The position numbers and the translations under genes were made by a program. Source: a virus. From it: a stretch of DNA of 64,000 nt. Positions 1-64,000 of the stretch are shown here, one piece after another. The DNA is taken from IMG/VR virus record IMGVR_UViG_3300046535_000406, positions 32,001-96,000 of that record, one strand, 5' to 3'. Position 1 is the stretch's first letter. Each line of letters starts with the position of its first letter. The notes beneath the pieces are model-generated. The model saw nothing but the letters and a program-made list of their open reading frames with translations, made no database searches and had not been told where the DNA came from.

Positions 1-62
1 CAGCAGCCGGGGCACGTCGGCACCCAGAGACACGACTCGATCGATCAGCGACGCCATTCGTG

Positions 63-272
63 TCATCGCTTGTCCCTCCTGTCCACGACGTGCTGCGCTG
101 CGACAACCTCGTCCATGAAGCGCGTTACCCGGTCCGATACCACTGTCGCACGCATCGCAGCACGCTGTGCCGCCCGCGCCGCGTCAGCCGAAGCACGATG
201 GGCTTCGGCAGCCTCCGAGGCAGCATCAGTCATGCTGTTCAGGGCCTCCCGGAGCTTCTTTAGGGCGTTCAT
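63..272 (-). CDS. small Ala-rich coiled-coil hypothetical protein
   Basis: ATG at 272 (MNALKKLRE...) follows GGAGG and overlaps the stop of 269..691 (ATGA coupling). Confidence 0.55.
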   Translation of the reverse strand: MNALKKLREALNSMTDAASEAAEAHRASADAARAAQRAAMRATVVSDRVTRFMDEVVAAQHVVDRRDKR

Positions 273-691
273 GTGCCCTCCCGCCGTGGCGGACGCGACG
301 ACTTGCCCTCCTGCTCGATTTCCCGACGCAGACGGGACTCGGTGTTCATTTCCTCGAATGCCGATAGCAAGCGATCGGTGACGCTGCTCAGCTTCTCGAC
401 CGAAGGCACGAGAGCCGAAGTGGTCTTGACTGACTCCTGAGCTATGGCCTTCCATTCAGATGAGACGGAGCCACGCTCCACCTTCCCGGACAGGAACAAC
501 CCGATCAGGATCGCCATGCCCGTGATCAGACCGACCGTGCCGCCGGTCGCAAGGGTCGGTAGCTGATCGACCGTGTTCGCCGACGGAGCAATGGCCTCCG
601 CGAGCACGGCGCCCGCGCCGATCCCCAGCAGCAGCCCGACCGTTGGCAGCATCGCCACCAGAGCGATGCGCACACTCAGGCGGAGCGGCAT
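269..691 (-). CDS. two-TM membrane protein with C-terminal coiled coil (holin-like/lysis-associated candidate)
   Basis: GAGGAGG SD before ATG; two hydrophobic segments then a charged helical tail. Confidence 0.55.
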   Translation of the reverse strand: MPLRLSVRIALVAMLPTVGLLLGIGAGAVLAEAIAPSANTVDQLPTLATGGTVGLITGMAILIGLFLSGKVERGSVSSEWKAIAQESVKTTSALVPSVEKLSSVTDRLLSAFEEMNTESRLRREIEQEGKSSRPPRREGT

Positions 692-710
692 GGGACCTCC
701 TCAGATAGAG

Positions 711-740
711 CGAGGGGCCGGGCCGAAGCCCGACCCCTCG
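711..740 (-). terminator. hairpin after the major capsid gene
   Basis: Minus strand GAGGGGTCGGGC-TTCG-GCCCGGCCCCTC: long stem with C(UUCG)G tetraloop, ~20 nt after the MCP stop; weak U-tract. Confidence 0.65.
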
Positions 741-762
741 GAACTCGGTGCGAGAGCGAGGT

Positions 763-1755
763 TTAGCTCGCGGCGACCCGCGACGCGCCCCACCACAGCC
801 CGGGAGCCCCGCCCCACTCGTACCGGACCTTGTAGCGCATCACGTCGAAGTCAAACTCGTACGGATCGTCGCCACCGGCGACGTTCGTCGTGACTGGCTT
901 CTCGATGAGCAGGTCCGGCGTGTCCTTCCCGTTCAGGAAGCCCACGAGGAAGGCAGGAACGTCGTTCGGGTCGGCGAAGACGTACCACGCATCCGTCTTG
1001 GTGAGGAACGGATCGACCACGATGTCGAGGTAGTTCTGCAAGACGTTGGCGTTGCCGATCTGCGTGACGGTGCCCGTTGTGCCCACTGCCACGATCAGCG
1101 CCGAGTTGATGATCTGCCGGGCGCTGAACTCAAGGTTCGGCGGCAACAGCAGGAACTTCGGCGTGGCCGAGTAGTAGTTGTTCAGGACCGTCTGGTTGCG
1201 CATGGTCGTGATGGCGGTCTGAATGTTGGTGCTGTTGAACAGCCCCAGCGTGCCGCTCACGACGTTGTTGTTGTGCGTGTTGGTGTCGAACAGGGCGACC
1301 GCGTCGAACGCGAGGCCGTTGGCCTCTACCAGCGAGCGGGCGACCCACTGCGACAAGGTCCGGGTGGCGGCACGGCCAAACCGGCGCGGTTGCTGCCGGA
1401 TATAGCCCATGTCGTCGTTCAGGATGACGTTGCGGTTGATGCTGAAGGCGCGGCCAAACGTGCCGATCTGCCACGTGAAGGCCGCATCCCCGAGCACCGA
1501 GTCCTGATATTGGCCTTCCTCGCCGATCGCGAGGAGGTCTTCGGACTCGTACCCGACCATCGCCGTCTGCGGGCGAAGGTCAGGCGCTTCGGTGATCGAC
1601 ACGTACTGTCGCCAGACCTGCGGGACGCTCTGCGCCCAGTCGATCAGTCGGCGGTACATGACGTTGCCGAGGATGTTCGGGAAGTCCGAGGTAGACCCGG
1701 ACTCGCGAAGCTCGGCGTAGTCGTCCAGAAGCGTCTGGCGGCGATACCGTCCCAC
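763..1755 (-). CDS. major capsid protein (Mu gpT-like, HK97 fold)
   Basis: AAAGGAG SD + GTG; motifs STSDFPNIL, TFGRAFSINRNVILNDD, PKFLLLPPNLEF, WYVFADP, FLNG, YKVRYEWG typical of Mu gpT-like head proteins; position after protease/scaffold and cement genes. Confidence 0.9.
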   Translation of the reverse strand: MGRYRRQTLLDDYAELRESGSTSDFPNILGNVMYRRLIDWAQSVPQVWRQYVSITEAPDLRPQTAMVGYESEDLLAIGEEGQYQDSVLGDAAFTWQIGTFGRAFSINRNVILNDDMGYIRQQPRRFGRAATRTLSQWVARSLVEANGLAFDAVALFDTNTHNNNVVSGTLGLFNSTNIQTAITTMRNQTVLNNYYSATPKFLLLPPNLEFSARQIINSALIVAVGTTGTVTQIGNANVLQNYLDIVVDPFLTKTDAWYVFADPNDVPAFLVGFLNGKDTPDLLIEKPVTTNVAGGDDPYEFDFDVMRYKVRYEWGGAPGLWWGASRVAAS

Positions 1756-1840
1756 CGGGGACTCCTTTCGTTACTGGACTCGGGTCACCCGCCGAGTCGC
1801 CCGGGGGCCGGTTGCCATCCGGTCCGTTGTACGGCTTGGG

Positions 1841-2479
1841 TTAGGCGAGGATGCCTGCCGTTTGCAGCTTCACGATGACCGCGTTCTGTTTGGTCGCAAG
1901 CTCGGTGACGGCGGCCTTCAGGGCGGTGATCGCTGCGTTGATGTCGGTGGCCTGCTGCGCGGTCGGGTCGGTCGAACCGTTCCACGAGAGGGTGGGGTTG
2001 GTGACAGCACCGATGGTGCCGTCCGCCGATGCCCCGGTGCTGTTGTCGATGAGCGCGGGCTCGGCGGTCACCGGGATGGCCGTTGCGAGCGTGTGAAGCT
2101 CGGCGGCATCCGCTGCGGACTCGTTGTAGGTGATGCCTTCGGGGGCCAGCTGGATGATGGCCTTGGTCGAGGCCCGGTCGGTGAGGGCGAACCCGATGAG
2201 GGTGTAGCCCGCGACCGGCGTTCGGGTCAGCACGAGCGGAACGATGTCCGCTCCCGCCGACAGGTCGGACCAGATGGCGTCGCCCTTCACGGTGCCGGTC
2301 GGCACCACGATGTTGTGCGACCCCTGTCGGTCCAGCTGCGTGCTCAGACCGACAGCCACGCCGGTGATGACGAGGCCCCAGTGACCTTCCTGCTTGACGA
2401 GTTGCCCGCCAGTCAGGGCCGTCGAGGCCGTCGCCACCGGAATGTGCTTGAAGTCCCCTCGGAACGTGTTTGCGGGCAT
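1841..2479 (-). CDS. DUF2190-like capsid cement protein with C-terminal head-fibre-like extension
   Basis: N-terminal ~115 aa paralogous to 2498..2866; C-terminus DINAAITALKAAVTELATKQNAVIVKLQTAGILA resembles trimeric head-fibre tails. Confidence 0.7.
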   Translation of the reverse strand: MPANTFRGDFKHIPVATASTALTGGQLVKQEGHWGLVITGVAVGLSTQLDRQGSHNIVVPTGTVKGDAIWSDLSAGADIVPLVLTRTPVAGYTLIGFALTDRASTKAIIQLAPEGITYNESAADAAELHTLATAIPVTAEPALIDNSTGASADGTIGAVTNPTLSWNGSTDPTAQQATDINAAITALKAAVTELATKQNAVIVKLQTAGILA

Positions 2480-2497
2480 GTGTCAGTCCCTCTCGGC

Positions 2498-2866
2498 TTA
2501 CGGCGCGAAGCTGGACTGGCTGGCGTTCAGCAGCACGACCGACTTGCCGCCCGAGTCGCGGTCGGTCAGGACCTTGCCGATCACGCGGTAGCCGCTGGTC
2601 GCGGTCCGGGTGAGCGTCACGGTCGTCGCGTCGGTGCCACCGGCGGCGATGTTGGCGTAGAGCAGGTCGCCCTTCACCGTGCTGGAAGGCACGGCGATGT
2701 TGTGGGCGCCTTGGCAGTCGAGCACGGTGCTCTTGCCGGACTTGCAGGTCGTGATGACCACGCCCACGAAGCCCTCTTGGCAGCTGAGGGTGCCGCCCGT
2801 CAGGTCCGCCGATGCGGAGGCGACGGGAATGTGCCGGAAGTCTCCCTTGTACGTGCTGGCGGGCAT
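2498..2866 (-). CDS. DUF2190-like capsid cement/decoration protein
   Basis: 122-aa Gly/Thr-rich beta protein with the GVV...G.H.I...VKGD.LY...IGKV pattern, between scaffold and MCP; AGAGGAGG SD. Confidence 0.75.
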   Translation of the reverse strand: MPASTYKGDFRHIPVASASADLTGGTLSCQEGFVGVVITTCKSGKSTVLDCQGAHNIAVPSSTVKGDLLYANIAAGGTDATTVTLTRTATSGYRVIGKVLTDRDSGGKSVVLLNASQSSFAP

Positions 2867-2917
2867 CTAGCCCCTCCTCTACTTCCGCAGCGTCCGTGCG
2901 CTGCTGATTGGGTTGAC

Positions 2918-3214
2918 TCAGCCCTCGTCGGGCTGAATGTCCTCGTCGGCCTCGTCGGCCTCGTCGGACTGGCTGTCGGCTCGGTCCTGAGCCGCTTGGC
3001 GAGACTGCTCGGCGAGAGCGGCCCCCAGCGCGTCCGAGGTGTCAATCCCGAGCGTGTGGTTGCCGCTGGTCCCGTCCATGACGGTGCCGTTGATGCGTGC
3101 AAGCTGCACGGCGGTCAGGCCAGCTTCGAGCATGGTCTGATCGTTCTCAGACAGACCGTCCTCGACGGGCGTCTCATCCGCGTCGTCCGTCTCGGTGGCC
3201 TTCTTGCGTGCCAT
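2918..3214 (-). CDS. small acidic head-module protein
   Basis: GGAGG SD, basic N-terminus MARKK then very acidic; between scaffold and cement genes. Confidence 0.6.
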   Translation of the reverse strand: MARKKATETDDADETPVEDGLSENDQTMLEAGLTAVQLARINGTVMDGTSGNHTLGIDTSDALGAALAEQSRQAAQDRADSQSDEADEADEDIQPDEG

Positions 3215-3230
3215 TGGTTCGGTCCTCCGC

Positions 3231-5498
3231 TCAGGCGTTCATGCGGGAGGCGATGGACGCCTCCGCGCTGGCCGATGACTTGCTCGTCGCCGGAGCGCCA
3301 GCGGGGGTGCCCGTGTCCTTCGCCTCGCGAAGCGGGACATCCTCGTGGCCCATGCGCCGGTCGATGTCGCCTTCCATGGACTCGCGCAGGCTCTTGGGCT
3401 TGTCTGCCTCACCGGCAGCGCCCAGACCCCGGACGAGTGACGGACGCCGGATGCCGGTGGCCTCGGCGACCTTGCGGAAGCCCGCAATCTCGCGCTCGAC
3501 CTCGGTGCCCAGTGCGTCGTCGTCGGCGTAGCCGAAGCCTTCACCGACAGCCGACTCGCGGAAGCGATCGGCGATGTATTCCCGCGCCGGGCGCGGCAGG
3601 TCGCTCTCGGAGAGCATCGAGGTCACGAGCGCATTGGCCCGGCCCTTGGCCTCGACTGCGGCCTCCTTGACCTTCATCTCGGCAAGCTCGCGCTTCAGGG
3701 CGTCGAACTCCTCGCGAGAGGCGAACCCGGACTCGGCCACCTTGGCGTCTTCGGCCTTGGCCTCATCCTTGGGAGCAGCTGCGTCGTCGGCCTTCGCCTC
3801 GGTCTTCGCGGCTTCCTTGGGCTCACCCGCCTTGGGCTGCTCGTCTTCGTCGTCTGCCTCGCGGATGGCGAGATACAGGTCTGGCGCGGCCTCCCGCAGC
3901 TGCGCCGGTGTCATCTGCGCGATGTCGGCCATTTCCATCTCCTCGTAGTCGGCTTCAGCGAAGTCAATCGACCCGCCTGCACCTGCTTCGGTGACCCAGT
4001 CGATGCTGTTGATGTGCGCGATCGACTCCACGATCTGCGCGTCGCGGTTGCCCACTCGACCAGCGCGTGCCTTGCCCTTACCGAGCACGGAGAACGCCAC
4101 CTGATCGGGTGCGGCCTTCCACTTCGCGTAGACCCCGTCATCGATCACCTGAACACGGGAGCGCGGGACGCCACGGGTGTGGTCCCACTTCGTCTCCCGG
4201 ATGACGCCTACCCAGTCACGCACGTCACGCTCGGGGCGTTCGCCCTCCTCGCGACGGGTGGGATGGTTGGCGTACATCTTGCGTCCGTTGAACACGCCTG
4301 AGTCCACGGCCTCGCGGACGGAGTCCGTCGGGTAGTACCGCTTGTCACGCGAGTTGCCGAAGCCCGGTTTGATCGGGGTGATCCAGACCTCGTGCTTGGC
4401 GTCATCGAACTCGGCACCGGCCTCGGCCAGCGTCACGAGTGCATCGCCACCGCCGGACGACTCGTGGAAGCGCACGTCCTCGGGCTTTGACTCGGTGTCG
4501 GTGATGGAGAAGGACTCCTTCACCTGCGACACCGGCAGGTCGGGCTCCTTGCCCTCATCGTCGGCCCAGTTGGGGTCGTTCTTCATGTCGCAGGACGCCC
4601 CGGCCTTCATCAGGGCATCGTGGGCGCCTTGGATCATGCCCTGATCGGCTGCGCTGTTGCGCTTGCCGACCTCGGCCAGAGTCACGTCAACTGCCACGTC
4701 CATGGCCTCCTTCAGTCCCGTCAGGTAGCCACCACGGTCAGCGATTTCAGAGATGGCTTGCGCGTCGCCCTTGTCGGCGAGCATGAACAGAACGCTGTCG
4801 GACACGTGGTGGTAGGGATTGGAGTCGTCGCGAGACGACTGGGGACGCGAGTTGGTCAGGTCGCTGGCCTTGCCGCCGTACCGGGCGAACCGCTCCTCCG
4901 CCGACAGCATCTGCCCGGCGTCCTGCCCAGTGCTGGGCGGAATGTCACTGACGGGGACGGCGTCCTTGCGGCTGATCTTGAGTGCACCGATGTGCGCGAC
5001 CTCGTGGTAGCCGGGCGTGCCCTCTTTCGCGGCGGCCTTCGCTTCGAGCCCCGAGTAGAGCTTGCTCGCCGCCTCGGCGCGGTTCGCCATCGGACCGCCC
5101 GGGTGCCCGCCGGATGACGCTGAGCCGCCCTCCCAAGCGCCATAGAAGTGATCGCCCTCGTCCAGCGGCACCTCACTGGCCTCACGGAGGGTGCGATCCC
5201 ACTCGCCGGTGACCGCGTCGGCCTCACGGATGGAGTCCGGGTACTCGTCCGGGCTCTTGCCCCACTTCTTGTAGCCCTGCCGGAGCTTGGCTTTGACGGC
5301 CCCCATGGCCGCGTCGGGGATGTCGGCCTGCTGCCCTCGGAACCCGCCAGCTGAGAGTGCGGCAGCTGCGCCGGGGAGGTGGTCAGGATCAGGTGCGCCA
5401 GTCGCTGTGAGGTACGGCAGCTTCCACGTGGAGGGATCGGCTGACGGCGCGTAGGCGTAAGCCTTGCGCGGGAGCCCATCCTTCATCTGGTCGGCCAC
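3231..5498 (-). CDS. multi-domain prohead protease/scaffolding protein
   Basis: Likely start GTG 5498 after GGAGG (track start 5540). Protease core ITPIKPGFGNSRDKRYYP...KMYANHP...DVRDWVG...FSVLGKG...VESI...SIDWVTEAGAGG; acidic coiled-coil scaffold C-terminus; N-terminal accessory modules (YAYAP..PSTWKLP; KRNSAADQGMIQGAHD). Confidence 0.85.
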   Translation of the reverse strand: MADQMKDGLPRKAYAYAPSADPSTWKLPYLTATGAPDPDHLPGAAAALSAGGFRGQQADIPDAAMGAVKAKLRQGYKKWGKSPDEYPDSIREADAVTGEWDRTLREASEVPLDEGDHFYGAWEGGSASSGGHPGGPMANRAEAASKLYSGLEAKAAAKEGTPGYHEVAHIGALKISRKDAVPVSDIPPSTGQDAGQMLSAEERFARYGGKASDLTNSRPQSSRDDSNPYHHVSDSVLFMLADKGDAQAISEIADRGGYLTGLKEAMDVAVDVTLAEVGKRNSAADQGMIQGAHDALMKAGASCDMKNDPNWADDEGKEPDLPVSQVKESFSITDTESKPEDVRFHESSGGGDALVTLAEAGAEFDDAKHEVWITPIKPGFGNSRDKRYYPTDSVREAVDSGVFNGRKMYANHPTRREEGERPERDVRDWVGVIRETKWDHTRGVPRSRVQVIDDGVYAKWKAAPDQVAFSVLGKGKARAGRVGNRDAQIVESIAHINSIDWVTEAGAGGSIDFAEADYEEMEMADIAQMTPAQLREAAPDLYLAIREADDEDEQPKAGEPKEAAKTEAKADDAAAPKDEAKAEDAKVAESGFASREEFDALKRELAEMKVKEAAVEAKGRANALVTSMLSESDLPRPAREYIADRFRESAVGEGFGYADDDALGTEVEREIAGFRKVAEATGIRRPSLVRGLGAAGEADKPKSLRESMEGDIDRRMGHEDVPLREAKDTGTPAGAPATSKSSASAEASIASRMNA

Positions 5499-5592
5499 GG
5501 ACCGCCCTCCACAGGTGCACGCCTGAAACGGCGTCTGCAACGACTGGGAGGGGCCGGGCTTACGCCTTCGGCTGACCTACTTCCGGGATCGC

Positions 5593-5622
5593 AGTCTAGC
5601 GATGCTGATAACACTGCGTCAA
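5593..5622 (-). promoter_or_regulatory. sigma70-type promoter for the protease-capsid operon
   Basis: TTGACG-N18-TAGACT on the minus strand in the intergenic gap upstream of the protease gene. Confidence 0.6.
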
Positions 5623-5635
5623 TCAGGAACGCGCA

Positions 5636-6088
5636 CTACTGGCGTAGGACGACCTCGACTGGCGCTCGACGTGGGCTGAATGATCGCCCACAACCTTCCA
5701 TTCCGCAACGGAACACGGGGTGGAGGACCGATGCGTACTTGCGCGGGATGATCGCCGGGGTGATCTTCTGACGAGGAATGGGCACCTCGTCCCACGGACA
5801 TATCAGCGGCTCGGGGATCGGCGGCAGCGCGCTCGGTTGTATCGGACCGGCCACCTCCACGATCAGGCCACCACGCGGGCTGAAGTGCTTCCCGCACATG
5901 CCACAGCGGATGATGTCGTTCAGAAGCTCGGCCCAGTTGGGCGGCTTGGTGATCATGCTGCTGAGCCGGATCGGGATGATCCGCTCGCAGAAGGGGCAGA
6001 CCCAGCGGTTCTGGTAGACCGGGACGGTCAGGTCTTGGGGCTGGTCCTCGGACTCGGCGTCAGGCTTGGGGTTGACGACTGCTGCCAC
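5636..6088 (-). CDS. double zinc-ribbon protein
   Basis: Internal duplication CPFC...RCGMCGKHFSPR / CPWD...RCGMEGCGRSFSPR; start uncertain. Confidence 0.55.
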   Translation of the reverse strand: MAAVVNPKPDAESEDQPQDLTVPVYQNRWVCPFCERIIPIRLSSMITKPPNWAELLNDIIRCGMCGKHFSPRGGLIVEVAGPIQPSALPPIPEPLICPWDEVPIPRQKITPAIIPRKYASVLHPVFRCGMEGCGRSFSPRRAPVEVVLRQ

Positions 6089-6200
6089 GAGGGCAAGCCT
6101 ACAACCCGCCGGGCACGAGCGCGGGCTTCTTCCTCGGTGGTGACGAAGCCGATGCGCAGCCGCCGGGCGATCGCCAGCAACTCCTCGGGCGGTCGTTCGA

Positions 6201-6584
6201 TCATCCGACGGCCCAGCGGCGGGTCCACAGCACGATCCCGCCACCCACCATGAAGGTGGCGTCGGCCAGCGGGGGAGCGCCGACCGGCTGGGAGAAGAAC
6301 AGTTCCACACCTTCCGTGGTCGCCTCCGCCGCCACTCCCCCAGCCCGCTCGAATGCCTTCGCGGCCTTGCGGTTCATGCGCGCCCGGACTTGGATGGAGC
6401 CGGGCTGCCACGTGGCGTCAATGACCCTCCCCACCCGCTCGCCAGACTCGAACACTGCCACGCCAGACATCGAGGAGGCGTTCGCCGGAGTGAGGTGCGC
6501 CAACTCCTCCCTGTCTTCGATGACGAAGGTCACGATGGGGTCGAGCGACCGAGGCCGCTTGTGCCGCTGCATCGGATTGGTCAT
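6201..6584 (-). CDS. hypothetical protein
   Basis: ATG 6584 (MTNPMQRHK) coupled to the stop of the upstream ORF. Confidence 0.5.
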   Translation of the reverse strand: MTNPMQRHKRPRSLDPIVTFVIEDREELAHLTPANASSMSGVAVFESGERVGRVIDATWQPGSIQVRARMNRKAAKAFERAGGVAAEATTEGVELFFSQPVGAPPLADATFMVGGGIVLWTRRWAVG

Positions 6585-6991
6585 GCCTTCGCCTCCGGCC
6601 CGATGATGGCGGGCACTGGACGGGAGACGAACGACGCCACGCTGGCTGGCCGGTAGCTGGTCAGGGCGTCGCCGCTCAGGCCCAGCACGAGTGAGGCGTA
6701 GAGCAGGTCGATGGTCGGCTGCATGTTCGCAGCTGGCACTTCCTCGATCCACAGGTCCTGCCCGTTCGACAGGGCGTCAAGCGAGTAGCCGATCCAGTCT
6801 TCCCATGTCCCACGGACCGTCTCGCCCTCGGGGATCGGCGGCTTGGCGTTCTCGATGATCGTCTGGACCATGGTCGTCAGGACGCCGGGCAGGAAGCGCG
6901 CAGCGAGCGCGATCTTGGTTCCCTGCCACACGCCGACGGGCTTCCACGTGCCGGTGCCCTGTCGGAGGTACTGCAACGCGGCCCTAGACAT
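6581..6991 (-). CDS. hypothetical protein
   Basis: MSRAALQYLRQG...; protein-like composition, overlaps the stop of 6984..7289. Confidence 0.55.
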   Translation of the reverse strand: MSRAALQYLRQGTGTWKPVGVWQGTKIALAARFLPGVLTTMVQTIIENAKPPIPEGETVRGTWEDWIGYSLDALSNGQDLWIEEVPAANMQPTIDLLYASLVLGLSGDALTSYRPASVASFVSRPVPAIIGPEAKA

Positions 6992-7289
6992 CGTCATCCA
7001 CCGGGGCGTCCCAACTCGTGCCCGAGCTTCCCGGGATGCTGAGCACCATCTCACTCACCCCGGCGCAGATCAGCGTCAACGCACCCTCCGCCGCTCTCTC
7101 CTGCTCGGCCACCGTCTTCGGCGGCCATGAGGGCACGTCGTCCAGCGGAGGGGAGAGCCGGAAGACCGCCTCTGCCTCGCACGAGTCGTGCTTGACCTCC
7201 GGTCCGTGTTCGCCGGGGCAGAACTGGACGCTGACGATCACGGCGATGCTCAGCTTTGCGCCGCTGTGGACCTCGGTGCGCTCACTCAC
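6984..7289 (-). CDS. hypothetical protein
   Basis: Part of the coupled run of small ORFs between MuF and protease. Confidence 0.45.
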   Translation of the reverse strand: MSERTEVHSGAKLSIAVIVSVQFCPGEHGPEVKHDSCEAEAVFRLSPPLDDVPSWPPKTVAEQERAAEGALTLICAGVSEMVLSIPGSSGTSWDAPVDDDV

Positions 7290-7554
7290 CGAACGGTCCC
7301 GGGACTCGGCGCACGGTGCGACCGTCCATGCGGATCACCACCTCGTCTCTCACTGGGTTGGGCACTGGACGGAAGAAGTCTCGCAGGCCGCGCTCGATGG
7401 CCTCGTCAACCGTGACCACCTCCGCGCTCGCCGGAGCGTCGAGTGGTTCACCCATGGCTTCGAGCCGCCTCACGGCGATCGCCGCCTCGTGTGGCGAGTC
7501 GGTCTGGTGGGCCATCGCCCGGAGCTTGGCGATGCGGGCCTGACGATCAGACAT
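7282..7554 (-). CDS. DUF2786-like small protein (copy 2)
   Basis: MSDRQARIAKLRAMAHQTDSPHEAAIAVRRLEAMG matches the RI.KL.A.A....PHEA..A...L helical hairpin. Confidence 0.6.
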   Translation of the reverse strand: MSDRQARIAKLRAMAHQTDSPHEAAIAVRRLEAMGEPLDAPASAEVVTVDEAIERGLRDFFRPVPNPVRDEVVIRMDGRTVRRVPGPFGE

Positions 7555-7723
7555 GGGGCTTGGTCCACGTGAGCGGCGGCTCGGGCGCCCGCTGGCGCGG
7601 CCTGTTGATGGACACGCCCATGGCTGCCAGCGCAGCCTTCGCTGCCCGGGCCTCGTGGGGCGACTTCGTCTGCTCGGCCATGGCTCGCAGCTTAGCGATC
7701 CGGGCGGAGCGGTCAGCTGCCAT
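7547..7723 (-). CDS. DUF2786-like small protein (copy 1)
   Basis: MAADRSARIAKLRAMAEQTKSPHEARAAKAALAAMG. Confidence 0.6.
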   Translation of the reverse strand: MAADRSARIAKLRAMAEQTKSPHEARAAKAALAAMGVSINRPRQRAPEPPLTWTKPHV

Positions 7724-7815
7724 GGAGGCGGTCCCGGTTGACGCGAAGCGCATCCACGCATTCGGTGGCGTCCTTCAGCAGCACTTCGAGGTGCGCAATG
7801 ATCTGGATGATCCGC

Positions 7816-8296
7816 TCAGCCTGATCGGGCGCGGCTGGCTTGCTGGGTGGCTTCTGCGAGCATGATCGCAGCCTTAGCACGGTCCCTCCATCCCGGGTCC
7901 ATCGCCCAGACCCCGAGGCGCTGTTTCGCCTGCGACACGGTGCAACCGTGCAGCCGGGCGTATCGATCGAGCAGCGTGGCGTCACCGAGCCCCAGCAGGC
8001 TCTTGGGATCAGCTGCCATTCATCACCGCCAACTTCCTTGCCTCCCTTCTGGTCCTCTCGTGGGTTGCCTTGGTCACGGTCCGAGCCACTTGGGGCTCGA
8101 ACACGTCTAGGAGCCTTGCCGGGATGGGGTCGTCCGAGGCGACCGCCCGGACGTTGCCCTCCCTGTCGATCCATGCCGCAACGAACGCATCCGCCGTGAT
8201 CGTCTCCGGGTCACCGGGCTCGGGCACGATCGTCCGGCCACATTCGCCACAGTGATCCACGTCATCGGTGTCAAGGACCACGAGCCGCAGGCTCAT
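7816..8296 (-). CDS. two small hypothetical proteins (7816..8019 and 8009..8296)
   Basis: Overlapping start/stop coupling; 8009..8296 has a CGEC motif. Confidence 0.45.
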
Positions 8297-8616
8297 GCGC
8301 CCTCGCTCTCGACGCCACTGGCGTAGAAGCCGATCCAGTAAGCCATGGCCTCGTTGATGTCCTGAGTGATCGCCTCATCGGTGTGGCGGTCCACAATCTC
8401 GATCGCCTCGCGGTCGGAGGCGCCCATGGCGAGCGTCCAGAGCAGCATCGGGTGGCGCGGACCCAGCGCGTTGCGGGCGATCAGGAACAGGCGCAGACGG
8501 CGCGACTGGTCCTGCTTGGGGATCGACCAGAAGCGTTGCGGCGGCTCCTCATGGTCGATCAGTTGGAGGAACGGATCAGGGTCCGGGAAGGTGCGCGGCG
8601 GCACGGTAGGAAGCAT
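8293..8616 (-). CDS. hypothetical protein, candidate immunity protein for the MuF C-terminal domain
   Basis: 107-aa helical ORF immediately downstream of the giant MuF gene; function inferred from position only. Confidence 0.5.
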   Translation of the reverse strand: MLPTVPPRTFPDPDPFLQLIDHEEPPQRFWSIPKQDQSRRLRLFLIARNALGPRHPMLLWTLAMGASDREAIEIVDRHTDEAITQDINEAMAYWIGFYASGVESEGA

Positions 8617-8668
8617 GAAGCTAACCGGCGCTCAGAGCTATTGTTCCCGCTCCGTACATCGTACTTCC

Positions 8669-11600
8669 TCACCAGCCGCTGGACGTGCTGTTCTGGACCA
8701 CCGGGCCGCTGTAGTTCTTGGTGTATTCCCACGGGTCCATGCCCGCCTTCCGGGCTTCGTTGTTCCACATGCTGCCGTCGTACTTGGACAGCCGGATGAT
8801 CTGGGGCAGCTGAAGGTCGCGGGCGATGATTTCGCGCTCGCCCTCGGTGGACTGGAACCAGCTGGGGTTGACGAAAGAGGTGGCGTAGAAGTTTTCGAGG
8901 TTCATCTTGGCCGTGATCATCACGCCCGCGTCCTGCACGAAGCCCGCGCTCAGGCCCAGCGAGCCGCCGCGACCTGACGGGTAGCCCAGCCTGCTGAGTC
9001 GTTCGTAGTACGCCTGCGCATCCGTCGTGTCGGCGACGTTGCGCACCCACAGCCACGTGCCGGTGGCCGGGTCGTAGGCGTTGCGAATGTCCTTGATCCA
9101 CTGGACGCTGCTGTTCTCGTAGCGCGGGTCGAAGGTGGCATGGAGCACGGCCCACTGGTTGATCTTGGAGGCGTAGGCGTAGGCATCGGCGTCCGTCTTG
9201 GAGGCGATGAGCCCGGCACCGTAGGTGCGAGCCGAACCCATCTTCTCGACCGTCTTCTCGCCCGACATGCCGCTGCCGGAGTAGCTATGCACGTATCCGA
9301 GGGCTTCCTGCATGGACGACTTGCTCGGGCGACCCGGCACGTCGGAACTCGGGTCCAGTAGTCGCCGCGCCTCCTTCAGGGGATCGGTGGTCGGCGACGG
9401 CAGCAGGTCGCGGTCCCACTCGGCCATCTTGTCGATGTGCTGCTCGTCGTACGTCAGTTGGAGCCGGAAGACGCCGCCGTCCTGAAGCAGCCAGTCACGC
9501 CACGACTGCGGCACATCGGCGCCCTTGGGACCGGCCATGGCAGCCTTGACTTCACTCGCGAAGAAGGTCTGGTAGTCGCCGCGCACTTGGTTCTTGCGCA
9601 GCAGCGCGGCCTCGCGGAAGGCGTCGTACGACTTCTGGCGCAGGCCCTTCCAGTCGTTCAGCACCGGCTGAATGATCTGTAGGAACTGCTGGTCCGACAT
9701 GGCTTCGAGGTGGCCCAGCGTGCGGGCGATGGCCTTGGGATCGACGTTCGCCAGCAGGGCCGGGTTCTTCCGGGCGTCGCGCCAGAACATGCTCCACATG
9801 GGCAGCAGGCCCATCTCGCCGCCCTGCCCCTCGTTGGCCGGGTCCAGCGTGTCGAACTTGCCGCCCATGCCCACCCAAGAGCGCGTCTTGTCGATGCCCC
9901 AGAGGTGGCCGTCGCTCTGGGACACCATCCAGTTGCCGATGTGGGCGTCGTCGTTGGCCGTCAGCCAGTCAAGGACCGACTGCTGGAAGAACTCGGTCGT
10001 CTGGTCTGGCGTCAGTTCGCCGGGGCTCTTTACGTGCTCGATGTCCGGCACGAGCTTCTGAAGCGCGCCGTTGGTCATCTTGCCGTTGATTTCGAGGGTG
10101 TATTGCTTCACCGGCGGCGTGCGCAGGTCGAGCAGCCCAGCCAGCTGGTTCACGGCCACGTCGGTGCGCGCTCCGCGACCAGAGGCACCGATCTTGAACA
10201 TCCACTCGTTGCCCTGCGAGTCAATGAAGGCGGCCTTGGGCGACTGGCCGCCGAGCCCCTTGGCGCTGAGCAGCTTCAGGTCCTGCGGCACCGGCCAGAT
10301 GGTTGGAGCCACGATCGGGGTCGCGACCGTCCCGGCGGCGGAGGACGCGCCCATCTCGGCTTCGATGTCCTGCCGCATCATGTTGGCCCGGTCGGCGGTC
10401 ACCCTGATCCATGCGCGGCTCGTGGTGGCCGCTTCGGCGCCCTTGTAGCGCAGCAGCAGGTCACGCAGAGCCGGGTTGGCGCTCAGCACCTGCTGGTCCA
10501 CTTCGAGCACGGTGCCGGGCGTGGCAGCGATGTTGGAGAGCAGCGAGTGGAGCATCCGGACGGTGGAGGCGGTGACCTCGGCCTCGGTCGTGCCGGAGGC
10601 GATCGTCAGGTTGGTCCATTCCATGATCGGCCCGGTGCGCAGCCACTCGGCTTCGACCTTGCCGCCCGCCCAGCTGGACACGGCTCGCAGGCCGTTGGCG
10701 CGGATCGTCTCGCCCCCGGCCAGCCACAGGTTGTCGGGGGTTCCGCCCATGATCTTGATGGGCTGGTTGGCGAGCACGCCCTTGGGCAGGTCCACCAGCT
10801 GGGGAGGCTTGGGGATCGCCGCGAGGACTTGCCCCTGAAGGAGCGGGTCTTCGGTGTTGGCGAGCAGCGCGTTGGCGAGCGTTTCAGCCTGCGGCCCTTC
10901 GAGCCTGACGCCGGGACCCAGTGCGTCGAAGAAGCCACCGCCCTGCCCCTCGGCAGGCCGGACCCTGAAGTCCGTGCCGCCCGCACGCAACAGCAGGTCC
11001 TTCATGCCCGGGTGCGCGTCGAGGACCGCGTCGATCACGTACAGGCGGGAGGCGGCCATCACGTTGCCGTCTTCGTCCACGCGCTGGGCCGTCTTCTGTG
11101 CGAGGTCCAGCAACTCGGACCACGTGGCGTCGTTGACTTCCTTCGCGGTGGCACCCAAGCTCTCGGCGCCGACCAAGCTCACCAGCGATCCCGTGGTGCT
11201 GACGGCGTACAGGGTCTTGACTTGGTTGCCGCCCGACACGGTGTACGTGGCTGTCTGGATCGTCTGTGGCAGCTTCGTCCCGGGCACGATCTGCTGGGGA
11301 CCCGGGAGCGCCGCCTCGGACGCACCGAGGTGGTGGGTCGCGATCATCTCGGAGTGGTCGTAGCCCAGCAGGGTGTCGAGCCGGGAGGACGCGGGGATCA
11401 GCGGACCCTGAGCTACCTGCGACAGGGACTGGGCGCTGACCGGCGGCACGTAGAGCGGGCTGTTGGGCGTGATCAGCTTGGCGTTCGGGACGTAGGGCAC
11501 GATCGGTGCCGCCTTCAGGGCGCCCGGCACCATGGTCACCGGCGTGCCGTCTTCGAGCTTCACGCTGACCGTGCTCATGGTCGTGGAGGTGACGGTGCCG

Positions 11601-14600
11601 TTGCCCTGCGGCGTGATCACCTTGTCGCCGAACTTCCACGGGTTCGGCGCGTACGGGCTGGCCTTCAGTTGGTCCAGCGTGGCCGTCTGGATGACGGATG
11701 AGCCCTTCATCGAGAGGGTCACATCGCCGACCGGGCTGATCGAGGTGATCATGGCGTTGACGCCATTGGGGAGCAGCGCGTAGTCGCCGACCTTCCACGG
11801 CTGGGGCAACTGCTTCAGCAGCAGCTGGTTGTACGTCTCGACCACCGGCGGCAGGCCCTCGGGTGCCACGTTGACGAGCAGCCCGGACGGAGAGGCGGCG
11901 TTGGTGACCACGCCCATCTGGCCCTTCGGCGTCATCACGAAGTCGCCGGTCTTCAGCGGATTGGCAGGCGGCTCGGGAGCCTTCAGGTCGGGGATCGCCG
12001 CGCTGGCCGGGTTGCCGCCCACGTCGAGCGTGATGGTGTCGGTGCTCACGTTGGTGACGGTGCCGACCTTGCCGCTGGGAAGCTGGCCGATGTCACCCGC
12101 CTTCCACAGCTTGGGGATCGGCTTGATGTCCTGCCCGACCAACGTCTGCGTGGTGCCGTCTTCGAGCGCCACGGTCACGGTGGCCGGGTTCACGGTGCTA
12201 TCGACCGACACGACCTCGGCGAGCCCGAAGCCGGAGGCGAACACCGGGTCGCCGGTTTCGAGGTTGCCGACGCCCTTCTGGACGATGGTGACCGAGGTCT
12301 TGCCCAGCTGCTGCACGTTGCCCGTGGTGTTGCCCGAGTAGAGGGCCTTCAGGTAGTAGCCGGTGTCGGGTATCTCGGTGACGACGTAGGGCTTGCCGCC
12401 GGTGTAGTAGACGACCGTGTCGCCCACGGCCACTTCGGATGCGGGCCACGTCTGGACGTAGGACAGCTGCGACATGGGGATGTTCGCGCCGGAGCCGTAG
12501 CTCTGGATGGTGACCTTCGCCTTGCCGTTCTTGAAGACCTTGACGATCTTGCCGTAGTTACCGTCCTGCTTCAGCACCCAGTCGCCCACGGCGAGCTTGT
12601 GGGCCGAGAGGGCCGCCTTGGACAGGGTGGGCGCAACGACCTTGGGCACGTTCACGCCGGTCGGCGTCAGGAAAGCTACGTTGGTCCACGACTTGGGATA
12701 CGTGTCCCAGTCCACCAGCACGGTGCTGCCGCTGGACACCTCGGTCACGGTGCCGGTGCCGAAGCTCGGGTGGGTGACCTGATCGCCGACCTTCAGCCCA
12801 GCCGGGGCCGTGCTCGCCTTCACGGTCGCGACTGTCCCCGGCTCGACCTTGGTCAGGGTCGAGATGCCGACCAGCTGCTTGCCGTTGGCCCCGAAGTCCA
12901 CCATCGCGGTCGGGCTGTAGGGGGTCTTCTCAATGACCGTGCCGGTGCCGTAGAGGGGCTGAGCCACGGTGTCCCCGGGCTTGGGGACGTACGTCTCACC
13001 GGCGGACGGCACGGGCTTGACGATGCTGGCGTAGGCGCTGCCGGGTCCACCCTTGGCGGTGCTGACCGTGCCGCTGCCCTCCCACTTCACCGTGACGGCG
13101 TTGTCGCTGACATTGGTGACAACGCCGCTGGTGCCGGTGGGGGTCCACTTCACCTTGTCGCCGACGACGAAGGTCGCAGGGACTGGCTCGGGCGCCACGA
13201 ACGGGGTCAGGTCGCTCTCCGCCTTCAGGAGCGGGTAGCCAGTCACGTCGGAGGTCACGATGACCATGCCGCTCGGCTGGTTCAGCTGGGTCACGGTCGC
13301 CGTGATGGGCTGGTTTCCGGCGTCAGTGAACGTCACCTTGTCGCCGATGGCGTACTTGGGCGCGGCGGCTGGCTTCAGGAGTTCCGTCTTCACGGTCAGG
13401 GTGCCCGTCCCGGAGCCCACTCCTGCTGTCCCGAGGGTCACGTTGGCCTTCGTGCCGTCGTCGGTCACGTAGGCGATCTTGCCGGTCTGGCCGGTCGGCA
13501 CGGTCACCCAGTCGCCTTGGTGAAAGCCCGGTTGGACCTTGACCAGCGTCAGGTCCTTCGTCTCCTGAGTGAGGTTCGCCGTCATGGTCGTGACATGGGC
13601 CGTCAGGCCGTCGGGAGAGAGGTAGTTCACGACGCCCTCGTCGCCGCCGTAGGTGAGCACGGAGTCGCCGACCTTGATCTGAGGCTTGGGCGTGAGCTTC
13701 GCTGGGTTGTAGATTTTCGATGACGGGGCGTTGGGCGACGTGAGCGGGTCGAACGACACCTCGACGGTGGCCGAGTTGACTTGGGCGATCGTGCCGATGC
13801 CGTAGTCGTTCGTCAGCACCTTGTCGCCGACGGCAAACTTGGGCGCAGGCGTGGTCGCCGTGATCCAGCCCTTGTTCACGCTCTCCGGGACCAGCACGAA
13901 TGGCGTGCCGTCCACGCCCATCGCCTGCACGTTGCCGGTCACCGGGAACAGCTTGGTGACGGTCAGGTTCTGGCCGCCATAGTTGACGTGTTCGCCGATG
14001 CGGAACGGCGCCGGGTTGGCGTTCTCCAACTCGCTCGGCTCGAACGTCACCTGTGTGGCGTGCTCGTCGTTCAGGATCACTTCGATGTCCAAGCCGTCAG
14101 GCGAGATGGCCGTGATCGTGCCCGTCTCGCCGTCGAAGGCGCCACCGATCGCCTTCACGGTGACCTTGCCACCGACCTTGGGACCGACAGCCGCCGACAA
14201 CTGGGAGGTTGGGAAGTAGCCCCATACGGGCTCGCCCGGGAACTCGACTCCCCACGTCATCTCGCCGTTCACGATCCCGTGGGTGCCCATGACGGTCCCT
14301 GTCTTGCCGTTCACGCTGACGGTGTCTCCGGCCTTGGGGGTAAGCGGGCTCGGGACAGCGGCAGGCGTCAATGTGCCTGCCTTGGCAGAGACGATCACCT
14401 CGTTCTGGGCGAAGGTCCCCGTACTCCCATCGAGCATGGTCACGTCCATCATCTGGCCGTTCAGTGACACGTAGTTCACGGTGCCCATCTGCCCGCCGTA
14501 CGTGGCGACATCGCCGGTGGCGTCGCCGCCGCCGGGCTTGACCACGATTTCGTCGCCCACCTTGGCGAGCACAGGCGGCGGAGCACCGACCAGCTTCAGG

Positions 14601-17600
14601 TTCACCTGCGGCGACTCAAGCCCCTGCGCTCCACCGAACCCCGGCCACTTCACATTGGCGGTCTTGGATACGTCGTTGATCGCCACGACCGTGCCGCCCT
14701 TGTATGCGGAGTTGCCGTTCATGTGGTCCACGATGTCGCCGACCTTCAGGCCAGCTGGCTCAGCCGGTTTCGCGAGCAGCATGTCCTTGCCGAAGAAGGG
14801 CAGGCCCGGCGCACCGGCAACGTGGTATTCGTCCACGCCGTCGATCGAGGCGATCACGTCCACCTTGCCGTTCGGGAGCACGACCTGATCGCCGATGCTG
14901 AAGGCCGCCTGCTTGGTGGGCTCGGCCACCTTCGTCACGCTGCCCGCCGGAACGATGTCGCCGGGCGCGAAGGTGTTGCCGATCGACAGCTGCACGTTGC
15001 CGTTGTCGAAGGTGTGCATGACCTTGGCGTACTTGCCGTCCGGCTTCAGCGCCCAGTCTCCGACCTTCAGGCCCTCGGGCGGGATCGGCGTGAAGGCCGG
15101 GACCACGCCCACCTTCACGGCGTGCTCGCCGTTCATGTCGGCCCAGAGATTGCCGTCTGAGTCCTTCACGTCGATCAGGCCGTTCGGCTTCACGGCCATG
15201 ACCTCGTACGTGGGCGGACCGGAGCCGACGAACTTCACCTTGTCGCCGACAGCCAGTGTCGTCGGCGGCGGCTCGATCACGCCCTTCGCGAAGGAGACGG
15301 CAGGCGCGACCTTCGAGAGGTTGGGGTTGGTGGCGGCCTTGTGCACGACCGCGCCGGACTGGGTCGTGATCGTAAGCTCGCCGGACTGGCTGATCTGGGT
15401 GACGGTGCCGGTCTGCATGGGCGTGCCCAAGCTCGGCTTCCCCCACTGCACCTGATCCCCGAGGTTGTAGCCGCCCGCCTTACTGCCCGGGAAGACGACG
15501 TTCGGGGTGGTCGCGGTGTAGGGCGTCACGTCCTCGGGCTTCAGCTTGAACGTCGTGCCGCTGACGGAGGTGACGCTCAGCTTCCCGTTGTGGTCCACGG
15601 AGGTCACGAAGCCGTTCAGCCCCTTGCCCCAGACGATGTGATCGCCTGCCGCGTAGCTGCTTGCGACGGTGGTGGCAGGGACCGGCTTGGGCGCTGACTG
15701 GATCGTCGGCGCGATGCCGGGCGCAGCCTTGGCTTTGACTTCGTCGGCCTTCAGGTCCTTCAGCAGGGCCTCGGCGTCGAGTCGGCCCATCTTGATGTCG
15801 CCCTTGGTGGCAGCGGTGCCGTAGGCCACCTCGAACAGGTTGCGCAGGTCGAGCGGCATCCCGCCCACGATCGACGCCCGGACGACGGTGTATTCGATGC
15901 CCGGCGTGGTTTCCATGGCCTCCGCCATGCGCTTCATGTGGGCCAGCAGCAGGGTGGGCGTGTAGTCGCCTTCGGCGCTTGACACCTCGATGCGCTGGCC
16001 GATCCGCCGCCACTGGACCTTCAGGGCCTGATTGCCGTCGCCGTAGATCGTCTCCTTCAGGGCCTTGTTGGCCGTGCCCGCGAGGTGCACCGGGTGGATC
16101 GTCTGCTCGATGTCAGGGATCGACGCCAGAGCGATCGCCTGCGGGTCGTAGCCCTCGATGGTGCCGAGTGTCGAGAACGTCGGAGCGACCGGCGGTGGGG
16201 CGACGGTCACGATGGTGGGCGCCTGCCCATCGGCCACCAGCTTGTCCCGGATGGCCTGCACGTCCTCCGGCTTGAACGCCATGTCGTTGGTCTTGGACAG
16301 CACGCCGCCGTACGCCTTCAGGGTGTCGCGCATCGACAGGCTGGTCGCGAGGAAGGCGTCGGAGTCAATGCGCAGCCGGTACAGGGAAGGCGTCTTGTCG
16401 AACAGGTCCGCCGCGTGCTGGATGAACGCGAACGCGACGTTGTCCGCGATGTGCTCGGATGGCGCGGTCAGCTTCAGAAGCTCCACCCGGTTGCCCAGTC
16501 GGCGGTAGTCGAGCGAGGAACCGCCGCCCCAGACGACGTGCTTGACGCTCGTGTTGGCACCCGACAGGTAGGCCGCCTTCTCGTTCGTCTCCACGCCCCA
16601 GTGCATGGCGAAGTTGTCCACCACGGCGGGGTCGTATCCGGGCACTGAGCCGAAGGCGAGCGTCACCGGGACAGCGTTGGTCGCGGCTCCCACCTCGGAG
16701 TCGAGGTCGGACACGATCTGGTCCACGTCGGACTTCAGCAGCTTCTGGCTCGGGTCCCAGCCAGCCTCCTCCAACCATGTGCGCACGGGACCCGGTTCGA
16801 GGATCGGCCCCTTCAGGTTCAGGTGAGTCAAGGACGGCGTCGCGTCCATGTAGTCGTTGAACTTCCGCATCTGGGCGGCGAACACACCCAGCTGGTCGCC
16901 GGTGGTCTGCCATAGCTCCAAGCGGTTGCCGATGCGCCGCCACTCCGCCGTGCCGCCGTCGATCGCGCCGGTGCCGTAGTGCGTCTGCTTCATGGTCGTG
17001 TTGGCGCCCGACAGGAGCGAGTGGCCGCTGACCGACTTCTCGTACTGGACGGTGTAGAGGGACGCCGTCAGGGGGTCGTACGCGCCGACGGTGACGGGAT
17101 TGGGCACTGCCAGCGTCGCGCCGGTCAGCACGCCCGTCTGGGGCGGCACAGGGAGCGCCTGTGGACTGGCGATGCCCGACGCCTGCTTGATGTCCTTGGC
17201 AAGCTGCTGGGCGTCTTCGTAGGGCAGGATGATGCGGGTCTGGGAGCCGCTGAGGTCCAGCGATCCGTTGTAGTGGTCGAGCAGCATGTTCTTCCAGTGC
17301 TCATCGATCACGGACAGCGCCTGATCCTCGTAGATGAGCTTCTGCCCGTAGCTCAGTGACTCACCGGCGTACTGGGTGACGACCATGAAGGTCGTGTTCT
17401 GCATGGCGATAGGCGAGGTCAGGTTCAGGATGCGCATCGGCTTGGTGGCGTTGGGCGGGTAGTCGAGCGTCCCGCCGATGTCGAACTTGCCCGCCTTCCA
17501 TGACAGGCTGAGCGCGCCACCTCCGAGGGCCAGCGTGTCTGGGATGGCTCCGATGGCGGCTGCCATCTGGGCGATGTCCTCGGTGGCCCAGCCTGCGAAG

Positions 17601-20600
17601 TCAATCGACCCGGCGACCTTGGTGCCACCGGCTGCCAGCGATCCGACGGTGATCAGCTGGGTGTCCGTGGAGAGTTTCGTCGCGAGGTCCGTGGCCTGCG
17701 CAGCCGTCAGCGTCAACCAGCCGTACTGGCTCTCGACCGCGCCCGCCTGCTTCATCAGGTCGCTCAGCGTGGGCATGGCGTTGAGGAACGAGGTGGGCAC
17801 GATCAGGTTCTTTGGCGCGATCTTCAGCGGGTCGAGCGGGAACGAGGCGATGCCGGACAGCGCGGCCAGATACGAGGCGTCGCTGCCCAGCGTCGTGCCG
17901 CCGATCGAGTAGAGGACCAGATCGCCTTGCAGGTTCTTCTTCATCGAGGCGTACAGGCCGCCGATCGCGCCGCCGACGGGCTTGACTTGGTACGCAGACT
18001 CACCCGTGGCGAGTTGGGTCTGCCAGCCCTTGTCGAACTCAGCCTTGCTGACGCCCAGCTTCTGGAACAGGCCGCCGACTGCCCCCGGCGGACGGGTCAT
18101 CTTCAGTGTCGCGGGGCTCGTCACGAGCGAAGTGCCGTCGGGGAGCTTCATCACGATCATCCCGCCGGACACGCCCTGCGGCGGAGTGATTTCGCTGACC
18201 ACGCCCGAGGAGCCTGACGGCGTCGTCACGTGGTCGCCGATCTTGAACGGATTGGTGGGTACGACAGGCGTCGGTGCGGCCCCGGCTGGCTTCACCAGCG
18301 CCCAGACAGGCCACTTGTCGATGTGGCCGTCGGCGTATTGGACGGTCGCGCCGTAGAAGTCGAGGCCAGTGATCGACTTGATTTCGACCTTGGTGCCGCT
18401 CGGCAGCAGGGCCGTGTCACCCACGTTCCACGTCAGGAACGGGTGCAGGTTCTTGGCGCTCACGTCCTGCGCGGTCGCGCCGTCGAGCTTGGTGACCGCG
18501 TACGTGCCGTTCGGGTGGATGGCAGAGATGATGCCGTCTTGGCCGTCGAGCGAGGACACGCCGGTGCCAGAGATGTGGACCTTGCCGTCGATCCGCAATG
18601 GCGGGCCGTGCTGGACCATCACCACCTTGGCGTCGCCGATCCCATAGGCCGTGGTCGAGCCCCCGGTATCGACCGCGATGGTCAGGATGCCGTTCGGCGC
18701 GATCTGGGTGACCGTGCCGGTCAGGCCCTCGATTTCGACCTTGGCCCCCACGGTGATGCCCGCAGGCACCCCGCCGGGAGCCATGACGCCGGGCGCCGTA
18801 CCCGGAGCGGGCGCCAACTCCTCGGCCTTGAACGAGACATAGGGAGCGCCGGGCAGCGCCACGTCGTAATACGTCTCGCCGGACGAGAGCAGCCCCACGT
18901 GGGTGATCGAGCCGACCTGCCCGCTGAACGCAGCGCCCTTGGTGACCAGCACCGCATCGCCGACCTTGAACGGCTCGGTAGTCGCTGCCGGGACCCGCGC
19001 CAGTTCCGTCGGTGCGACGGGGAAGGCGTTGGCCGCAGCGCCCTTGACGGTGATCAGGCCGCTGGGCGAGACTGCTTGGATGGTCACCTGCTCCGGGTGG
19101 GCGAAGCCGGGTGGCTGCCAGAGAGCCTGATCGCCGACCTTCCACGGCTCGGCAGCAGTCGTCACGGCACCCGTGCCCGGCGTAAGGCCCGGGTACTTGC
19201 CGAGCTTCAGGTCCTTCTGAACCTCGGAGACGGGGCTGGTGAACTTCGCGCCGCCCGTGACGGCGATGACTTGGTTCGCGTCGATGGTCTGGACGATCGC
19301 TCCGTGTTGGAGCTTGTCGCCGACCTTCACCACGTTGTCCGGGTTAGCCCACGCCCAAGCCTCGCTGCCGACAGCCTTGACCTGTATCTGGACCGGCGTG
19401 ATCCCGGTGTCGATCTTGGTGATCGTGGCGTGGCCCAGCGTCGGGTGGATGACCGCGTCGCCCACCTGCGGAGCCACCGAGGACAACTCGCCGACGGTGA
19501 AGCTCTTGTAGGCGCCGGACGGCAGGGTCACCTCGATCACGTCACCGGGCAGGACCTTGTTGACCTTGCCCACGCCGAACGCGGTCTTCACCACGTCGCC
19601 CTGCACGAAGGTGGTGACGGCGGCCACGGGGGTGGCTGTTCCGACCGCCCACGCCGGGCTGCTGAAGCCGGGTTTCACGAGCGACGACACGGCCATCCAC
19701 GTGGTCGAGCCATCCGGAAGCTCCACGAGCGCGAGTGTCCCGACCGGGTCGATGGTCTGAACGGTGACCATCTGGCCCTTGCCGCTGATCTGCTCGATGA
19801 CCGTGTCGCCGACCTTCAGCGGCGGCTGGGTCACGCCGACATCCGGTACGTGCTTCAGGCCAACGGTGGTCGGGTCGATCAGCAGCCCCGCTCCCGCTCC
19901 GGGCGAGATGTCCCACGTGATGCCGACCTTGCCGTCCGCCACGTTCGTGATCGTGCCGGTGGCGTCCCACATATTCGCGACGTGATCCCCGACCTTGAAC
20001 GTGGCCGACGGCTCGACGTGCTTCAGCATGACGTTCGGGTGCGTGGGATCGAAGGCGGTGCTCGTGATGCCGCTGTCCCACGTGACGGTCACCTTGCCTG
20101 CGTCTGGGAACACGGCAGCGATCACGCCCTTGGTGCCAGAGAGGCCGCCGGACTGGACCTTGTCGCCGACGCGGAAGCCAGCAGCAGAGGGAGCCGCAGG
20201 CGCAGTAGGCGCACCGAGCGACCCGGTCTTGGTGAGGGGAACGCCGAGCGTCGTCGCGTTGGGGTCCACGTGGATGGAGGGTGAGGTTCCAGTGGCCCAG
20301 TGCACGTCGATGAAGCCATCGGCATGGACGAACGTCACCGCGCCCTTCACGCCTGCGCCGTTGACGAGCGTGTCGCCGACCTCCCACGCGGGCTGCGACC
20401 CGATGAACGTCAGGTTCGCGTTCCATGGCTCGGTCGCGAACAGCTTGCCATCGGCGGTGGTCTTCAGGAACAGGATGTCCGGCTCGATCTTGGTGATCGA
20501 GCCCTCGTTGCCGAGATAGTTGACGAGGTCGCCGATCTGCCATTGGTGGGCCAGCGACAGGTCGGCGATCGAGAAGGTCTGCTCCCCGAAGCCGATCTTC

Positions 20601-23600
20601 ACGAGGGCCTTCTGCCCATCGGCGCTGATCGAGGCGATCAGGGCGGGCTTGTTGTCGAGGGTGTGCACCATGTCGCCGGGCTTCAGCGACGTGATCGCCT
20701 TCACGATCGGCTTCAGCTGGTCCGCGAGGAAGTAGCTCGTCACGCTCGGGAACTTCACGTAGAACGTGCCGCCCGCCACGGCATCGATCACCGTGCCGAT
20801 CCCATAGGTCGCGTGGAGCACGGTGTCGCCGATCGCGAACGCTGCCGGGGCGACCGAGGCGACCGCCGCCACGTCGGTCAGGTCGTTCAGCAGCGAATGG
20901 ACGAGGCCGATGGTGTTGGGGCGGCTGAGTATCCAGCCACCGAGCACGCTCGACGGCTTCAGCCCGGCAGCCGTGAGCATCTGCTTGGTCTTGTCGCCCA
21001 GCACGTTCATAACCGCGTCATCGATGCGGACCGCGAGGTGGTTGACCCCGTACAGGGCGGGGTTCTGCATCACGCCCGCGAAGTATTGGAGTTGCCCCAC
21101 CAGCGCCGCCGCCACGTCAGGCTCGCTTACGTTCTCGCCGGTGATCACTTGGTTCAGCCGGAGGTTGCCGTTGGGCGACGTGTCCCAGTAGAACTCCACG
21201 TCGCCGCCCTTGCTGGTCGTCCACACCTGCTTCTGCGGGTGCGACTTCAGGTCAGGGCCGTCAGGCGTCGGGATGCCGGTCCCGGTGCCGTTGACGAAGT
21301 TGTACGCCTCGTGCTGGTCGAAGCCCCACTTCTCGCCGATGCCCGTGGTGCCTTGGGCCGACAGCTTGTTCGGCGTGGCCGTGACCACGTGGCCCAGCGT
21401 CTGATCGAGCGACTTGGCCTGCGCAGCAGGGTGCATGGCAGCCGTGGTGATCCCGGGTGGCGGCAGCAGTGACGTGATCGAGACGTTCTGGTCGGTGGCC
21501 TTCCGGAGCAGCTGAAGCTGCGGAGCGTCAAGCCGCCACGAGCCACCCTCGCTCTTGCTGCCGAGCACGGTGAACAGGTCCGCCAGCTTGGCCGTCTCGG
21601 TGGTGGAGACGGTGACTTCGACCTCCATGCCCTTGTCGGCCTGTCGCAGGATTTCCTTCAGCAGGATCGCCCGGCGCGTCTCGATGCCGGTGACCTTCCA
21701 CTCGGGCACGCCCATGCGGACGAAGCTGCTGGCCGCGTTCGGGTAGAACAGGTTGATGGGCTGATCGGTGGTGCCGATCTTCCAGTGCACGCTGCTCAGG
21801 ACTTCGTCCGGTGCCTTGCCTTCGCTGACGAACAGCGAGGTGTCCCATGCGGGCTTGGCGACGCCGTACGTCTCGAAGAACGGGTCCGCCGGAGCCTCCA
21901 CGCCATGGGTGGCGAAGTGCGTTGGCGTGTTCGTGCCGACGATCTGTCCCACGGCGATGGTCGGGTCAGCCGGTCCCAGCTTGGCCGCGAGGGTGTCAGT
22001 GACAGCCGGTGTCAGTGTCAGTGTCGGGGCGTCAGCCGACAGGGCGGTGGGATCGGCCATGATCTTGGCGACCTTCACCGCATCGCCGTTGCCGATCAGC
22101 AGGGTCTTGCCGAAGCCGGGCACCTCGCCCGGGATGCCCAGCAGGGCGAAGTCAGCCTTGCCGAAGCCCATGGAGCCCTCGATCGAGAGGTCCCAGCCCT
22201 TGGGCAGGTTGGTCACCATGGCGAGCATCGCGTTGGCCCGAAGCTGGGCCATGGCCGGATCAGCCGCCGCCACCAGCACGCCGCTGTCGTTCTTGAACGC
22301 CGTCAGCACCCAGCGACGTGTCTTGGCCGCTTCGTCGTCGCGGAAGAACACCGAGGACGTGCCATCTGGTCCGCCCGGAAGCTCGACCTTCATCAGCCCG
22401 GTCGGCATCGAGGTGGGCGTCCAGACGCCAGCCGATGCCTCAGCGATCTGGGGGTCGTACCCCAGTTGCTCGTGGAGGAACGGCGATCCGCCACTCACGT
22501 CATCGGGGGACATGCCCAGCAGGCGGGCAGGCGGCTCGGTGATCGGAGGCGCGACCGGCGGCAGGCCAGCCTGTTCGAGGTAGGAGTCGAGCACCTTGGT
22601 GTCGCGGGAGTCGGGCTTGTCGTAGCGCAGCAGGACCGGGCGCACCTCGGACGGAGTGCCCAGTCTTACGCTGTACGTCTCCTTGATCGTCTTGGCCCAC
22701 GCCGGACCGCCGCCTGTCCGGTGGGCCACGTAGTAGCGGGTGATCGAGCCGTTGTCGGTGGCGGTGAAGTCACCGAGGTACTTGTCAAGCTCCACGCTGA
22801 AGCCCATTTCCTCACGGGCCTCGCGCACGGCAGCCTGCGCGGTCGTCTCGTTCAGGTCCACGCCGCCCTTGGCGAAGGTGTTCTCGTAGCCCGCCCAGCG
22901 GTTGCGCGGGGAGATGATCCACATGCGGCCATCGGGCTCGACCAGCACCACGCCTGCACGGAGGCTGTGTGTGCCCTTCTTTGCCACGTCGTAGGCGTCG
23001 ATCGTGTCCAGCTGCTTCTGGCTGTAGCCCAGCGTGTCCTTCCAGAACGCATCGCTGTTGGTGTCGAGCCCACCCTTGACGGCCTTGTCCAGCGCATCGA
23101 GGTCGGCCTTGGACTTGGCCGCGTAATACTGGCTGCCGATCTTCTGCTCGAACAGGCCAGCCTTCTTTGCGGCGTCCGACTCGGCTTGGCTCCACGTGAT
23201 CGCGTACTTGGCCTCGCCCGACTGGACGGCCTCCCAGCGCAGCCACGCCTTGTCGGCGGCCTCGCGCATGTCCTTCAGCTGCCAGTCCGCCACGGCGCCT
23301 TCAGGCAGCGGAGGCTCCTCGGGCACATGGCCGGTCCAGTCAACCGGCGGCGTGTTCAGCGGAGCGATCCCTTCGACGGGGATGGGCTCCACCGTGGTGC
23401 CGGGTTCGAGCACCGGCGCCTTCTCATCGATCTTGAACGTCAGCCCGTCGAACGGCGTGTCAGGCTTTGGCGGGGCCGTGAACGACTTGAACGGGACGCC
23501 CGTGTATTGGTAGCCCGGCACGACCCCGGTGTCCGGCACGAGGTCTACGACCGAGACGTTCTCGGCCAGCCCAAGCTCCTTGCCGTCGGTGACGCGCACG

Positions 23601-26600
23601 ATCCGCCAGCGCAGGTTGCGCGGCAACTGGACCTGATAGGTGGCCTCGCCTGCGCTGAGCCGGAAGCCCTTGGGCACGTGCATTCGCTGGACCACCCCGC
23701 CGGGGATCGCGAAGTTGTACGCCTTGTTGCCGCTGCTCGTGGCGAACGGGATGGCCTTGTCCACGTAGCTGTCGCCGACCTTGCCCAGCGCGCCCGCCTT
23801 CAGGCTCTGGCCTCGGTACAGGATGCCCGGGGCCGTCGTCTCGGCTTGGGTGGACAGGCGGTCGTAGTAGTCGAGCAGGTCCTTGCCCTTGACCATGGTT
23901 CCATCGACCGACTGGTCGGCGACGTGCTCCCCTGCGCGAAGGGACTTGTTGATGGCGCCCGTGTCCACCGCGTTCCACTCGGCGGCGTCCGCGATGGGCT
24001 TCAGGTTCGGTTCCAGCCACCACTCGTCCTTCGGGTTCAGCAGCTGGGTGACGATGCCAGCCGAGCCCTCCGGCGCAAACTCGGCGGCGGTGGGCGCTGG
24101 CGGCAGTGGCACTTCTGGCTTGGACCACTGCGGCGTGAGCTTCTTGTCCCAGAGCGTCGCCGCAGCCGGTAGCACCTCGGTGGGCGCCTCGAACGTGCTG
24201 CCCTTGATGAGCCACACCTGCCAGTCGGTGGGCACGACGGACACGTCCTTCTTCCACAGCGTCGCCATGTTCCGGATCAGCTTGGTGGCGCCTTCGCGCT
24301 CAGCCTCGGGCAGAGCGAGCACGGCGTCGCGCACCGCCTGCGGCGTGTTGTTCTTGAAGAAGCCGGTGTCCTTGGGCTTCATCACGTCCGTCAGGTTCAC
24401 GCTCGGCAGGTCCTGCGGAGAGAAGCCCAGCAGCGGATCGGCTGGCTTGGCCGGGTAGAACTTGTCGAAGATCGCGGCCAGCTGCTTCGTCTCGGGCTGG
24501 TTCATCCCCTCGATGGCGCCCGCGAACGTCTCGGCCCATAGCTCGTGCTGGTTCGAGCGGGCGTACTTCGAGATGTGCGTCGTCTTCAGGGCAGGCCAGA
24601 GGGTTGACTTCAGCCACGGCTCCAACTCCTGCCGCACCGGCGCGTAGCGATCCGCGCCCAGCCGCGAGTGGAGGTTCATGCCCAGCCATTCGTGGCCCAT
24701 CTCGTGGGTCACCACGTCGGAGGCCCACTCGTCGGCGTTGGTCGCGATCTGGCCGCCGACGCTGAACGGGACGTTGGCCTTGTCCCGCAGGAACGCCTTC
24801 TGCAAGGCCGTCGAGTCGGTGAACATGGCGCGGTTCAGGAACACCTTGGAGCCGGGCACGTTGGGGTCGATGCGGGCCACTTCGGCGATCGTGCCCTTGC
24901 CCGGCGCGTAGGTGCGCAGCGCGACGCCACGGAAGCTGGGGATCGTGCCGAAGCGGCTGAACAGCATGTCCATGCGCTTCGCCAGCACCTTGCCGGTGTC
25001 AAACGGCACTTCGAGCAGGCCGCTCCAATCCGTGCCCGGGTAGCGGGCCTCCATGCGCGCCACAAGCTCGGACACGTTGGTGACCTCGGACACGGTCGCG
25101 CCCAGATCAGCCGGTGGCGTGTACGGGAAGGTGCCGCCGTCATCGAGCCACGCCTTCCACGCTGCGCTCGGGTGGTCGGCGATGGTGGTGCGATCTGCGA
25201 ACAGGTCCTCGACCGATTGACGCAGGTTGTGCTTGCGGCTCAGCAGGTCGGCCTTGGCGGCGTCCGTGGTGAGCGCGTCACCGACGGCGTTCAGCAACTG
25301 CTGGTCGGTGACGCCATCGAAGCGATCGAGCGTGGTCGCCACGTCCTGTGGGGTGAGGCGCAGCAGCAGGTCCGGGGAGTGGTCGATCCTGCCGAACATC
25401 GACGCATCAGCCCGCTCATAGAAGTCCGTCAGGGATGGCGTCAGGCCGGAGCCCAGCCGGTCGAAGCCGTAGCCCTTGTCGATCGCCCACACGCGCCCGG
25501 AGTCGTAGAGGTAGTTCCCGCCGTGGCCGTCGGCGTTGTGGATCAGGTAGTCAACGAGCCCGTGGCCGAACAGCTGCCGTTCCTCGTCGTGGCCCAGCAC
25601 CCGGGCCAGCGTGGCGGCGTCGGGCGCTCGGACCCAGTAGCTCTGGGCGGTGCGAGGCACGAGTGCCTGCCACGCATACCACGGGTTGTCGCCGGTGCCG
25701 AACGCGATCCGCGCAACCGGCGGAGCATCGAGGCCAAACAGGGTGGTGACGCGGGAGCCTGCGACTTCCTCCGAGACGCCGTAGGGCTTCAGCAGGAACT
25801 CCTGCCCGGTCGGGTCCTTCAGCAGGACACGCGGCGTGGTGCCCTTGCCCAGCTTGTCCGCGCTGCCCCACTTCCAGCCGGGCAGCAGGCCGCCGGTGCC
25901 CCACTTGCTCGGGTCAACGAGCACCTGCTCGGTCGGGAAGGCGCCGAACTTGGTGACCGGGAACGTAATCTCGGGCGTGTGCCACACACCCCCTTCGCGC
26001 ATCAGCGACCACGCCTCGGTGTCACCGGCCAGCGTGCCGGGAATGTAGTCGGGCCGGGTCATGGCGGTGAACGCCTCGGCCCAGAACTCCTCGTCCGAGG
26101 TGTCGGCGTAGGACTTCAGCTTCAGCAGGTTGTCGCCCCGGAAGTCAGCCTTGAACGTGTTCCAGCGATCAGCGCCCAGTCGCTGAGAGAGGCGGTTCGA
26201 CACGAGGTGGCCGTACTCGTGAGCCCATGCGTCGCCGAAGGTGTTCGAGACGGTGATCTTCCCGGCCAGCCCCATCTCGGGTTCGAGGTTGATGCGCCCG
26301 TCGCTGAAGGCTCGGCCCGCGTAGCCCACGCCGTCGCTTGACTCGATCACGGACAGCGCGCTGTTCAGGGAGCGGTCGATGCCCAGCTGGTCGAATAGCT
26401 CGGCCTTGGCTCGCAGCATGTCCCACTGGGCAGACGAGAACGCCTCGCCCGCGAGGTTCTTCATGCCCGGGAACAGGGCCATGGCGTCGGCCATGGGGTG
26501 CTCCGGCGACGGCTCGAAGGCGGTCTGGACGATGGCGTTGGCGTTGCTGACGTGCGGCTCCGCCGCAAGGGCGCGGAAGCTGGGCATCTCCGGCATCTCG

Positions 26601-28780
26601 CGCATCCACGTCAACTGCGGCCCGGGCAGGATCGGGTGCTCGGTGAAGATCGAGGCTCCGGCGGCGATCGTGTCGGGGATGCGCTGTGCCAGCGGTAGCT
26701 CGGCGGACACCGCGCCCAGCCCGTTCAGGAAGTCGGCCAGCCCCTGATTGACCAGCCGGTTGTCGAACTGAAGGCTGAGCCCGCGCTCTGCTGCGCTCTG
26801 AGCGGCCCAGCGGATGGCCGCCACGGTCATTTCCGGCTCGAAGGTGTGTGAAGACGCACCCGTCATCGCGCCGGTGATGAAGCGCAGGTTCTTGGCGTCC
26901 TCCTGATAGACGGCGGAGTAGGTGTTGTCGCCCAGCGCGAACTTCTGGACCAGCACCGGACCGACGCCCGGCTCGCGTATCCCATCCCGAATGTACGGAG
27001 CGTGCAGATCGGGCGGGTGCTTCAGCCACGCAAGCTCCTCGGGCAGGGCCAGCGCCGGGGCGTCAACGACGATCTGGGAGGCCACGTCGGTGTCCCACGT
27101 GAAGGCGTTCTGGTCGGCCACCGGCTGCTGCGACGGACCGTAGTCAGGCAGGTCGCCCAGCAGCGACGCCACCGGGATGGGCGTGCCGCAGGCGTCGGCC
27201 TCCTTGATCCACACGAGGTTGATCGGTCCCTCGGTGACCATGGACTCGGCGAAGTCGGAGATGCCTGCCAGCGGGTCGCCGCAGACGGTGTCGGGCACGT
27301 CGTACTCGAAGCGGCACTTGCAGTTGAGTCCGCACTGGGTGTGGCCGGAGCCCGGGAACAGGCCCATGCTCATCAGCGCGTCGTAGCTGTACGGGCTCAT
27401 GTCCGATAGCTCGATGCAGTCGTCGCAGTGGTCCGCGTCGCCCAGCGTCCACCAGACTTGGATGATCTGGCCCATGGGCGTCGGCGAGAACACGTGATCC
27501 TGACCGATGGCCGACTGCACGTTCGCCACGTCGGCAACCGTCTGGGCCGTGGGTGTGGCGCCCGTCACGGGCGCGATGTTGTCGCCCACTCGGAAGGCTG
27601 CGCGCTCGCCCGCCTGCGCGAGGGAGTGGAAGTCGTTCAGGGCACCGCCGACCAGCAGCGCCCGGAGCCACTTCACCGTGTCCGGCTGTGCGAGGTTCCA
27701 CGGGTTCAGGACGTTCTTCACGATCCAGTTCAGCAGGCCGCCCTTGGCGTGGAGCGCGGCATCTGCCGCCACCATGCTGTCGGTGATGTCGCCTTGGTTG
27801 TCGGCGCTCAGCTGGTTCGCGTTGCGAGCACCAGCGGCCCTGCGCGCTGCCCGCATGGCACGGAGAGCTTGGGCGTGCAGGATGGCGTTGACTCGGGCAG
27901 CGGCCTCCTGCGGCGTGATCCTCCCGGATTGGAGCAGCCGGGTGACCACGGCCAGCTGGTTGCGCACGGCGGCCTGAGCACTGGCGCTGATCTTGGCGAT
28001 GGCGGCCAGCAGCTTCCTGACTTGGGCCTGCTGCACCAGCGTCTGGTTGGCCTGTGCCAGCTTCGCTCGCTCAGCCGCGATGCGATCGAGGATGACCGGG
28101 ATTGACGTGTTCTCGGAGTCGGCCACCGCCCGAGCGAAGCCCTTGCGCATCACGTCGTCCATGCGCACGGCGACCGACTGCAACAGCAGGGCCTCCATGG
28201 CCGGGGCGTCCTTGGCCTGCTTGGGGTCCTTGCCGTTGGTGGTGGTGATCAGGCGCCCGATCAGGTCGCCCACGGAGCCGACCGGGATGACCGTCTCGGC
28301 GGGTGCCAGCCCGGCGGCCATGAGCGTGCGCTGAATGTCCTGCTGGTCCTGCGTCGAGAGCCGTGACAGGTTGCCCAGCGATCGCTTGCCGACGGTGTAG
28401 GCGTTGCTCGCCTGACGCAGGTAGGCCGCGCTGAGCGCCGCCGTGAACTGGGTGCTGGTCAGCGTGCCAGCCTGAAACTGCTCGATCAGCAGCAGCGCCG
28501 ACTCCACGAACTGGCGCACTGCCCGGGACAGGCGCTCATCGGCGCCGGGGTTGCGCTGGGCCGGTCCCCAGCCGATCACCGGCAGCCCTGCGCTCAGCGC
28601 GTAGGCGATCGCCTGAAGGTGGTTGATGTCCCGGTCCGAGGCGACGATGCCCGTCGCGTCCTCTTGGATGGCAACGTCGTACTGGGGGTCGTACCAGAGA
28701 GGATCACTGGCGCTTCGCAGCGCCTCGGTGATCTGTTCCAGCAGCGCCTCGGTGAGGTCCCGGTCAGTCTCCGCGACCAT
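8669..28780 (-). CDS. giant MuF-type (head morphogenesis) polyvalent protein, ~6,703 aa
   Basis: Directly after portal; likely ATG 28780 with GAGG SD. MuF-type Cys cluster WWTLGDADHCDDC...FPGSGHTQCGLNCKCRF (~27300-27460). Then zincin HEYGH (~26210), kinase NADGHGGN/IDKG (~25470-25550), zincin HEMGH (~24700), ART-like (~23550-23990), Nudix box GGVDLNETTAQAAVREAREEMG (~22800-22870), KOW/SH3-like arrays, second kinase NDDAHIGN/IDKT (~9885-9970), C-terminal ART-like EGEREI. Confidence 0.85.
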   Translation of the reverse strand: MVAETDRDLTEALLEQITEALRSASDPLWYDPQYDVAIQEDATGIVASDRDINHLQAIAYALSAGLPVIGWGPAQRNPGADERLSRAVRQFVESALLLIEQFQAGTLTSTQFTAALSAAYLRQASNAYTVGKRSLGNLSRLSTQDQQDIQRTLMAAGLAPAETVIPVGSVGDLIGRLITTTNGKDPKQAKDAPAMEALLLQSVAVRMDDVMRKGFARAVADSENTSIPVILDRIAAERAKLAQANQTLVQQAQVRKLLAAIAKISASAQAAVRNQLAVVTRLLQSGRITPQEAAARVNAILHAQALRAMRAARRAAGARNANQLSADNQGDITDSMVAADAALHAKGGLLNWIVKNVLNPWNLAQPDTVKWLRALLVGGALNDFHSLAQAGERAAFRVGDNIAPVTGATPTAQTVADVANVQSAIGQDHVFSPTPMGQIIQVWWTLGDADHCDDCIELSDMSPYSYDALMSMGLFPGSGHTQCGLNCKCRFEYDVPDTVCGDPLAGISDFAESMVTEGPINLVWIKEADACGTPIPVASLLGDLPDYGPSQQPVADQNAFTWDTDVASQIVVDAPALALPEELAWLKHPPDLHAPYIRDGIREPGVGPVLVQKFALGDNTYSAVYQEDAKNLRFITGAMTGASSHTFEPEMTVAAIRWAAQSAAERGLSLQFDNRLVNQGLADFLNGLGAVSAELPLAQRIPDTIAAGASIFTEHPILPGPQLTWMREMPEMPSFRALAAEPHVSNANAIVQTAFEPSPEHPMADAMALFPGMKNLAGEAFSSAQWDMLRAKAELFDQLGIDRSLNSALSVIESSDGVGYAGRAFSDGRINLEPEMGLAGKITVSNTFGDAWAHEYGHLVSNRLSQRLGADRWNTFKADFRGDNLLKLKSYADTSDEEFWAEAFTAMTRPDYIPGTLAGDTEAWSLMREGGVWHTPEITFPVTKFGAFPTEQVLVDPSKWGTGGLLPGWKWGSADKLGKGTTPRVLLKDPTGQEFLLKPYGVSEEVAGSRVTTLFGLDAPPVARIAFGTGDNPWYAWQALVPRTAQSYWVRAPDAATLARVLGHDEERQLFGHGLVDYLIHNADGHGGNYLYDSGRVWAIDKGYGFDRLGSGLTPSLTDFYERADASMFGRIDHSPDLLLRLTPQDVATTLDRFDGVTDQQLLNAVGDALTTDAAKADLLSRKHNLRQSVEDLFADRTTIADHPSAAWKAWLDDGGTFPYTPPADLGATVSEVTNVSELVARMEARYPGTDWSGLLEVPFDTGKVLAKRMDMLFSRFGTIPSFRGVALRTYAPGKGTIAEVARIDPNVPGSKVFLNRAMFTDSTALQKAFLRDKANVPFSVGGQIATNADEWASDVVTHEMGHEWLGMNLHSRLGADRYAPVRQELEPWLKSTLWPALKTTHISKYARSNQHELWAETFAGAIEGMNQPETKQLAAIFDKFYPAKPADPLLGFSPQDLPSVNLTDVMKPKDTGFFKNNTPQAVRDAVLALPEAEREGATKLIRNMATLWKKDVSVVPTDWQVWLIKGSTFEAPTEVLPAAATLWDKKLTPQWSKPEVPLPPAPTAAEFAPEGSAGIVTQLLNPKDEWWLEPNLKPIADAAEWNAVDTGAINKSLRAGEHVADQSVDGTMVKGKDLLDYYDRLSTQAETTAPGILYRGQSLKAGALGKVGDSYVDKAIPFATSSGNKAYNFAIPGGVVQRMHVPKGFRLSAGEATYQVQLPRNLRWRIVRVTDGKELGLAENVSVVDLVPDTGVVPGYQYTGVPFKSFTAPPKPDTPFDGLTFKIDEKAPVLEPGTTVEPIPVEGIAPLNTPPVDWTGHVPEEPPLPEGAVADWQLKDMREAADKAWLRWEAVQSGEAKYAITWSQAESDAAKKAGLFEQKIGSQYYAAKSKADLDALDKAVKGGLDTNSDAFWKDTLGYSQKQLDTIDAYDVAKKGTHSLRAGVVLVEPDGRMWIISPRNRWAGYENTFAKGGVDLNETTAQAAVREAREEMGFSVELDKYLGDFTATDNGSITRYYVAHRTGGGPAWAKTIKETYSVRLGTPSEVRPVLLRYDKPDSRDTKVLDSYLEQAGLPPVAPPITEPPARLLGMSPDDVSGGSPFLHEQLGYDPQIAEASAGVWTPTSMPTGLMKVELPGGPDGTSSVFFRDDEAAKTRRWVLTAFKNDSGVLVAAADPAMAQLRANAMLAMVTNLPKGWDLSIEGSMGFGKADFALLGIPGEVPGFGKTLLIGNGDAVKVAKIMADPTALSADAPTLTLTPAVTDTLAAKLGPADPTIAVGQIVGTNTPTHFATHGVEAPADPFFETYGVAKPAWDTSLFVSEGKAPDEVLSSVHWKIGTTDQPINLFYPNAASSFVRMGVPEWKVTGIETRRAILLKEILRQADKGMEVEVTVSTTETAKLADLFTVLGSKSEGGSWRLDAPQLQLLRKATDQNVSITSLLPPPGITTAAMHPAAQAKSLDQTLGHVVTATPNKLSAQGTTGIGEKWGFDQHEAYNFVNGTGTGIPTPDGPDLKSHPQKQVWTTSKGGDVEFYWDTSPNGNLRLNQVITGENVSEPDVAAALVGQLQYFAGVMQNPALYGVNHLAVRIDDAVMNVLGDKTKQMLTAAGLKPSSVLGGWILSRPNTIGLVHSLLNDLTDVAAVASVAPAAFAIGDTVLHATYGIGTVIDAVAGGTFYVKFPSVTSYFLADQLKPIVKAITSLKPGDMVHTLDNKPALIASISADGQKALVKIGFGEQTFSIADLSLAHQWQIGDLVNYLGNEGSITKIEPDILFLKTTADGKLFATEPWNANLTFIGSQPAWEVGDTLVNGAGVKGAVTFVHADGFIDVHWATGTSPSIHVDPNATTLGVPLTKTGSLGAPTAPAAPSAAGFRVGDKVQSGGLSGTKGVIAAVFPDAGKVTVTWDSGITSTAFDPTHPNVMLKHVEPSATFKVGDHVANMWDATGTITNVADGKVGITWDISPGAGAGLLIDPTTVGLKHVPDVGVTQPPLKVGDTVIEQISGKGQMVTVQTIDPVGTLALVELPDGSTTWMAVSSLVKPGFSSPAWAVGTATPVAAVTTFVQGDVVKTAFGVGKVNKVLPGDVIEVTLPSGAYKSFTVGELSSVAPQVGDAVIHPTLGHATITKIDTGITPVQIQVKAVGSEAWAWANPDNVVKVGDKLQHGAIVQTIDANQVIAVTGGAKFTSPVSEVQKDLKLGKYPGLTPGTGAVTTAAEPWKVGDQALWQPPGFAHPEQVTIQAVSPSGLITVKGAAANAFPVAPTELARVPAATTEPFKVGDAVLVTKGAAFSGQVGSITHVGLLSSGETYYDVALPGAPYVSFKAEELAPAPGTAPGVMAPGGVPAGITVGAKVEIEGLTGTVTQIAPNGILTIAVDTGGSTTAYGIGDAKVVMVQHGPPLRIDGKVHISGTGVSSLDGQDGIISAIHPNGTYAVTKLDGATAQDVSAKNLHPFLTWNVGDTALLPSGTKVEIKSITGLDFYGATVQYADGHIDKWPVWALVKPAGAAPTPVVPTNPFKIGDHVTTPSGSSGVVSEITPPQGVSGGMIVMKLPDGTSLVTSPATLKMTRPPGAVGGLFQKLGVSKAEFDKGWQTQLATGESAYQVKPVGGAIGGLYASMKKNLQGDLVLYSIGGTTLGSDASYLAALSGIASFPLDPLKIAPKNLIVPTSFLNAMPTLSDLMKQAGAVESQYGWLTLTAAQATDLATKLSTDTQLITVGSLAAGGTKVAGSIDFAGWATEDIAQMAAAIGAIPDTLALGGGALSLSWKAGKFDIGGTLDYPPNATKPMRILNLTSPIAMQNTTFMVVTQYAGESLSYGQKLIYEDQALSVIDEHWKNMLLDHYNGSLDLSGSQTRIILPYEDAQQLAKDIKQASGIASPQALPVPPQTGVLTGATLAVPNPVTVGAYDPLTASLYTVQYEKSVSGHSLLSGANTTMKQTHYGTGAIDGGTAEWRRIGNRLELWQTTGDQLGVFAAQMRKFNDYMDATPSLTHLNLKGPILEPGPVRTWLEEAGWDPSQKLLKSDVDQIVSDLDSEVGAATNAVPVTLAFGSVPGYDPAVVDNFAMHWGVETNEKAAYLSGANTSVKHVVWGGGSSLDYRRLGNRVELLKLTAPSEHIADNVAFAFIQHAADLFDKTPSLYRLRIDSDAFLATSLSMRDTLKAYGGVLSKTNDMAFKPEDVQAIRDKLVADGQAPTIVTVAPPPVAPTFSTLGTIEGYDPQAIALASIPDIEQTIHPVHLAGTANKALKETIYGDGNQALKVQWRRIGQRIEVSSAEGDYTPTLLLAHMKRMAEAMETTPGIEYTVVRASIVGGMPLDLRNLFEVAYGTAATKGDIKMGRLDAEALLKDLKADEVKAKAAPGIAPTIQSAPKPVPATTVASSYAAGDHIVWGKGLNGFVTSVDHNGKLSVTSVSGTTFKLKPEDVTPYTATTPNVVFPGSKAGGYNLGDQVQWGKPSLGTPMQTGTVTQISQSGELTITTQSGAVVHKAATNPNLSKVAPAVSFAKGVIEPPPTTLAVGDKVKFVGSGPPTYEVMAVKPNGLIDVKDSDGNLWADMNGEHAVKVGVVPAFTPIPPEGLKVGDWALKPDGKYAKVMHTFDNGNVQLSIGNTFAPGDIVPAGSVTKVAEPTKQAAFSIGDQVVLPNGKVDVIASIDGVDEYHVAGAPGLPFFGKDMLLAKPAEPAGLKVGDIVDHMNGNSAYKGGTVVAINDVSKTANVKWPGFGGAQGLESPQVNLKLVGAPPPVLAKVGDEIVVKPGGGDATGDVATYGGQMGTVNYVSLNGQMMDVTMLDGSTGTFAQNEVIVSAKAGTLTPAAVPSPLTPKAGDTVSVNGKTGTVMGTHGIVNGEMTWGVEFPGEPVWGYFPTSQLSAAVGPKVGGKVTVKAIGGAFDGETGTITAISPDGLDIEVILNDEHATQVTFEPSELENANPAPFRIGEHVNYGGQNLTVTKLFPVTGNVQAMGVDGTPFVLVPESVNKGWITATTPAPKFAVGDKVLTNDYGIGTIAQVNSATVEVSFDPLTSPNAPSSKIYNPAKLTPKPQIKVGDSVLTYGGDEGVVNYLSPDGLTAHVTTMTANLTQETKDLTLVKVQPGFHQGDWVTVPTGQTGKIAYVTDDGTKANVTLGTAGVGSGTGTLTVKTELLKPAAAPKYAIGDKVTFTDAGNQPITATVTQLNQPSGMVIVTSDVTGYPLLKAESDLTPFVAPEPVPATFVVGDKVKWTPTGTSGVVTNVSDNAVTVKWEGSGTVSTAKGGPGSAYASIVKPVPSAGETYVPKPGDTVAQPLYGTGTVIEKTPYSPTAMVDFGANGKQLVGISTLTKVEPGTVATVKASTAPAGLKVGDQVTHPSFGTGTVTEVSSGSTVLVDWDTYPKSWTNVAFLTPTGVNVPKVVAPTLSKAALSAHKLAVGDWVLKQDGNYGKIVKVFKNGKAKVTIQSYGSGANIPMSQLSYVQTWPASEVAVGDTVVYYTGGKPYVVTEIPDTGYYLKALYSGNTTGNVQQLGKTSVTIVQKGVGNLETGDPVFASGFGLAEVVSVDSTVNPATVTVALEDGTTQTLVGQDIKPIPKLWKAGDIGQLPSGKVGTVTNVSTDTITLDVGGNPASAAIPDLKAPEPPANPLKTGDFVMTPKGQMGVVTNAASPSGLLVNVAPEGLPPVVETYNQLLLKQLPQPWKVGDYALLPNGVNAMITSISPVGDVTLSMKGSSVIQTATLDQLKASPYAPNPWKFGDKVITPQGNGTVTSTTMSTVSVKLEDGTPVTMVPGALKAAPIVPYVPNAKLITPNSPLYVPPVSAQSLSQVAQGPLIPASSRLDTLLGYDHSEMIATHHLGASEAALPGPQQIVPGTKLPQTIQTATYTVSGGNQVKTLYAVSTTGSLVSLVGAESLGATAKEVNDATWSELLDLAQKTAQRVDEDGNVMAASRLYVIDAVLDAHPGMKDLLLRAGGTDFRVRPAEGQGGGFFDALGPGVRLEGPQAETLANALLANTEDPLLQGQVLAAIPKPPQLVDLPKGVLANQPIKIMGGTPDNLWLAGGETIRANGLRAVSSWAGGKVEAEWLRTGPIMEWTNLTIASGTTEAEVTASTVRMLHSLLSNIAATPGTVLEVDQQVLSANPALRDLLLRYKGAEAATTSRAWIRVTADRANMMRQDIEAEMGASSAAGTVATPIVAPTIWPVPQDLKLLSAKGLGGQSPKAAFIDSQGNEWMFKIGASGRGARTDVAVNQLAGLLDLRTPPVKQYTLEINGKMTNGALQKLVPDIEHVKSPGELTPDQTTEFFQQSVLDWLTANDDAHIGNWMVSQSDGHLWGIDKTRSWVGMGGKFDTLDPANEGQGGEMGLLPMWSMFWRDARKNPALLANVDPKAIARTLGHLEAMSDQQFLQIIQPVLNDWKGLRQKSYDAFREAALLRKNQVRGDYQTFFASEVKAAMAGPKGADVPQSWRDWLLQDGGVFRLQLTYDEQHIDKMAEWDRDLLPSPTTDPLKEARRLLDPSSDVPGRPSKSSMQEALGYVHSYSGSGMSGEKTVEKMGSARTYGAGLIASKTDADAYAYASKINQWAVLHATFDPRYENSSVQWIKDIRNAYDPATGTWLWVRNVADTTDAQAYYERLSRLGYPSGRGGSLGLSAGFVQDAGVMITAKMNLENFYATSFVNPSWFQSTEGEREIIARDLQLPQIIRLSKYDGSMWNNEARKAGMDPWEYTKNYSGPVVQNSTSSGW
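11520..15660 (-). repeat. protein-level array of ~24 KOW/SH3-like small beta-barrel repeats inside the giant protein
   Basis: Units begin (F/W/L)x(V/I)GD.V followed by G.(G/V)TV..V, about 50-60 aa each; counted by eye. Confidence 0.75.
18110..20840 (-). repeat. protein-level array of ~16 KOW/SH3-like repeats inside the giant protein
   Basis: From FAIGDTVLHATYGIGTV to FKIGDHVTTPSGSSGVV; counted by eye. Confidence 0.75.
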
Positions 28781-30839
28781 ACGTCGCCTCGGCAGCATCT
28801 GCGGCCTGCCGTGCAATCTCTACCAGACGGTGGACGCGGACCCGCTCGTCCGGCGGAGCCCACGACTCCTGAATGGGAGGCGCGGTGTCCTGCTTGACTC
28901 CGGCCTTCTGTGCCGCCGTCGGCATCATGCCCGGCACCGGCGAGAGCTTCGTCGGGAAGCCGCCCTGAGCCGCCAGTGGCGTCAACAGCGACTGCGGGTC
29001 GATCGGCTGTGGGCCGGTGGCGCCCTTCATCATGCCCTCGGGCAGCGGCGGGAACAGGCGGTCCATCAGCTGGTCCACGTCCTCGATTTCGAGCGCGACC
29101 ATGGCGATGGACAGGACCCACTTGCCAGCCTCGGGGTTCTGAAGCGGCAGCATGTCGTAGAGCGCCTTCAGGGCCGTGAAGTAGGCCGCAAGGTCCTTCT
29201 TGATGATCGGCGGGAAGACGACGCTCACGTACCAGTCGATCGGCTTGCTCGGCCCCGGGTCTTGGTCCGACAGGGCCGTGAAGACCATCGGCTGGACGGC
29301 AGGCGGCGGCGGCGGCACGAACGGCTGGGGCGGGCCACCCGGCGCGGCGGGGTCGGCAGGCTTGGACGGATCGGCAGTCGCCTTGGCAGGGTCGGCGCCG
29401 TTCACCTTGGCGCTGTCGCCCTTCACGTGAATGTTGATGTCGCCCTCGTGCAGTTGCACCGGCGAGCCTGCGCGACCGGCAGGCGGTCCACCTGCGCCGA
29501 CGGGTGCCGTGGTCGGACCCGGGTTCAGCTGAGGCGGTCCAGCTGGCTGTGCGGACGAGGTGTCAAGCACCTGCTGCGCCGTCATCGACCGCTCGCTGTA
29601 TTTCGTGGAGTCGTCGCGTGGGCCGAGCTTGCCAGCGTCGTGAGCCGTCTCCAACGCGAAGGTGACGATGTCCGACATGATGTCGCCCAGCCACTTCTGC
29701 CACGACTCGTACATCTTCAGGAGCGGAAGCTCCATGGCGGTCGCGGTCGCGAGGTTGGCGTTGGCCTCGTCGCCGAAGTAGTGGTTCGGGATGCCGCCCA
29801 TGCCCGAGCCGCCCATCATGCGGAGGATGCGCTCGTCGGCCAGCGCGTTCGTGCCGCCGGTGTCGTTCTTCATCCATTCGAGGGACGAGTAGTCGTTCTC
29901 CACGATGGTCGAGCCCGGCGCCGGAGCAGGGTTGGTGTCGTAGCCGGTGGCGCTCACCTGCATTGACGACTGAAGCCGGGCGACCTCGGCGGCCACATCC
30001 TGAGCCGTGCTGTTCTTGCGCTTCTTCTTCCACGCGAACGTGGCAGCTGCGTCAGTGATCGTGGAGCGGTTCTCCATGAACCGCTTGTGCGCGTTGACCC
30101 AGTCGAGCGCGGCCTCTATCTCGGACTCGCCCATCTTCGACTTGCCACGGCGGCAGAGCATGACCAGCCCGTCCTCGACCGCCTTGGGCGCGGTCTGGCC
30201 CTTGGGGTCCAGAGGAGCGTCGTTGCGCCACTCGCGATACCAGATGAAGTCGTCTGCCGTGGTGGCGGAGTAGGAGCCAACGTTGAAGTCGTAGCTGCCG
30301 CCCAGCTTGCGCACCTTCACCCAGAGCGGGATGCGCCAGTTCTCGGGATCGGTGACCACGTCCTCGATCAGCAGCGAGTCGATCGAGCCAAGCTCGACCT
30401 TGCCTTCATCGGTGTCGGGGAACATGACCAGCACTTGCAGGCCGTCGGTGAAGGCACCCTTCAGGAAGTCGGACTGGGCCATGTAGCCGAAGAACGTCTG
30501 CTGGTTCACCGGGTTCTGGACAAGCTCGTCAACGATCTTCGCGACACGGGTCTTGTTGGCGGCGGAGAGAGTCACGCCGCGCCCGATGGTGTAGTTCACG
30601 AGCAGGTTGGACGCCTGCTTCACGAGCGGGCTGCGCCGGGCTGCGCGTCGCGCACGGCGGATCGTCGTGATCCGCTCGTCTCGGGTCAGGTACGTCTCGT
30701 CGCCGGAACGGTCGTACGAGAGGTTCGTCCAGTTGGCGTCTTCGAGAGCGCGCTCGACCGTCAACAGGGCTTCGCGAATGCTGACCGGCTTGGGTCCAGC
30801 GAAGGCGGGAGCGCCGTTCGGCTGCACGGTGAGTCCCAT
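28764..30839 (-). CDS. portal protein
   Basis: Likely ATG 30839 (MGLTVQ). SPLVKQASNLLVNYTIGRGV, DPEN, G.SEI...DW, GGIPNHYFGDEANANLATATAMELPLLKMYESWQ and FPPI are typical portal motifs; Pro-rich insert near C-terminus; precedes MuF. Confidence 0.88.
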   Translation of the reverse strand: MGLTVQPNGAPAFAGPKPVSIREALLTVERALEDANWTNLSYDRSGDETYLTRDERITTIRRARRAARRSPLVKQASNLLVNYTIGRGVTLSAANKTRVAKIVDELVQNPVNQQTFFGYMAQSDFLKGAFTDGLQVLVMFPDTDEGKVELGSIDSLLIEDVVTDPENWRIPLWVKVRKLGGSYDFNVGSYSATTADDFIWYREWRNDAPLDPKGQTAPKAVEDGLVMLCRRGKSKMGESEIEAALDWVNAHKRFMENRSTITDAAATFAWKKKRKNSTAQDVAAEVARLQSSMQVSATGYDTNPAPAPGSTIVENDYSSLEWMKNDTGGTNALADERILRMMGGSGMGGIPNHYFGDEANANLATATAMELPLLKMYESWQKWLGDIMSDIVTFALETAHDAGKLGPRDDSTKYSERSMTAQQVLDTSSAQPAGPPQLNPGPTTAPVGAGGPPAGRAGSPVQLHEGDINIHVKGDSAKVNGADPAKATADPSKPADPAAPGGPPQPFVPPPPPAVQPMVFTALSDQDPGPSKPIDWYVSVVFPPIIKKDLAAYFTALKALYDMLPLQNPEAGKWVLSIAMVALEIEDVDQLMDRLFPPLPEGMMKGATGPQPIDPQSLLTPLAAQGGFPTKLSPVPGMMPTAAQKAGVKQDTAPPIQESWAPPDERVRVHRLVEIARQAADAAEATYGRGD

Positions 30840-30982
30840 CACCAGCACCTGAAGTGCGCCCCATCCTGAACGTCGAAGCTCGGCACGCCCGGATGGGGCA
30901 GAACGCCGCTCCTCAAGAACCGGGGTTGCCGGTCGCGGGGAAAGCCTATCACGGGCGTCCAGACTGCTGGTACTGTGCGCGC

Positions 30983-31210
30983 ATGACCCGCCCCCATCCA
31001 CGCCAAGCGGACGCGCTTGCGCTCGCCTCGGGCATCGCCATCGTCTCCGTGGCCCTCATTGCCGTCGCAGACATCGTCGCCCACGGATCACTCGAACCGG
31101 CGGTGATGACGCTCGTGGCCTCCACGATCGCGCCTCTGACGCCCGCCCTGATCATCCGCTACGGGATCAACCCGAACCGTAGCGGGCACGAGCAGAGCCC
31201 GCCCCAGTGA
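30983..31210 (+). CDS. small two-TM membrane protein (counter-oriented)
   Basis: TACTGT 6 nt before ATG (leaderless-type); two hydrophobic helices. Confidence 0.5.
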   Translation: MTRPHPRQADALALASGIAIVSVALIAVADIVAHGSLEPAVMTLVASTIAPLTPALIIRYGINPNRSGHEQSPPQ

Positions 31211-31524
31211 ACATTCCCGACTGGCTCGCGTGGGTCCTGCTGGCGATCCCCGTATTCACGTCGGTCGTGTTCGTGCGCATGGCGTGGCGAGCAGGGAAGG
31301 ACATGCTCGGGCTGAAGGCGACGACGCTGCCGCTGGTGGAGGCGCGGCTGGTGGTCGGCTGCGGGTTGGCCCTGATCAGCCTCGGTAACGTCCAGACCGG
31401 GATCGGCTACATCGCCCAGATCGGGAGTGCGACGGACATCAACATCGCCGTCGGCGCCATCGTGGTCCGGGGAGCCCTCCTGCCGGTCGCGCTGTACGTC
31501 CTGCTGCGGTATCGGGGCGGCTGA
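31207..31524 (+). CDS. three-TM membrane protein (counter-oriented)
   Basis: GTGA coupling to the previous ORF; three hydrophobic segments. Confidence 0.55.
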   Translation: MNIPDWLAWVLLAIPVFTSVVFVRMAWRAGKDMLGLKATTLPLVEARLVVGCGLALISLGNVQTGIGYIAQIGSATDINIAVGAIVVRGALLPVALYVLLRYRGG

Positions 31525-31529
31525 GGAAG

Positions 31530-31740
31530 TTAGCACCCGGGGGTTGCTACCGGAGTCCCAGAGCGGCGTTCTGATCGCTCGCCCCAGACCTTCCTGCCGG
31601 TCAGAGCTTCCCTATCACCTCAGTTGCGGCTACCGCAGAGACAGTTGGCGTCCAGCACGCTCGGGCCACATGCAACCCGGGCTGCGCCCTCCCGTGAGAC
31701 GGCGCGAAGCTGACGCCCGTCGTCATTAGCGCCGGGCTCC
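31530..31740 (-). ncRNA. candidate ~200-nt structured RNA
   Basis: No convincing ORF; starts just after a TACACT -10 (31744-31749); ends can pair (CCCGG-CGCTA ... TAGC-AACC-CCCGGG). Confidence 0.3.
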
Positions 31741-31743
31741 GCC

Positions 31744-31767
31744 AGTGTACCGCAGGGAGTCAATAGG
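31744..31767 (-). promoter_or_regulatory. phage promoter motif, short-spacer type
   Basis: CCTATTGACTCCCTGCGG-TACACT (TTGACT-N8-TACACT). Confidence 0.55.
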
Positions 31768-31768
31768 T

Positions 31769-33136
31769 CTAGTGGAAGCGTCCCGTGGAGCGGTGGCTCC
31801 CAAAGCGCCTCATGCGGGCTCCCGGCGCTCCCGTTGGCGGCGGGATGCCAACGGAGACGGCTGGCGTACCCGGGCGAGCGTGCGCCACGACCGGGTCCGG
31901 GTGGAGCCCGTAGGCCCAGTTGATGGTCGGAGCCTTGGCAAGCGCGGCCACTGCGGTCGGCGTGAGGGTGACGTTGTTGTAGCCGAGCAGGACCGTGGCC
32001 GCTATGCCGTCCATGTAGGGCACGGACGCGATGTTGTTCGAGAAGCCGCCACGCATCTTCAGGGAGTTGACCTTGGCGGCAGTCCACGAGCCACCCGACG
32101 GCGGAGCCGAGAGGAACACGTGCCTCACGACCACGGTCGTGTCTGACACGTCCTCGTTGGTCAGCAGGCTCGTGGTATGAGCCCAGTTGTCGTCAGACAC
32201 CTGAATGCTGATCTGATCGGCGGTCGTGCCGCTGGCGTGGAACGTCATGGTGAAGCCCACACCCTTGATGACCTTGCTGCCAGTCTCGGGCAGGTCGGAC
32301 ATCAGCCATTCGAGGTAGGCGGTCGAGCGCGCAACCTTCTGGCGCAGCGGGTTGGTGATGACCGACAGGTCAGTCTTGCCGACGTAGGTGTTCGTGTCGG
32401 TCGCGTTGGTCGCCACGTCGCCGCCAGCCGTCCCGTATCCGAAGTCGCCAGCCGTGAAGCTGTGCGAGCCATCAGAGGTTGGGCGGAGCACCACCTGCTC
32501 GCTGCCGAACGCGCCGGAGGTGGCGTAGTCCGCGCCGGGAGTTGTTCCGGGAGCCGACCAGATGTCCACCCAACGCGCATTCAGCACGGAGGTGGCGCCT
32601 CCGGCGGCAACCGACCAGTTGGAGATGTTGAACGACTCGGACAGGCCGAGTGAGCCGTTCGTTCTCGTCGTCCAGACGCCAGTCGAGCTATCCCACGTGC
32701 GCCAGCGCACCGTGTTGGTGCCGGTCGTGGCGTCAATCTCGAACGCCAGCGCATACAGCCGGTTCGCCACGAGCGTCGGCCCGCTGACGGTGCCGTAGTT
32801 GCATTGCAGGACGCCGCCGGTCGTCACCTGAAACGTGAGGTTGTTGCCGCCTGCCTTCACGACATTCACGAGGGCGACCGTTGCGCCGACGGGTAGCGCG
32901 TCGATGGTGAAGTAGCCCTCCCACGCCAGCACCTTGTTCCCAGATGGAATGGGGTGGCGGTGTAGTTGGACCGTCGCGTTAGGCGACTCCTTGTAGCAGT
33001 GCGAGCGCCCGGAGCGGATGCTCGACGCCTCGATGGACGCCGCGCCGTTCACGAGCGACCAGTACGGGCTTGTGCCCTGCGTCGCGCCCGTGACGTTGAT
33101 GCCCTCCTCGGAGGTGGTGCAGAAGTCAACGGCCAT
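31769..33136 (-). CDS. probable virion structural/receptor-binding protein (beta-sandwich, LamG-like)
   Basis: ATG 33136 in TGATG overlap; Thr/Ser/Gly-rich all-beta composition; W.EGYF and PSGGSWTAAKVNSLKM motifs seen in phage tail/fibre proteins. Confidence 0.6.
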   Translation of the reverse strand: MAVDFCTTSEEGINVTGATQGTSPYWSLVNGAASIEASSIRSGRSHCYKESPNATVQLHRHPIPSGNKVLAWEGYFTIDALPVGATVALVNVVKAGGNNLTFQVTTGGVLQCNYGTVSGPTLVANRLYALAFEIDATTGTNTVRWRTWDSSTGVWTTRTNGSLGLSESFNISNWSVAAGGATSVLNARWVDIWSAPGTTPGADYATSGAFGSEQVVLRPTSDGSHSFTAGDFGYGTAGGDVATNATDTNTYVGKTDLSVITNPLRQKVARSTAYLEWLMSDLPETGSKVIKGVGFTMTFHASGTTADQISIQVSDDNWAHTTSLLTNEDVSDTTVVVRHVFLSAPPSGGSWTAAKVNSLKMRGGFSNNIASVPYMDGIAATVLLGYNNVTLTPTAVAALAKAPTINWAYGLHPDPVVAHARPGTPAVSVGIPPPTGAPGARMRRFGSHRSTGRFH

Positions 33137-34431
33137 CAGAGCACCAGCCCGGTGACGAACGGATGGCCGTTGTCGATGGTGTTGTCGCCGCCCCATTCAG
33201 TCGTGAAGAACTGCCGCTTCCCGTCCTGCGACGGCACCGCCATGGGATCGTTGTTGTAGTGATCGTTGCCGTGGTGGGAGAAGCAGAACGGGTGCCACGT
33301 GCCGGTCCCGTCGAGGTCGAGCACGCCCACCTGATCATTGCCCTTCAGCCCGGCACCGGCGGTCGAGTCGTAGCAGGACAGCGTCACCTTGCCCGGCTGC
33401 CAGATGTTGCGGCACGAGATGTGGCCGAAGGCCATGGCCCCGGTGCCGGTTAGCTCGTTCCGCTCGGTGCCGTCCGAGAGACGGTGCGTGATCAGGTTGG
33501 AGCCCTTGTAGACGACGGCGACCTCGTTGCCCGCCGAGTCGTAGCCGAAGTCCCAGTGCTGCCCACCCGAAGTGCTCATCTGGCGGATGCGACCGTAGTC
33601 GTTCGCGCCGGTGAAGAAGTCCGATGCCCGGAACAGCCAGATGCCGCGATCCGTCGTGCCCGTGTTCAGGCCCGTCTCGCTCGTGGCGAACTGGACGCCC
33701 ACGTACTGGCCCGATTGACTCACGGTGGCGTTGTTGGCCCGAGGCGAGCACGGGAACAGGACCCCGACGCCATCCGAGTTCGTGCCGCCGGTGCCAGCCA
33801 TGCTGTAGAGCACGACCTTCTCGGCACCCGACACCGAGCCCTGAAAGACGACCCACAGATCGTCGTTCGACAGGTTGCCCTCCGCGTCTCCAATCTCCAT
33901 GTTGGCGAGCCCGAGCCCGGAGAAGTCATGGATCGTCGTCAGGGCGAGCGACGAGATGGTGCGCTTCGAGAACACGCTCTTGGGAGAGCCCCCGGTCGTG
34001 TAGAGGAACGGTGCCGACAGGAAGCCCGCCGTCACGGTGTTGGGCCATCGCGACCCCGAGTTGATCGTGACCGTCGGGCCTTTGGCGACGGATAGGTCGC
34101 TCATGTTGACGATGATGCGTCCGCTCGTGCTGTCCAGTTGCAGGAGCTTGCCGTCAGGCGACAGCGGCTGCTGGCGGGAGTAAAGCTGCTTCGACCACGT
34201 CGTGTCGCTGAGCTTCTTGACTTTGGCTCCGAACGTGGAGTCCGTGATCACGGAGCCTGCCGATGCAGGGGCAGAGTCACCGTTGGTGGCGGTGTATGTC
34301 ATCGCGACACCAGCTGGGGTCACCCCGGACGCACTCAGGACGGGACGGGCGTAGGCCCGGACCGCCTGCGGGTTCAGGTTCCGAGCCGGAGGCGACCAGC
34401 TATGAGTGATGGTGACGCTGCGACCGGCCAC
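33136..34431 (-). CDS. beta-propeller protein (TolB/WD40-like), probably virion-associated
   Basis: Blade-like repeats LSPDGKLL, LSNDDLWVV, VSQSGQYV, DSAGNEV, PSQDGKRQFF. Confidence 0.65.
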   Translation of the reverse strand: MAGRSVTITHSWSPPARNLNPQAVRAYARPVLSASGVTPAGVAMTYTATNGDSAPASAGSVITDSTFGAKVKKLSDTTWSKQLYSRQQPLSPDGKLLQLDSTSGRIIVNMSDLSVAKGPTVTINSGSRWPNTVTAGFLSAPFLYTTGGSPKSVFSKRTISSLALTTIHDFSGLGLANMEIGDAEGNLSNDDLWVVFQGSVSGAEKVVLYSMAGTGGTNSDGVGVLFPCSPRANNATVSQSGQYVGVQFATSETGLNTGTTDRGIWLFRASDFFTGANDYGRIRQMSTSGGQHWDFGYDSAGNEVAVVYKGSNLITHRLSDGTERNELTGTGAMAFGHISCRNIWQPGKVTLSCYDSTAGAGLKGNDQVGVLDLDGTGTWHPFCFSHHGNDHYNNDPMAVPSQDGKRQFFTTEWGGDNTIDNGHPFVTGLVL

Positions 34432-34437
34432 CGAGGG

Positions 34438-34881
34438 TTACCCGGCTGCGACTTGCAGCAACCCTGCCACGTCCACCGTCACGTTCACGGCACCGCCACC
34501 ACCGGCGAAGGGGAAGCCGCCGCTGTCCACGAACGCAATCGGGATGTCGTTCGCACCACCGTTCACGTTCTTGACGATCACGTATCCCTGCGCCTGACGG
34601 GTGCCGGGGCCGACCGTGGTGCCGAACGTGAAGTCAGCGGCGTCGGTCCATGAGAGGTGTGTGCTGTTGTTCTCCGCAGAGGCGGACATGCTCAGGGTCG
34701 GGCGGGAGTAGCCCGAGCCGTCGAACTCATCCAGTGTCGTGAAGCCGCCGACGGTCGCCTTGTCGCGCTCCGTGTCGGCGGTCGTGTTGGTCATCACGAG
34801 GATCGCCCGGAGGTCAGACGTGCCGGGGTTCAGGGCCGCCGTGTTCAGCAACTGCAACGCATGGTCGTACCAGAAGCTCAC
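34438..34881 (-). CDS. conserved phage structural protein (tail-fibre-associated type)
   Basis: D.RAILV...E..GSGYSRPTL...DAADFTF...IPIAFVD...P..GG..V pattern common in phage virion proteins; GGAAGGGA SD. Confidence 0.65.
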   Translation of the reverse strand: MSFWYDHALQLLNTAALNPGTSDLRAILVMTNTTADTERDKATVGGFTTLDEFDGSGYSRPTLSMSASAENNSTHLSWTDAADFTFGTTVGPGTRQAQGYVIVKNVNGGANDIPIAFVDSGGFPFAGGGGAVNVTVDVAGLLQVAAG

Positions 34882-34883
34882 GG

Positions 34884-35234
34884 TCAGTCCCTTCCGTAGG
34901 TCAAGTGCACGACGGCGGCAGCCGACGTGGAGCGGACATGAGCGGTGTCGTCAGCGCCGACACCGCTCGCCTTCGTGGGATACGTGATGGACGCTCCGGC
35001 ACCCTGCCAGTAGCCGATCCCGTTCGTCGTCGCCTCGCCCATCGCCACGGCGCACTCAGCCGAGCAGTAGACCGTGACGTAGGTCGTGCCAGCTGGCATC
35101 GCGCCGCTGGCCGGGTAGTCGGTGTTCGCGTTGGTGCAGGTGACCGCCTCGTGTGCACTCCGGCCCTTCAGGAGAGGGTTGGCCGTCACGGCGGCACCCG
35201 TTACCTCGACCCCGTACAGCGGCTGCGAACCCAC
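34884..35234 (-). CDS. small beta-rich structural protein
   Basis: 116 aa, Ala/Thr/Gly-rich, first gene of the structural cluster. Confidence 0.55.
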   Translation of the reverse strand: MGSQPLYGVEVTGAAVTANPLLKGRSAHEAVTCTNANTDYPASGAMPAGTTYVTVYCSAECAVAMGEATTNGIGYWQGAGASITYPTKASGVGADDTAHVRSTSAAAVVHLTYGRD

Positions 35235-35438
35235 GTGTCACTCCCAGTTGGCGATGGCGTGGTGATCCTACACGATGCAGGAAGTGCCGGGCGGGTGCCC
35301 CAGTGCCCAGAGCCCCCAGTCCTTGACGAGCCCAGCCACTTCCGCCCGGCCCGGCACAGCATACGTTGCCCGGGGCCTACTTGCGCAAGCCCCGGGCTGC
35401 CCAAACGGCTCCTCGGTTACCCGGGGCGCTGGAACAGC

Positions 35439-35651
35439 CTAGCGGACACGTCTCTTGGCGGGCGGCTCGACCTGTAGGCGGATCAGGTCCTGAAGGGCGG
35501 CCATCTCGGCGAGCACGCGGACGGATCGACTACCCATCTCGTCGGCGTCCTTGGAGAGGCGTACGGCGCTCGCTGCACTCGCCCGTGTCGCGGCGGCCTC
35601 CGTGGAAGCCTGCCGCCCCGGAGTGAACGCCCGGCGCAGGCGATCGATCAC
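35439..35651 (-). CDS. small coiled-coil protein
   Basis: GTG 35651 lies 7 nt after TAATCT; MIDRLRRAF... Ala-rich helix similar in style to 63..272. Confidence 0.45.
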   Translation of the reverse strand: MIDRLRRAFTPGRQASTEAAATRASAASAVRLSKDADEMGSRSVRVLAEMAALQDLIRLQVEPPAKRRVR

Positions 35652-35704
35652 GTGCCACAGATTACCCCCTACGGCCAATAGGTCGTAGTGCTTAGTGGCC
35701 CGGA

Positions 35705-36055
35705 CTATGCGTTCCGGATGCAGGCGATGAACAGGTAGCCCAGCGACAGGGCGATCACGCCGCGAGCCAGATCGACCGAAGTCGCGACCCACTCCGGGAA
35801 CACGGTGTGTCCCGCCGGTGTCGAGGGCAGATACAGCTGGCGGAGGATGCCGATCGCGCACAGGTAGACGGTAGCGACGGCGACGCCGGTGAGTGAAGCT
35901 GCCAGCACATGGGTGAGCCACAGAGTCTTGCGACCTTCTGCCACGGCGAGCCTCCGGTCAGTCAGGTACAGCCGCCACATGAACGCCGGTGCGCTCACCG
36001 CGAGAGCCCCGAAGATTGCCAGCGCGAGGATGATGACCATGCCGGAGAGGTCCAT
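35705..36055 (-). CDS. three-TM membrane protein
   Basis: Three hydrophobic segments. Confidence 0.6.
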   Translation of the reverse strand: MDLSGMVIILALAIFGALAVSAPAFMWRLYLTDRRLAVAEGRKTLWLTHVLAASLTGVAVATVYLCAIGILRQLYLPSTPAGHTVFPEWVATSVDLARGVIALSLGYLFIACIRNA

Positions 36056-36418
36056 TCACGTGGATCGTAGCGCGCTTGCACCCGCATTGCGAGCTTCCTG
36101 AGCCCTTCGATAGGTTCGCCGTCCGATTGCAAGGTGGCATTCCTTGCAGCGAGCGCGATCAGGCCGGTCGCGCCCAGCTGAGTGGATCACCGTGTTTGAC
36201 GCCTCTCGGGGATGCCCGCACGGGTAGCGCGCCTCGATGGTGACGTGAGGCTCGGCCAGCCGACAGGCTCGGCATCGGGAGTAGGACCAGACGCGGCCAT
36301 CCGGCCTCTTGCGAAGGTGCCAGAACTCGGCGTCGAACGGCCACCACTCACGGCAGCCGAAGCACAGGCGCTGAGGTCCAAGCTCAGGCTCGGACGGCAC
36401 CACGAGGGTCAGGCTCAC
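36056..36418 (-). CDS. Cys-rich zinc-binding protein (HNH-associated type)
   Basis: CFGC...CRAC and CGHP...NT...RCKEC motifs. Confidence 0.55.
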   Translation of the reverse strand: MSLTLVVPSEPELGPQRLCFGCREWWPFDAEFWHLRKRPDGRVWSYSRCRACRLAEPHVTIEARYPCGHPREASNTVIHSAGRDRPDRARCKECHLAIGRRTYRRAQEARNAGASALRST

Positions 36419-37381
36419 TCGCCCAACTCCGATCGCGCCCAGTCGCGCCAGCACTCGGGGCAGAAGTCGAGATACCGTCCGTAGTGGACGACGTACAGGC
36501 GACCGTATCCCTGCTTGCGAGCGGCGGTCCGGGCCTCGCGCTTGGTCGGCTCCATGCTGGACTCGTTCTCGCAGTCTGGGTCGTCGCAGTGGACGACGTT
36601 GTAGGCGCGGCTGGTCACCCCGTCACCTCATCGCGGGCCTCGGCTGCGCGGAACGCCCTGTCACGGTCACAGTGCGTGCATTCGCCCGGTGGGCAGAGAT
36701 AGAGCAATCCATCAGCCACCACCGCATCCCGCTCCGCGCTGGCGGGTGGCGTGGCGGCTAGGATCAAGTCGCAGACTTCGCACTCGTCGGTCGGTGTCTC
36801 GTCGTCGTACTCCACCCAGCCATCGCGGATGCCGACGTGACCGCCGAAGTTGCCGCTCCACTCTGATACGGCCTTGCGGTGCTCTCCGATCAGCGCCTCC
36901 CGCTCCGCGCTGGCGGGTGGCGTGGCGGCGAGGGCGGTCAAGATCGCATCTGTCGCGGCTGTCGCTTCGCCTTCAATCTCCCTGACCGCATCGGCGTAGT
37001 CCGAGTGGTCGGTGGCGACACCGTAGATGTGCGTCAGCGACTCGAAAGCGTGTACCAGCGCCTCCCGCAGCAGCGCGTCCGGGGTCACGACCGGGCCTCG
37101 GCTGCGCGCTGTCGGCGTCCACCCTTCGGGTGACCGCCTCGGGTGTGCCGGGTTGCGGGACTTCGCTCCGCGCTGGCGGGTGGCGTGGCGAGTCCTTCGC
37201 GACGCACCGCGTCGTCGTAGCCGTTCTGATACGCCTGCTTCAGTTCAGTCGCTTGACTCGATAGGTCACGAGCACAGTGTTCGCAAACGGTGAGGCTGCT
37301 GGCGAACGGCATCACTCGGTCGCAATCACCGCACATGCAATGGCGATCTTCGTTGGCGCGTCCCGTGGTCGGGGTGGTCAT
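36415..37381 (-). CDS. three small coupled hypothetical proteins (36415..36618, 36615..37088, 37085..37381)
   Basis: GTGA/ATGA overlaps; CxxC motifs; shared TPPASAER and RAAEAR blocks. Confidence 0.55.
36730..37190. repeat. 27-nt direct repeat x3 encoding ATPPASAER
   Basis: cgctccgcgctggcgggtggcgtggcg at 36730, 36901 and 37164. Confidence 0.85.
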
Positions 37382-37593
37382 TCGCGTTCCTCGATCGCCT
37401 GACGGAGGTAGACCACGAGGTCCAGCGCCTCCTGATAGGCGTCAACGAGGGCGTCGCGTCCGTTGTGCGCCTGCAAGGGCGTGCCGTACCGCGCTCGACC
37501 TACCCGGTCGCGCTCCTGCATGTCGGCCACCACAAGCTCCCAGATCGGCTTGCCCGGCGTGGGGATCGGCGGCGGCTGGTCGATGATCTTCAC
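37378..37593 (-). CDS. small all-alpha NTP pyrophosphohydrolase-like protein
   Basis: ER..VG..RYGTPLQAHNGRDALVDAYQEALDL.VYLRQ conserved phage motif with acidic helix. Confidence 0.6.
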   Translation of the reverse strand: MKIIDQPPPIPTPGKPIWELVVADMQERDRVGRARYGTPLQAHNGRDALVDAYQEALDLVVYLRQAIEERE

Positions 37594-37841
37594 GACGTTG
37601 ACTTCGAGCGGGGCGACCAGCCGTGCGGGTGGACGCCCTGCTCGGTCGTGTAGTCGAGGCCGCACTGGGCGCACCGTGCGATGGCCTCCGGCGTGGAGAG
37701 CCGCTTCACCACGGCTCGGCATTCCCGGTCGATCGCCTCCGCGTAATCAGGGGCGTCTGGCTCAGGGAAGCCGTACATGCGAACCCGCTCGACAAGCTCA
37801 GAGAGTGTCGAGCGGAGAGCGCCGGTGCGAGGTTCGGTCAT
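37590..37841 (-). CDS. hypothetical protein, leaderless
   Basis: TAAGAT 6 nt before ATG; CAQC...H..H. Confidence 0.5.
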   Translation of the reverse strand: MTEPRTGALRSTLSELVERVRMYGFPEPDAPDYAEAIDRECRAVVKRLSTPEAIARCAQCGLDYTTEQGVHPHGWSPRSKSTS

Positions 37842-37847
37842 GCCTGT

Positions 37848-37870
37848 ATCTTACTACAGGAAGTCAATAG
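37848..37870 (-). promoter_or_regulatory. phage promoter motif, short-spacer type
   Basis: CTATTGACTTCCTGTAG-TAAGAT-N6-ATG (TTGACT-N8-TAAGAT). Confidence 0.6.
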
Positions 37871-38551
37871 CTACCCGCTGACGCCGGAGTCCGTGCAGCT
37901 GCCAGAGTCGGCCTCAGCACGAGCCTGTCCGAGCAGCCTGCCAGCCTGCGTGAAGCCGTCACCGATCGACTTGGGCGGTGTGCCCGCGCCGTTGGTGCGC
38001 ACGATCCAGCGGAGGAAGGCGACGATCTTGCCGTGGAGGGTGGACATGCCCTGCCGGTAGCTGTTCCACGCATCGGTCATGCAGGCCGAAGGCGTGTAGC
38101 TCAGGGCGACCTGCTGCTTGGCGAAGGTGCCGATCGAGACGTAGGCGTTGATCAGCTGCCGCAGGGTGGACATGGACGCCACCGAGTTGGACCAGTCGAA
38201 CACCCGCTGGACGCCGTCGTCAATCGTGGTGACGATCAGCTGGTCGTCGTTGGCGGCGGTGGGCTGAGGTGTGGGGTCAGGCGTCGGAGCCGTGGTCGGC
38301 TCGGTGGTGGGAGCGGGACTGGCGCACGGTCCTGCCGCGATGATGACGACGGAGTGGTCCGCGACGGCGGCTGCCAGCGTGATCGGGTCCCAGCCCTGAG
38401 ACGGCACTGGGCCGTACACGTCAACGCACAGCGAGGTCGTGGTGGGAGCCGGTGCCTGCGATGGCGACTGGGCGAAGGCCGTGCTGCCGATCGCCACGAA
38501 GGTGGCGGCCAGCACGGCGATGGCGATGGGTGAGAGAGAGCGAGTGCGCAT
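37871..38551 (-). CDS. secreted protein with signal peptide and Pro/Thr linker
   Basis: MRTRSLSPIAIAVLAATFVAIGSTAFA|Q signal peptide; PT-rich linker; helical C-terminal domain; AGGAAGG SD. Confidence 0.7.
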   Translation of the reverse strand: MRTRSLSPIAIAVLAATFVAIGSTAFAQSPSQAPAPTTTSLCVDVYGPVPSQGWDPITLAAAVADHSVVIIAAGPCASPAPTTEPTTAPTPDPTPQPTAANDDQLIVTTIDDGVQRVFDWSNSVASMSTLRQLINAYVSIGTFAKQQVALSYTPSACMTDAWNSYRQGMSTLHGKIVAFLRWIVRTNGAGTPPKSIGDGFTQAGRLLGQARAEADSGSCTDSGVSG

Positions 38552-38553
38552 GA

Positions 38554-39729
38554 TCAGCCTTCCTGTTCGGTGATGACGTTGGAGTGAGCCTTGGTGTTCT
38601 CGACCAGCGGCTCGTTGCGGTCCCGGGACTGCCAGCCCTCGCGGAACCACGCCGAGTGCTCGTCGTCCGGGCCGGGCGTGTCGCCCAGTGATTGGGTGGC
38701 GTAGTGCCACGGGTTGCCGCACCCGATGACCGGGATCGGCTTGGAGTCCTTCCAGAACACCGGCCAGCCATCGGCCAGCCGGGCCATGATCCCGTCACCA
38801 CAGACAGGGCAGACCTCGACCGGGCTGCCGCCACCAGCAGGCTGAGCGGCCATGTCCCGGAGCGCGTCTCGCAGCGCGGCGTAGGTGAGCGCGTCGGCCT
38901 CGGACGGACGGACGGGTTCCTCGAAGGACATGCGGATGTCCGCCTCCACCTCGACCTCGTCGTCCGACGCTGGGGCCAGCGGCTGCCAGATCGTGGGCGG
39001 ATGCGGCTGCCCGTACCACGGGTTGTGTGACGTGTCGTCCTCGCTGAGCGTGTCCTCGACAGAGGCCGTCAGGTGGTTCTGCCGCCACTCCTCCTCGGCG
39101 ATGGCGCGGTAGTCGGCAGTCGAATACAGGTCGGCGAGCACCGCTGCCCGGGCGACGTAATACTCGGCCATGTAGCGGTTCTGGTCCTCGATGTCATCGG
39201 CCTGCTCCAACGCACGGATGGCAGCGAGGCGATAGCTCTCCGGATCGGGGCGGGGATCGGTCATGGGAGCCTCCTTGTGCTCAGGTGGGGTGGCTTGGAT
39301 GGCAAACTCCCCGTGGGAGTGGTCATCGAACCAGCTGTCAATCCGCTTCTTGCGGGCCATCAGAGCCCAGAAGTCCTCGAATGCGCCCTCTGGATTGTTG
39401 GGAACCGCGCTTATGGCGCGATCATCGATGTAGACCTCGGCTGGCACCTTGTCCGCCGTGATCAGGTCGAACGGCAACTCCCACTTGTTCAGCCAGTCGC
39501 GGACCCACTTGCGCTCGCGCTTCACGTCCCCCGGGGAGATGGAGGTCCGGCTGCACCGCGTGGTGTGGATCACGATGCGGTAGCCCTTGGCGCGAAGGTC
39601 GTCAAGGAAGGTGGTGGCGCCCGAGAGTGGTGTCGCCCCCATGTGGTAGAGCGATGTGTTCGGGTAGATCACGCCGTCGAAGTCAACGGCCACCACTCCG
39701 GTGCCGGTGTGCAGGTTGGGCCAACTCAC
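38554..39729 (-). CDS. HAD-superfamily phosphatase with unrelated C-terminal extension
   Basis: VAVDFDGVI (motif I), HTTR (II), DK...YIDDRA (III/IV); internal SD AAGGAGG + ATG at 39264. Confidence 0.75.
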   Translation of the reverse strand: MSWPNLHTGTGVVAVDFDGVIYPNTSLYHMGATPLSGATTFLDDLRAKGYRIVIHTTRCSRTSISPGDVKRERKWVRDWLNKWELPFDLITADKVPAEVYIDDRAISAVPNNPEGAFEDFWALMARKKRIDSWFDDHSHGEFAIQATPPEHKEAPMTDPRPDPESYRLAAIRALEQADDIEDQNRYMAEYYVARAAVLADLYSTADYRAIAEEEWRQNHLTASVEDTLSEDDTSHNPWYGQPHPPTIWQPLAPASDDEVEVEADIRMSFEEPVRPSEADALTYAALRDALRDMAAQPAGGGSPVEVCPVCGDGIMARLADGWPVFWKDSKPIPVIGCGNPWHYATQSLGDTPGPDDEHSAWFREGWQSRDRNEPLVENTKAHSNVITEQEG

Positions 39730-41459
39730 AGGATTGGGTTCCTCCGGTCATACAGGGCGATGCCAACGAGCGCCCCGGGGATGCCGCACAGCAGACCGAG
39801 GATCAGGCCAACGATGAACGCGACGCCGGTGCTCCACGAGCCGATGCCGCCGGTGAGCGTCATCAGCAGCAACTCGACCAGCCAAGCGAACAGGCAGCCG
39901 ATCAGGGCTCCCCCCATCACGTAGGCGGCGTACCTCACAGATCGGCCCATGGGCGCTGCCCGGCGTATCGGCACTTGGCGCCGGGGTGGAGGTCGTGCCA
40001 TGCCCGGTGCACTGACGGCTTGGCCGTGCCCTTCACCGGCTGGTCGTCAAGGTCGGGCTCGCCCATCATCGTCACGATGGTCCACGCCAACGCCAGCGAC
40101 GGCTCGGCCATCCCATTGGCTTCCAGCGCCGTGGCGATGTCGATCAGGGCGTGCCACGGAGAGCCCGGGGCAGCATTCCGCAACGCCTCGATCAGCCAGT
40201 CCTTGTGCTCGGCCACCGGGCTCGCGGTGTAGAAGCCCATCCGCTGGGGGTTGCGCAACTGCATCAGGGTGACGAACGCCTCGGCTCGCCGTCGGCACGT
40301 CACGCAGTCGGCGGCATCGCCGGTGTGATGGCGATCGAGGAAGTGGAAGGACGCCGCCACGTCCTCGATGCTCAGGCTCACCAACAGGCTCCGTTCGACC
40401 CGGGCCTGCCCACTGCGCCACTCGCACTTGCAGCCCTGCATCGAGCAGCGCGAGCCACGCGGGTGGTGGTGGTGATCCTCGATCACGCAGCTGCCGCACA
40501 GGTCCTCGAACGCGGTCATCGCTTTGGGTTCTCCCTAGCCAGCACGGTCATGTCGCCGTTGTCGTCAGCGCCGACGGAGGCGTTCGGATACCACTGGGAC
40601 ACGGCCTGAAGGATCGCGGCGGAGCAGCCCATGTCGATGGGCAGGTGGAGCGTCACCAGTGGACGGGCCACCACGCCCCGCGCCTTCAGGTCGCGGTCAA
40701 TCTCCTGCCGGTGCCGCTTGGTGGGCGTGCTCATTGCGCAGCCAACGCGATGGCCTTGCGGACAGCGCCTGCGATGGCCTCGGATGCCTCCATGATCCAG
40801 ACCTCGCGCAGGTGGGCCTCCAACTGTTCCGACTCGTCGTCAGGCACGTCGATGGGGCGCTCCTTCGGCCCCCAGCCGCAGTCGCAGGACACGTGCTCGT
40901 ACGCCCAGTCGATCCGGATGCCGTGCTTCACGTCAGCCATCGGTCGGCTCCTTCACGGTCGGCTCCTTCACGTTGCGCCATACGTCAGGCGAACGCTGCG
41001 CCCAGTCGAGGACGTTCCGGTACAGCAGCTTGCCGACCACCTGATCGAACGAGGACTGCTGCCAGACCGAGGCCCCGCGCTCCTGCCCGCAGGGACAGGT
41101 GTACCAAGCCTCGGTGACGTGCTCGACGGACAGGATGCCGCTCACCTCGAAGGGGATGACGCCCGGGTCATGGACCTCGGACCGGCGCACGGTCAGCGGG
41201 TGGTAGAGCCACGCGCAGCGGAGTCGGCGGAGTCGGCGCCTCATGCGGCCACCAGTCTCAGCGCCACGTCACGCTCGGGATCGAACACGGCCATGACGAT
41301 CAGGTCATCGGGCAGGTCGAGCGTCGCCATCAGGTTGCGCTCGAAGAACTGGGAGTGGCCGCACAGGCAGGGATCGCTGTCGCCGTACCCACCGAAGCGG
41401 GCGGGACACGGCTGGTCGCCGTGGGCTCGATGTGCGCAGCTGGGGCAGGAGGGGAGCAA
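39726..41459 (-). CDS. run of six small coupled hypothetical genes (39726..40001, 39935..40519, 40516..40734, 40731..40940, 40933..41244, 41241..41459)
   Basis: Start/stop overlaps; several Cys/His metal-binding motifs; one membrane protein; downstream of promoter 41571-41599. Confidence 0.5.
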
Positions 41460-41570
41460 CGGTTACCTCGGTCAGTGCTAAGCGCGGTCCCAGAGCCCTC
41501 GAAGTGGAGCCACCGCCGTTCTTCCCGGGGGATGAATGGTGGTTCCTGACTCTCAGGACCGCGTCCAGAG

Positions 41571-41602
41571 AAGGTACAGGAAGATGTGCAGGAAGTCAAC
41601 AG
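41571..41602 (-). promoter_or_regulatory. phage promoter motif
   Basis: CTGTTGACTTCCTG...; TTGACT-N17-TACCTT. Confidence 0.7.
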
Positions 41603-41613
41603 CTAGGTTTGGT

Positions 41614-41641
41614 CCGGGTGCCGCTCGACGGCGGCACCCGG
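41614..41641. terminator. perfect 11-bp hairpin
   Basis: ccgggtgccgc-tcgacg-gcggcacccgg just upstream of the promoter. Confidence 0.55.
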
Positions 41642-42000
41642 CTGCACCACATGGACACCGCTCGTGCTTGCATCCTCTCGCGACCGTCGAGTCCGGAGGC
41701 TGGACTATGGGCACGTGCTGGTCCGTACCACGCCCGGGTGGAGCAAGCGACCAACCACCGTCACGGGCCGTGTCAGGGCAGACGGTGGGGCTTCCCGATC
41801 GACGGCTCGCCCCTGCGCAGTGTGCCCGCGCATCATACATGAGGTCAACAGGTATGATGCCCTCGCGAGGCTGTCCGGCTAAGCGCCTTCGGGCGTTACG
41901 GTTAGGAGGGTGGCGGGCAGTGACGGCCACGTCCCCGTGAAACATCGGGGCTCCGTGAAGGCCATGGCACGCGGTGACGTTGTGCGCTGTAGCTGCCGGA

Positions 42001-43449
42001 TCAGCCTCGCAGGATGATGCCGTCCACTTCGGCGATCTGGGACTCGTGGAGCGCCTTGCGGGCGATGCCCTCATTGGCGGCCCACTGGTCGGCGTTGCGC
42101 AGCAGGGCGACAGCTGGCATGTCCACCCGGAGCACCGGCACCCGGTAGTCGGCAGCCGTGCTCATGTCGTGCGCGATCGAGGCGGCCCATTGGTGGTGGC
42201 CGTCGATCACATAGTTGTCGGCGGAGATGAGCACCGGCTTCATCGGCTGGCCGCTGCCGTGCCCTTCGAGCGAGTCCAAGAAGCCAGCCGTCTTGGCGAC
42301 ATTGACTTCATTCTGGGAAGGCTTCAGGTCCTGCGGTCTGATCCGATCGCTGGTCACAGCGATGCCATCGTCGCGCAGCCCGTTCAGGTAGTCGTTCACC
42401 TTGGTCGCCGGTATCTGGGGCATCTCGTCACGTGGGATGCCCAGCGACGGGCCGAACGTCTCGTTGCCGTCCACCCTCAGCTTCGTCAAGTCGAGCGGAG
42501 CGCCATCGTGGGACTGGGACGCCTGAAGTGTGGGCTTCAGGTCGGACCGGGCGACGTTGGCGTCCTTCCCGGCAGCCAAACGCTGGATGGCCTCGGACGG
42601 TGAGTGGGCCGCGTGTCCCCCGGCACCAGCTGATCCGCCCAGCCACGCGCCATAGAAGTGGCCGTCTTCCGACTCCTTGACCGGCACGAAGCTCACCGTC
42701 CGGTGGTCCATGGGTCCGCCGTGCACCGCCGTGTAACCCCGGGTCGGGTAGCCGTTCCGCCCGGCTGCCGCCATGACGGCGTCGATGAACGCCTTGGCCC
42801 CACCCTCGTAGCCGCCTGAGCCGTACAGCATCCCGTCCGCATAGGCGTCGGCAATGTCTTCGCTGAGCGATCCGCCGGTGATCGAGCCGTTGCCCTGCAC
42901 GGTGAACAGGCCCGGGACGTTCCAGTGGTTCTCTCCGACCTTGTATTGGTCCAGCACCGACTTCACGTCCGCGTAGGCAACACTCGTTCGGTGCCCGGCC
43001 TCGTGGTACATCAGGTTCATCAGCCGGTTGTTGCGCTCCTCCGGCGTCTCGCTGATCCGCCCGCCGGTGCCCAGCACGTTCGACCCGAGGGTGATGTTGC
43101 GATCCGTGTTGTAGCCCGCATGGCCCACGATGGCGCCTCCGCCGGGATGGCCCTCGTCGTGTGCCGCCGCAGCGTTGATCGAGCCGAGACTGCCCGTGAT
43201 CACGATGCCCGGGGCCTCACCGTTCTGAAGCTGCTGGTCGGTCATCGCCCACGGCTTGGTCTGGGGCCAGCCGTTCACGTCCTTCCTGAGCGCCTGAGAG
43301 GCCGGGAAGTCAGCGAAGCGGTCCTTGGTCGCCGGGTGACCACCGGCTGAGGCGCTACCGCCCGTCCAAGCGCCGTAGAAGTGATTGTCGTCGTCCGACT
43401 CCCGGTAGCGACCCATCGCCGCCTGAATGTCGTCGCGAATGCCGCTCAC
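42001..43449 (-). CDS. two-module effector: zincin-like metallopeptidase + ParB/Srx-like domain, each preceded by an HFYGAW tag
   Basis: LMYHEAGH...SEDIADAYA; GIPRDEMPQI, DLKPSQNEV, PVLISADNYVIDGHHQWAA; tags at 43366-43383 and 42643-42660; GTGA-coupled. Confidence 0.75.
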   Translation of the reverse strand: MSGIRDDIQAAMGRYRESDDDNHFYGAWTGGSASAGGHPATKDRFADFPASQALRKDVNGWPQTKPWAMTDQQLQNGEAPGIVITGSLGSINAAAAHDEGHPGGGAIVGHAGYNTDRNITLGSNVLGTGGRISETPEERNNRLMNLMYHEAGHRTSVAYADVKSVLDQYKVGENHWNVPGLFTVQGNGSITGGSLSEDIADAYADGMLYGSGGYEGGAKAFIDAVMAAAGRNGYPTRGYTAVHGGPMDHRTVSFVPVKESEDGHFYGAWLGGSAGAGGHAAHSPSEAIQRLAAGKDANVARSDLKPTLQASQSHDGAPLDLTKLRVDGNETFGPSLGIPRDEMPQIPATKVNDYLNGLRDDGIAVTSDRIRPQDLKPSQNEVNVAKTAGFLDSLEGHGSGQPMKPVLISADNYVIDGHHQWAASIAHDMSTAADYRVPVLRVDMPAVALLRNADQWAANEGIARKALHESQIAEVDGIILRG

Positions 43450-43643
43450 GCGATCGCCTTGTTGACTTCGTCCATGGACACCCGGTCGATGTCGGCGCCG
43501 GTCACCAGCAACTCGATCAGCCGGGGATCAGGGACCCACTTCTTGGACGCCCAGTCCCAACGCTCAGCCGTGGAGCCGTCATCGGCTCGCCGGTAGGCGA
43601 CCTCGACCTTGCCGTGGTTGTCGTGGATCAGGTAGCCGATCAT
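43446..43643 (-). CDS. candidate immunity protein for the upstream alarmone-synthetase toxin
   Basis: 65 aa, ATGA-coupled to the toxin stop; Y..R....ERW.....WVPD......G....VS.DEV pattern. Confidence 0.6.
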   Translation of the reverse strand: MIGYLIHDNHGKVEVAYRRADDGSTAERWDWASKKWVPDPRLIELLVTGADIDRVSMDEVNKAIA

Positions 43644-44770
43644 GGGTTGCGCAACTGCACGCCACTGGGCGGCCACCCGCCGGGGACCGGCACGGTGTTC
43701 TGGTTGGCCTCCATCTGAAGCCACAGAGACGCCCTTTCGTCAGGGCTTGACGAGGTCCGCCACGCCTCGTAGAGCACGTGCTGCGAGCGCGCCGTCGCGA
43801 CGGACTCCGGCGTGTGGAACTGCAACTCGAAGCGAATGTCGGTGCCCGGCTTCTCGAAGACGGCGTTGACGCCCTGATAGACCGCCGGTGGTGGCTCATG
43901 GTCCCAGAAGTTCTTGGGCGCCTTGCCGCCCAGTGGGGCGTAGCCCTTCCGAAGCAGGTCGGTGTAGGCGCTCTGGAAGGTGTCCCGGTACGTGGAGTCG
44001 TCAGCCACCATCGTGTAGCGGAGGCTGTCGTTGATCCCGCCCGCCGCCTCCGGGATGGTGAGGTTCTTGTCCCGGGCGTCAGCGGCGATCTTCTCGGCCA
44101 GTCGGTCCTCGCCCTTCAGCCGGGCGTCAAGGCCCTGCATGGTCGCTCCGACCTTGCCGGAGATGGTCTGAAGGTCGGCTGTTACCTGCGGCTCGTTCTT
44201 CACCGCCGCCAAGCGCATCGCGTGGGCGGCTGCCGCCACCGTCGTCATGCCAGCTGGGATGGGATGGCCGCCCTTCCCGCCCCACCACGCGCCGTAGTAA
44301 TGGTCGTCGTCGCTGGCCTCGTGAAGGGGCTTCCACTGCCAGTCCCACGCCTTGCCAGCATCGGTCAGGGCCGGTGTCGCCTTGGCTGCCTTGTCCGCTT
44401 CCGCCTTGGCTGCCTTGGTGAGCATCGCCGACACGCTGTTCGCGACATCGGGTGCCCAGATGCCTTGCGAGTGCGCGGTCATGTACCAGATGTCACCGAC
44501 ACGATTGAACGTGGCTGACGCCTTGCCCTTCGTGATCGTGACTGCCTGCCCGTCCGGGTGGACCTCCACCTTGTCCGGGTGAGCGGCCAGCCGCTTCTGC
44601 TCGTCGTGCCCAGCGTGCGCCGACAACTCGTGACCCATCGCCTCCGGGTGTCCGCCGGACGATGCCTTGCCGCCTTCCCACGCTCCGTAGAAGTGATCGC
44701 CGCCCGACTCGACCAGACGGTGCGTGTCCATCTCGGTGGCGATCGCCTCGCGGAGGCTGGGCTCCCTCAC
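43640..44770 (-). CDS. RelA/SpoT-type nucleotidyltransferase toxin (Tas1/Apk2-like) with two HFYGAW tags
   Basis: Likely GTG 44770 (coupled to the stop of 44767..44979). RLK...KI...DSLRYT...KNFW...YQGVN...FELQFHTPES...HVLYEAWR is the small alarmone synthetase signature. Confidence 0.8.
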   Translation of the reverse strand: MREPSLREAIATEMDTHRLVESGGDHFYGAWEGGKASSGGHPEAMGHELSAHAGHDEQKRLAAHPDKVEVHPDGQAVTITKGKASATFNRVGDIWYMTAHSQGIWAPDVANSVSAMLTKAAKAEADKAAKATPALTDAGKAWDWQWKPLHEASDDDHYYGAWWGGKGGHPIPAGMTTVAAAAHAMRLAAVKNEPQVTADLQTISGKVGATMQGLDARLKGEDRLAEKIAADARDKNLTIPEAAGGINDSLRYTMVADDSTYRDTFQSAYTDLLRKGYAPLGGKAPKNFWDHEPPPAVYQGVNAVFEKPGTDIRFELQFHTPESVATARSQHVLYEAWRTSSSPDERASLWLQMEANQNTVPVPGGWPPSGVQLRNP

Positions 44771-44979
44771 GACACGAGCCTTGACTGGCGTGGGGCGATC
44801 AGCGTCGGGTTGCAGCAGCAGGCGTAGGCGTTCATCACCGCACAGATCGGCTGGTGCATGACGACGAAGTTGCCCTGATCGTGGTTCTCGCCGGTCCGGG
44901 GCCAGACGCTGAGCAGAGCGTCCAGCGTGGAGTCGTACTCGCCCGCCGCCGGGAGCACATCGATCGACGTGTGTTCCAC
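44767..44979 (-). CDS. small hypothetical protein
   Basis: Coupled to the toxin gene; H...C...CCCNP motif. Confidence 0.45.
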   Translation of the reverse strand: MEHTSIDVLPAAGEYDSTLDALLSVWPRTGENHDQGNFVVMHQPICAVMNAYACCCNPTLIAPRQSRLVS

Positions 44980-45003
44980 CCGGGCACGATAGCGTGATCG
45001 GGA

Positions 45004-46047
45004 CTAGAGCGCCAGCCCGCGTTGCAGCCAGTGGAGCCGGTCCTCGGCGATCAGCACGTACTCGTGCTCGCGCTCGATGCCGATCCAGCGGTAGCCCTCC
45101 AACTCGGCGGCCACGCCGGTCGTCCCTGACCCGAGGAAGGGATCGAGGACCACGCCGTCCCGGGGCGTCACGAGCCGGACCAGATGGCGCATCAGGTCCA
45201 CCGGCTTGCACGCCGGGTGAGTGTTCTGGCGCATGGTCTTGCGCTCGTAGACCTTCTGGTCGGCGTCGCCCCAGTTGACTGCCGTGACCTTCGAGCTTCC
45301 CGTGCTCGCGACCGGCTGCGCTTCGCGGTCGGACAGGATCGGCTCCCGATCGGGTCCGGCTTTGGGCACGAGGAACATACGGGAGTAGTCGCCTCGCAGG
45401 ACAGGGTCGGTGAGCAGCAGGTTCGCGGGCCAGCGGTCCCCGACCCGTGCCCCCTCGATGTTCAGCGCGCCGGTGCCGGAGCGGAGCACATTGGCGGCGA
45501 TCGAGCCGGGGTGTGGCTTGCGCGCCATGACGATCGGCTCCCACGCTGGCTTCAGCGCGGTGCCCCAGCCTTGCCACTTCTGGGCGTCAGATGTGATCGC
45601 CACATCTGAGAGCACGTCGAAGTCCAGCTTCGAGCGGCCCTGATCGCCCTGCTCGACGTTCGTTGACGCCATTCCGGGTGCGCGCATGGTGCCGACCACC
45701 TCGCGCTGTGCGCCTTGGAGCCGGTCGATGTCCTTGGAGATGTTCCGGGACTTGGGGAAGCCCTGAGCGTAGGCCCAGCAGAGGGTGTCGCGAAGCTCCC
45801 AGCCAGCGTCCTCGATCGCCACCATCATCCGGTGGAAGGTGCGCGTGCCGCCGAAGGCGAGCAGGTAGGCTCCCGGCTTGGCGACCCTCAGCATCGCCGA
45901 CCACGTGGCCGGGTCGAAGGCGATGCCCGTGCTGTCCCACGCCTTGCCCATGAAGCCAAGCTCGTAGGGAGGGTCTGTGGCGATTGCGTCAATCGAGTCC
46001 GCTTCCATGTCCGCCATGGCCGCGATGCAATCCGCCTCGATGATCAC
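45004..46047 (-). CDS. DNA N6-adenine/N4-cytosine methyltransferase (beta class)
   Basis: TDPPY (motif IV) precedes VLDPFLGSGTTG (motif I); GWGTALKPAWEPIVMARKP, HPACKPVDLMRHLV; likely GTG 46047. Confidence 0.92.
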   Translation of the reverse strand: MIIEADCIAAMADMEADSIDAIATDPPYELGFMGKAWDSTGIAFDPATWSAMLRVAKPGAYLLAFGGTRTFHRMMVAIEDAGWELRDTLCWAYAQGFPKSRNISKDIDRLQGAQREVVGTMRAPGMASTNVEQGDQGRSKLDFDVLSDVAITSDAQKWQGWGTALKPAWEPIVMARKPHPGSIAANVLRSGTGALNIEGARVGDRWPANLLLTDPVLRGDYSRMFLVPKAGPDREPILSDREAQPVASTGSSKVTAVNWGDADQKVYERKTMRQNTHPACKPVDLMRHLVRLVTPRDGVVLDPFLGSGTTGVAAELEGYRWIGIEREHEYVLIAEDRLHWLQRGLAL

Positions 46048-47920
46048 GGGAGTGTCCGGTAGACCAGCGCCCAGACGACCGCCGTCAGCACGACAACGAG
46101 GACCAAGCTGGCAGCGCCAACGGTGTTGTCGTGTGGCAGGCCGAGCAGGTTGATAGCCGTCGCCACGACGGCGCCCACGCCCATCAGGACGAGCCCAGCG
46201 CACCATCCCCAGAGGTCACGGGTCATTCGGTCGTCCCCAGACCCGGCAGAGGCTGCTCGGACTCAGGCGTCGGGATCGGATCGTCGGCGTGCCTCCACGG
46301 GATCACCGGGCGCAGGAACGATCCTGCCAGCCGCCGACCGCATCGGATCGTCCGCTTCTCGTTCAGGAATGTCTCGCAGAACCAGTCGCCCTTCTCGTGG
46401 CCGCCGGGCGCGTAGTGCGGGTCGATCACGTGCTCGGTCAGGGCAGCACCTCGATCGAGGAACGGTCCACGTCGTACTGACCGTTGATGCCGTCGAGCAT
46501 GATCAGGGCGCGGATGCGCTTCGCCCCGGCCCCAGAGCCGTCGTAGACAGCGAGCACGGTCCCCATGACCCCGGGCTTGGCGACCCGCTCCGTCGCCCAC
46601 TGGCGATGGCCGAGCGGGATCGCCCGGGCTACGCGGCAGCGCGGCCCGGGAGGCGGCTTGGGGAACGCAACGACATCGCCCACCTCAGACGATCAGGCCC
46701 GTCTTCCGCTTGGGCTTCAGGCCGAAGTAGCGCACGTCGTACTGGCAGTGGAAGCAGCGGGCGACGTTGCGCTCCACCGCCGGGTTGGCGTCGTTCGGGT
46801 CCATGCCCTTGGGCACGGAGGCGTACCACTGTTCGAGCGCCCCGGGCTGGGCCACGTTGGTGTGGGTGACAGGGTCAATCTCGACCTGCTCGATCGTCGG
46901 TGCCCAGATCAGGTAAGCGTCGCAGCACTTGCAGTAGAGCGGAGGACCCGACAGATCGAGGCTGTTCTGCTGGAAGATGGCGGCGGCCTCGCCCAGCCGT
47001 TCACGTGATCCACGGCAGTAGCCGGTGCACGGAGGGATGATCGGGCGCTGGTCGTACTCAGCTGAGACGGGCATCAGTCGTTGTCTCCCATGGGCAGGTC
47101 GCCTTCCTCCCAGATCGCGAGAGGCACCTCGGCGAGAATGCGGGACTCCTCGGGCTCGGCGCCCTCGGCGATCAGCTTCGCCAGTAGCTCGTGACCGGCG
47201 TCAAGCGCCTTCTGAAGCATGTCGTCGGAGACTGGGACACCGGGCCTCACGAGCGCGCCGGTGCGCCGGTCGATCACCGGCATCTTCTCCATCGGGTCGC
47301 CCAGATACTCCCTGATCTGCTTCAGGCTGTAGCCGTCGCGCTGCATCCGGGCGGCGGCCAAGATCGTGTCCTGAGCCGACACCTTGGTCAGCTTGCCGGG
47401 CTCACCGATGCGGTCGATCGAGAGCAGACCCATGGGCTCCTGACGAATGTGCTCGCCGGACACGCTGATCGTGCCGTCGGCGTTCTTCACGAGCCTCGGG
47501 CCACCGCGCCCGGGGATGATCAGTCGGTCCATGCGCCGTTCTCCTTGGCTGCGTCAACGAGGACGTGCAGCTGCTTCTGACCGGCTGGCCCGATCAGGCC
47601 CCACATCCGGTTGGCCTCCATCAGGTGGGCCGAGCAGGGCGGGCTGACGGCGGGCACACGGTGGGCCGCGACGCACAGGCGCCTCGCAAGCTCGACGTTG
47701 GTGATCTGGCCGCTCATATCATCCTCTCCATTGCCTTGGGGTCGAACACGACCAGCTGGTCAGGCGGGCACACGGGGTTCACCTCGATCAGGTCCAGCAG
47801 GCCGCCCGTCAAGCCGCGCTCCCGGAGGCTCTCAATGGTCGCAGCCGTGGCGTAGACATGAGCGCCATTGCGGATGGCCTCTCGGGCGCGCTCCCAGCGG
47901 GCTTCCTCGTCGGGGCTCAT
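46044..47920 (-). CDS. run of small hypothetical genes (incl. 46044..46226 membrane, 46438..46683, 46685..47074 Zn-finger, 47074..47532, 47520..47717)
   Basis: Coupled minus-strand ORFs with protein-like composition. Confidence 0.5.
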
Positions 47921-48360
47921 CCGGCCACCAGCATCTTCTGGCCGTCCCCGGCCACCCAGTCGGCCATCGTCTGGCCGTTGGCGAGCATCAGGTAGGGCAT
48001 GAACTCGCGCTCGACCGTCGTCTCGCCGCCGTCGGCAAACTCCATCTTGGCCTTGATGAGCAGGACGATCGCCCGCCACCTTCGGCGCCACTCGGCATCG
48101 AGCGCGACCTCCTGATCAGCTTGGTGACGCCAGCCCCAGTCGGTCTTACCGGCGGAGAGGAACGACTCGCGGGCGTCATCCATGGACGGTCGGTCGATGC
48201 TGAACTTGTAGAGCTTGCCGCCAATCTCGAACTGAAGGAAGTCGCCGGTCGGCTTGGTGCCCCACGCCATCGTGGACACGCCGTGCTTCGCGAGGATGCC
48301 CGTAATCTCGCCCCGGCTGTCTGTGGCGCTGACCTTGGTGCCGTAGGCGTATCGAGCCAT
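47917..48360 (-). CDS. conserved phage hypothetical protein
   Basis: YA.GT.VS...SRGEI..IL.KHG ... RRRWRA..L.IKAK.E ... EFMPY family motif. Confidence 0.65.
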   Translation of the reverse strand: MARYAYGTKVSATDSRGEITGILAKHGVSTMAWGTKPTGDFLQFEIGGKLYKFSIDRPSMDDARESFLSAGKTDWGWRHQADQEVALDAEWRRRWRAIVLLIKAKMEFADGGETTVEREFMPYLMLANGQTMADWVAGDGQKMLVAG

Positions 48361-48573
48361 CAGTCTGCCCACTCCGTAGCGAGTCCGATGCGATGGGTGG
48401 AGCAGCGCCAGCACATCGCGTTGCGATAGTCCGGGTCCTCTGGGAAGGTGGCGCTGCTCACCGCTGGGTGCATGACCTCCCCGCAGTCGGCGGTAACGGC
48501 GGTTCCGCCGGTGCGCCAGTAGTCCGGGAAGTCAGCAGGTAGTGTAACGGTGTGCCACCAGCCGACGAAGCCG

Positions 48574-48972
48574 TCACGCTTCGGGCGGACCCACCACCTG
48601 CTCGATATGGACGTGGACGGCTGAGAGCTTGGGGGTGACGACGATGACTGGGCTCCCGAGGATGACGTGATCGGCGGAGTCGTCCGGAATGAGATGCGCG
48701 TCTCGGATGCCGTCAAGGATGGGCTTGCAGGCGGCGACGAGGTTGTCGCGATCACGCCGGGATCGACTCGGTACGTGGAACTCGTAGGTGATCCGAGTGG
48801 TCGGCCACGGAAACTCACTGGCCCGAGCCTCGTTTCGAGCCGAGACGGCTGCGAGGTAGGCGTCGGATCGCCACTGTCGGACGATCTTCCCCTTGGAGCC
48901 CCAGTGGAGCCGGTTGAGTTGGTTGGGTCCGGGCGGGATGCCTGCGAGGACGACCGTGATGCTGTCTGCCAT
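48574..48972 (-). CDS. RusA-like Holliday junction resolvase
   Basis: PPGPN...W; RRDRDNL...KPILDGI.....IPDDS catalytic Asp/Lys pattern. Confidence 0.8.
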   Translation of the reverse strand: MADSITVVLAGIPPGPNQLNRLHWGSKGKIVRQWRSDAYLAAVSARNEARASEFPWPTTRITYEFHVPSRSRRDRDNLVAACKPILDGIRDAHLIPDDSADHVILGSPVIVVTPKLSAVHVHIEQVVGPPEA

Positions 48973-49485
48973 GCGTACATCATCAGGCACCCGAGCACAT
49001 AGGCACCGGCCACCATGATGGCCGTTCGGACATCGATCCCCACCCACGCGATCGCCAAGCATGTGACCCCCTCGATGATCAGACCGATGCCGAGCGTCGC
49101 GAGGAACGCCGCTCGCCTCACGGCCTCATCTGTCATAGACACGAAGCTCCTTCCCCCGGCGATGCACGCCGAAGTGGCCCCCGCACACGTCAACGGGGTC
49201 GTCCTCGGTGAACAGGCGGATCACCGCGTCCTTGGGGCACTGGCCGCCGCTCGCCTCGGAGAGGGACATGCAGCGCGTCAGTGGGCAGGTCGAGCCGCAG
49301 TAGTCGTACACGTCGTTGGTCGGTACGGGTGGCGCCGGGTCGCGCATGATCACCGAGCCGTTGGGCCGGTGCTCAGCCAGTTCGAGGGCGTGGTAGGCGT
49401 TCGGGTCGATGTGGGCTTGCAGCCGGTAGGTGTTCCGATCGTCGGCTTCCTGCCGGGCGCAGCAGAGCGTGTGGGTGTAGCTCAC

Positions 49486-50649
49486 CTAGCGGACCAACTC
49501 GAACACCCGGGACTTGCGGACGATCAGGTCCTTCTCAGGCGGACCCTTGACGAAGCTGTTGATCCAGACCTGCCGGTGGATGCCCAGAGACTTGTAGGGC
49601 TGGTTCCGCCAGAAGCCACGGACGATCCAGCGTCCACGCCACTCCACGTGGCGCACCGGCTGGCCGTCGGGGGGCTCGTGCTTGGGGCGCCGGAGCCGGA
49701 TCACGGTGATCGGCTTGGCCGTGAGGTTGGCCCGCTCCCAGCGGCGGCGGAAGTTGTTGGGCGCCCGGACCTGCTCGCGGGTGGCGAGCGTCTGCTGCAT
49801 CAGCCGCCACAGCGACTGGACGTGGACTTCGATGCTGTCGGTCTTGGTGCGGGCCGCCTCGAACTCCGGGGAGCCCGGCTCGTAGATATGGCCCTTGCCG
49901 TCGCGCTCTTGGACCTCCACGCGCTCCATGCCGTGGCTGGTCCCAAACTCCCACGTGTAGAGCATGTCCACCGTCAGGGTGCCGTTCCGGAACGGGATGC
50001 GCGTCCGGGTCACGCCCTCCGTGCCATCCAACTCCGAGGGCGGGATGACGTGATCGTCCAGCACGTGAGTCATGGACAGGTCCTCGTCGGGCCGGACTTG
50101 ACCCCCGGACAGGCGGCGGCGTTCCTCGTCAGCCTCTGGGCCGTTGTAGTGCAGGAAGTCACCGCCCAGATCGTAGTCGTCGGTGTCACCGACGGCATGG
50201 AAGGCGTAGATGGCGATGCCCTTGGCGTCGGCGGGTGAGTCGTCGCCCATCCCGGGCAGCATCTTCTTCTTGGGCATCTTCAGCTTGGCGGGCGACCACA
50301 TCAGGGCGCGGTAGGTCGTCTTGCGACCGTGCACGTCGAGCGTCGTGTGGGGGCGCGGGAACAGGACGAACCCGGCGGGCATGATCAGGTCTTCCGGCAC
50401 CAGTGGCTCCGGCTGGAAGGTCGGGATGGCGGCCTCCCAGAGCGTCTGCATGTCGGGATCGACCCACACCGGGTCAGCCGCCATGGCGCTCCATCTGATC
50501 TTGGCCGCGATGTCGTGCGACGGTGCCAGCCGCTTGGACTCGACCTCCTGATCGAACCAGCCGTTCACGTACATCTTCATCGTGGGCTCGTCCATGGACG
50601 TGATCAGGTCCAGCTGCGCGTCGAGCGCGTCTTCCCATCGGGCGGTCAT
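49486..50649 (-). CDS. conserved phage protein with C-terminal VRGFWRNQPY...WI..FVKGP motif
   Basis: ATG 50649 in TAATG overlap; basic C-terminal motif widespread in phages. Confidence 0.65.
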   Translation of the reverse strand: MTARWEDALDAQLDLITSMDEPTMKMYVNGWFDQEVESKRLAPSHDIAAKIRWSAMAADPVWVDPDMQTLWEAAIPTFQPEPLVPEDLIMPAGFVLFPRPHTTLDVHGRKTTYRALMWSPAKLKMPKKKMLPGMGDDSPADAKGIAIYAFHAVGDTDDYDLGGDFLHYNGPEADEERRRLSGGQVRPDEDLSMTHVLDDHVIPPSELDGTEGVTRTRIPFRNGTLTVDMLYTWEFGTSHGMERVEVQERDGKGHIYEPGSPEFEAARTKTDSIEVHVQSLWRLMQQTLATREQVRAPNNFRRRWERANLTAKPITVIRLRRPKHEPPDGQPVRHVEWRGRWIVRGFWRNQPYKSLGIHRQVWINSFVKGPPEKDLIVRKSRVFELVR

Positions 50650-51221
50650 TACGCGCCCCCCATCGGGGTCGCGTACGTCTTGCCGCCAGCGAAGATGATC
50701 AGGCGCTCGCTGTGCCGGTGGCCGGGCTTCATCTTGGGCTCGCTCGTGGTGTACGGGCACGTCTCCCCAGCCGCCTCGACCGGACAGGGCACGAGCTTCC
50801 CGCGCTTGGCTGCGATGCGGGCCTGATACGCCTCGTACCGCTTGGCTTCAGCGGGGGCTCCGAGGGCGATCACGGCCTTCTTCCAGCCGGGTCCGTGGCT
50901 GCCCTTGCGGATGAGGTGGGCCACCTCGTGGATCAGCATGTCGGTGGCCTTGCCGGATGGCGTCAGGACGCGCTTGGCGGAGCGGAAGCACACCCAGTCG
51001 AGCCACGGGTCGCCCAGTCGGTTGTGGGCGTGGGCAGAGCGGCGGAACGCGCCCTGCCGGTCGGTGCCGATGGCCTCGACGCAGCCACCGACCGAGACGC
51101 CGCGAACGGCGTCGATGGGCAGCGGGTAGAGACGGGCGTCGTCGGCCCGGAGGGACAGCGCGTTCAGCGCGTCGCGGACCGGGCCGTAGAGGTTGATTTC
51201 GTCGTACAGGACCTCAGCCAC
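50649..51221 (-). CDS. SprT-like zinc metalloprotease
   Basis: LIHEVAHL...HGPGWKK...LGAP followed by a Cys pair. Confidence 0.7.
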   Translation of the reverse strand: MAEVLYDEINLYGPVRDALNALSLRADDARLYPLPIDAVRGVSVGGCVEAIGTDRQGAFRRSAHAHNRLGDPWLDWVCFRSAKRVLTPSGKATDMLIHEVAHLIRKGSHGPGWKKAVIALGAPAEAKRYEAYQARIAAKRGKLVPCPVEAAGETCPYTTSEPKMKPGHRHSERLIIFAGGKTYATPMGGA

Positions 51222-52394
51222 GGGACACCGCCTTGGGCTTGGGCGCGTGGAGCAGCCCGGCCTCGGCGGCGTGATGCCAGCAGTACCACTTGCCATTGCG
51301 CTTGTCCTCGACGTTGCCGCGACGGCCATCGCGGCCATCGCAGAAGCCGCGCCGGGGAGCGCGGATCGTTGCCTTCACGGTGCAGTCTCCTGAGTCTTGG
51401 GCTGGAATGTCCAGCCGGGGAGGGTCCCGGCCATCAGCCGGTTCAGGTCGCGCCGGGCTCCGGCGACGTAGAGCTTGAACTTCGTCTCGCGGCTGCCCTC
51501 GGTGTCGGGCTTGTCGGCACCGCCGACGTTGACTGGGTTGGGGCGCAGGAAGCGGGTGAAGGCCGCCTTCCGCTGGCCCTCGATGGTGGATAGCTCGGGC
51601 CATGCAGCGCAGACGCGCTTCGAGGCTTCGAGGCGGTGCTCCCCGAAGACGATCGGCTCGCCCTTGGCGGGCAGCTTCGCCTTGCGCTCGGGCAGCTTGT
51701 TCTTGTCGTCGGCGGTCAGCTTGCGGGCCATTACGACTGCACCATCCCACGCGACTCGGCCATGGCCGCGACGAGCGCCGTGATGCCGTTGGGGTCGAGC
51801 CCGTCGCCCGGGGTGTTGTACCCGCTGGGGCGGAAGGCGAGCTTGCCGTCGGTGCGGAGCGTGGCGACCACTTCCGTCGAGTCGCCCTCGCGACCGACGT
51901 AGATCACCGCGCCCAGTTCGCGCCGGTAGGTGTCGCGGGCCTGAGCACGAGCAGCTGCGATGGCAGCCTCGTGGTCCATGGCCGTGACCATGAATGAGTA
52001 TCCGTCTGGGACTACTGAGAAGCCCAGTGCGCGAAGCGGATCGTTGACGCTTGGAGTCGTCATCGGAACCTCCTGTGGGGGCCGGGTCACTCGCTCGGCC
52101 TCCACCTAGAGCCTAGCAGGTCAGCTACAGGGAGTCAATAGGTTAGATCAGGACCCGGGTCGGGTGGCACCGCTGCGCGATCTTCGGATCGGTCGCGTCC
52201 ATCCCGCACCGCTGGCAGAACCGGCTGTCCGGCTGCCCAGTCAGGGAGTGGGTCCAGTGGCGCTTCCGCTTGATCGTGGCCGAGAAGCGCGGCTTCGCTA
52301 GAGCCCGCTGGTGGGTCATGCCGTGGGTGTGGTCCCGGTAGAACCCCTTGGGGTAGTGGCCGTCGCATCGGCGGCAGGTCGCTTGGGTGTTCAT
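51214..52394 (-). CDS. four small hypothetical genes (incl. 51375..51731, 51731..~52063, 52143..52394)
   Basis: Downstream of promoter motifs at 52110-52138 and 52439-52467; SD sequences present. Confidence 0.5.
52110..52141 (-). promoter_or_regulatory. phage promoter motif
   Basis: CTATTGACTCCCTG; TTGACT-N17-TAGGCT. Confidence 0.75.
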
Positions 52395-52438
52395 GGCTTG
52401 GAGCCTCCATGTTGACGGGGTGGTCCCCGCCTAGTACC

Positions 52439-52470
52439 AGTCTACCACAGTCGCGACAGGAAGTCAATAG
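52439..52470 (-). promoter_or_regulatory. phage promoter motif
   Basis: CTATTGACTTCCTG; TTGACT-N17-TAGACT with extended TG. Confidence 0.75.
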
Positions 52471-52910
52471 GTTGTTGGGCGGGCCTCGACAACTTGATCC
52501 GACCGGACGACTCCGTAGGTCCCGTCGCGCCAGCGGATCACCGGGTCGTCGCCTCGGTGCCCGACCACCATGCCGCTCTGCTCGGCCTCGAACGTCAGGG
52601 GGTCGTCGCCTCGGGGGTCAAGGTTGTCGGCGGCCTCCTTCAGCTGGACCGTGGTCCCGGAGGCGATCATCGGACGCGGAGCACAACCGGCAGCCTGACT
52701 ACCTCGAAGGTGGCGTGCCATCGGTCCGGGGTGCCCTCGACCGAGCGGCACACGGCCTCGCGGTCAGGGAGCTTGGTGCCGTCGTTGCCGGTCAAGGACC
52801 AGCGGTCCCCGAGCTTGGGTGGCCGGAGCTTCTGGCTGTAGGACCAGCCCGGTCCCGGCTCAGGTCCATCCACCGCGAACACCCAGCCCACGTCCCCGAA
52901 CCGGGGCTCG

Positions 52911-53435
52911 CTACCGGACCCGGAGCCCGGCACAGACGGCGCAGCGCATGGCGGCGTGAGGCGACATGGTGAAGCCGCCGCCCGGGGCAGCACCCACGAG
53001 GTTGTAGAGCACCCGGCGCTTGCCGCATCCGGCGCACCGGGCTCGGTCGCTCATCCGGCGAAGCTCGATCGTCAGCGACAGCCTGCGCTCGCGGACCGGC
53101 TTGACGAGCGTCCCGATCAGGGCTTGCACCCGGGCGTACTTCTCGTCCGTGGAGTGGCCGTCCCACGTTCCTCCGAGCGGGCTGACGTGCCTGAACAGGG
53201 GCATCTCGGAGTCGTGCACGTGCCATGACACCTGCCCGGTCGGCAGATCGACGTACACGACGTTCCCCCAGCCCTCACCAGCCGACAGGTCGCGGCCCAG
53301 CCACGACGGGTAGAGGGCAGCCAGCAGGGCGACCAGCTGGTCACGCTCCTGATAGGCGGCGTTCTTGTCCTTGACTGCCGCGAGAGCGGCGTCATCCGAC
53401 GCCTTCAGTAGCTCGCTGTCAGTCGGTGCTCCCAT
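52911..53435 (-). CDS. WDGH-motif phage protein
   Basis: AYQERDQLVALL...VYVDLPTGQVSWH...WDGHSTDEKY.R. Confidence 0.7.
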   Translation of the reverse strand: MGAPTDSELLKASDDAALAAVKDKNAAYQERDQLVALLAALYPSWLGRDLSAGEGWGNVVYVDLPTGQVSWHVHDSEMPLFRHVSPLGGTWDGHSTDEKYARVQALIGTLVKPVRERRLSLTIELRRMSDRARCAGCGKRRVLYNLVGAAPGGGFTMSPHAAMRCAVCAGLRVR

Positions 53436-54772
53436 CGTCGTCCTCCACGGACAGGACCACGGTGCCGGTCGTCATGTCTGGTTCGAGCTTCAGCCCGCCG
53501 GGGGCGCGTAGCTCGTCAGCGCGGAGCACCAGCGGCCCAGTCCGGCGCACGAGCGCCCGGATGATGGCGTAGCTCCATTGCAGCGCACCGGCTTGGTCGA
53601 TGATCTGGGCGGTGGCCTCGATCGGGTTGTCCTCGACCGCCTTGACGGTCCGAACAGCGCCGGTCAGGTCCTCGTCGGAGAAGGTGGGCTCGCTCACGAG
53701 GGCACCGGGTGTCGGCGGGCTTCAGCGCACACGTGGTCCGGGCACTCCTCATAGGGGTAGGGCTCGCCAGTCCACTTGTGATGGGTGCGGACATGGGGAT
53801 GACAGGAGCACCCGCCTTCGATGTGGCGTAGCCGGGCCATGGCGTGCATCCCCTTCAGGTAACGCTCGGGATAGTCGCTCACGAGGCCACCGCGCAAAGC
53901 TCGCAGAGCATCTTGTCCTCGACCTCCATGGCCGACTCGGCGGAGCGCACGCGCTTCAGGGCGATCGCCCGGCCACAGCGGGCCACGATGGTCTTGCCCG
54001 GGCGGACGGCAGAGACGATGTGCCAGCGTCCTCGGCGCGATACCCGGGCGTACTTCGGCTTCCGGGCGGTCATCCGAGCGCGGGGAGGGCCGCCTTCAGG
54101 GCGCCCAGTCGTGTGCTGGCCCGGACGGTGATGGCCTCGATGGTGGTGATGCGGATGACCGTGCAGGTCCACACATCGTCCGTGCCCTTGGCGATCGACG
54201 CGATGGTGGCTCCTGCCGCCCTGATCTTGTCGGCGACTGCCGCCTCACTGGGTGTGGCGTGCTCGATCTGGTGGTCATCTGGCTGGGACAAGGAGCCTCC
54301 TGCGAAGTTGCCGACCGGGACGTTTGCACCGGCCACCGGACCCGCCCTTGGATCAGAGTGGACCCGCCCCGGTCGGCTGCGCTGAGTCTAGCAGGAAGTC
54401 CAGCAGGAGGTCAATGGGTTAGACGGTCTGCGTCTCCCACGGCGCGTGGCCCTCGACCAAGACGCCCGGGCCTGCCCGCTCCACCGGCGCGACCGGCTCA
54501 GGCGGCTCGGGGACGGGCAGCAGGCCAGCTGCCTCCTTGTCCCAGTAGTCGGCGTTGGTGGGCTCGCGGTACTTGCCGTTCATCAGGGCCACGCCTGCGG
54601 CGGTGGGGATGGGCAGGTACTTCTCCACGAACGTCGTGTCGTACTCGCCGATGGGCATGGACCACGACGTGGGCAGCGCCTTCATCACCACGATCGAGGC
54701 GTAGCCGGACGAGACGCCCTCGACCTTGACGACCACGTCGTTGTCGCGCTTCCGGAACAGGGGACCGTGCAT
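53419..54772 (-). CDS. five small hypothetical genes (53419..53697, 53694..~53882, 53879..~54073, 54070..54336, 54419..54772)
   Basis: Coupled minus-strand ORFs. Confidence 0.5.
54385..54417 (-). promoter_or_regulatory. phage promoter motif
   Basis: TTGACC-TCCTGCTGGACTTCCTGC-TAGACT (N18; two TCCTG half-sites). Confidence 0.65.
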
Positions 54773-54775
54773 CGC

Positions 54776-55021
54776 TTAGACCTCCAACCTGCCAAGCAAC
54801 TCTGGGGGCAGGCTTCTCTGCCAATAATCGACGTTGTTCAGCGGGATGACAACCTCACCGGGCAGCGACCGCCACGCCACGTTGTTGGTGTTGGGCACCT
54901 CACCGGCGATCTGGGCCGCCGCGAGGATGAAGCCGTTCTCGCCCACCTCGCGCAGGACGCCACGGATAGTCGTGTCGGTCTTCAGGGTCACGATCACGAC
55001 CGCCAACGGTTCAGTAGGCAT
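54776..55021 (-). CDS. Sm/LSm-fold-like small protein
   Basis: VIVTLKTDTTIRGVL....FIL...GEVVIP.NNVDYWQ matches Sm1/Sm2 spacing; directly after terL. Confidence 0.55.
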   Translation of the reverse strand: MPTEPLAVVIVTLKTDTTIRGVLREVGENGFILAAAQIAGEVPNTNNVAWRSLPGEVVIPLNNVDYWQRSLPPELLGRLEV

Positions 55022-56666
55022 TGCCGATCCTCACTCGCTCGTACTCCTCATCGAGGTCTTCGGCCATCACCACGTTGGTTTCACCCGGCTTCAAGCCGTT
55101 CACCTCGATCATGCGGATGCCTCGCTCGGCGAGCCACCACGCCATCACGGTGTCGTCGTGCTCGCCGACGGACTGCAACTTGCCGTCAGCGTAGCCGAAG
55201 GCGTTGGCCTCGGTGCGCCACGTGCTGGCAAACTCCGCCGACTCGGCGTCGCCGGACGGGATCATCCAGAGGTTGTTGGCGAGGATCACCTTCAGCGACG
55301 GGACGCCCTCGATCAGGGACTGCTTCTCGATCCCGGTGGTGTGCCCGAACACCCGGCTGGCCGTCTCGGCGTACTTCATCAGGTGCTGGGCCAGCCACTT
55401 CTGGAAGGCGTTCTGCTCGATGATCAGGACCTCGGGCCAGAAGTCCTTGCACACCTGCCGGACCATGGCGACCTGCTCGTCAAACGTCAGCCCGCGCAGG
55501 CGGCAGGCCCACAGCAGGCGCCGTTTCCCGGTCACCCGGTTGTAGCTCACCATCCAGACGACGGTGTAGTCGGCTCCGGCTGTCTCCGACACAGCCAAGT
55601 CCATGCCGCCCACGACCGCCTCGTTGGGCTCTCGATCGGCAGGCAGGTAGGGCCGGACGAAGTTCAGGCCCTCTCCGCCCATCAGAGCCCGGCCTGTCAA
55701 CTCCCACGGGAAGGTGGAAGTGGCGTCGTCGCGAGGGTCCATCTGGTACTCGCGGCTGAACAGGACCGGGTCTGTCTTCTGAAGGTCCAGCAGGTACTTC
55801 AGCGAGTAGCGTTCCTCCCAGAGCGCCTGCCCGGTGTCGAGGTTGGCGGCCCGGGACTTGACCCACGTCCAGCCCGGCTTCCCGCGCAGCCGGTGGAGTG
55901 CGTCCTCGTAGTGCTGGGGCGTGCCGACCACGATCAGCTGGCCCGTGGCGCCCGCCATCGGCATCAGGGTCGAGACGATGTACGACCAGACGCGGCCTCG
56001 CTGAAGCGGCGTGCGCCCGTTCTTCTCCGTCACGATGTCGTCGGCGATGATCACCTGCGGGTGCGGGCCTCGGATGGACGAGCCGATCGACTTGGGCTGA
56101 AGCGTCGCGTGGTTGCGCAGCCGGAGCTTGGTTCTGGACCACACGTCCTTGATGACCGACTGCGGCAGGCCCTTCAGGCGGATCGGGAGGATGTCCTCGA
56201 AGAACTGCTCGTTGTCCAGCATCAGCTGCTTGACTCGCTCGAACCGCTCCTTGGCGATGTCGATGTTCGAGGTGAAATACATCACTTCGAGGTCGCCCTC
56301 GGGCCAGCTGGGGATCAGGAACCCGTCCGGGCCTCGGTTGTGCCGCCACATGCGCCACGCGATGTAGGCGTAGCAGACGAAGGTCTTGCCGTGGTCGCGG
56401 GCCGCCATGAGGCACAGCAGCCGCTCGTCCTGAAGGAGGTTGCACCACTCCCGGTTGTGCCAGCGGCTGATCAGGTAGGCGCCCTTGTCGTCCTTCAGCT
56501 TCGACAGGAAGTAGGCGAACGAGCCCCACAGAAGCGCGGACTCGGTGACCTCGTAGCCCTGACCGACCAGCCGGACGGCGGCTTCCTCGCGGGCTGCCGC
56601 CGCTTGGATCGCTGCGCCGATCCGGTTGTCAGCCGCGCTCGATGGTGACCAGTCCTGAGCGAGCAT
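55011..56666 (-). CDS. terL: terminase large subunit
   Basis: Walker A AARDHGKT, Walker B IRG...IIADD, VVGTP motif, nuclease GMDLA...ADYT, EQNAFQ, HDDTVMAWW. Confidence 0.95.
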   Translation of the reverse strand: MLAQDWSPSSAADNRIGAAIQAAAAREEAAVRLVGQGYEVTESALLWGSFAYFLSKLKDDKGAYLISRWHNREWCNLLQDERLLCLMAARDHGKTFVCYAYIAWRMWRHNRGPDGFLIPSWPEGDLEVMYFTSNIDIAKERFERVKQLMLDNEQFFEDILPIRLKGLPQSVIKDVWSRTKLRLRNHATLQPKSIGSSIRGPHPQVIIADDIVTEKNGRTPLQRGRVWSYIVSTLMPMAGATGQLIVVGTPQHYEDALHRLRGKPGWTWVKSRAANLDTGQALWEERYSLKYLLDLQKTDPVLFSREYQMDPRDDATSTFPWELTGRALMGGEGLNFVRPYLPADREPNEAVVGGMDLAVSETAGADYTVVWMVSYNRVTGKRRLLWACRLRGLTFDEQVAMVRQVCKDFWPEVLIIEQNAFQKWLAQHLMKYAETASRVFGHTTGIEKQSLIEGVPSLKVILANNLWMIPSGDAESAEFASTWRTEANAFGYADGKLQSVGEHDDTVMAWWLAERGIRMIEVNGLKPGETNVVMAEDLDEEYERVRIGNAY

Positions 56667-57171
56667 CTTCGTCGGGCTCTGGGCCTGTCAACTGGGAGAG
56701 GAGGCGCTGGTTCCCCATGGCTTCGAGGTCGGCTCGGGTGATGACGACCACGTTGGTCTGCTGGCCGATGCGGGGACCACTGGCGATCGCGGGCGGCGGC
56801 GCGGGCGGCGGAGGCATGTGGCGTTGACGCCAGTGTGGGTCCTCGTTCTCTAGGAACCACATGGCGGCCTTGGGGTCGGCGAGCATGTGGAGGTTGATGG
56901 ACGACATGGCCCGGGCGTGGGCCTTGGCACGGGCCATCCGGATGTCCTCGGCCAGCTGCCGGTAGAACGGCGTCGCCGGGCGCTCGTCTCGGCCCTCGCC
57001 ACGCCGGACCCACTCCTCGATCGTGTTGGCCGGGACACCAGCCAGAGCGGCGGCGACTTGGAGCTTGTTGCCTTCCTCGATCCGGGCCAGCAGGACCTCC
57101 CGCTGGTCCTCGGCGAGAAGCGGCTTCCGCCCGCCCTTGTGCCGGATGATGGTGCCCTGTTCAGCCGCCAT
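56629..57171 (-). CDS. terS: terminase small subunit (HTH)
   Basis: GGRKPLL...G....AAALAGV...TIEEW..RG...A.A.A...AAMWFLE; directly upstream of and overlapping terL. Confidence 0.75.
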   Translation of the reverse strand: MAAEQGTIIRHKGGRKPLLAEDQREVLLARIEEGNKLQVAAALAGVPANTIEEWVRRGEGRDERPATPFYRQLAEDIRMARAKAHARAMSSINLHMLADPKAAMWFLENEDPHWRQRHMPPPPAPPPAIASGPRIGQQTNVVVITRADLEAMGNQRLLSQLTGPEPDEDARSGLVTIERG

Positions 57172-57281
57172 GAGCGAAGTGTTGCACAGCCCCGATAGGA
57201 GTAGGATCACTGGTCCTAGAAAGCGGAAGGCCCCCCTCCAATCGAAGGGGAGCCTCGCGCAAGCTGACCGAGCCTGCGCAC

Positions 57282-57311
57282 ATCTTAGCCCTTGTGGTCA
57301 CAGCAAGTCAA
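57282..57311 (-). promoter_or_regulatory. putative promoter for terS/terL
   Basis: TTGACT-N18-TAAGAT, followed by a leader hairpin at 57228-57255. Confidence 0.5.
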
Positions 57312-57326
57312 CACCACAAGATGTAG

Positions 57327-57806
57327 ATGTTCCGCCTCGGTACGAAGGAGTATCAGGTGGACCACTGGCAACGCCGTATCGACCGACCGAACGCCCCGGC
57401 AGTCCCGATCAGGGTCCGGCGAATGCACCGCACGTTCTGGGCACCTCCCCGCTACGAGGCCCTGTGCCGCTACGTCGCCTCCCACCCGGAGTTCGACCAG
57501 CGCACCGCCGCCGAAGCCACCGGCTACTCGCTCACCGGCCTCCACCGCGCTCTGGCGCGGCTCGCCGAGTGGGGCTGCCTGATCCTCTCGGCGACCCGGG
57601 GCAGGCTCGGCAGGACCCGCGTCACCGTCCAGTCCGACGTTCGCTTGGCGAATGTTTCACCCACAGGAGAGACTTCGTATCTCCCCCCTAGATACAGGTT
57701 CTTAGAGAGTGCTTCTGTGGCTGAAACATTCCCGGAGGTGACGGTCCCGGAGTCATGGACGGCGCTCCGAGGGCTAAGCTGGAATGCGACCCGCACCGCG
57801 CTCTAA
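57327..57806 (+). CDS. winged-helix DNA-binding protein (possible replication initiator/regulator)
   Basis: DQRTAAEATGYSLTGLHRALARLAEWGCL..S..RG wHTH pattern. Confidence 0.6.
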   Translation: MFRLGTKEYQVDHWQRRIDRPNAPAVPIRVRRMHRTFWAPPRYEALCRYVASHPEFDQRTAAEATGYSLTGLHRALARLAEWGCLILSATRGRLGRTRVTVQSDVRLANVSPTGETSYLPPRYRFLESASVAETFPEVTVPESWTALRGLSWNATRTAL

Positions 57807-57859
57807 CACCGCCCAGTTCGGCGGAGCACGAGAGCGGGTCGCCTGTGGAGGGTAAGCGA

Positions 57860-58471
57860 ATGGGCAAGCTGCCGGTGGTCGTTGTTGCGGGGCTGGGCCG
57901 GTGCGGGACCAGCTTGGTGTTGCAGATGCTCGACAAGGCGGGCGTCGCCACGGTCGGGACCTTCCCGGACTACGAGTCCCGGGGCACCCATGCCTCACCC
58001 GGTCAGGCCGTGAAGTGGCTGGACGCCTTCCGCACGAACCCGCCGTTCAATCGCTCACGACGGGCGATCGTCATCTGGCTGGACCGTGACCCGGAGCAGC
58101 AGGCGCTCTCGATGGTGAAGATGCTCGGGCTCGGCCTCGCGGTTGACGTGCCCGAAAGCGCGGTGGTCCAGATCGCCACCTCGATCGGCCCGGACACGAA
58201 GCGGTGTCTGGCGGTTCTCGGCCAGTGGCCCAAGCTCCTGCTCCGCTTCGAGGACCTGATCGACCGGCCCCAGATGGCGGCGGAGCGGATCACGGACTAC
58301 CTCTCCCGGTACGGCTTCCCGGAGCTTGATCCCTCGGAGATGGCGGGCTGCCTGATCCCACGCGAGTCGGCGTGCACGCCGGACCTGTCGATCGAGCTTG
58401 CGCTGATCGCTGAGTCAGCCCCAGCGGATGTCGGAGGGATGATCGAGCACATCACCGGGGCTCGGGTCTAA
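57860..58471 (+). CDS. sulfotransferase-family P-loop protein
   Basis: VVVAGLGRCGTSLVLQML (5'-PSB-like), IWLDRDP....LS (3'-PB-like), LRFEDLI..P; GGAGG SD. Confidence 0.7.
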   Translation: MGKLPVVVVAGLGRCGTSLVLQMLDKAGVATVGTFPDYESRGTHASPGQAVKWLDAFRTNPPFNRSRRAIVIWLDRDPEQQALSMVKMLGLGLAVDVPESAVVQIATSIGPDTKRCLAVLGQWPKLLLRFEDLIDRPQMAAERITDYLSRYGFPELDPSEMAGCLIPRESACTPDLSIELALIAESAPADVGGMIEHITGARV

Positions 58472-58723
58472 CGGCGCGAGGGTGATCGTGCCCTTCGCCA
58501 CGACGGGGCCGAACGGGTCCGGCAGAGGGTCGTCAAGGTCAGGAACGTCGGGCAGTGGCTCCTCCTCCGCCTCCGTCTCGGTGGGCTGAGAGTCCTCGAT
58601 CAGGACCATTCCCCAGCCTTCGCAGGTCTGGCACGGGTCCCCAGTGGAGTCAATGCAGGCTCCGCCGCAGTCGGGGCAGAGCGGCGGGATGCCCTTGGGC
58701 TGGACTTCAGGCATGTCGATCAT
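58415..58723 (-). CDS. DnaJ-type CxxCxGxG zinc-finger small protein, leaderless
   Basis: CPDCGG...CQTCEGWG; TACAAT 6 nt before ATG. Confidence 0.55.
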   Translation of the reverse strand: MIDMPEVQPKGIPPLCPDCGGACIDSTGDPCQTCEGWGMVLIEDSQPTETEAEEEPLPDVPDLDDPLPDPFGPVVAKGTITLAPLDPSPGDVLDHPSDIRWG

Positions 58724-58738
58724 GGCCGGATTGTAGAC

Positions 58739-58789
58739 ACAGAGACGCCCCCGCCAGTCGCTCCAATCGACCTACGGGGGCGTCTCTGT
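58739..58789. terminator. 15-bp perfect stem hairpin
   Basis: acagagacgcccccg ... cgggggcgtctctgt. Confidence 0.6.
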
Positions 58790-58874
58790 TCGCTCGCGTC
58801 ACCCCGACCCCGAAGGGTGGGCTCCACTCCGGGATCGTACCCTGACAGGCAAGGGCTGCGAGCTATGTCAATGG

Positions 58875-59492
58875 CTAAGTAACGGGCTCGAACCCGGGAG
58901 GGGCCTCCTTGTAGCCGTCTCCCAGATCGACCAGTGCGGCGACGGCCTGACCGGCATTGGCGTACCGGATGGTCACGGACTTGACCGCCATGGTGAGGGT
59001 GCCGCCGGAGCGGTACATGAACGCGAGGTCGTCCCCCTTGCGGGGGACGAAGCTCTCATCGAGGCTGGCCTCGTAGCGGACCGGCTGGTCGCCCTTTGGC
59101 CCGAGGATGGCGTGGTGGAGATAGGTGGCAATGATCTGCATAGGGGGCCTCTAGTTGGGTCGCTCCCCCTTGGGAGCGAGTCCGGACATGGCGGCGAAGC
59201 CCTCCGCCTCCGGGTCGATGTCGAGCAGCTGGCCGGTCTTGAGCGCCTCGGTCATGTCGGCGGTGATGCCCAGCGCCGCGCCGTTCTTGGCGAGGATGGC
59301 AGCCGCCTTGCACAGGTCGAGCAGCTGGTCGCGGTCCACGTTGTCAAGCGACGCGAACCGGGACAGGAAGCCGGTCTTGTTCAGGGCCTCCTGCATCTCG
59401 TCGCGGGCTTCGCGGGTCGAGATGAACAGGAGCTTCCCGGTGGACTGGGCGGCCTCGATGGCCGCCTCCTTGTGTTCGTTGGACATGGACAT
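58875..59492 (-). CDS. two hypothetical proteins (58875..59141, 59151..59492)
   Basis: SD sequences GAGG and AAGGAG; follow the DUF932 gene. Confidence 0.6.
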
Positions 59493-59511
59493 GGTGGTGG
59501 TTCTCCTTCGA

Positions 59512-60504
59512 CTAGGACAGCAGCGCGAGCGCCTTGTCCTTCAGCGCGGCGGCAGGGCCGTCGAGGATGGCCTCAGCCCGAACATCGGCGGGGCTGGCGC
59601 CCTTCTTGCGGTAGGTCCGGAAGTGGTCGGCGTACTCGATCGTCGCCTGAAACAGCCGGTAGCTGGTGTTGGGGACTCCGACCAACGTCTCGCTGTTCAC
59701 GAACAGGTCGGCGATCAGGTCGCGTGCGGCCTCGCGGCGGGGAGCCTGCTCGGCCTCCGGCGGGGTGGGGATCAACTTCTCCGTGAAGGCGAGCACGTCG
59801 TCCAGAGAGAGGGTCCGCTTGGTCAGCGCGATCATCTTCTGCTCGAACGCCTCGTCATACGCGGCGACCATCTTGAGTGCCCGGCGGGCCTCATCGACGT
59901 TGACATCCATGTGCTTGGTGTGGCGGACGGTAATCTCGGGGCTGACCTCACCCATCGCCGCACTGGCGGTGTTGGAGCAGACCACCCGGGTCTGGACGCG
60001 CTTGGCCTTCATGGCGTGGCGCCCATCGTGGCCGGTGATGCCCAGAAGGCGTCGCTGCCACGGAGAGTCGTCGCCCGGAACCTTGAACTTGTCGCTGTCA
60101 CCGAGGTCCAGCTGGGCGAAGACGATGCGACCGTTGTAGAGCGAGCCCGCCGTGTCGTACTCGGCACCGGACTCGTCCCGGACCGCGTCGAGGAAGTCGG
60201 TCAGGTCGGTGAACTGGAACAGGCTGTAGGACGGGCGCACGAGCCCAAGCTGGGCGTTCGTGTCGGTGCGGATGACGGCGTTCCAGTCCGGAACGGCCAC
60301 GTGGAGCGGGCCGTCGGGCGTGGGGACCACGGCCTCGACCGGGACCTTGGCGACCTCGAAGGCCACTTCGGCGCAGACCTCTACGATCTTCTTGGCGGTC
60401 ATGCCGCCCGGGAAGGCGGTGCCGTCGCCGTGCCACGGCTTGCCGTTCAGGGAGTTGTAGACGAAGGCCGCTTTGCCGGTCGTCTTGTCGATCATTGCTG
60501 GCAT
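59512..60504 (-). CDS. DUF932-family (phage/plasmid TIGR03299-like) protein
   Basis: PWHG.G, A.IRTDT..LG.V..SY..FQ, TAGSL.NG..VF, GHDG, RVVCSNT, VRHT, QA..EYADH. Confidence 0.85.
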   Translation of the reverse strand: MPAMIDKTTGKAAFVYNSLNGKPWHGDGTAFPGGMTAKKIVEVCAEVAFEVAKVPVEAVVPTPDGPLHVAVPDWNAVIRTDTNAQLGLVRPSYSLFQFTDLTDFLDAVRDESGAEYDTAGSLYNGRIVFAQLDLGDSDKFKVPGDDSPWQRRLLGITGHDGRHAMKAKRVQTRVVCSNTASAAMGEVSPEITVRHTKHMDVNVDEARRALKMVAAYDEAFEQKMIALTKRTLSLDDVLAFTEKLIPTPPEAEQAPRREAARDLIADLFVNSETLVGVPNTSYRLFQATIEYADHFRTYRKKGASPADVRAEAILDGPAAALKDKALALLS

Positions 60505-60676
60505 TGGAGCTACCTCGTGTGGGGGAGCGAAGCGATTGGAGTGATGATCCTGCCCCGGGGGTTCAGCCCATGTTCCGGGGACAGGTCATCAGCGGGAACA
60601 ATCCGGCGTAGCGTCGCGCCGGTCGCTCGTGGGTGCCGTTGGGCCTCCTTCCTGACTGGGTGTTCCATCTGACGTG

Positions 60677-60708
60677 ATTGTGCTCCTGTCGGAGCAGGAA
60701 GTCAACAG
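60677..60708 (-). promoter_or_regulatory. phage promoter motif
   Basis: CTGTTGACTTCCTG; TTGACT-N17-CACAAT; TCCTG...CAGGA inverted half-sites in the spacer. Confidence 0.7.
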
Positions 60709-60709
60709 G

Positions 60710-61443
60710 TTACTTGGTGGGTTCGCAGGACAGGTGGTTGCCCGTCTCGCCGTTCCAGCCGGGCGTCAGGTCGTCGGCCCACTCGATCTTGGTGCAGTAG
60801 TCGCAGTGGAGCATCCCCTCCGGCTCGGGCTCGATAGGCTCGTTCCCGGGCGGGTCGCCCTTGCGCTCCATGAAGTGTCCGTTCGGCTTCCAGCGGGAGC
60901 CCGGGTTGGAGGCGTGTTGCTTGCAGACGGCCATGGGGCCGCTATCAGACTCGATGACGAGGGTCGGCTTCCGCTCGCAGCGCCACGTGTGCGGGGCTCG
61001 CCCCTGCTCCCAGACGGCAGTCTGGCAACGGGCGATCGTGCCGCTGTACGGGATGGCAGCGACGAGCCGGTCGGCCCGCCGCTGCTTGTCCTTCGCCTTC
61101 TCCCACTCCGGGTAGTCGAGCGATCGTGGCTGGTGAACGAGGCCATCCTTGGTCTGTGTGAGCGCCCGGTGGCAGGTGCCACAGGCGTAGGTCACGACCG
61201 GGACGGCCTCGTGGCCGTAGAAGTCTTCGGGTGGGCGGTAGCTCACTTGGAGCCCGCCTTCGGGAGCGCATGGGCGTTGATGCCCTGCGTGAGAAGGCGA
61301 TCGAGAGCGCCGTAGTAGGCGGCGAGAGCCGCGTCCTGCGCCGCGTCGCCGACAGGTCCGTCGCCGAAGTAGGCGTCGTACGGGTTGCCCTGCTGGACGA
61401 CCGCGATGTCCGCGTCGTTCTGGGCGGTGGTGGGATCGGTCAT
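60710..61443 (-). CDS. two hypothetical proteins (60710..~61246 Cys-rich; 61243..~61443)
   Basis: Downstream of promoter 61497-61525; GTGA coupling. Confidence 0.5.
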
Positions 61444-61496
61444 CTTGCTGGACCTCGCGGCGGGGGGCCTCTTGGAGCGGGCCTCCCGACACACGT

Positions 61497-61528
61497 AGTC
61501 TGCGCCTTCCTGCTCAGGAAGTCAACAG
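61497..61528 (-). promoter_or_regulatory. phage promoter motif
   Basis: CTGTTGACTTCCTG; TTGACT-N17-CAGACT; palindrome TTCCTG-AG-CAGGAA. Confidence 0.7.
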
Positions 61529-61774
61529 GTCACGCCGAATAATCACGTCAATCGTCGTCTCGATCGAGCCCGAGTGCGCCACGAGCCCAGTTCTGGACGG
61601 CGGTCTTGCGCAGGTCCCTCTCTCGCAGGATCGCCCAGAGGCTGTCGCGCTCGACGCGCCCGATCGGCGGCACGGCCTGTCGCTCGACCTCGATGGGTTC
61701 GGCTGGTGCGCCACATCTGGTCAGGGCCGGGTGGGACTGCTTGCAGCTGGGGCACACCCGGGGGTTCAGGGTCG

Positions 61775-62299
61775 TCATGCCCAGCCTTCGTCGTCGGACC
61801 AGCCCATCAACTCGCGCAGATCGAAGCGTTTGCCCAGCGCATCCCGTATGCCGATCAGCGGCCCGGAGAACTTCGGGCTCACCAGACGGCCATCGTAGAC
61901 GTGCGCGTACTTGGGTACATACAGCGTCCCGAGGATGAAGCGCACGCCGTCCGGGGTGAGCCGCCACCAGCCAGCACGCCCGCCGTCGGGGCGCTTCTCA
62001 TGTGCTTCGAGGGTGAGTCCCCAGTAGACCAGCTTGGCGTCGTCGCCTGCGCGACCGGGTCCCCGGCCCAGCACGGTCGGCACGTCTACGAAATCGTCAG
62101 CCGCGCCCGCCCGGTACATCTTGACCAGTGCCCACGCCATCGAGGACGTGATCGTTCGCTTGTAGACCTTCGCGAACTGGGTGCAGCAGGGGCACTTGGC
62201 GCCTTCGAGGCGACGGTCGCGGAGCCATTGACGGGCATCCCCGAGCGTCATGTGATCGGGGAGGTTCGGCCCCTCGTTTGCGTCGGTGGCAACAGTCAT
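61775..62299 (-). CDS. conserved phage protein (CPCC + winged helix)
   Basis: GGAGG SD + ATG 62299; CPCC.QFAKVYKR...AKL.YWGL...G.W.LT..G..F. Confidence 0.65.
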   Translation of the reverse strand: MTVATDANEGPNLPDHMTLGDARQWLRDRRLEGAKCPCCTQFAKVYKRTITSSMAWALVKMYRAGAADDFVDVPTVLGRGPGRAGDDAKLVYWGLTLEAHEKRPDGGRAGWWRLTPDGVRFILGTLYVPKYAHVYDGRLVSPKFSGPLIGIRDALGKRFDLRELMGWSDDEGWA

Positions 62300-62315
62300 G
62301 CAGTCCTCCAATCGC

Positions 62316-62732
62316 TCATCCGAGCCATCCATTCGCGATGCCGAACAGGCTGCGTGAGTAGAGGGCGGCAGCCAGTGCGCCCAGATCGTCAACCTTGGAC
62401 AGATACGTGCGGATCACATCCCGGTTGGCAAGCTCCCATCGCTGGACGCCGTGACCGGCGCAGGTGACGATCAGGTGGGCGGCGTCCGACGGGGCGCGCT
62501 TCCCCATCATCGCGTGGTCCCGAACGTGGTCGAGCGTCATACGCTCCACGTTGGTGGCAGCCAGCACGTTGTCGAAGGTGTCGGTGCACAGGCCCGGAGC
62601 GCCCAGCATCGACGGCACGCAGGCGCCGTCGCGACGGAACACGAACGCGGCCACGTCCGGCGTCACCTTGTCCTCGGGCTTGCGCCGCCATGCCTTCAGG
62701 GGCGTCCGGCGGATCGGGGCGCTGCGCTTCAC
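62316..62732 (-). CDS. HNH-endonuclease-like protein
   Basis: KR..I.RTPL basic N-terminus, VFRRDG.C...C...LDHV...L...C..H. Confidence 0.55.
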   Translation of the reverse strand: MKRSAPIRRTPLKAWRRKPEDKVTPDVAAFVFRRDGACVPSMLGAPGLCTDTFDNVLAATNVERMTLDHVRDHAMMGKRAPSDAAHLIVTCAGHGVQRWELANRDVIRTYLSKVDDLGALAAALYSRSLFGIANGWLG

Positions 62733-63180
62733 TTGTCGTTCTCCTCGATGAACCCGGCCCACTGGTCGAGCCTCGCGGCACCTTCTGGGTGCACTCGGTC
62801 GTGCTCCTCCCGTATCTTCCGCACGACCTCCGCCGGAAGGCGGGCTGCCATCATGGCCCCGGCGATGAACAGGCCAGCTGCGAGCTTGTTGCCCTCGAAG
62901 CCGTTGACGCCTGCGTACGCCTCGGCGGTGTAGATCAGGGCGTCAGCCGCATCCGCCTTCCGCCTGCTCATGCCGGAGCCGCCTTCCGCTTCGGATGCCT
63001 GCCTCCCCGGGCCGCGCTCCCACGGTGGCTGGGGGCATCGGCGTAGGGGGACTTGCCGGTGGTCGAGATGGCCCGCTCCACGTCACCGTAGGTGCCATCG
63101 TCGCGCTGGAAGCGTTCGAGCACGTCCTGTTCGAGCGGCGGCACGATCCGCCAGCCGCCGCCCGGGAGCTTGACTTTCAT
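62729..63180 (-). CDS. two small hypothetical proteins (62729..62971, 62968..~63180)
   Basis: ATGA/GTGA coupling. Confidence 0.45.
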
Positions 63181-63839
63181 TCCGGGATCAGCCCCCGATC
63201 CTCGGCGGTGCGCTGGCACATGGCGGCAGTCTGCACCAACTCCTTCAGGGCCTTCCTGTCCGAGGTGTCACGGCCCTTGTGGCCCTGAGAGTGCCACCGC
63301 TGGACCTGCCGCCAGAACTCGCCCAACTCCTCCTTGATGATGGCGTAGCCCTCGTGGAGGCTGTTCACGGGTCCGTGGGCCTCACGGGCCTTGGCAAGCT
63401 CCGTCTCCACCATCTGGGGGAAGCTGCCGTAGCGAGGCTGCCCGGCGATGCGGCCACGCTCGATGGCGTTGGCGAACCAAGCGTGCAGGTCGTCCAGCAG
63501 CCCTTGGTCGTACGGGATGCCGGTGGCGTGGCGCTCGCCCGGCAGGGGAATGTACCTGCCCCCGAAGCGGGCCTGAAACGCCTTGGCCCATTCCATGCCG
63601 TCGGTGGTTTCGAGGGGGTCCGGCTCGGCCTTGACGGCCTCGGCCTTCACCACGTAGCTCTGCTGCTCCCGGTTCCAGTGCTCGCCGCCCATGGACTTCC
63701 ACTCGTCGTGGCTCAGATGATGGACCTTGCGGAGGTGCATCACCCACGACTGGGCGGACCCGATCGGCCCGTGCTCGGAGCACCAGTCGTGACCGTTCCC
63801 GGATATGAACGCAGGGACATCAAGCGGCAATGCTGGCAC
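63177..63839 (-). CDS. protein with C-terminal MazG-like NTP pyrophosphohydrolase domain
   Basis: AAGGAG SD + GTG 63839; EL.KA...HG...S.HEGYAIIKEEL.E.W...ELVQ.AAMC.R. Confidence 0.65.
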   Translation of the reverse strand: MPALPLDVPAFISGNGHDWCSEHGPIGSAQSWVMHLRKVHHLSHDEWKSMGGEHWNREQQSYVVKAEAVKAEPDPLETTDGMEWAKAFQARFGGRYIPLPGERHATGIPYDQGLLDDLHAWFANAIERGRIAGQPRYGSFPQMVETELAKAREAHGPVNSLHEGYAIIKEELGEFWRQVQRWHSQGHKGRDTSDRKALKELVQTAAMCQRTAEDRGLIPE

Positions 63840-64000
63840 TGGCGACTCCTTCGCTGTTCTGGGTGACCTCGATGCGGTGCGCTCCCATGCGCTCCAACCG
63901 CTCGATGACATCTGGGTGGTGGGACACGACGAGGATGCGGGTGAAGTCGTCGGCGATCGACGCGAGGGTGTCAAGCACGGCGTTGCGCCCAGCGTCGTCC

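Follow-up and report, generated by a model that had tools for sequence, protein, structure and literature searches.

A candidate phage alarmone synthetase toxin–immunity pair on a carrier of leader, putative cleavage sites and recurrent tags

Known carriers of alarmone synthetase toxins include T6SS, T7SS, Sec and MuF. The catalytic domain has been found on many export carriers, namely Sec, LXG, XopAD, MuF, DUF4157 and Rhs/PAAR (Ahmad et al. 2025, PMC12691689), and the active site of one such enzyme, SaEAS, comprises D121, R124, K154, N169, E182 and Q184 (PMC12691689). In phage T4, diverse internal proteins are loaded via a capsid targeting sequence (PMC3012670). Proteases of the gp21 family cut after Glu; the SPN3US enzyme, which is gp21-like, cleaves behind A-x-E and favours Ser at P1′ (PMC10052503). 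For a further group, the polyvalent proteins, a role as injected effectors has been predicted (PMC5512222).

The locus described here belongs to an uncultured phage of about 110 kb (a 109.5-kb record, 87% complete). All positions refer to the window, that is, the whole 64,000-nucleotide stretch of this record that was analysed. The genes of interest form a tightly coupled series:

44767..44979, minus strand: upstream ORF, 70 aa, whose TGA overlaps the GTG of gene A
43640..44770, minus strand: gene A, 376 aa; leader, tag, module 1, tag, alarmone synthetase
43446..43643, minus strand: gene B, 65 aa; candidate IapK-like binding immunity protein, untagged
42001..43449, minus strand: gene C, 482 aa; leader, tag, HExxH zincin module, tag, ParB-like module

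Gene A starts with GTG at 44770, overlapping the stop of the upstream ORF (GTGA); an alternative public gene call places its start at an ATG at 44731. The ATG of gene B overlaps the stop of gene A (ATGA), and the 65-aa coupled ORF pointed out in an earlier note on this DNA is indeed present at 43446–43643. The stop of gene B in turn overlaps the GTG of gene C (GTGA), a second tagged cargo gene in the same coupled operon. The operon lies about 12 kb upstream of the portal gene, outside the head module, and its neighbours are a DNA methylase and small genes. The capsid gene set of the phage is of the HK97 type, with a giant gene after the portal gene. A conjugative-element origin, suggested by the giant ORF and the methylase, was dropped in view of the portal, capsid and protease genes of this virus record.

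Pfam gave no match in gene A, B or C, and the sole NCBIfam match was a domain-level one to the XopAD C-terminal region, far below the cut-off. PHROGs gave no match for the upstream 70-aa ORF, the downstream 72-aa ORF or the N-terminal 900 aa of the giant ORF, megablast of 10 kb found no match in phage and plasmid collections, and tblastn of gene C found none in plasmids. A promoter and terminator scan of 41000–47200 found neither.

Gene A is composed of the following parts:

44708..44770, minus strand: N-terminal helical leader, residues 1–21, ending L-V-E, with a candidate protease site after E21
44645..44707, minus strand: tag copy 1, residues 22–42 (SGGDHFYGAWEGGKASSGGHP), predicted to be disordered
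44318..44644, minus strand: module 1, residues 43–151, a small helix/sheet domain ending L-H-E, with a candidate site after E151
44261..44317, minus strand: tag copy 2, residues 152–170 (ASDDDHYYGAWWGGKGGHP), directly before the synthetase domain
43643..44245, minus strand: Apk/EAS-type small alarmone synthetase (SYNTH) domain, residues 176–376

By sequence and fold, the C-terminal domain is an alarmone synthetase of the Tas1/Apk2/SaEAS type. The synthetase motif set claimed in the earlier note is complete (RLK at residues 217–219, DSLRYT at 248–253, KNFW at 286–289, YQGVN at 298–302, ELQFHT at 315–320 and H.LYE at 331–335), and these motifs sit on invariant or near-invariant columns across 23 homologues. 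The SaEAS active-site residues conserved in gene A are D248, R251, N302, E315 and Q317, again invariant or nearly so in the 23 homologues; SaEAS K154 aligns to K283, with K286 of the KNFW motif as the alternative. Gene A matches SaEAS (PDB 8vx3) with an E-value of 1.7e-14 as a single sequence and 3.7e-44 with a profile, and Tas1 (6ox6) with 2.8e-10 with a profile; its synthetase is 37–38% identical to the toxin end of Apk2-type MuF proteins from S. pneumoniae phages. The AF2 model has a pLDDT above 90 over residues 170–376, and Foldseek places it closest to 8vx3 (E 2.5e-12, TM 0.79–0.81), with weaker matches to Tas1 (6ox6, E 8.4e-6), CapRel (E 1.2e-5) and also RelP/RelQ. The assignment to the Tas1/Apk2 clade, proposed from the letters alone, is thus borne out by sequence, profile and fold matches. 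In a tree, the eight tagged synthetases form one clade (SH-aLRT 98), which falls in the phage- and MuF-associated half and has MuF-fused neighbours. The description of the enzyme as stand-alone needs to be divided: Pfam finds no MuF domain in gene A, as had been stated (the MuF domain PF04233 is present in the relatives P0018, P0020, P0022, L012 and L014), but gene A is not a bare synthetase, since a leader, a tag, a module of about 110 aa and another tag lie ahead of the enzyme.

Gene B is very probably the immunity protein of this synthetase, as judged from its sequence family and from a modelled complex. A word-based homologue search with gene B returned only itself; its relatives came later, via synteny. 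At least 32 distinct coupled small ORFs of 60–111 aa, together a diverse family, lie downstream of homologous synthetases (49 genomic loci), beginning −20 to +52 nt from the synthetase stop, and gene B can be aligned with these over its whole length, a Trp being invariant. Against a family HMM built without it, gene B scores 13.3 bits and ranks first of the 1520 ORFs of the genome, the maximum among 2000 shuffles being 9.6 bits. The closest counterpart is an 86-aa ORF on metagenome contig L062 (44% identity, E 1e-16), which likewise has a tagged synthetase on one side and a tagged ParB gene on the other; relatives that follow MuF-fused synthetases (L012, L014) are 23–25% identical to gene B and are among the more similar members of its family. 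The likeness to S. pneumoniae IapK is weak: IapK scores 11.7 bits on the gene B family HMM, and hhalign aligns the two in the same register with an E-value of 6e-4 but a probability of 28%, while pairwise BLAST yields only a short out-of-register segment with 7/21 identities. The family profile found nothing meaningful in PDB and Pfam, Tis1 included among what went undetected.

The predicted complex of A and B scores 0.86, against 0.24 for the best of three controls; 58 of 80 solved complexes attain this mark, as do 2 of 110 mismatched pairs, counts that are approximate owing to custom alignments. Runs agree on at least 50% of contacts, with a pLDDT of 85 or more for the partner. On the synthetase, the predicted interface takes in Y298, G300, N302, K327, H331, Y334 and R338. 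Because a like complex, Tas1–Tis1 (6ox6), has been solved, part of the score may reflect memory of the fold pair. The coupled-ORF family, the 44% identical syntenic homologue and a complex prediction that passes its controls together uphold the earlier suggestion of a candidate immunity gene. Relatives of module 1 of gene A were not detected, and an Atlas search gave no usable match; the idea of it as an in-cis IapK-like inhibitor was dropped, no ORF except gene B scoring on the immunity HMM.

A small ORF tightly coupled downstream of a toxic-type synthetase is also the arrangement of toxSAS pairs, and A and B could be an ordinary cytoplasmic toxin–antitoxin of that type, used within the infected cell for phage exclusion or host shut-off and never packaged, its tags being unrelated linkers. 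The position of the operon outside the head module, beside a methylase and small early-looking genes, fits such a role, as does the presence of CapRel among the fold matches of gene A. We nevertheless consider it unlikely. The nearest relatives are Apk2/EAS enzymes and not tRNA-modifying toxSAS (8vx3 E 2.5e-12 versus CapRel 1.2e-5), the neighbours in the tree are MuF-fused and hence virion-associated, the leader and tag are common to the prohead protease and portal fusions, and in relatives the synthetase is the final module of multi-tag polyproteins.

The tag itself recurs well beyond gene A. Each of the two gene A modules is preceded by [LVI]-x-E and then by a tag of about 20 aa, DDHFYGAW.GG....GGHP, with its HFYGAW-type core at residues 26–31 and 157–162. 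The genome carries 12 tags in nine genes; besides A and C, these are the head protease gene and six genes of the head-tail region. The gene A leader resembles the leaders of five other tagged genes. Among 1.84 billion proteins, a tag profile retrieves 115 clusters with up to six tags per protein. Among the cargo domains are GNAT, Zeta toxin, ART and lethal-factor-like peptidase, and three of the proteins have a portal domain. Within toxin-like enzymes the tag sits where one internal module meets the next, and three polyproteins end in a tag followed by the synthetase; many other tagged proteins have one N-terminal tag and no peptidase module. A Glu stands 5–6 residues before the tag His in 137 of 153 tags (113 proteins), and P3 is L, V, I, F or M in 132 of these 137; the Glu site is absent from the other 16, an acidic run taking its place in the IMG/VR relatives L009–L011. 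The exact tag DNA pattern matches only one other IMG/VR contig, a scan of viral contigs with a single protein found nothing, and the string HFYGAW was not found in the literature searched.

Two structural genes bear on the significance of the tag:

3231..5540, minus strand: tagged head protein, 769 aa, with one tag (5085–5180), a T4 gp21-like prohead serine protease domain and a helical scaffold-like tail
28764..31001, minus strand: portal protein

The protease domain spans residues ~385–535 of the head protein, with His426 and Ser484 invariant among 32 homologues. Pfam gave no match in this region, and the assignment is one of fold: against T4 gp21 (5jbl), the Foldseek E-value is 3.8e-4 and the VIA Z-score 10.0 (rmsd 3.1 over 121 aligned residues). 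In the portal homologues of two relatives, tagged modules follow the portal domain within the same polypeptide. The earlier reading of the tag as an alternative delivery route gains from these observations, in that the gp21-like prohead protease bears the same tag, as do portal fusions of relatives, and a putative gp21-type cutting site precedes it. The gene A product probably reaches the capsid by an as yet undescribed route. The capsid address may be the leader, the tag or both, or the tag may be a protease recognition element only. In contrast to the T4 CTS, the tag is situated on the prime side of the putative cut, the side that is retained.

The site and tag might instead be a polyprotein processing signal and nothing else, cut by zincin modules in the cytoplasm or after injection and devoid of any capsid-addressing role. 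HExxH modules do occur in tagged proteins (gene C, the L062 polyprotein and P0032–34), the tag marks internal module boundaries, and a peptidase domain has been argued to process polyvalent proteins into units (Iyer et al. 2017, PMC5512222). However, a Glu at P1 combined with a hydrophobic P3 typifies gp21-type prohead proteases and is not a documented zincin specificity (PMC10052503), many tagged proteins carry a single N-terminal tag and no peptidase module, and the protease itself and the portal fusions are tagged. In our judgement this alternative has only a small chance of being correct, and cutting by zincins would in any case be compatible with packaging.

Combining these findings, we propose, as a reading that we hold to be on balance the probable one, that A and B are an Apk2–IapK-type phage toxin/immunity pair with a carrier of a new kind, and that the toxin goes into the capsid, is processed by the head protease and is then injected. 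The C-terminal ~200 residues of gene A look like an active pyrophosphokinase that would transfer pyrophosphate from ATP to the 3′-OH of adenine and/or guanine nucleotides, yielding (p)ppApp and/or (p)ppGpp. That the enzyme should instead pyrophosphorylate the 3′ end of tRNA, as CapRel, PhRel and FaRel2 do, an alternative that touches the substrate only, is in our view quite improbable: it shares its fold with the tRNA pyrophosphokinase CapRel, and the substrate is unreadable from synthetase motifs, swaps of which left Apk2 specificity unchanged (PMC12226406), yet a sequence-level search of gene A found no match to CapRel- or PhRel-type enzymes, and every characterised enzyme in the closest clade (Tas1/Apk1, Apk2, SaEAS, VpEAS and AaEAS) uses nucleotides (PMC12691689, PMC12226406).

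In the proposed capsid-loading mechanism, gene B, made from the same message as gene A, would bind the synthetase 1:1 over its conserved YQGVN / H..Y..R face and keep it harmless in the cell that builds the virions. In place of an N-terminal MuF domain, the carrier of gene A would be the helical leader of about 20 residues and the two site-plus-tag copies. The tagged proteins (A, C, the six head-tail gene products and the head protease) would (i) enter the prohead, where (ii) the gp21-like protease would cut after each Glu, converting gene A into a leader peptide, a tagged module of ~130 aa and a tagged synthetase of ~25 kDa; (iii) the pieces would be ejected with the DNA into the next host, in which (iv) the presumably toxic synthetase, now free of B, which would have to come off before or during packaging, would cause an alarmone burst and drain ATP. 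More tentatively, and as less likely than not, we suggest that [LVI]-x-E plus tag could be an undescribed portable cut-and-load signal of large high-GC phages, serving free-standing and concatenated modules and cut by the gp21-like protease, and that the synthetase could be an injected effector giving a brief early pulse of alarmone synthesis and ATP drain until newly made, untagged B shuts it off, an enzyme-plus-timer for host takeover.

What would be new here is a known type of toxin and antidote on a short, sequence-defined carrier, one that is common to the gp21-like head protease and to the portal-fused modules of relatives and recurs in more than 100 protein clusters. The tag route offers a concrete candidate for the signal by which phage-injected enzymes are loaded and cleaved in phages other than T4 and the jumbo phages. 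The MuF-fused and tagged synthetases make up a natural cargo-swap set for asking what an injected alarmone burst does and, if the tag is portable, it could help laboratory work with phages by carrying proteins of choice into capsids.

Among known systems, the MuF polymorphic toxin Apk2 is similar to gene A in that its phage-encoded Apk-type synthetase domain (37–38% identity) is directly followed by a gene of ~65–70 aa, there the binding immunity protein IapK (69 aa, phage phiARI0462). Unlike Apk2, gene A has no MuF domain, its carrier consisting of the helical leader and the [LVI]-x-E and tag units; it holds a second, orphan module and is located away from the portal gene. Neither an Aph1 nor an HD_4 hydrolase was found in the 109.5-kb record (87% complete), in which S. 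pneumoniae Aph1 also had no match. Furthermore, Apk2 is described as tied to temperate phages, whereas the same record yielded neither a tyrosine integrase nor a serine recombinase.

Tas1/Apk1–Tis1 of P. aeruginosa (6ox6) has the synthetase fold and active-site residues in common with gene A, as well as an adjacent small protein; Tis1 blocks the active site by binding (PMC12691689, PMC12226406), a role for which gene B is a candidate only. Tas1, however, is delivered by a PAAR/T6SS tip and not by a phage, is ~18% identical to gene A, and has in Tis1 a partner with no detected sequence likeness to the gene B family. SaEAS (8vx3), the best solved-structure match of gene A, differs in having a Sec signal peptide and no immunity gene. 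The leader and tag carrier of gene A is absent from the carriers of exported alarmone synthetases listed in PMC12691689.

T4 IPI–III and Alt with gp21 (PMC3012670) and the SPN3US and phiKZ ejection proteins (PMC10052503) parallel the present system in their short N-terminal leader ending in hydrophobic-x-Glu, in a prohead protease of the gp21 fold and in unrelated enzyme cargo that has only the signal in common. Here, in contrast, a conserved Gly/aromatic tag of ~20 residues follows the putative cut and would stay on the cargo, the unit is also internal, so that polyproteins comprise as many as six modules, the tag is present on the protease and portal fusions, and the capsid set is of the HK97 type with a giant gene after the portal. 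Finally, the polyvalent proteins (Iyer, Burroughs, Anand, de Souza, Aravind 2017, PMC5512222) display a like repertoire of RelA/SpoT, DdrB-type ParB, zincin peptidase and ART domains, and PHROG 2859 joins ParB and synthetase parts in one protein; in the phage described here, this repertoire is divided between genes A and C, with a defined site and tag marking its boundaries, and a candidate immunity gene is inserted between the synthetase and ParB genes.

The most likely reading of the tagged alarmone synthetase gene (gene A) and the small gene that follows it (gene B), which we favor with some reserve, is that of an Apk2–IapK-type toxin/immunity pair on a new carrier. The IMG/VR record is linear, 109,497 bp long with a GC content of about 67%, is 87% complete according to CheckV, and carries almost every gene on the minus strand; the window covers its bases 32001–96000. 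The two genes lie in the following operon.

44767–44979, minus strand: upstream open reading frame (orf70), 70 aa
43640–44770, minus strand: gene A, 376 aa from GTG 44770
43446–43643, minus strand: gene B, candidate immunity gene, 65 aa
42001–43449, minus strand: gene C, tagged zincin/ParB gene, 482 aa

The GTG of gene A overlaps the stop codon of orf70, the ATG of gene B overlaps the stop codon of gene A (ATGA), and the stop codon of gene B overlaps the GTG of gene C, so that the four genes are translationally coupled. The public gene call starts gene A at ATG 44731, which gives 363 aa. The operon is preceded, at a distance of 24 nt, by an N6/N4 DNA methyltransferase gene (45004–46206, minus strand, Pfam E 1.1e-33). 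The roughly 540 nt downstream of gene C (41460–42000) contain no convincing gene by third-position GC, and simple scans found no terminator-like or promoter-like site there. Neither an integrase nor a resolvase was found in the 87% complete record.

Pfam has no match in gene A. Residues 177–340 align with the C-terminal Rel-like part of XopAD effectors (NCBIfam, E 1.1e-22), a PDB sequence search matches residues 163–365 to 8vx3 (SaEAS, E 1.7e-14), and a profile built from 25 homologues reaches 3.7e-44 for 8vx3 and 2.8e-10 for Tas1 (6ox6). The AF2 model has a pLDDT above 90 over residues 170–376, and in Foldseek its top match is SaEAS (E 2.5e-12, TM 0.8), followed by Tas1, CapRel and RelP/RelQ. 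The active site of SaEAS, as listed in PMC12691689, is matched by D248, R251, K283 (or K286), N302, E315 and Q317, at positions that vary little or not at all among homologues. All six synthetase motifs listed in the earlier note are present, and its assignment of gene A to the Tas1/Apk2-like synthetases is borne out by the profile matches, the structural search and the aligned active site. Characterized relatives differ in product: Apk2 makes (p)ppApp only, SaEAS makes both kinds and VpEAS and AaEAS make (p)ppGpp only, while motif swaps left Apk2 specificity unchanged (PMC12226406, PMC12691689). The product of the gene A synthetase cannot be read from its sequence; a less likely rival explanation is that its substrate is tRNA.

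Matches to 45 phage records were obtained by tblastn (37–38% identity over residues 191–353), and all of them are the toxin ends of MuF proteins (“minor head”) from phages of Streptococcus and Pasteurellaceae, which are the Apk2 toxins of PMC12226406. A maximum-likelihood tree was built from 79 synthetase domains, excluding rows shorter than 150 aa. In it, the eight tagged synthetases form one clade (SH-aLRT 98) inside the phage-associated half, alongside MuF-fused proteins and S. pneumoniae Apk2 and separate from the half holding the actinobacterial chromosomal and Streptomyces proteins. A neighboring clade (P0007, P0010, P0011, P0017, P0019) carries a different Gly-rich motif, GNFGH[SA]GRPGERGGS, about 60–70 residues before the catalytic domain; this motif may be another type of tag that serves the same function.

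Immediately after the portal gene comes an uninterrupted 6715-aa open reading frame (8669–28816, minus strand). It contains a Nudix domain (E 2.7e-9 in Pfam) and, near residues 464–510, a weakly supported MuF-like Cys motif (E 0.03 to one MuF region). Over its first 900 residues PHROGs gave no match, and the frame contains no HFYGAW tag. Judging by the Cys motif, the phage seems to own a MuF-type carrier, yet its synthetase sits on the tag carrier.

A word-index homologue search with gene B retrieved gene B alone, and we therefore turned to synteny. Scanning one genome per prokaryote species yielded 49 loci with homologous synthetases, in most of which an open reading frame of 60–111 aa starts −20 to +52 nt from the synthetase stop codon. 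These small frames, with at least 32 distinct sequences, share a Y-Y/F strand at the N-terminus, an invariant Trp and an I/V-S-x-E-E-A helix at the C-terminus, a pattern that gene B fits along its full length. Against a family HMM built without it, gene B scores 13.3 bits, ranking first among the 1520 open frames in the phage genome, compared with a maximum of 9.6 bits for 2000 shuffles of gene B and 11.7 bits for the characterized S. pneumoniae immunity protein IapK (69 aa). Aligned with IapK by hhalign, the family keeps the same register (E 6e-4), but the probability is just 28%. The strongest single item for gene B as a putative immunity protein is the synteny of metagenome contig L062, where a polyprotein reading tag, zincin, tag, synthetase (the last 41% identical to gene A) is followed after four bases by an 86-aa frame 44% identical to gene B (E 1e-16) and then by a leader-tag-ParB gene, which is the A-B-C order of this phage.

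For the synthetase domain and gene B, each supplied as an alignment, complex prediction gave 0.86, compared with 0.24 for the highest of three controls; 58 of 80 solved complexes reached this mark, as did 2 of 110 mismatched pairs, counts that are rough because our own alignments were used. At least 50% of the contacts agree between runs, the partner pLDDT is at least 85, and the predicted interface (Y298, G300, N302, K327, H331, Y334, R338) is the conserved face around YQGVN. The prediction supports binding between the two proteins, and it may partly reflect memory of this kind of complex, as Tas1 with its immunity protein Tis1 is already solved. The coupled immunity candidate of the earlier note has gained, beyond its 65 aa and ATGA overlap, a family HMM, the L062 synteny and a predicted complex. 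No hydrolase of the Aph1 type, the second immunity gene of Apk2, was found in the 109,497-bp record (87% complete). Elsewhere, Acidobacteriota MAG contig JANNYB010000157.1 has several synthetase genes or fragments arranged in tandem, and behind each lies a separate 72-aa immunity-like frame, which makes an array of toxin/immunity pairs; contig CAVCUP010000006.1 (108 kb) holds two identical MuF-synthetase-immunity copies about 41 kb apart.

The synthetase had been described as stand-alone and tagged. It is not a bare domain, being preceded by the following parts, in which the tag is a motif of about 20 aa.

Residues 1–21: leader, a predicted helix ending in L-V-E
Residues 22–42: tag copy 1
Residues 43–151 (44318–44644, minus strand): module 1, a small fold of moderate-confidence helix/sheet
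Residues 152–170: tag copy 2, after L-H-E and before the synthetase

Searches found no sequence or structure relatives of module 1. Of the 12 tags in the phage genome, which fall in nine genes, genes A and C carry two each and a 769-aa head protein carries one, and the other seven are spread over six genes that lie between the head and tail modules. Similar leaders (M-x-D-S-I/V-...-A-A-M-x-R-I/V-R-E) start five other tagged genes, and the closest gene A homologues (P0003–P0005, 41–50% identity) have a single module, in the order leader, tag, synthetase. When 1.84 billion representatives were searched with a profile of 16 tags, 115 clusters matched at E ≤1e-3, and one protein can have as many as six tags. 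Pfam domains on 112 tagged proteins include GNAT (11), Zeta toxin (10), lethal-factor-like peptidase (4), ADP-ribosyltransferases (3) and phage portal (3). By BLAST, the portal domain is followed by tags in two portal homologues, the ParB module of gene C occurs in twelve tagged proteins, and three polyproteins end in tag-synthetase, one reading tag-ParB-tag-synthetase; PHROG 2859 also unites ParB and synthetase parts.

Glu followed by A/K/G/S stands 5–6 residues ahead of the tag His in 137 of 153 tags and is missing in the remaining 10% or so; of these 137, 132 have L/V/I/F/M at P3, and at P2 Arg or Ala predominates. Three IMG/VR contigs (L009, L010, L011) have an acidic run (..D-E-D-D) before the tag instead of hydrophobic-x-Glu, so the putative cutting site is not universal. 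A candidate for the cutting enzyme is the following tagged head protein.

3231–5540, minus strand: 769-aa tagged head protein, weak PHROG protease match

Pfam has no match for its protease region, and ESM Atlas suggests Peptidase_S77 (score 0.94), which we treat as a lead only. Orthologues of this protease are present on contigs 100–115 kb long. A His and a Ser are invariant across 32 homologues, and the AF2 model of residues 385–600 (pLDDT 83.5) finds T4 gp21 (5jbl) as its best Foldseek match (E 3.8e-4). T4 gp21 is also the top match in a VIA all-against-representatives search (Z 10.0, rmsd 3.1 Å over 121 aligned residues), ahead of herpesvirus proteases (Z 7.6 and 6.0). The N-terminal domain of about 110 aa (residues ~20–110; 5150–5480, minus strand) matches phrog_19463 and heads at least eight other tagged proteins (P0141, P0137, P0101, P0075, P0129, P0133, P0139, P0046); PF06150 is found on two of its distant homologues.

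Proteases of the gp21 type cleave after Glu, T4 gp21 itself after L/I-x-E. SPN3US gp245 cuts after A-x-E with Ser favored at P1′ (PMC10052503), and in T4 the Alt enzyme and internal proteins unrelated to one another are loaded by means of a short N-terminal capsid targeting sequence (PMC3012670). Given the Glu preference and the T4 targeting sequence, the hydrophobic-x-Glu ahead of the tags fits cutting by the phage’s own head protease. Zincin-mediated processing without capsid addressing is a less likely rival explanation for the same sites. The operon of gene A lies about 12 kb away from the head module, a weak point of the packaging reading.

Published work already covers the catalytic domain, a small immunity protein that acts by binding, and the notion that phages carry alarmone toxins (PMC10083569, PMC12226406, PMC12691689, PMC5512222). 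The new part is the leader/tag carrier, which is missing among the carriers of the EAS survey (Sec, LXG, XopAD, MuF, DUF4157, Rhs/PAAR), and the tag was not found in the literature searched.

Combining these observations, we propose the following model for the toxin/immunity pair. In the producing cell, gene B would keep the enzyme inactive, while the leader and/or the tag would carry the gene A protein into the prohead. There, the gp21-like protease would free a tagged synthetase of about 25 kDa, which would be ejected with the DNA and act before, or until, new gene B protein is made. The release of gene B from the enzyme is a weak point of this mechanism, and a cytoplasmic toxin–antitoxin module is the less likely rival to an injected toxin. 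Unlike the T4 capsid targeting sequence, the tag would remain on the cargo, and its role could thus be that of an address, a protease exosite or an ejection aid.
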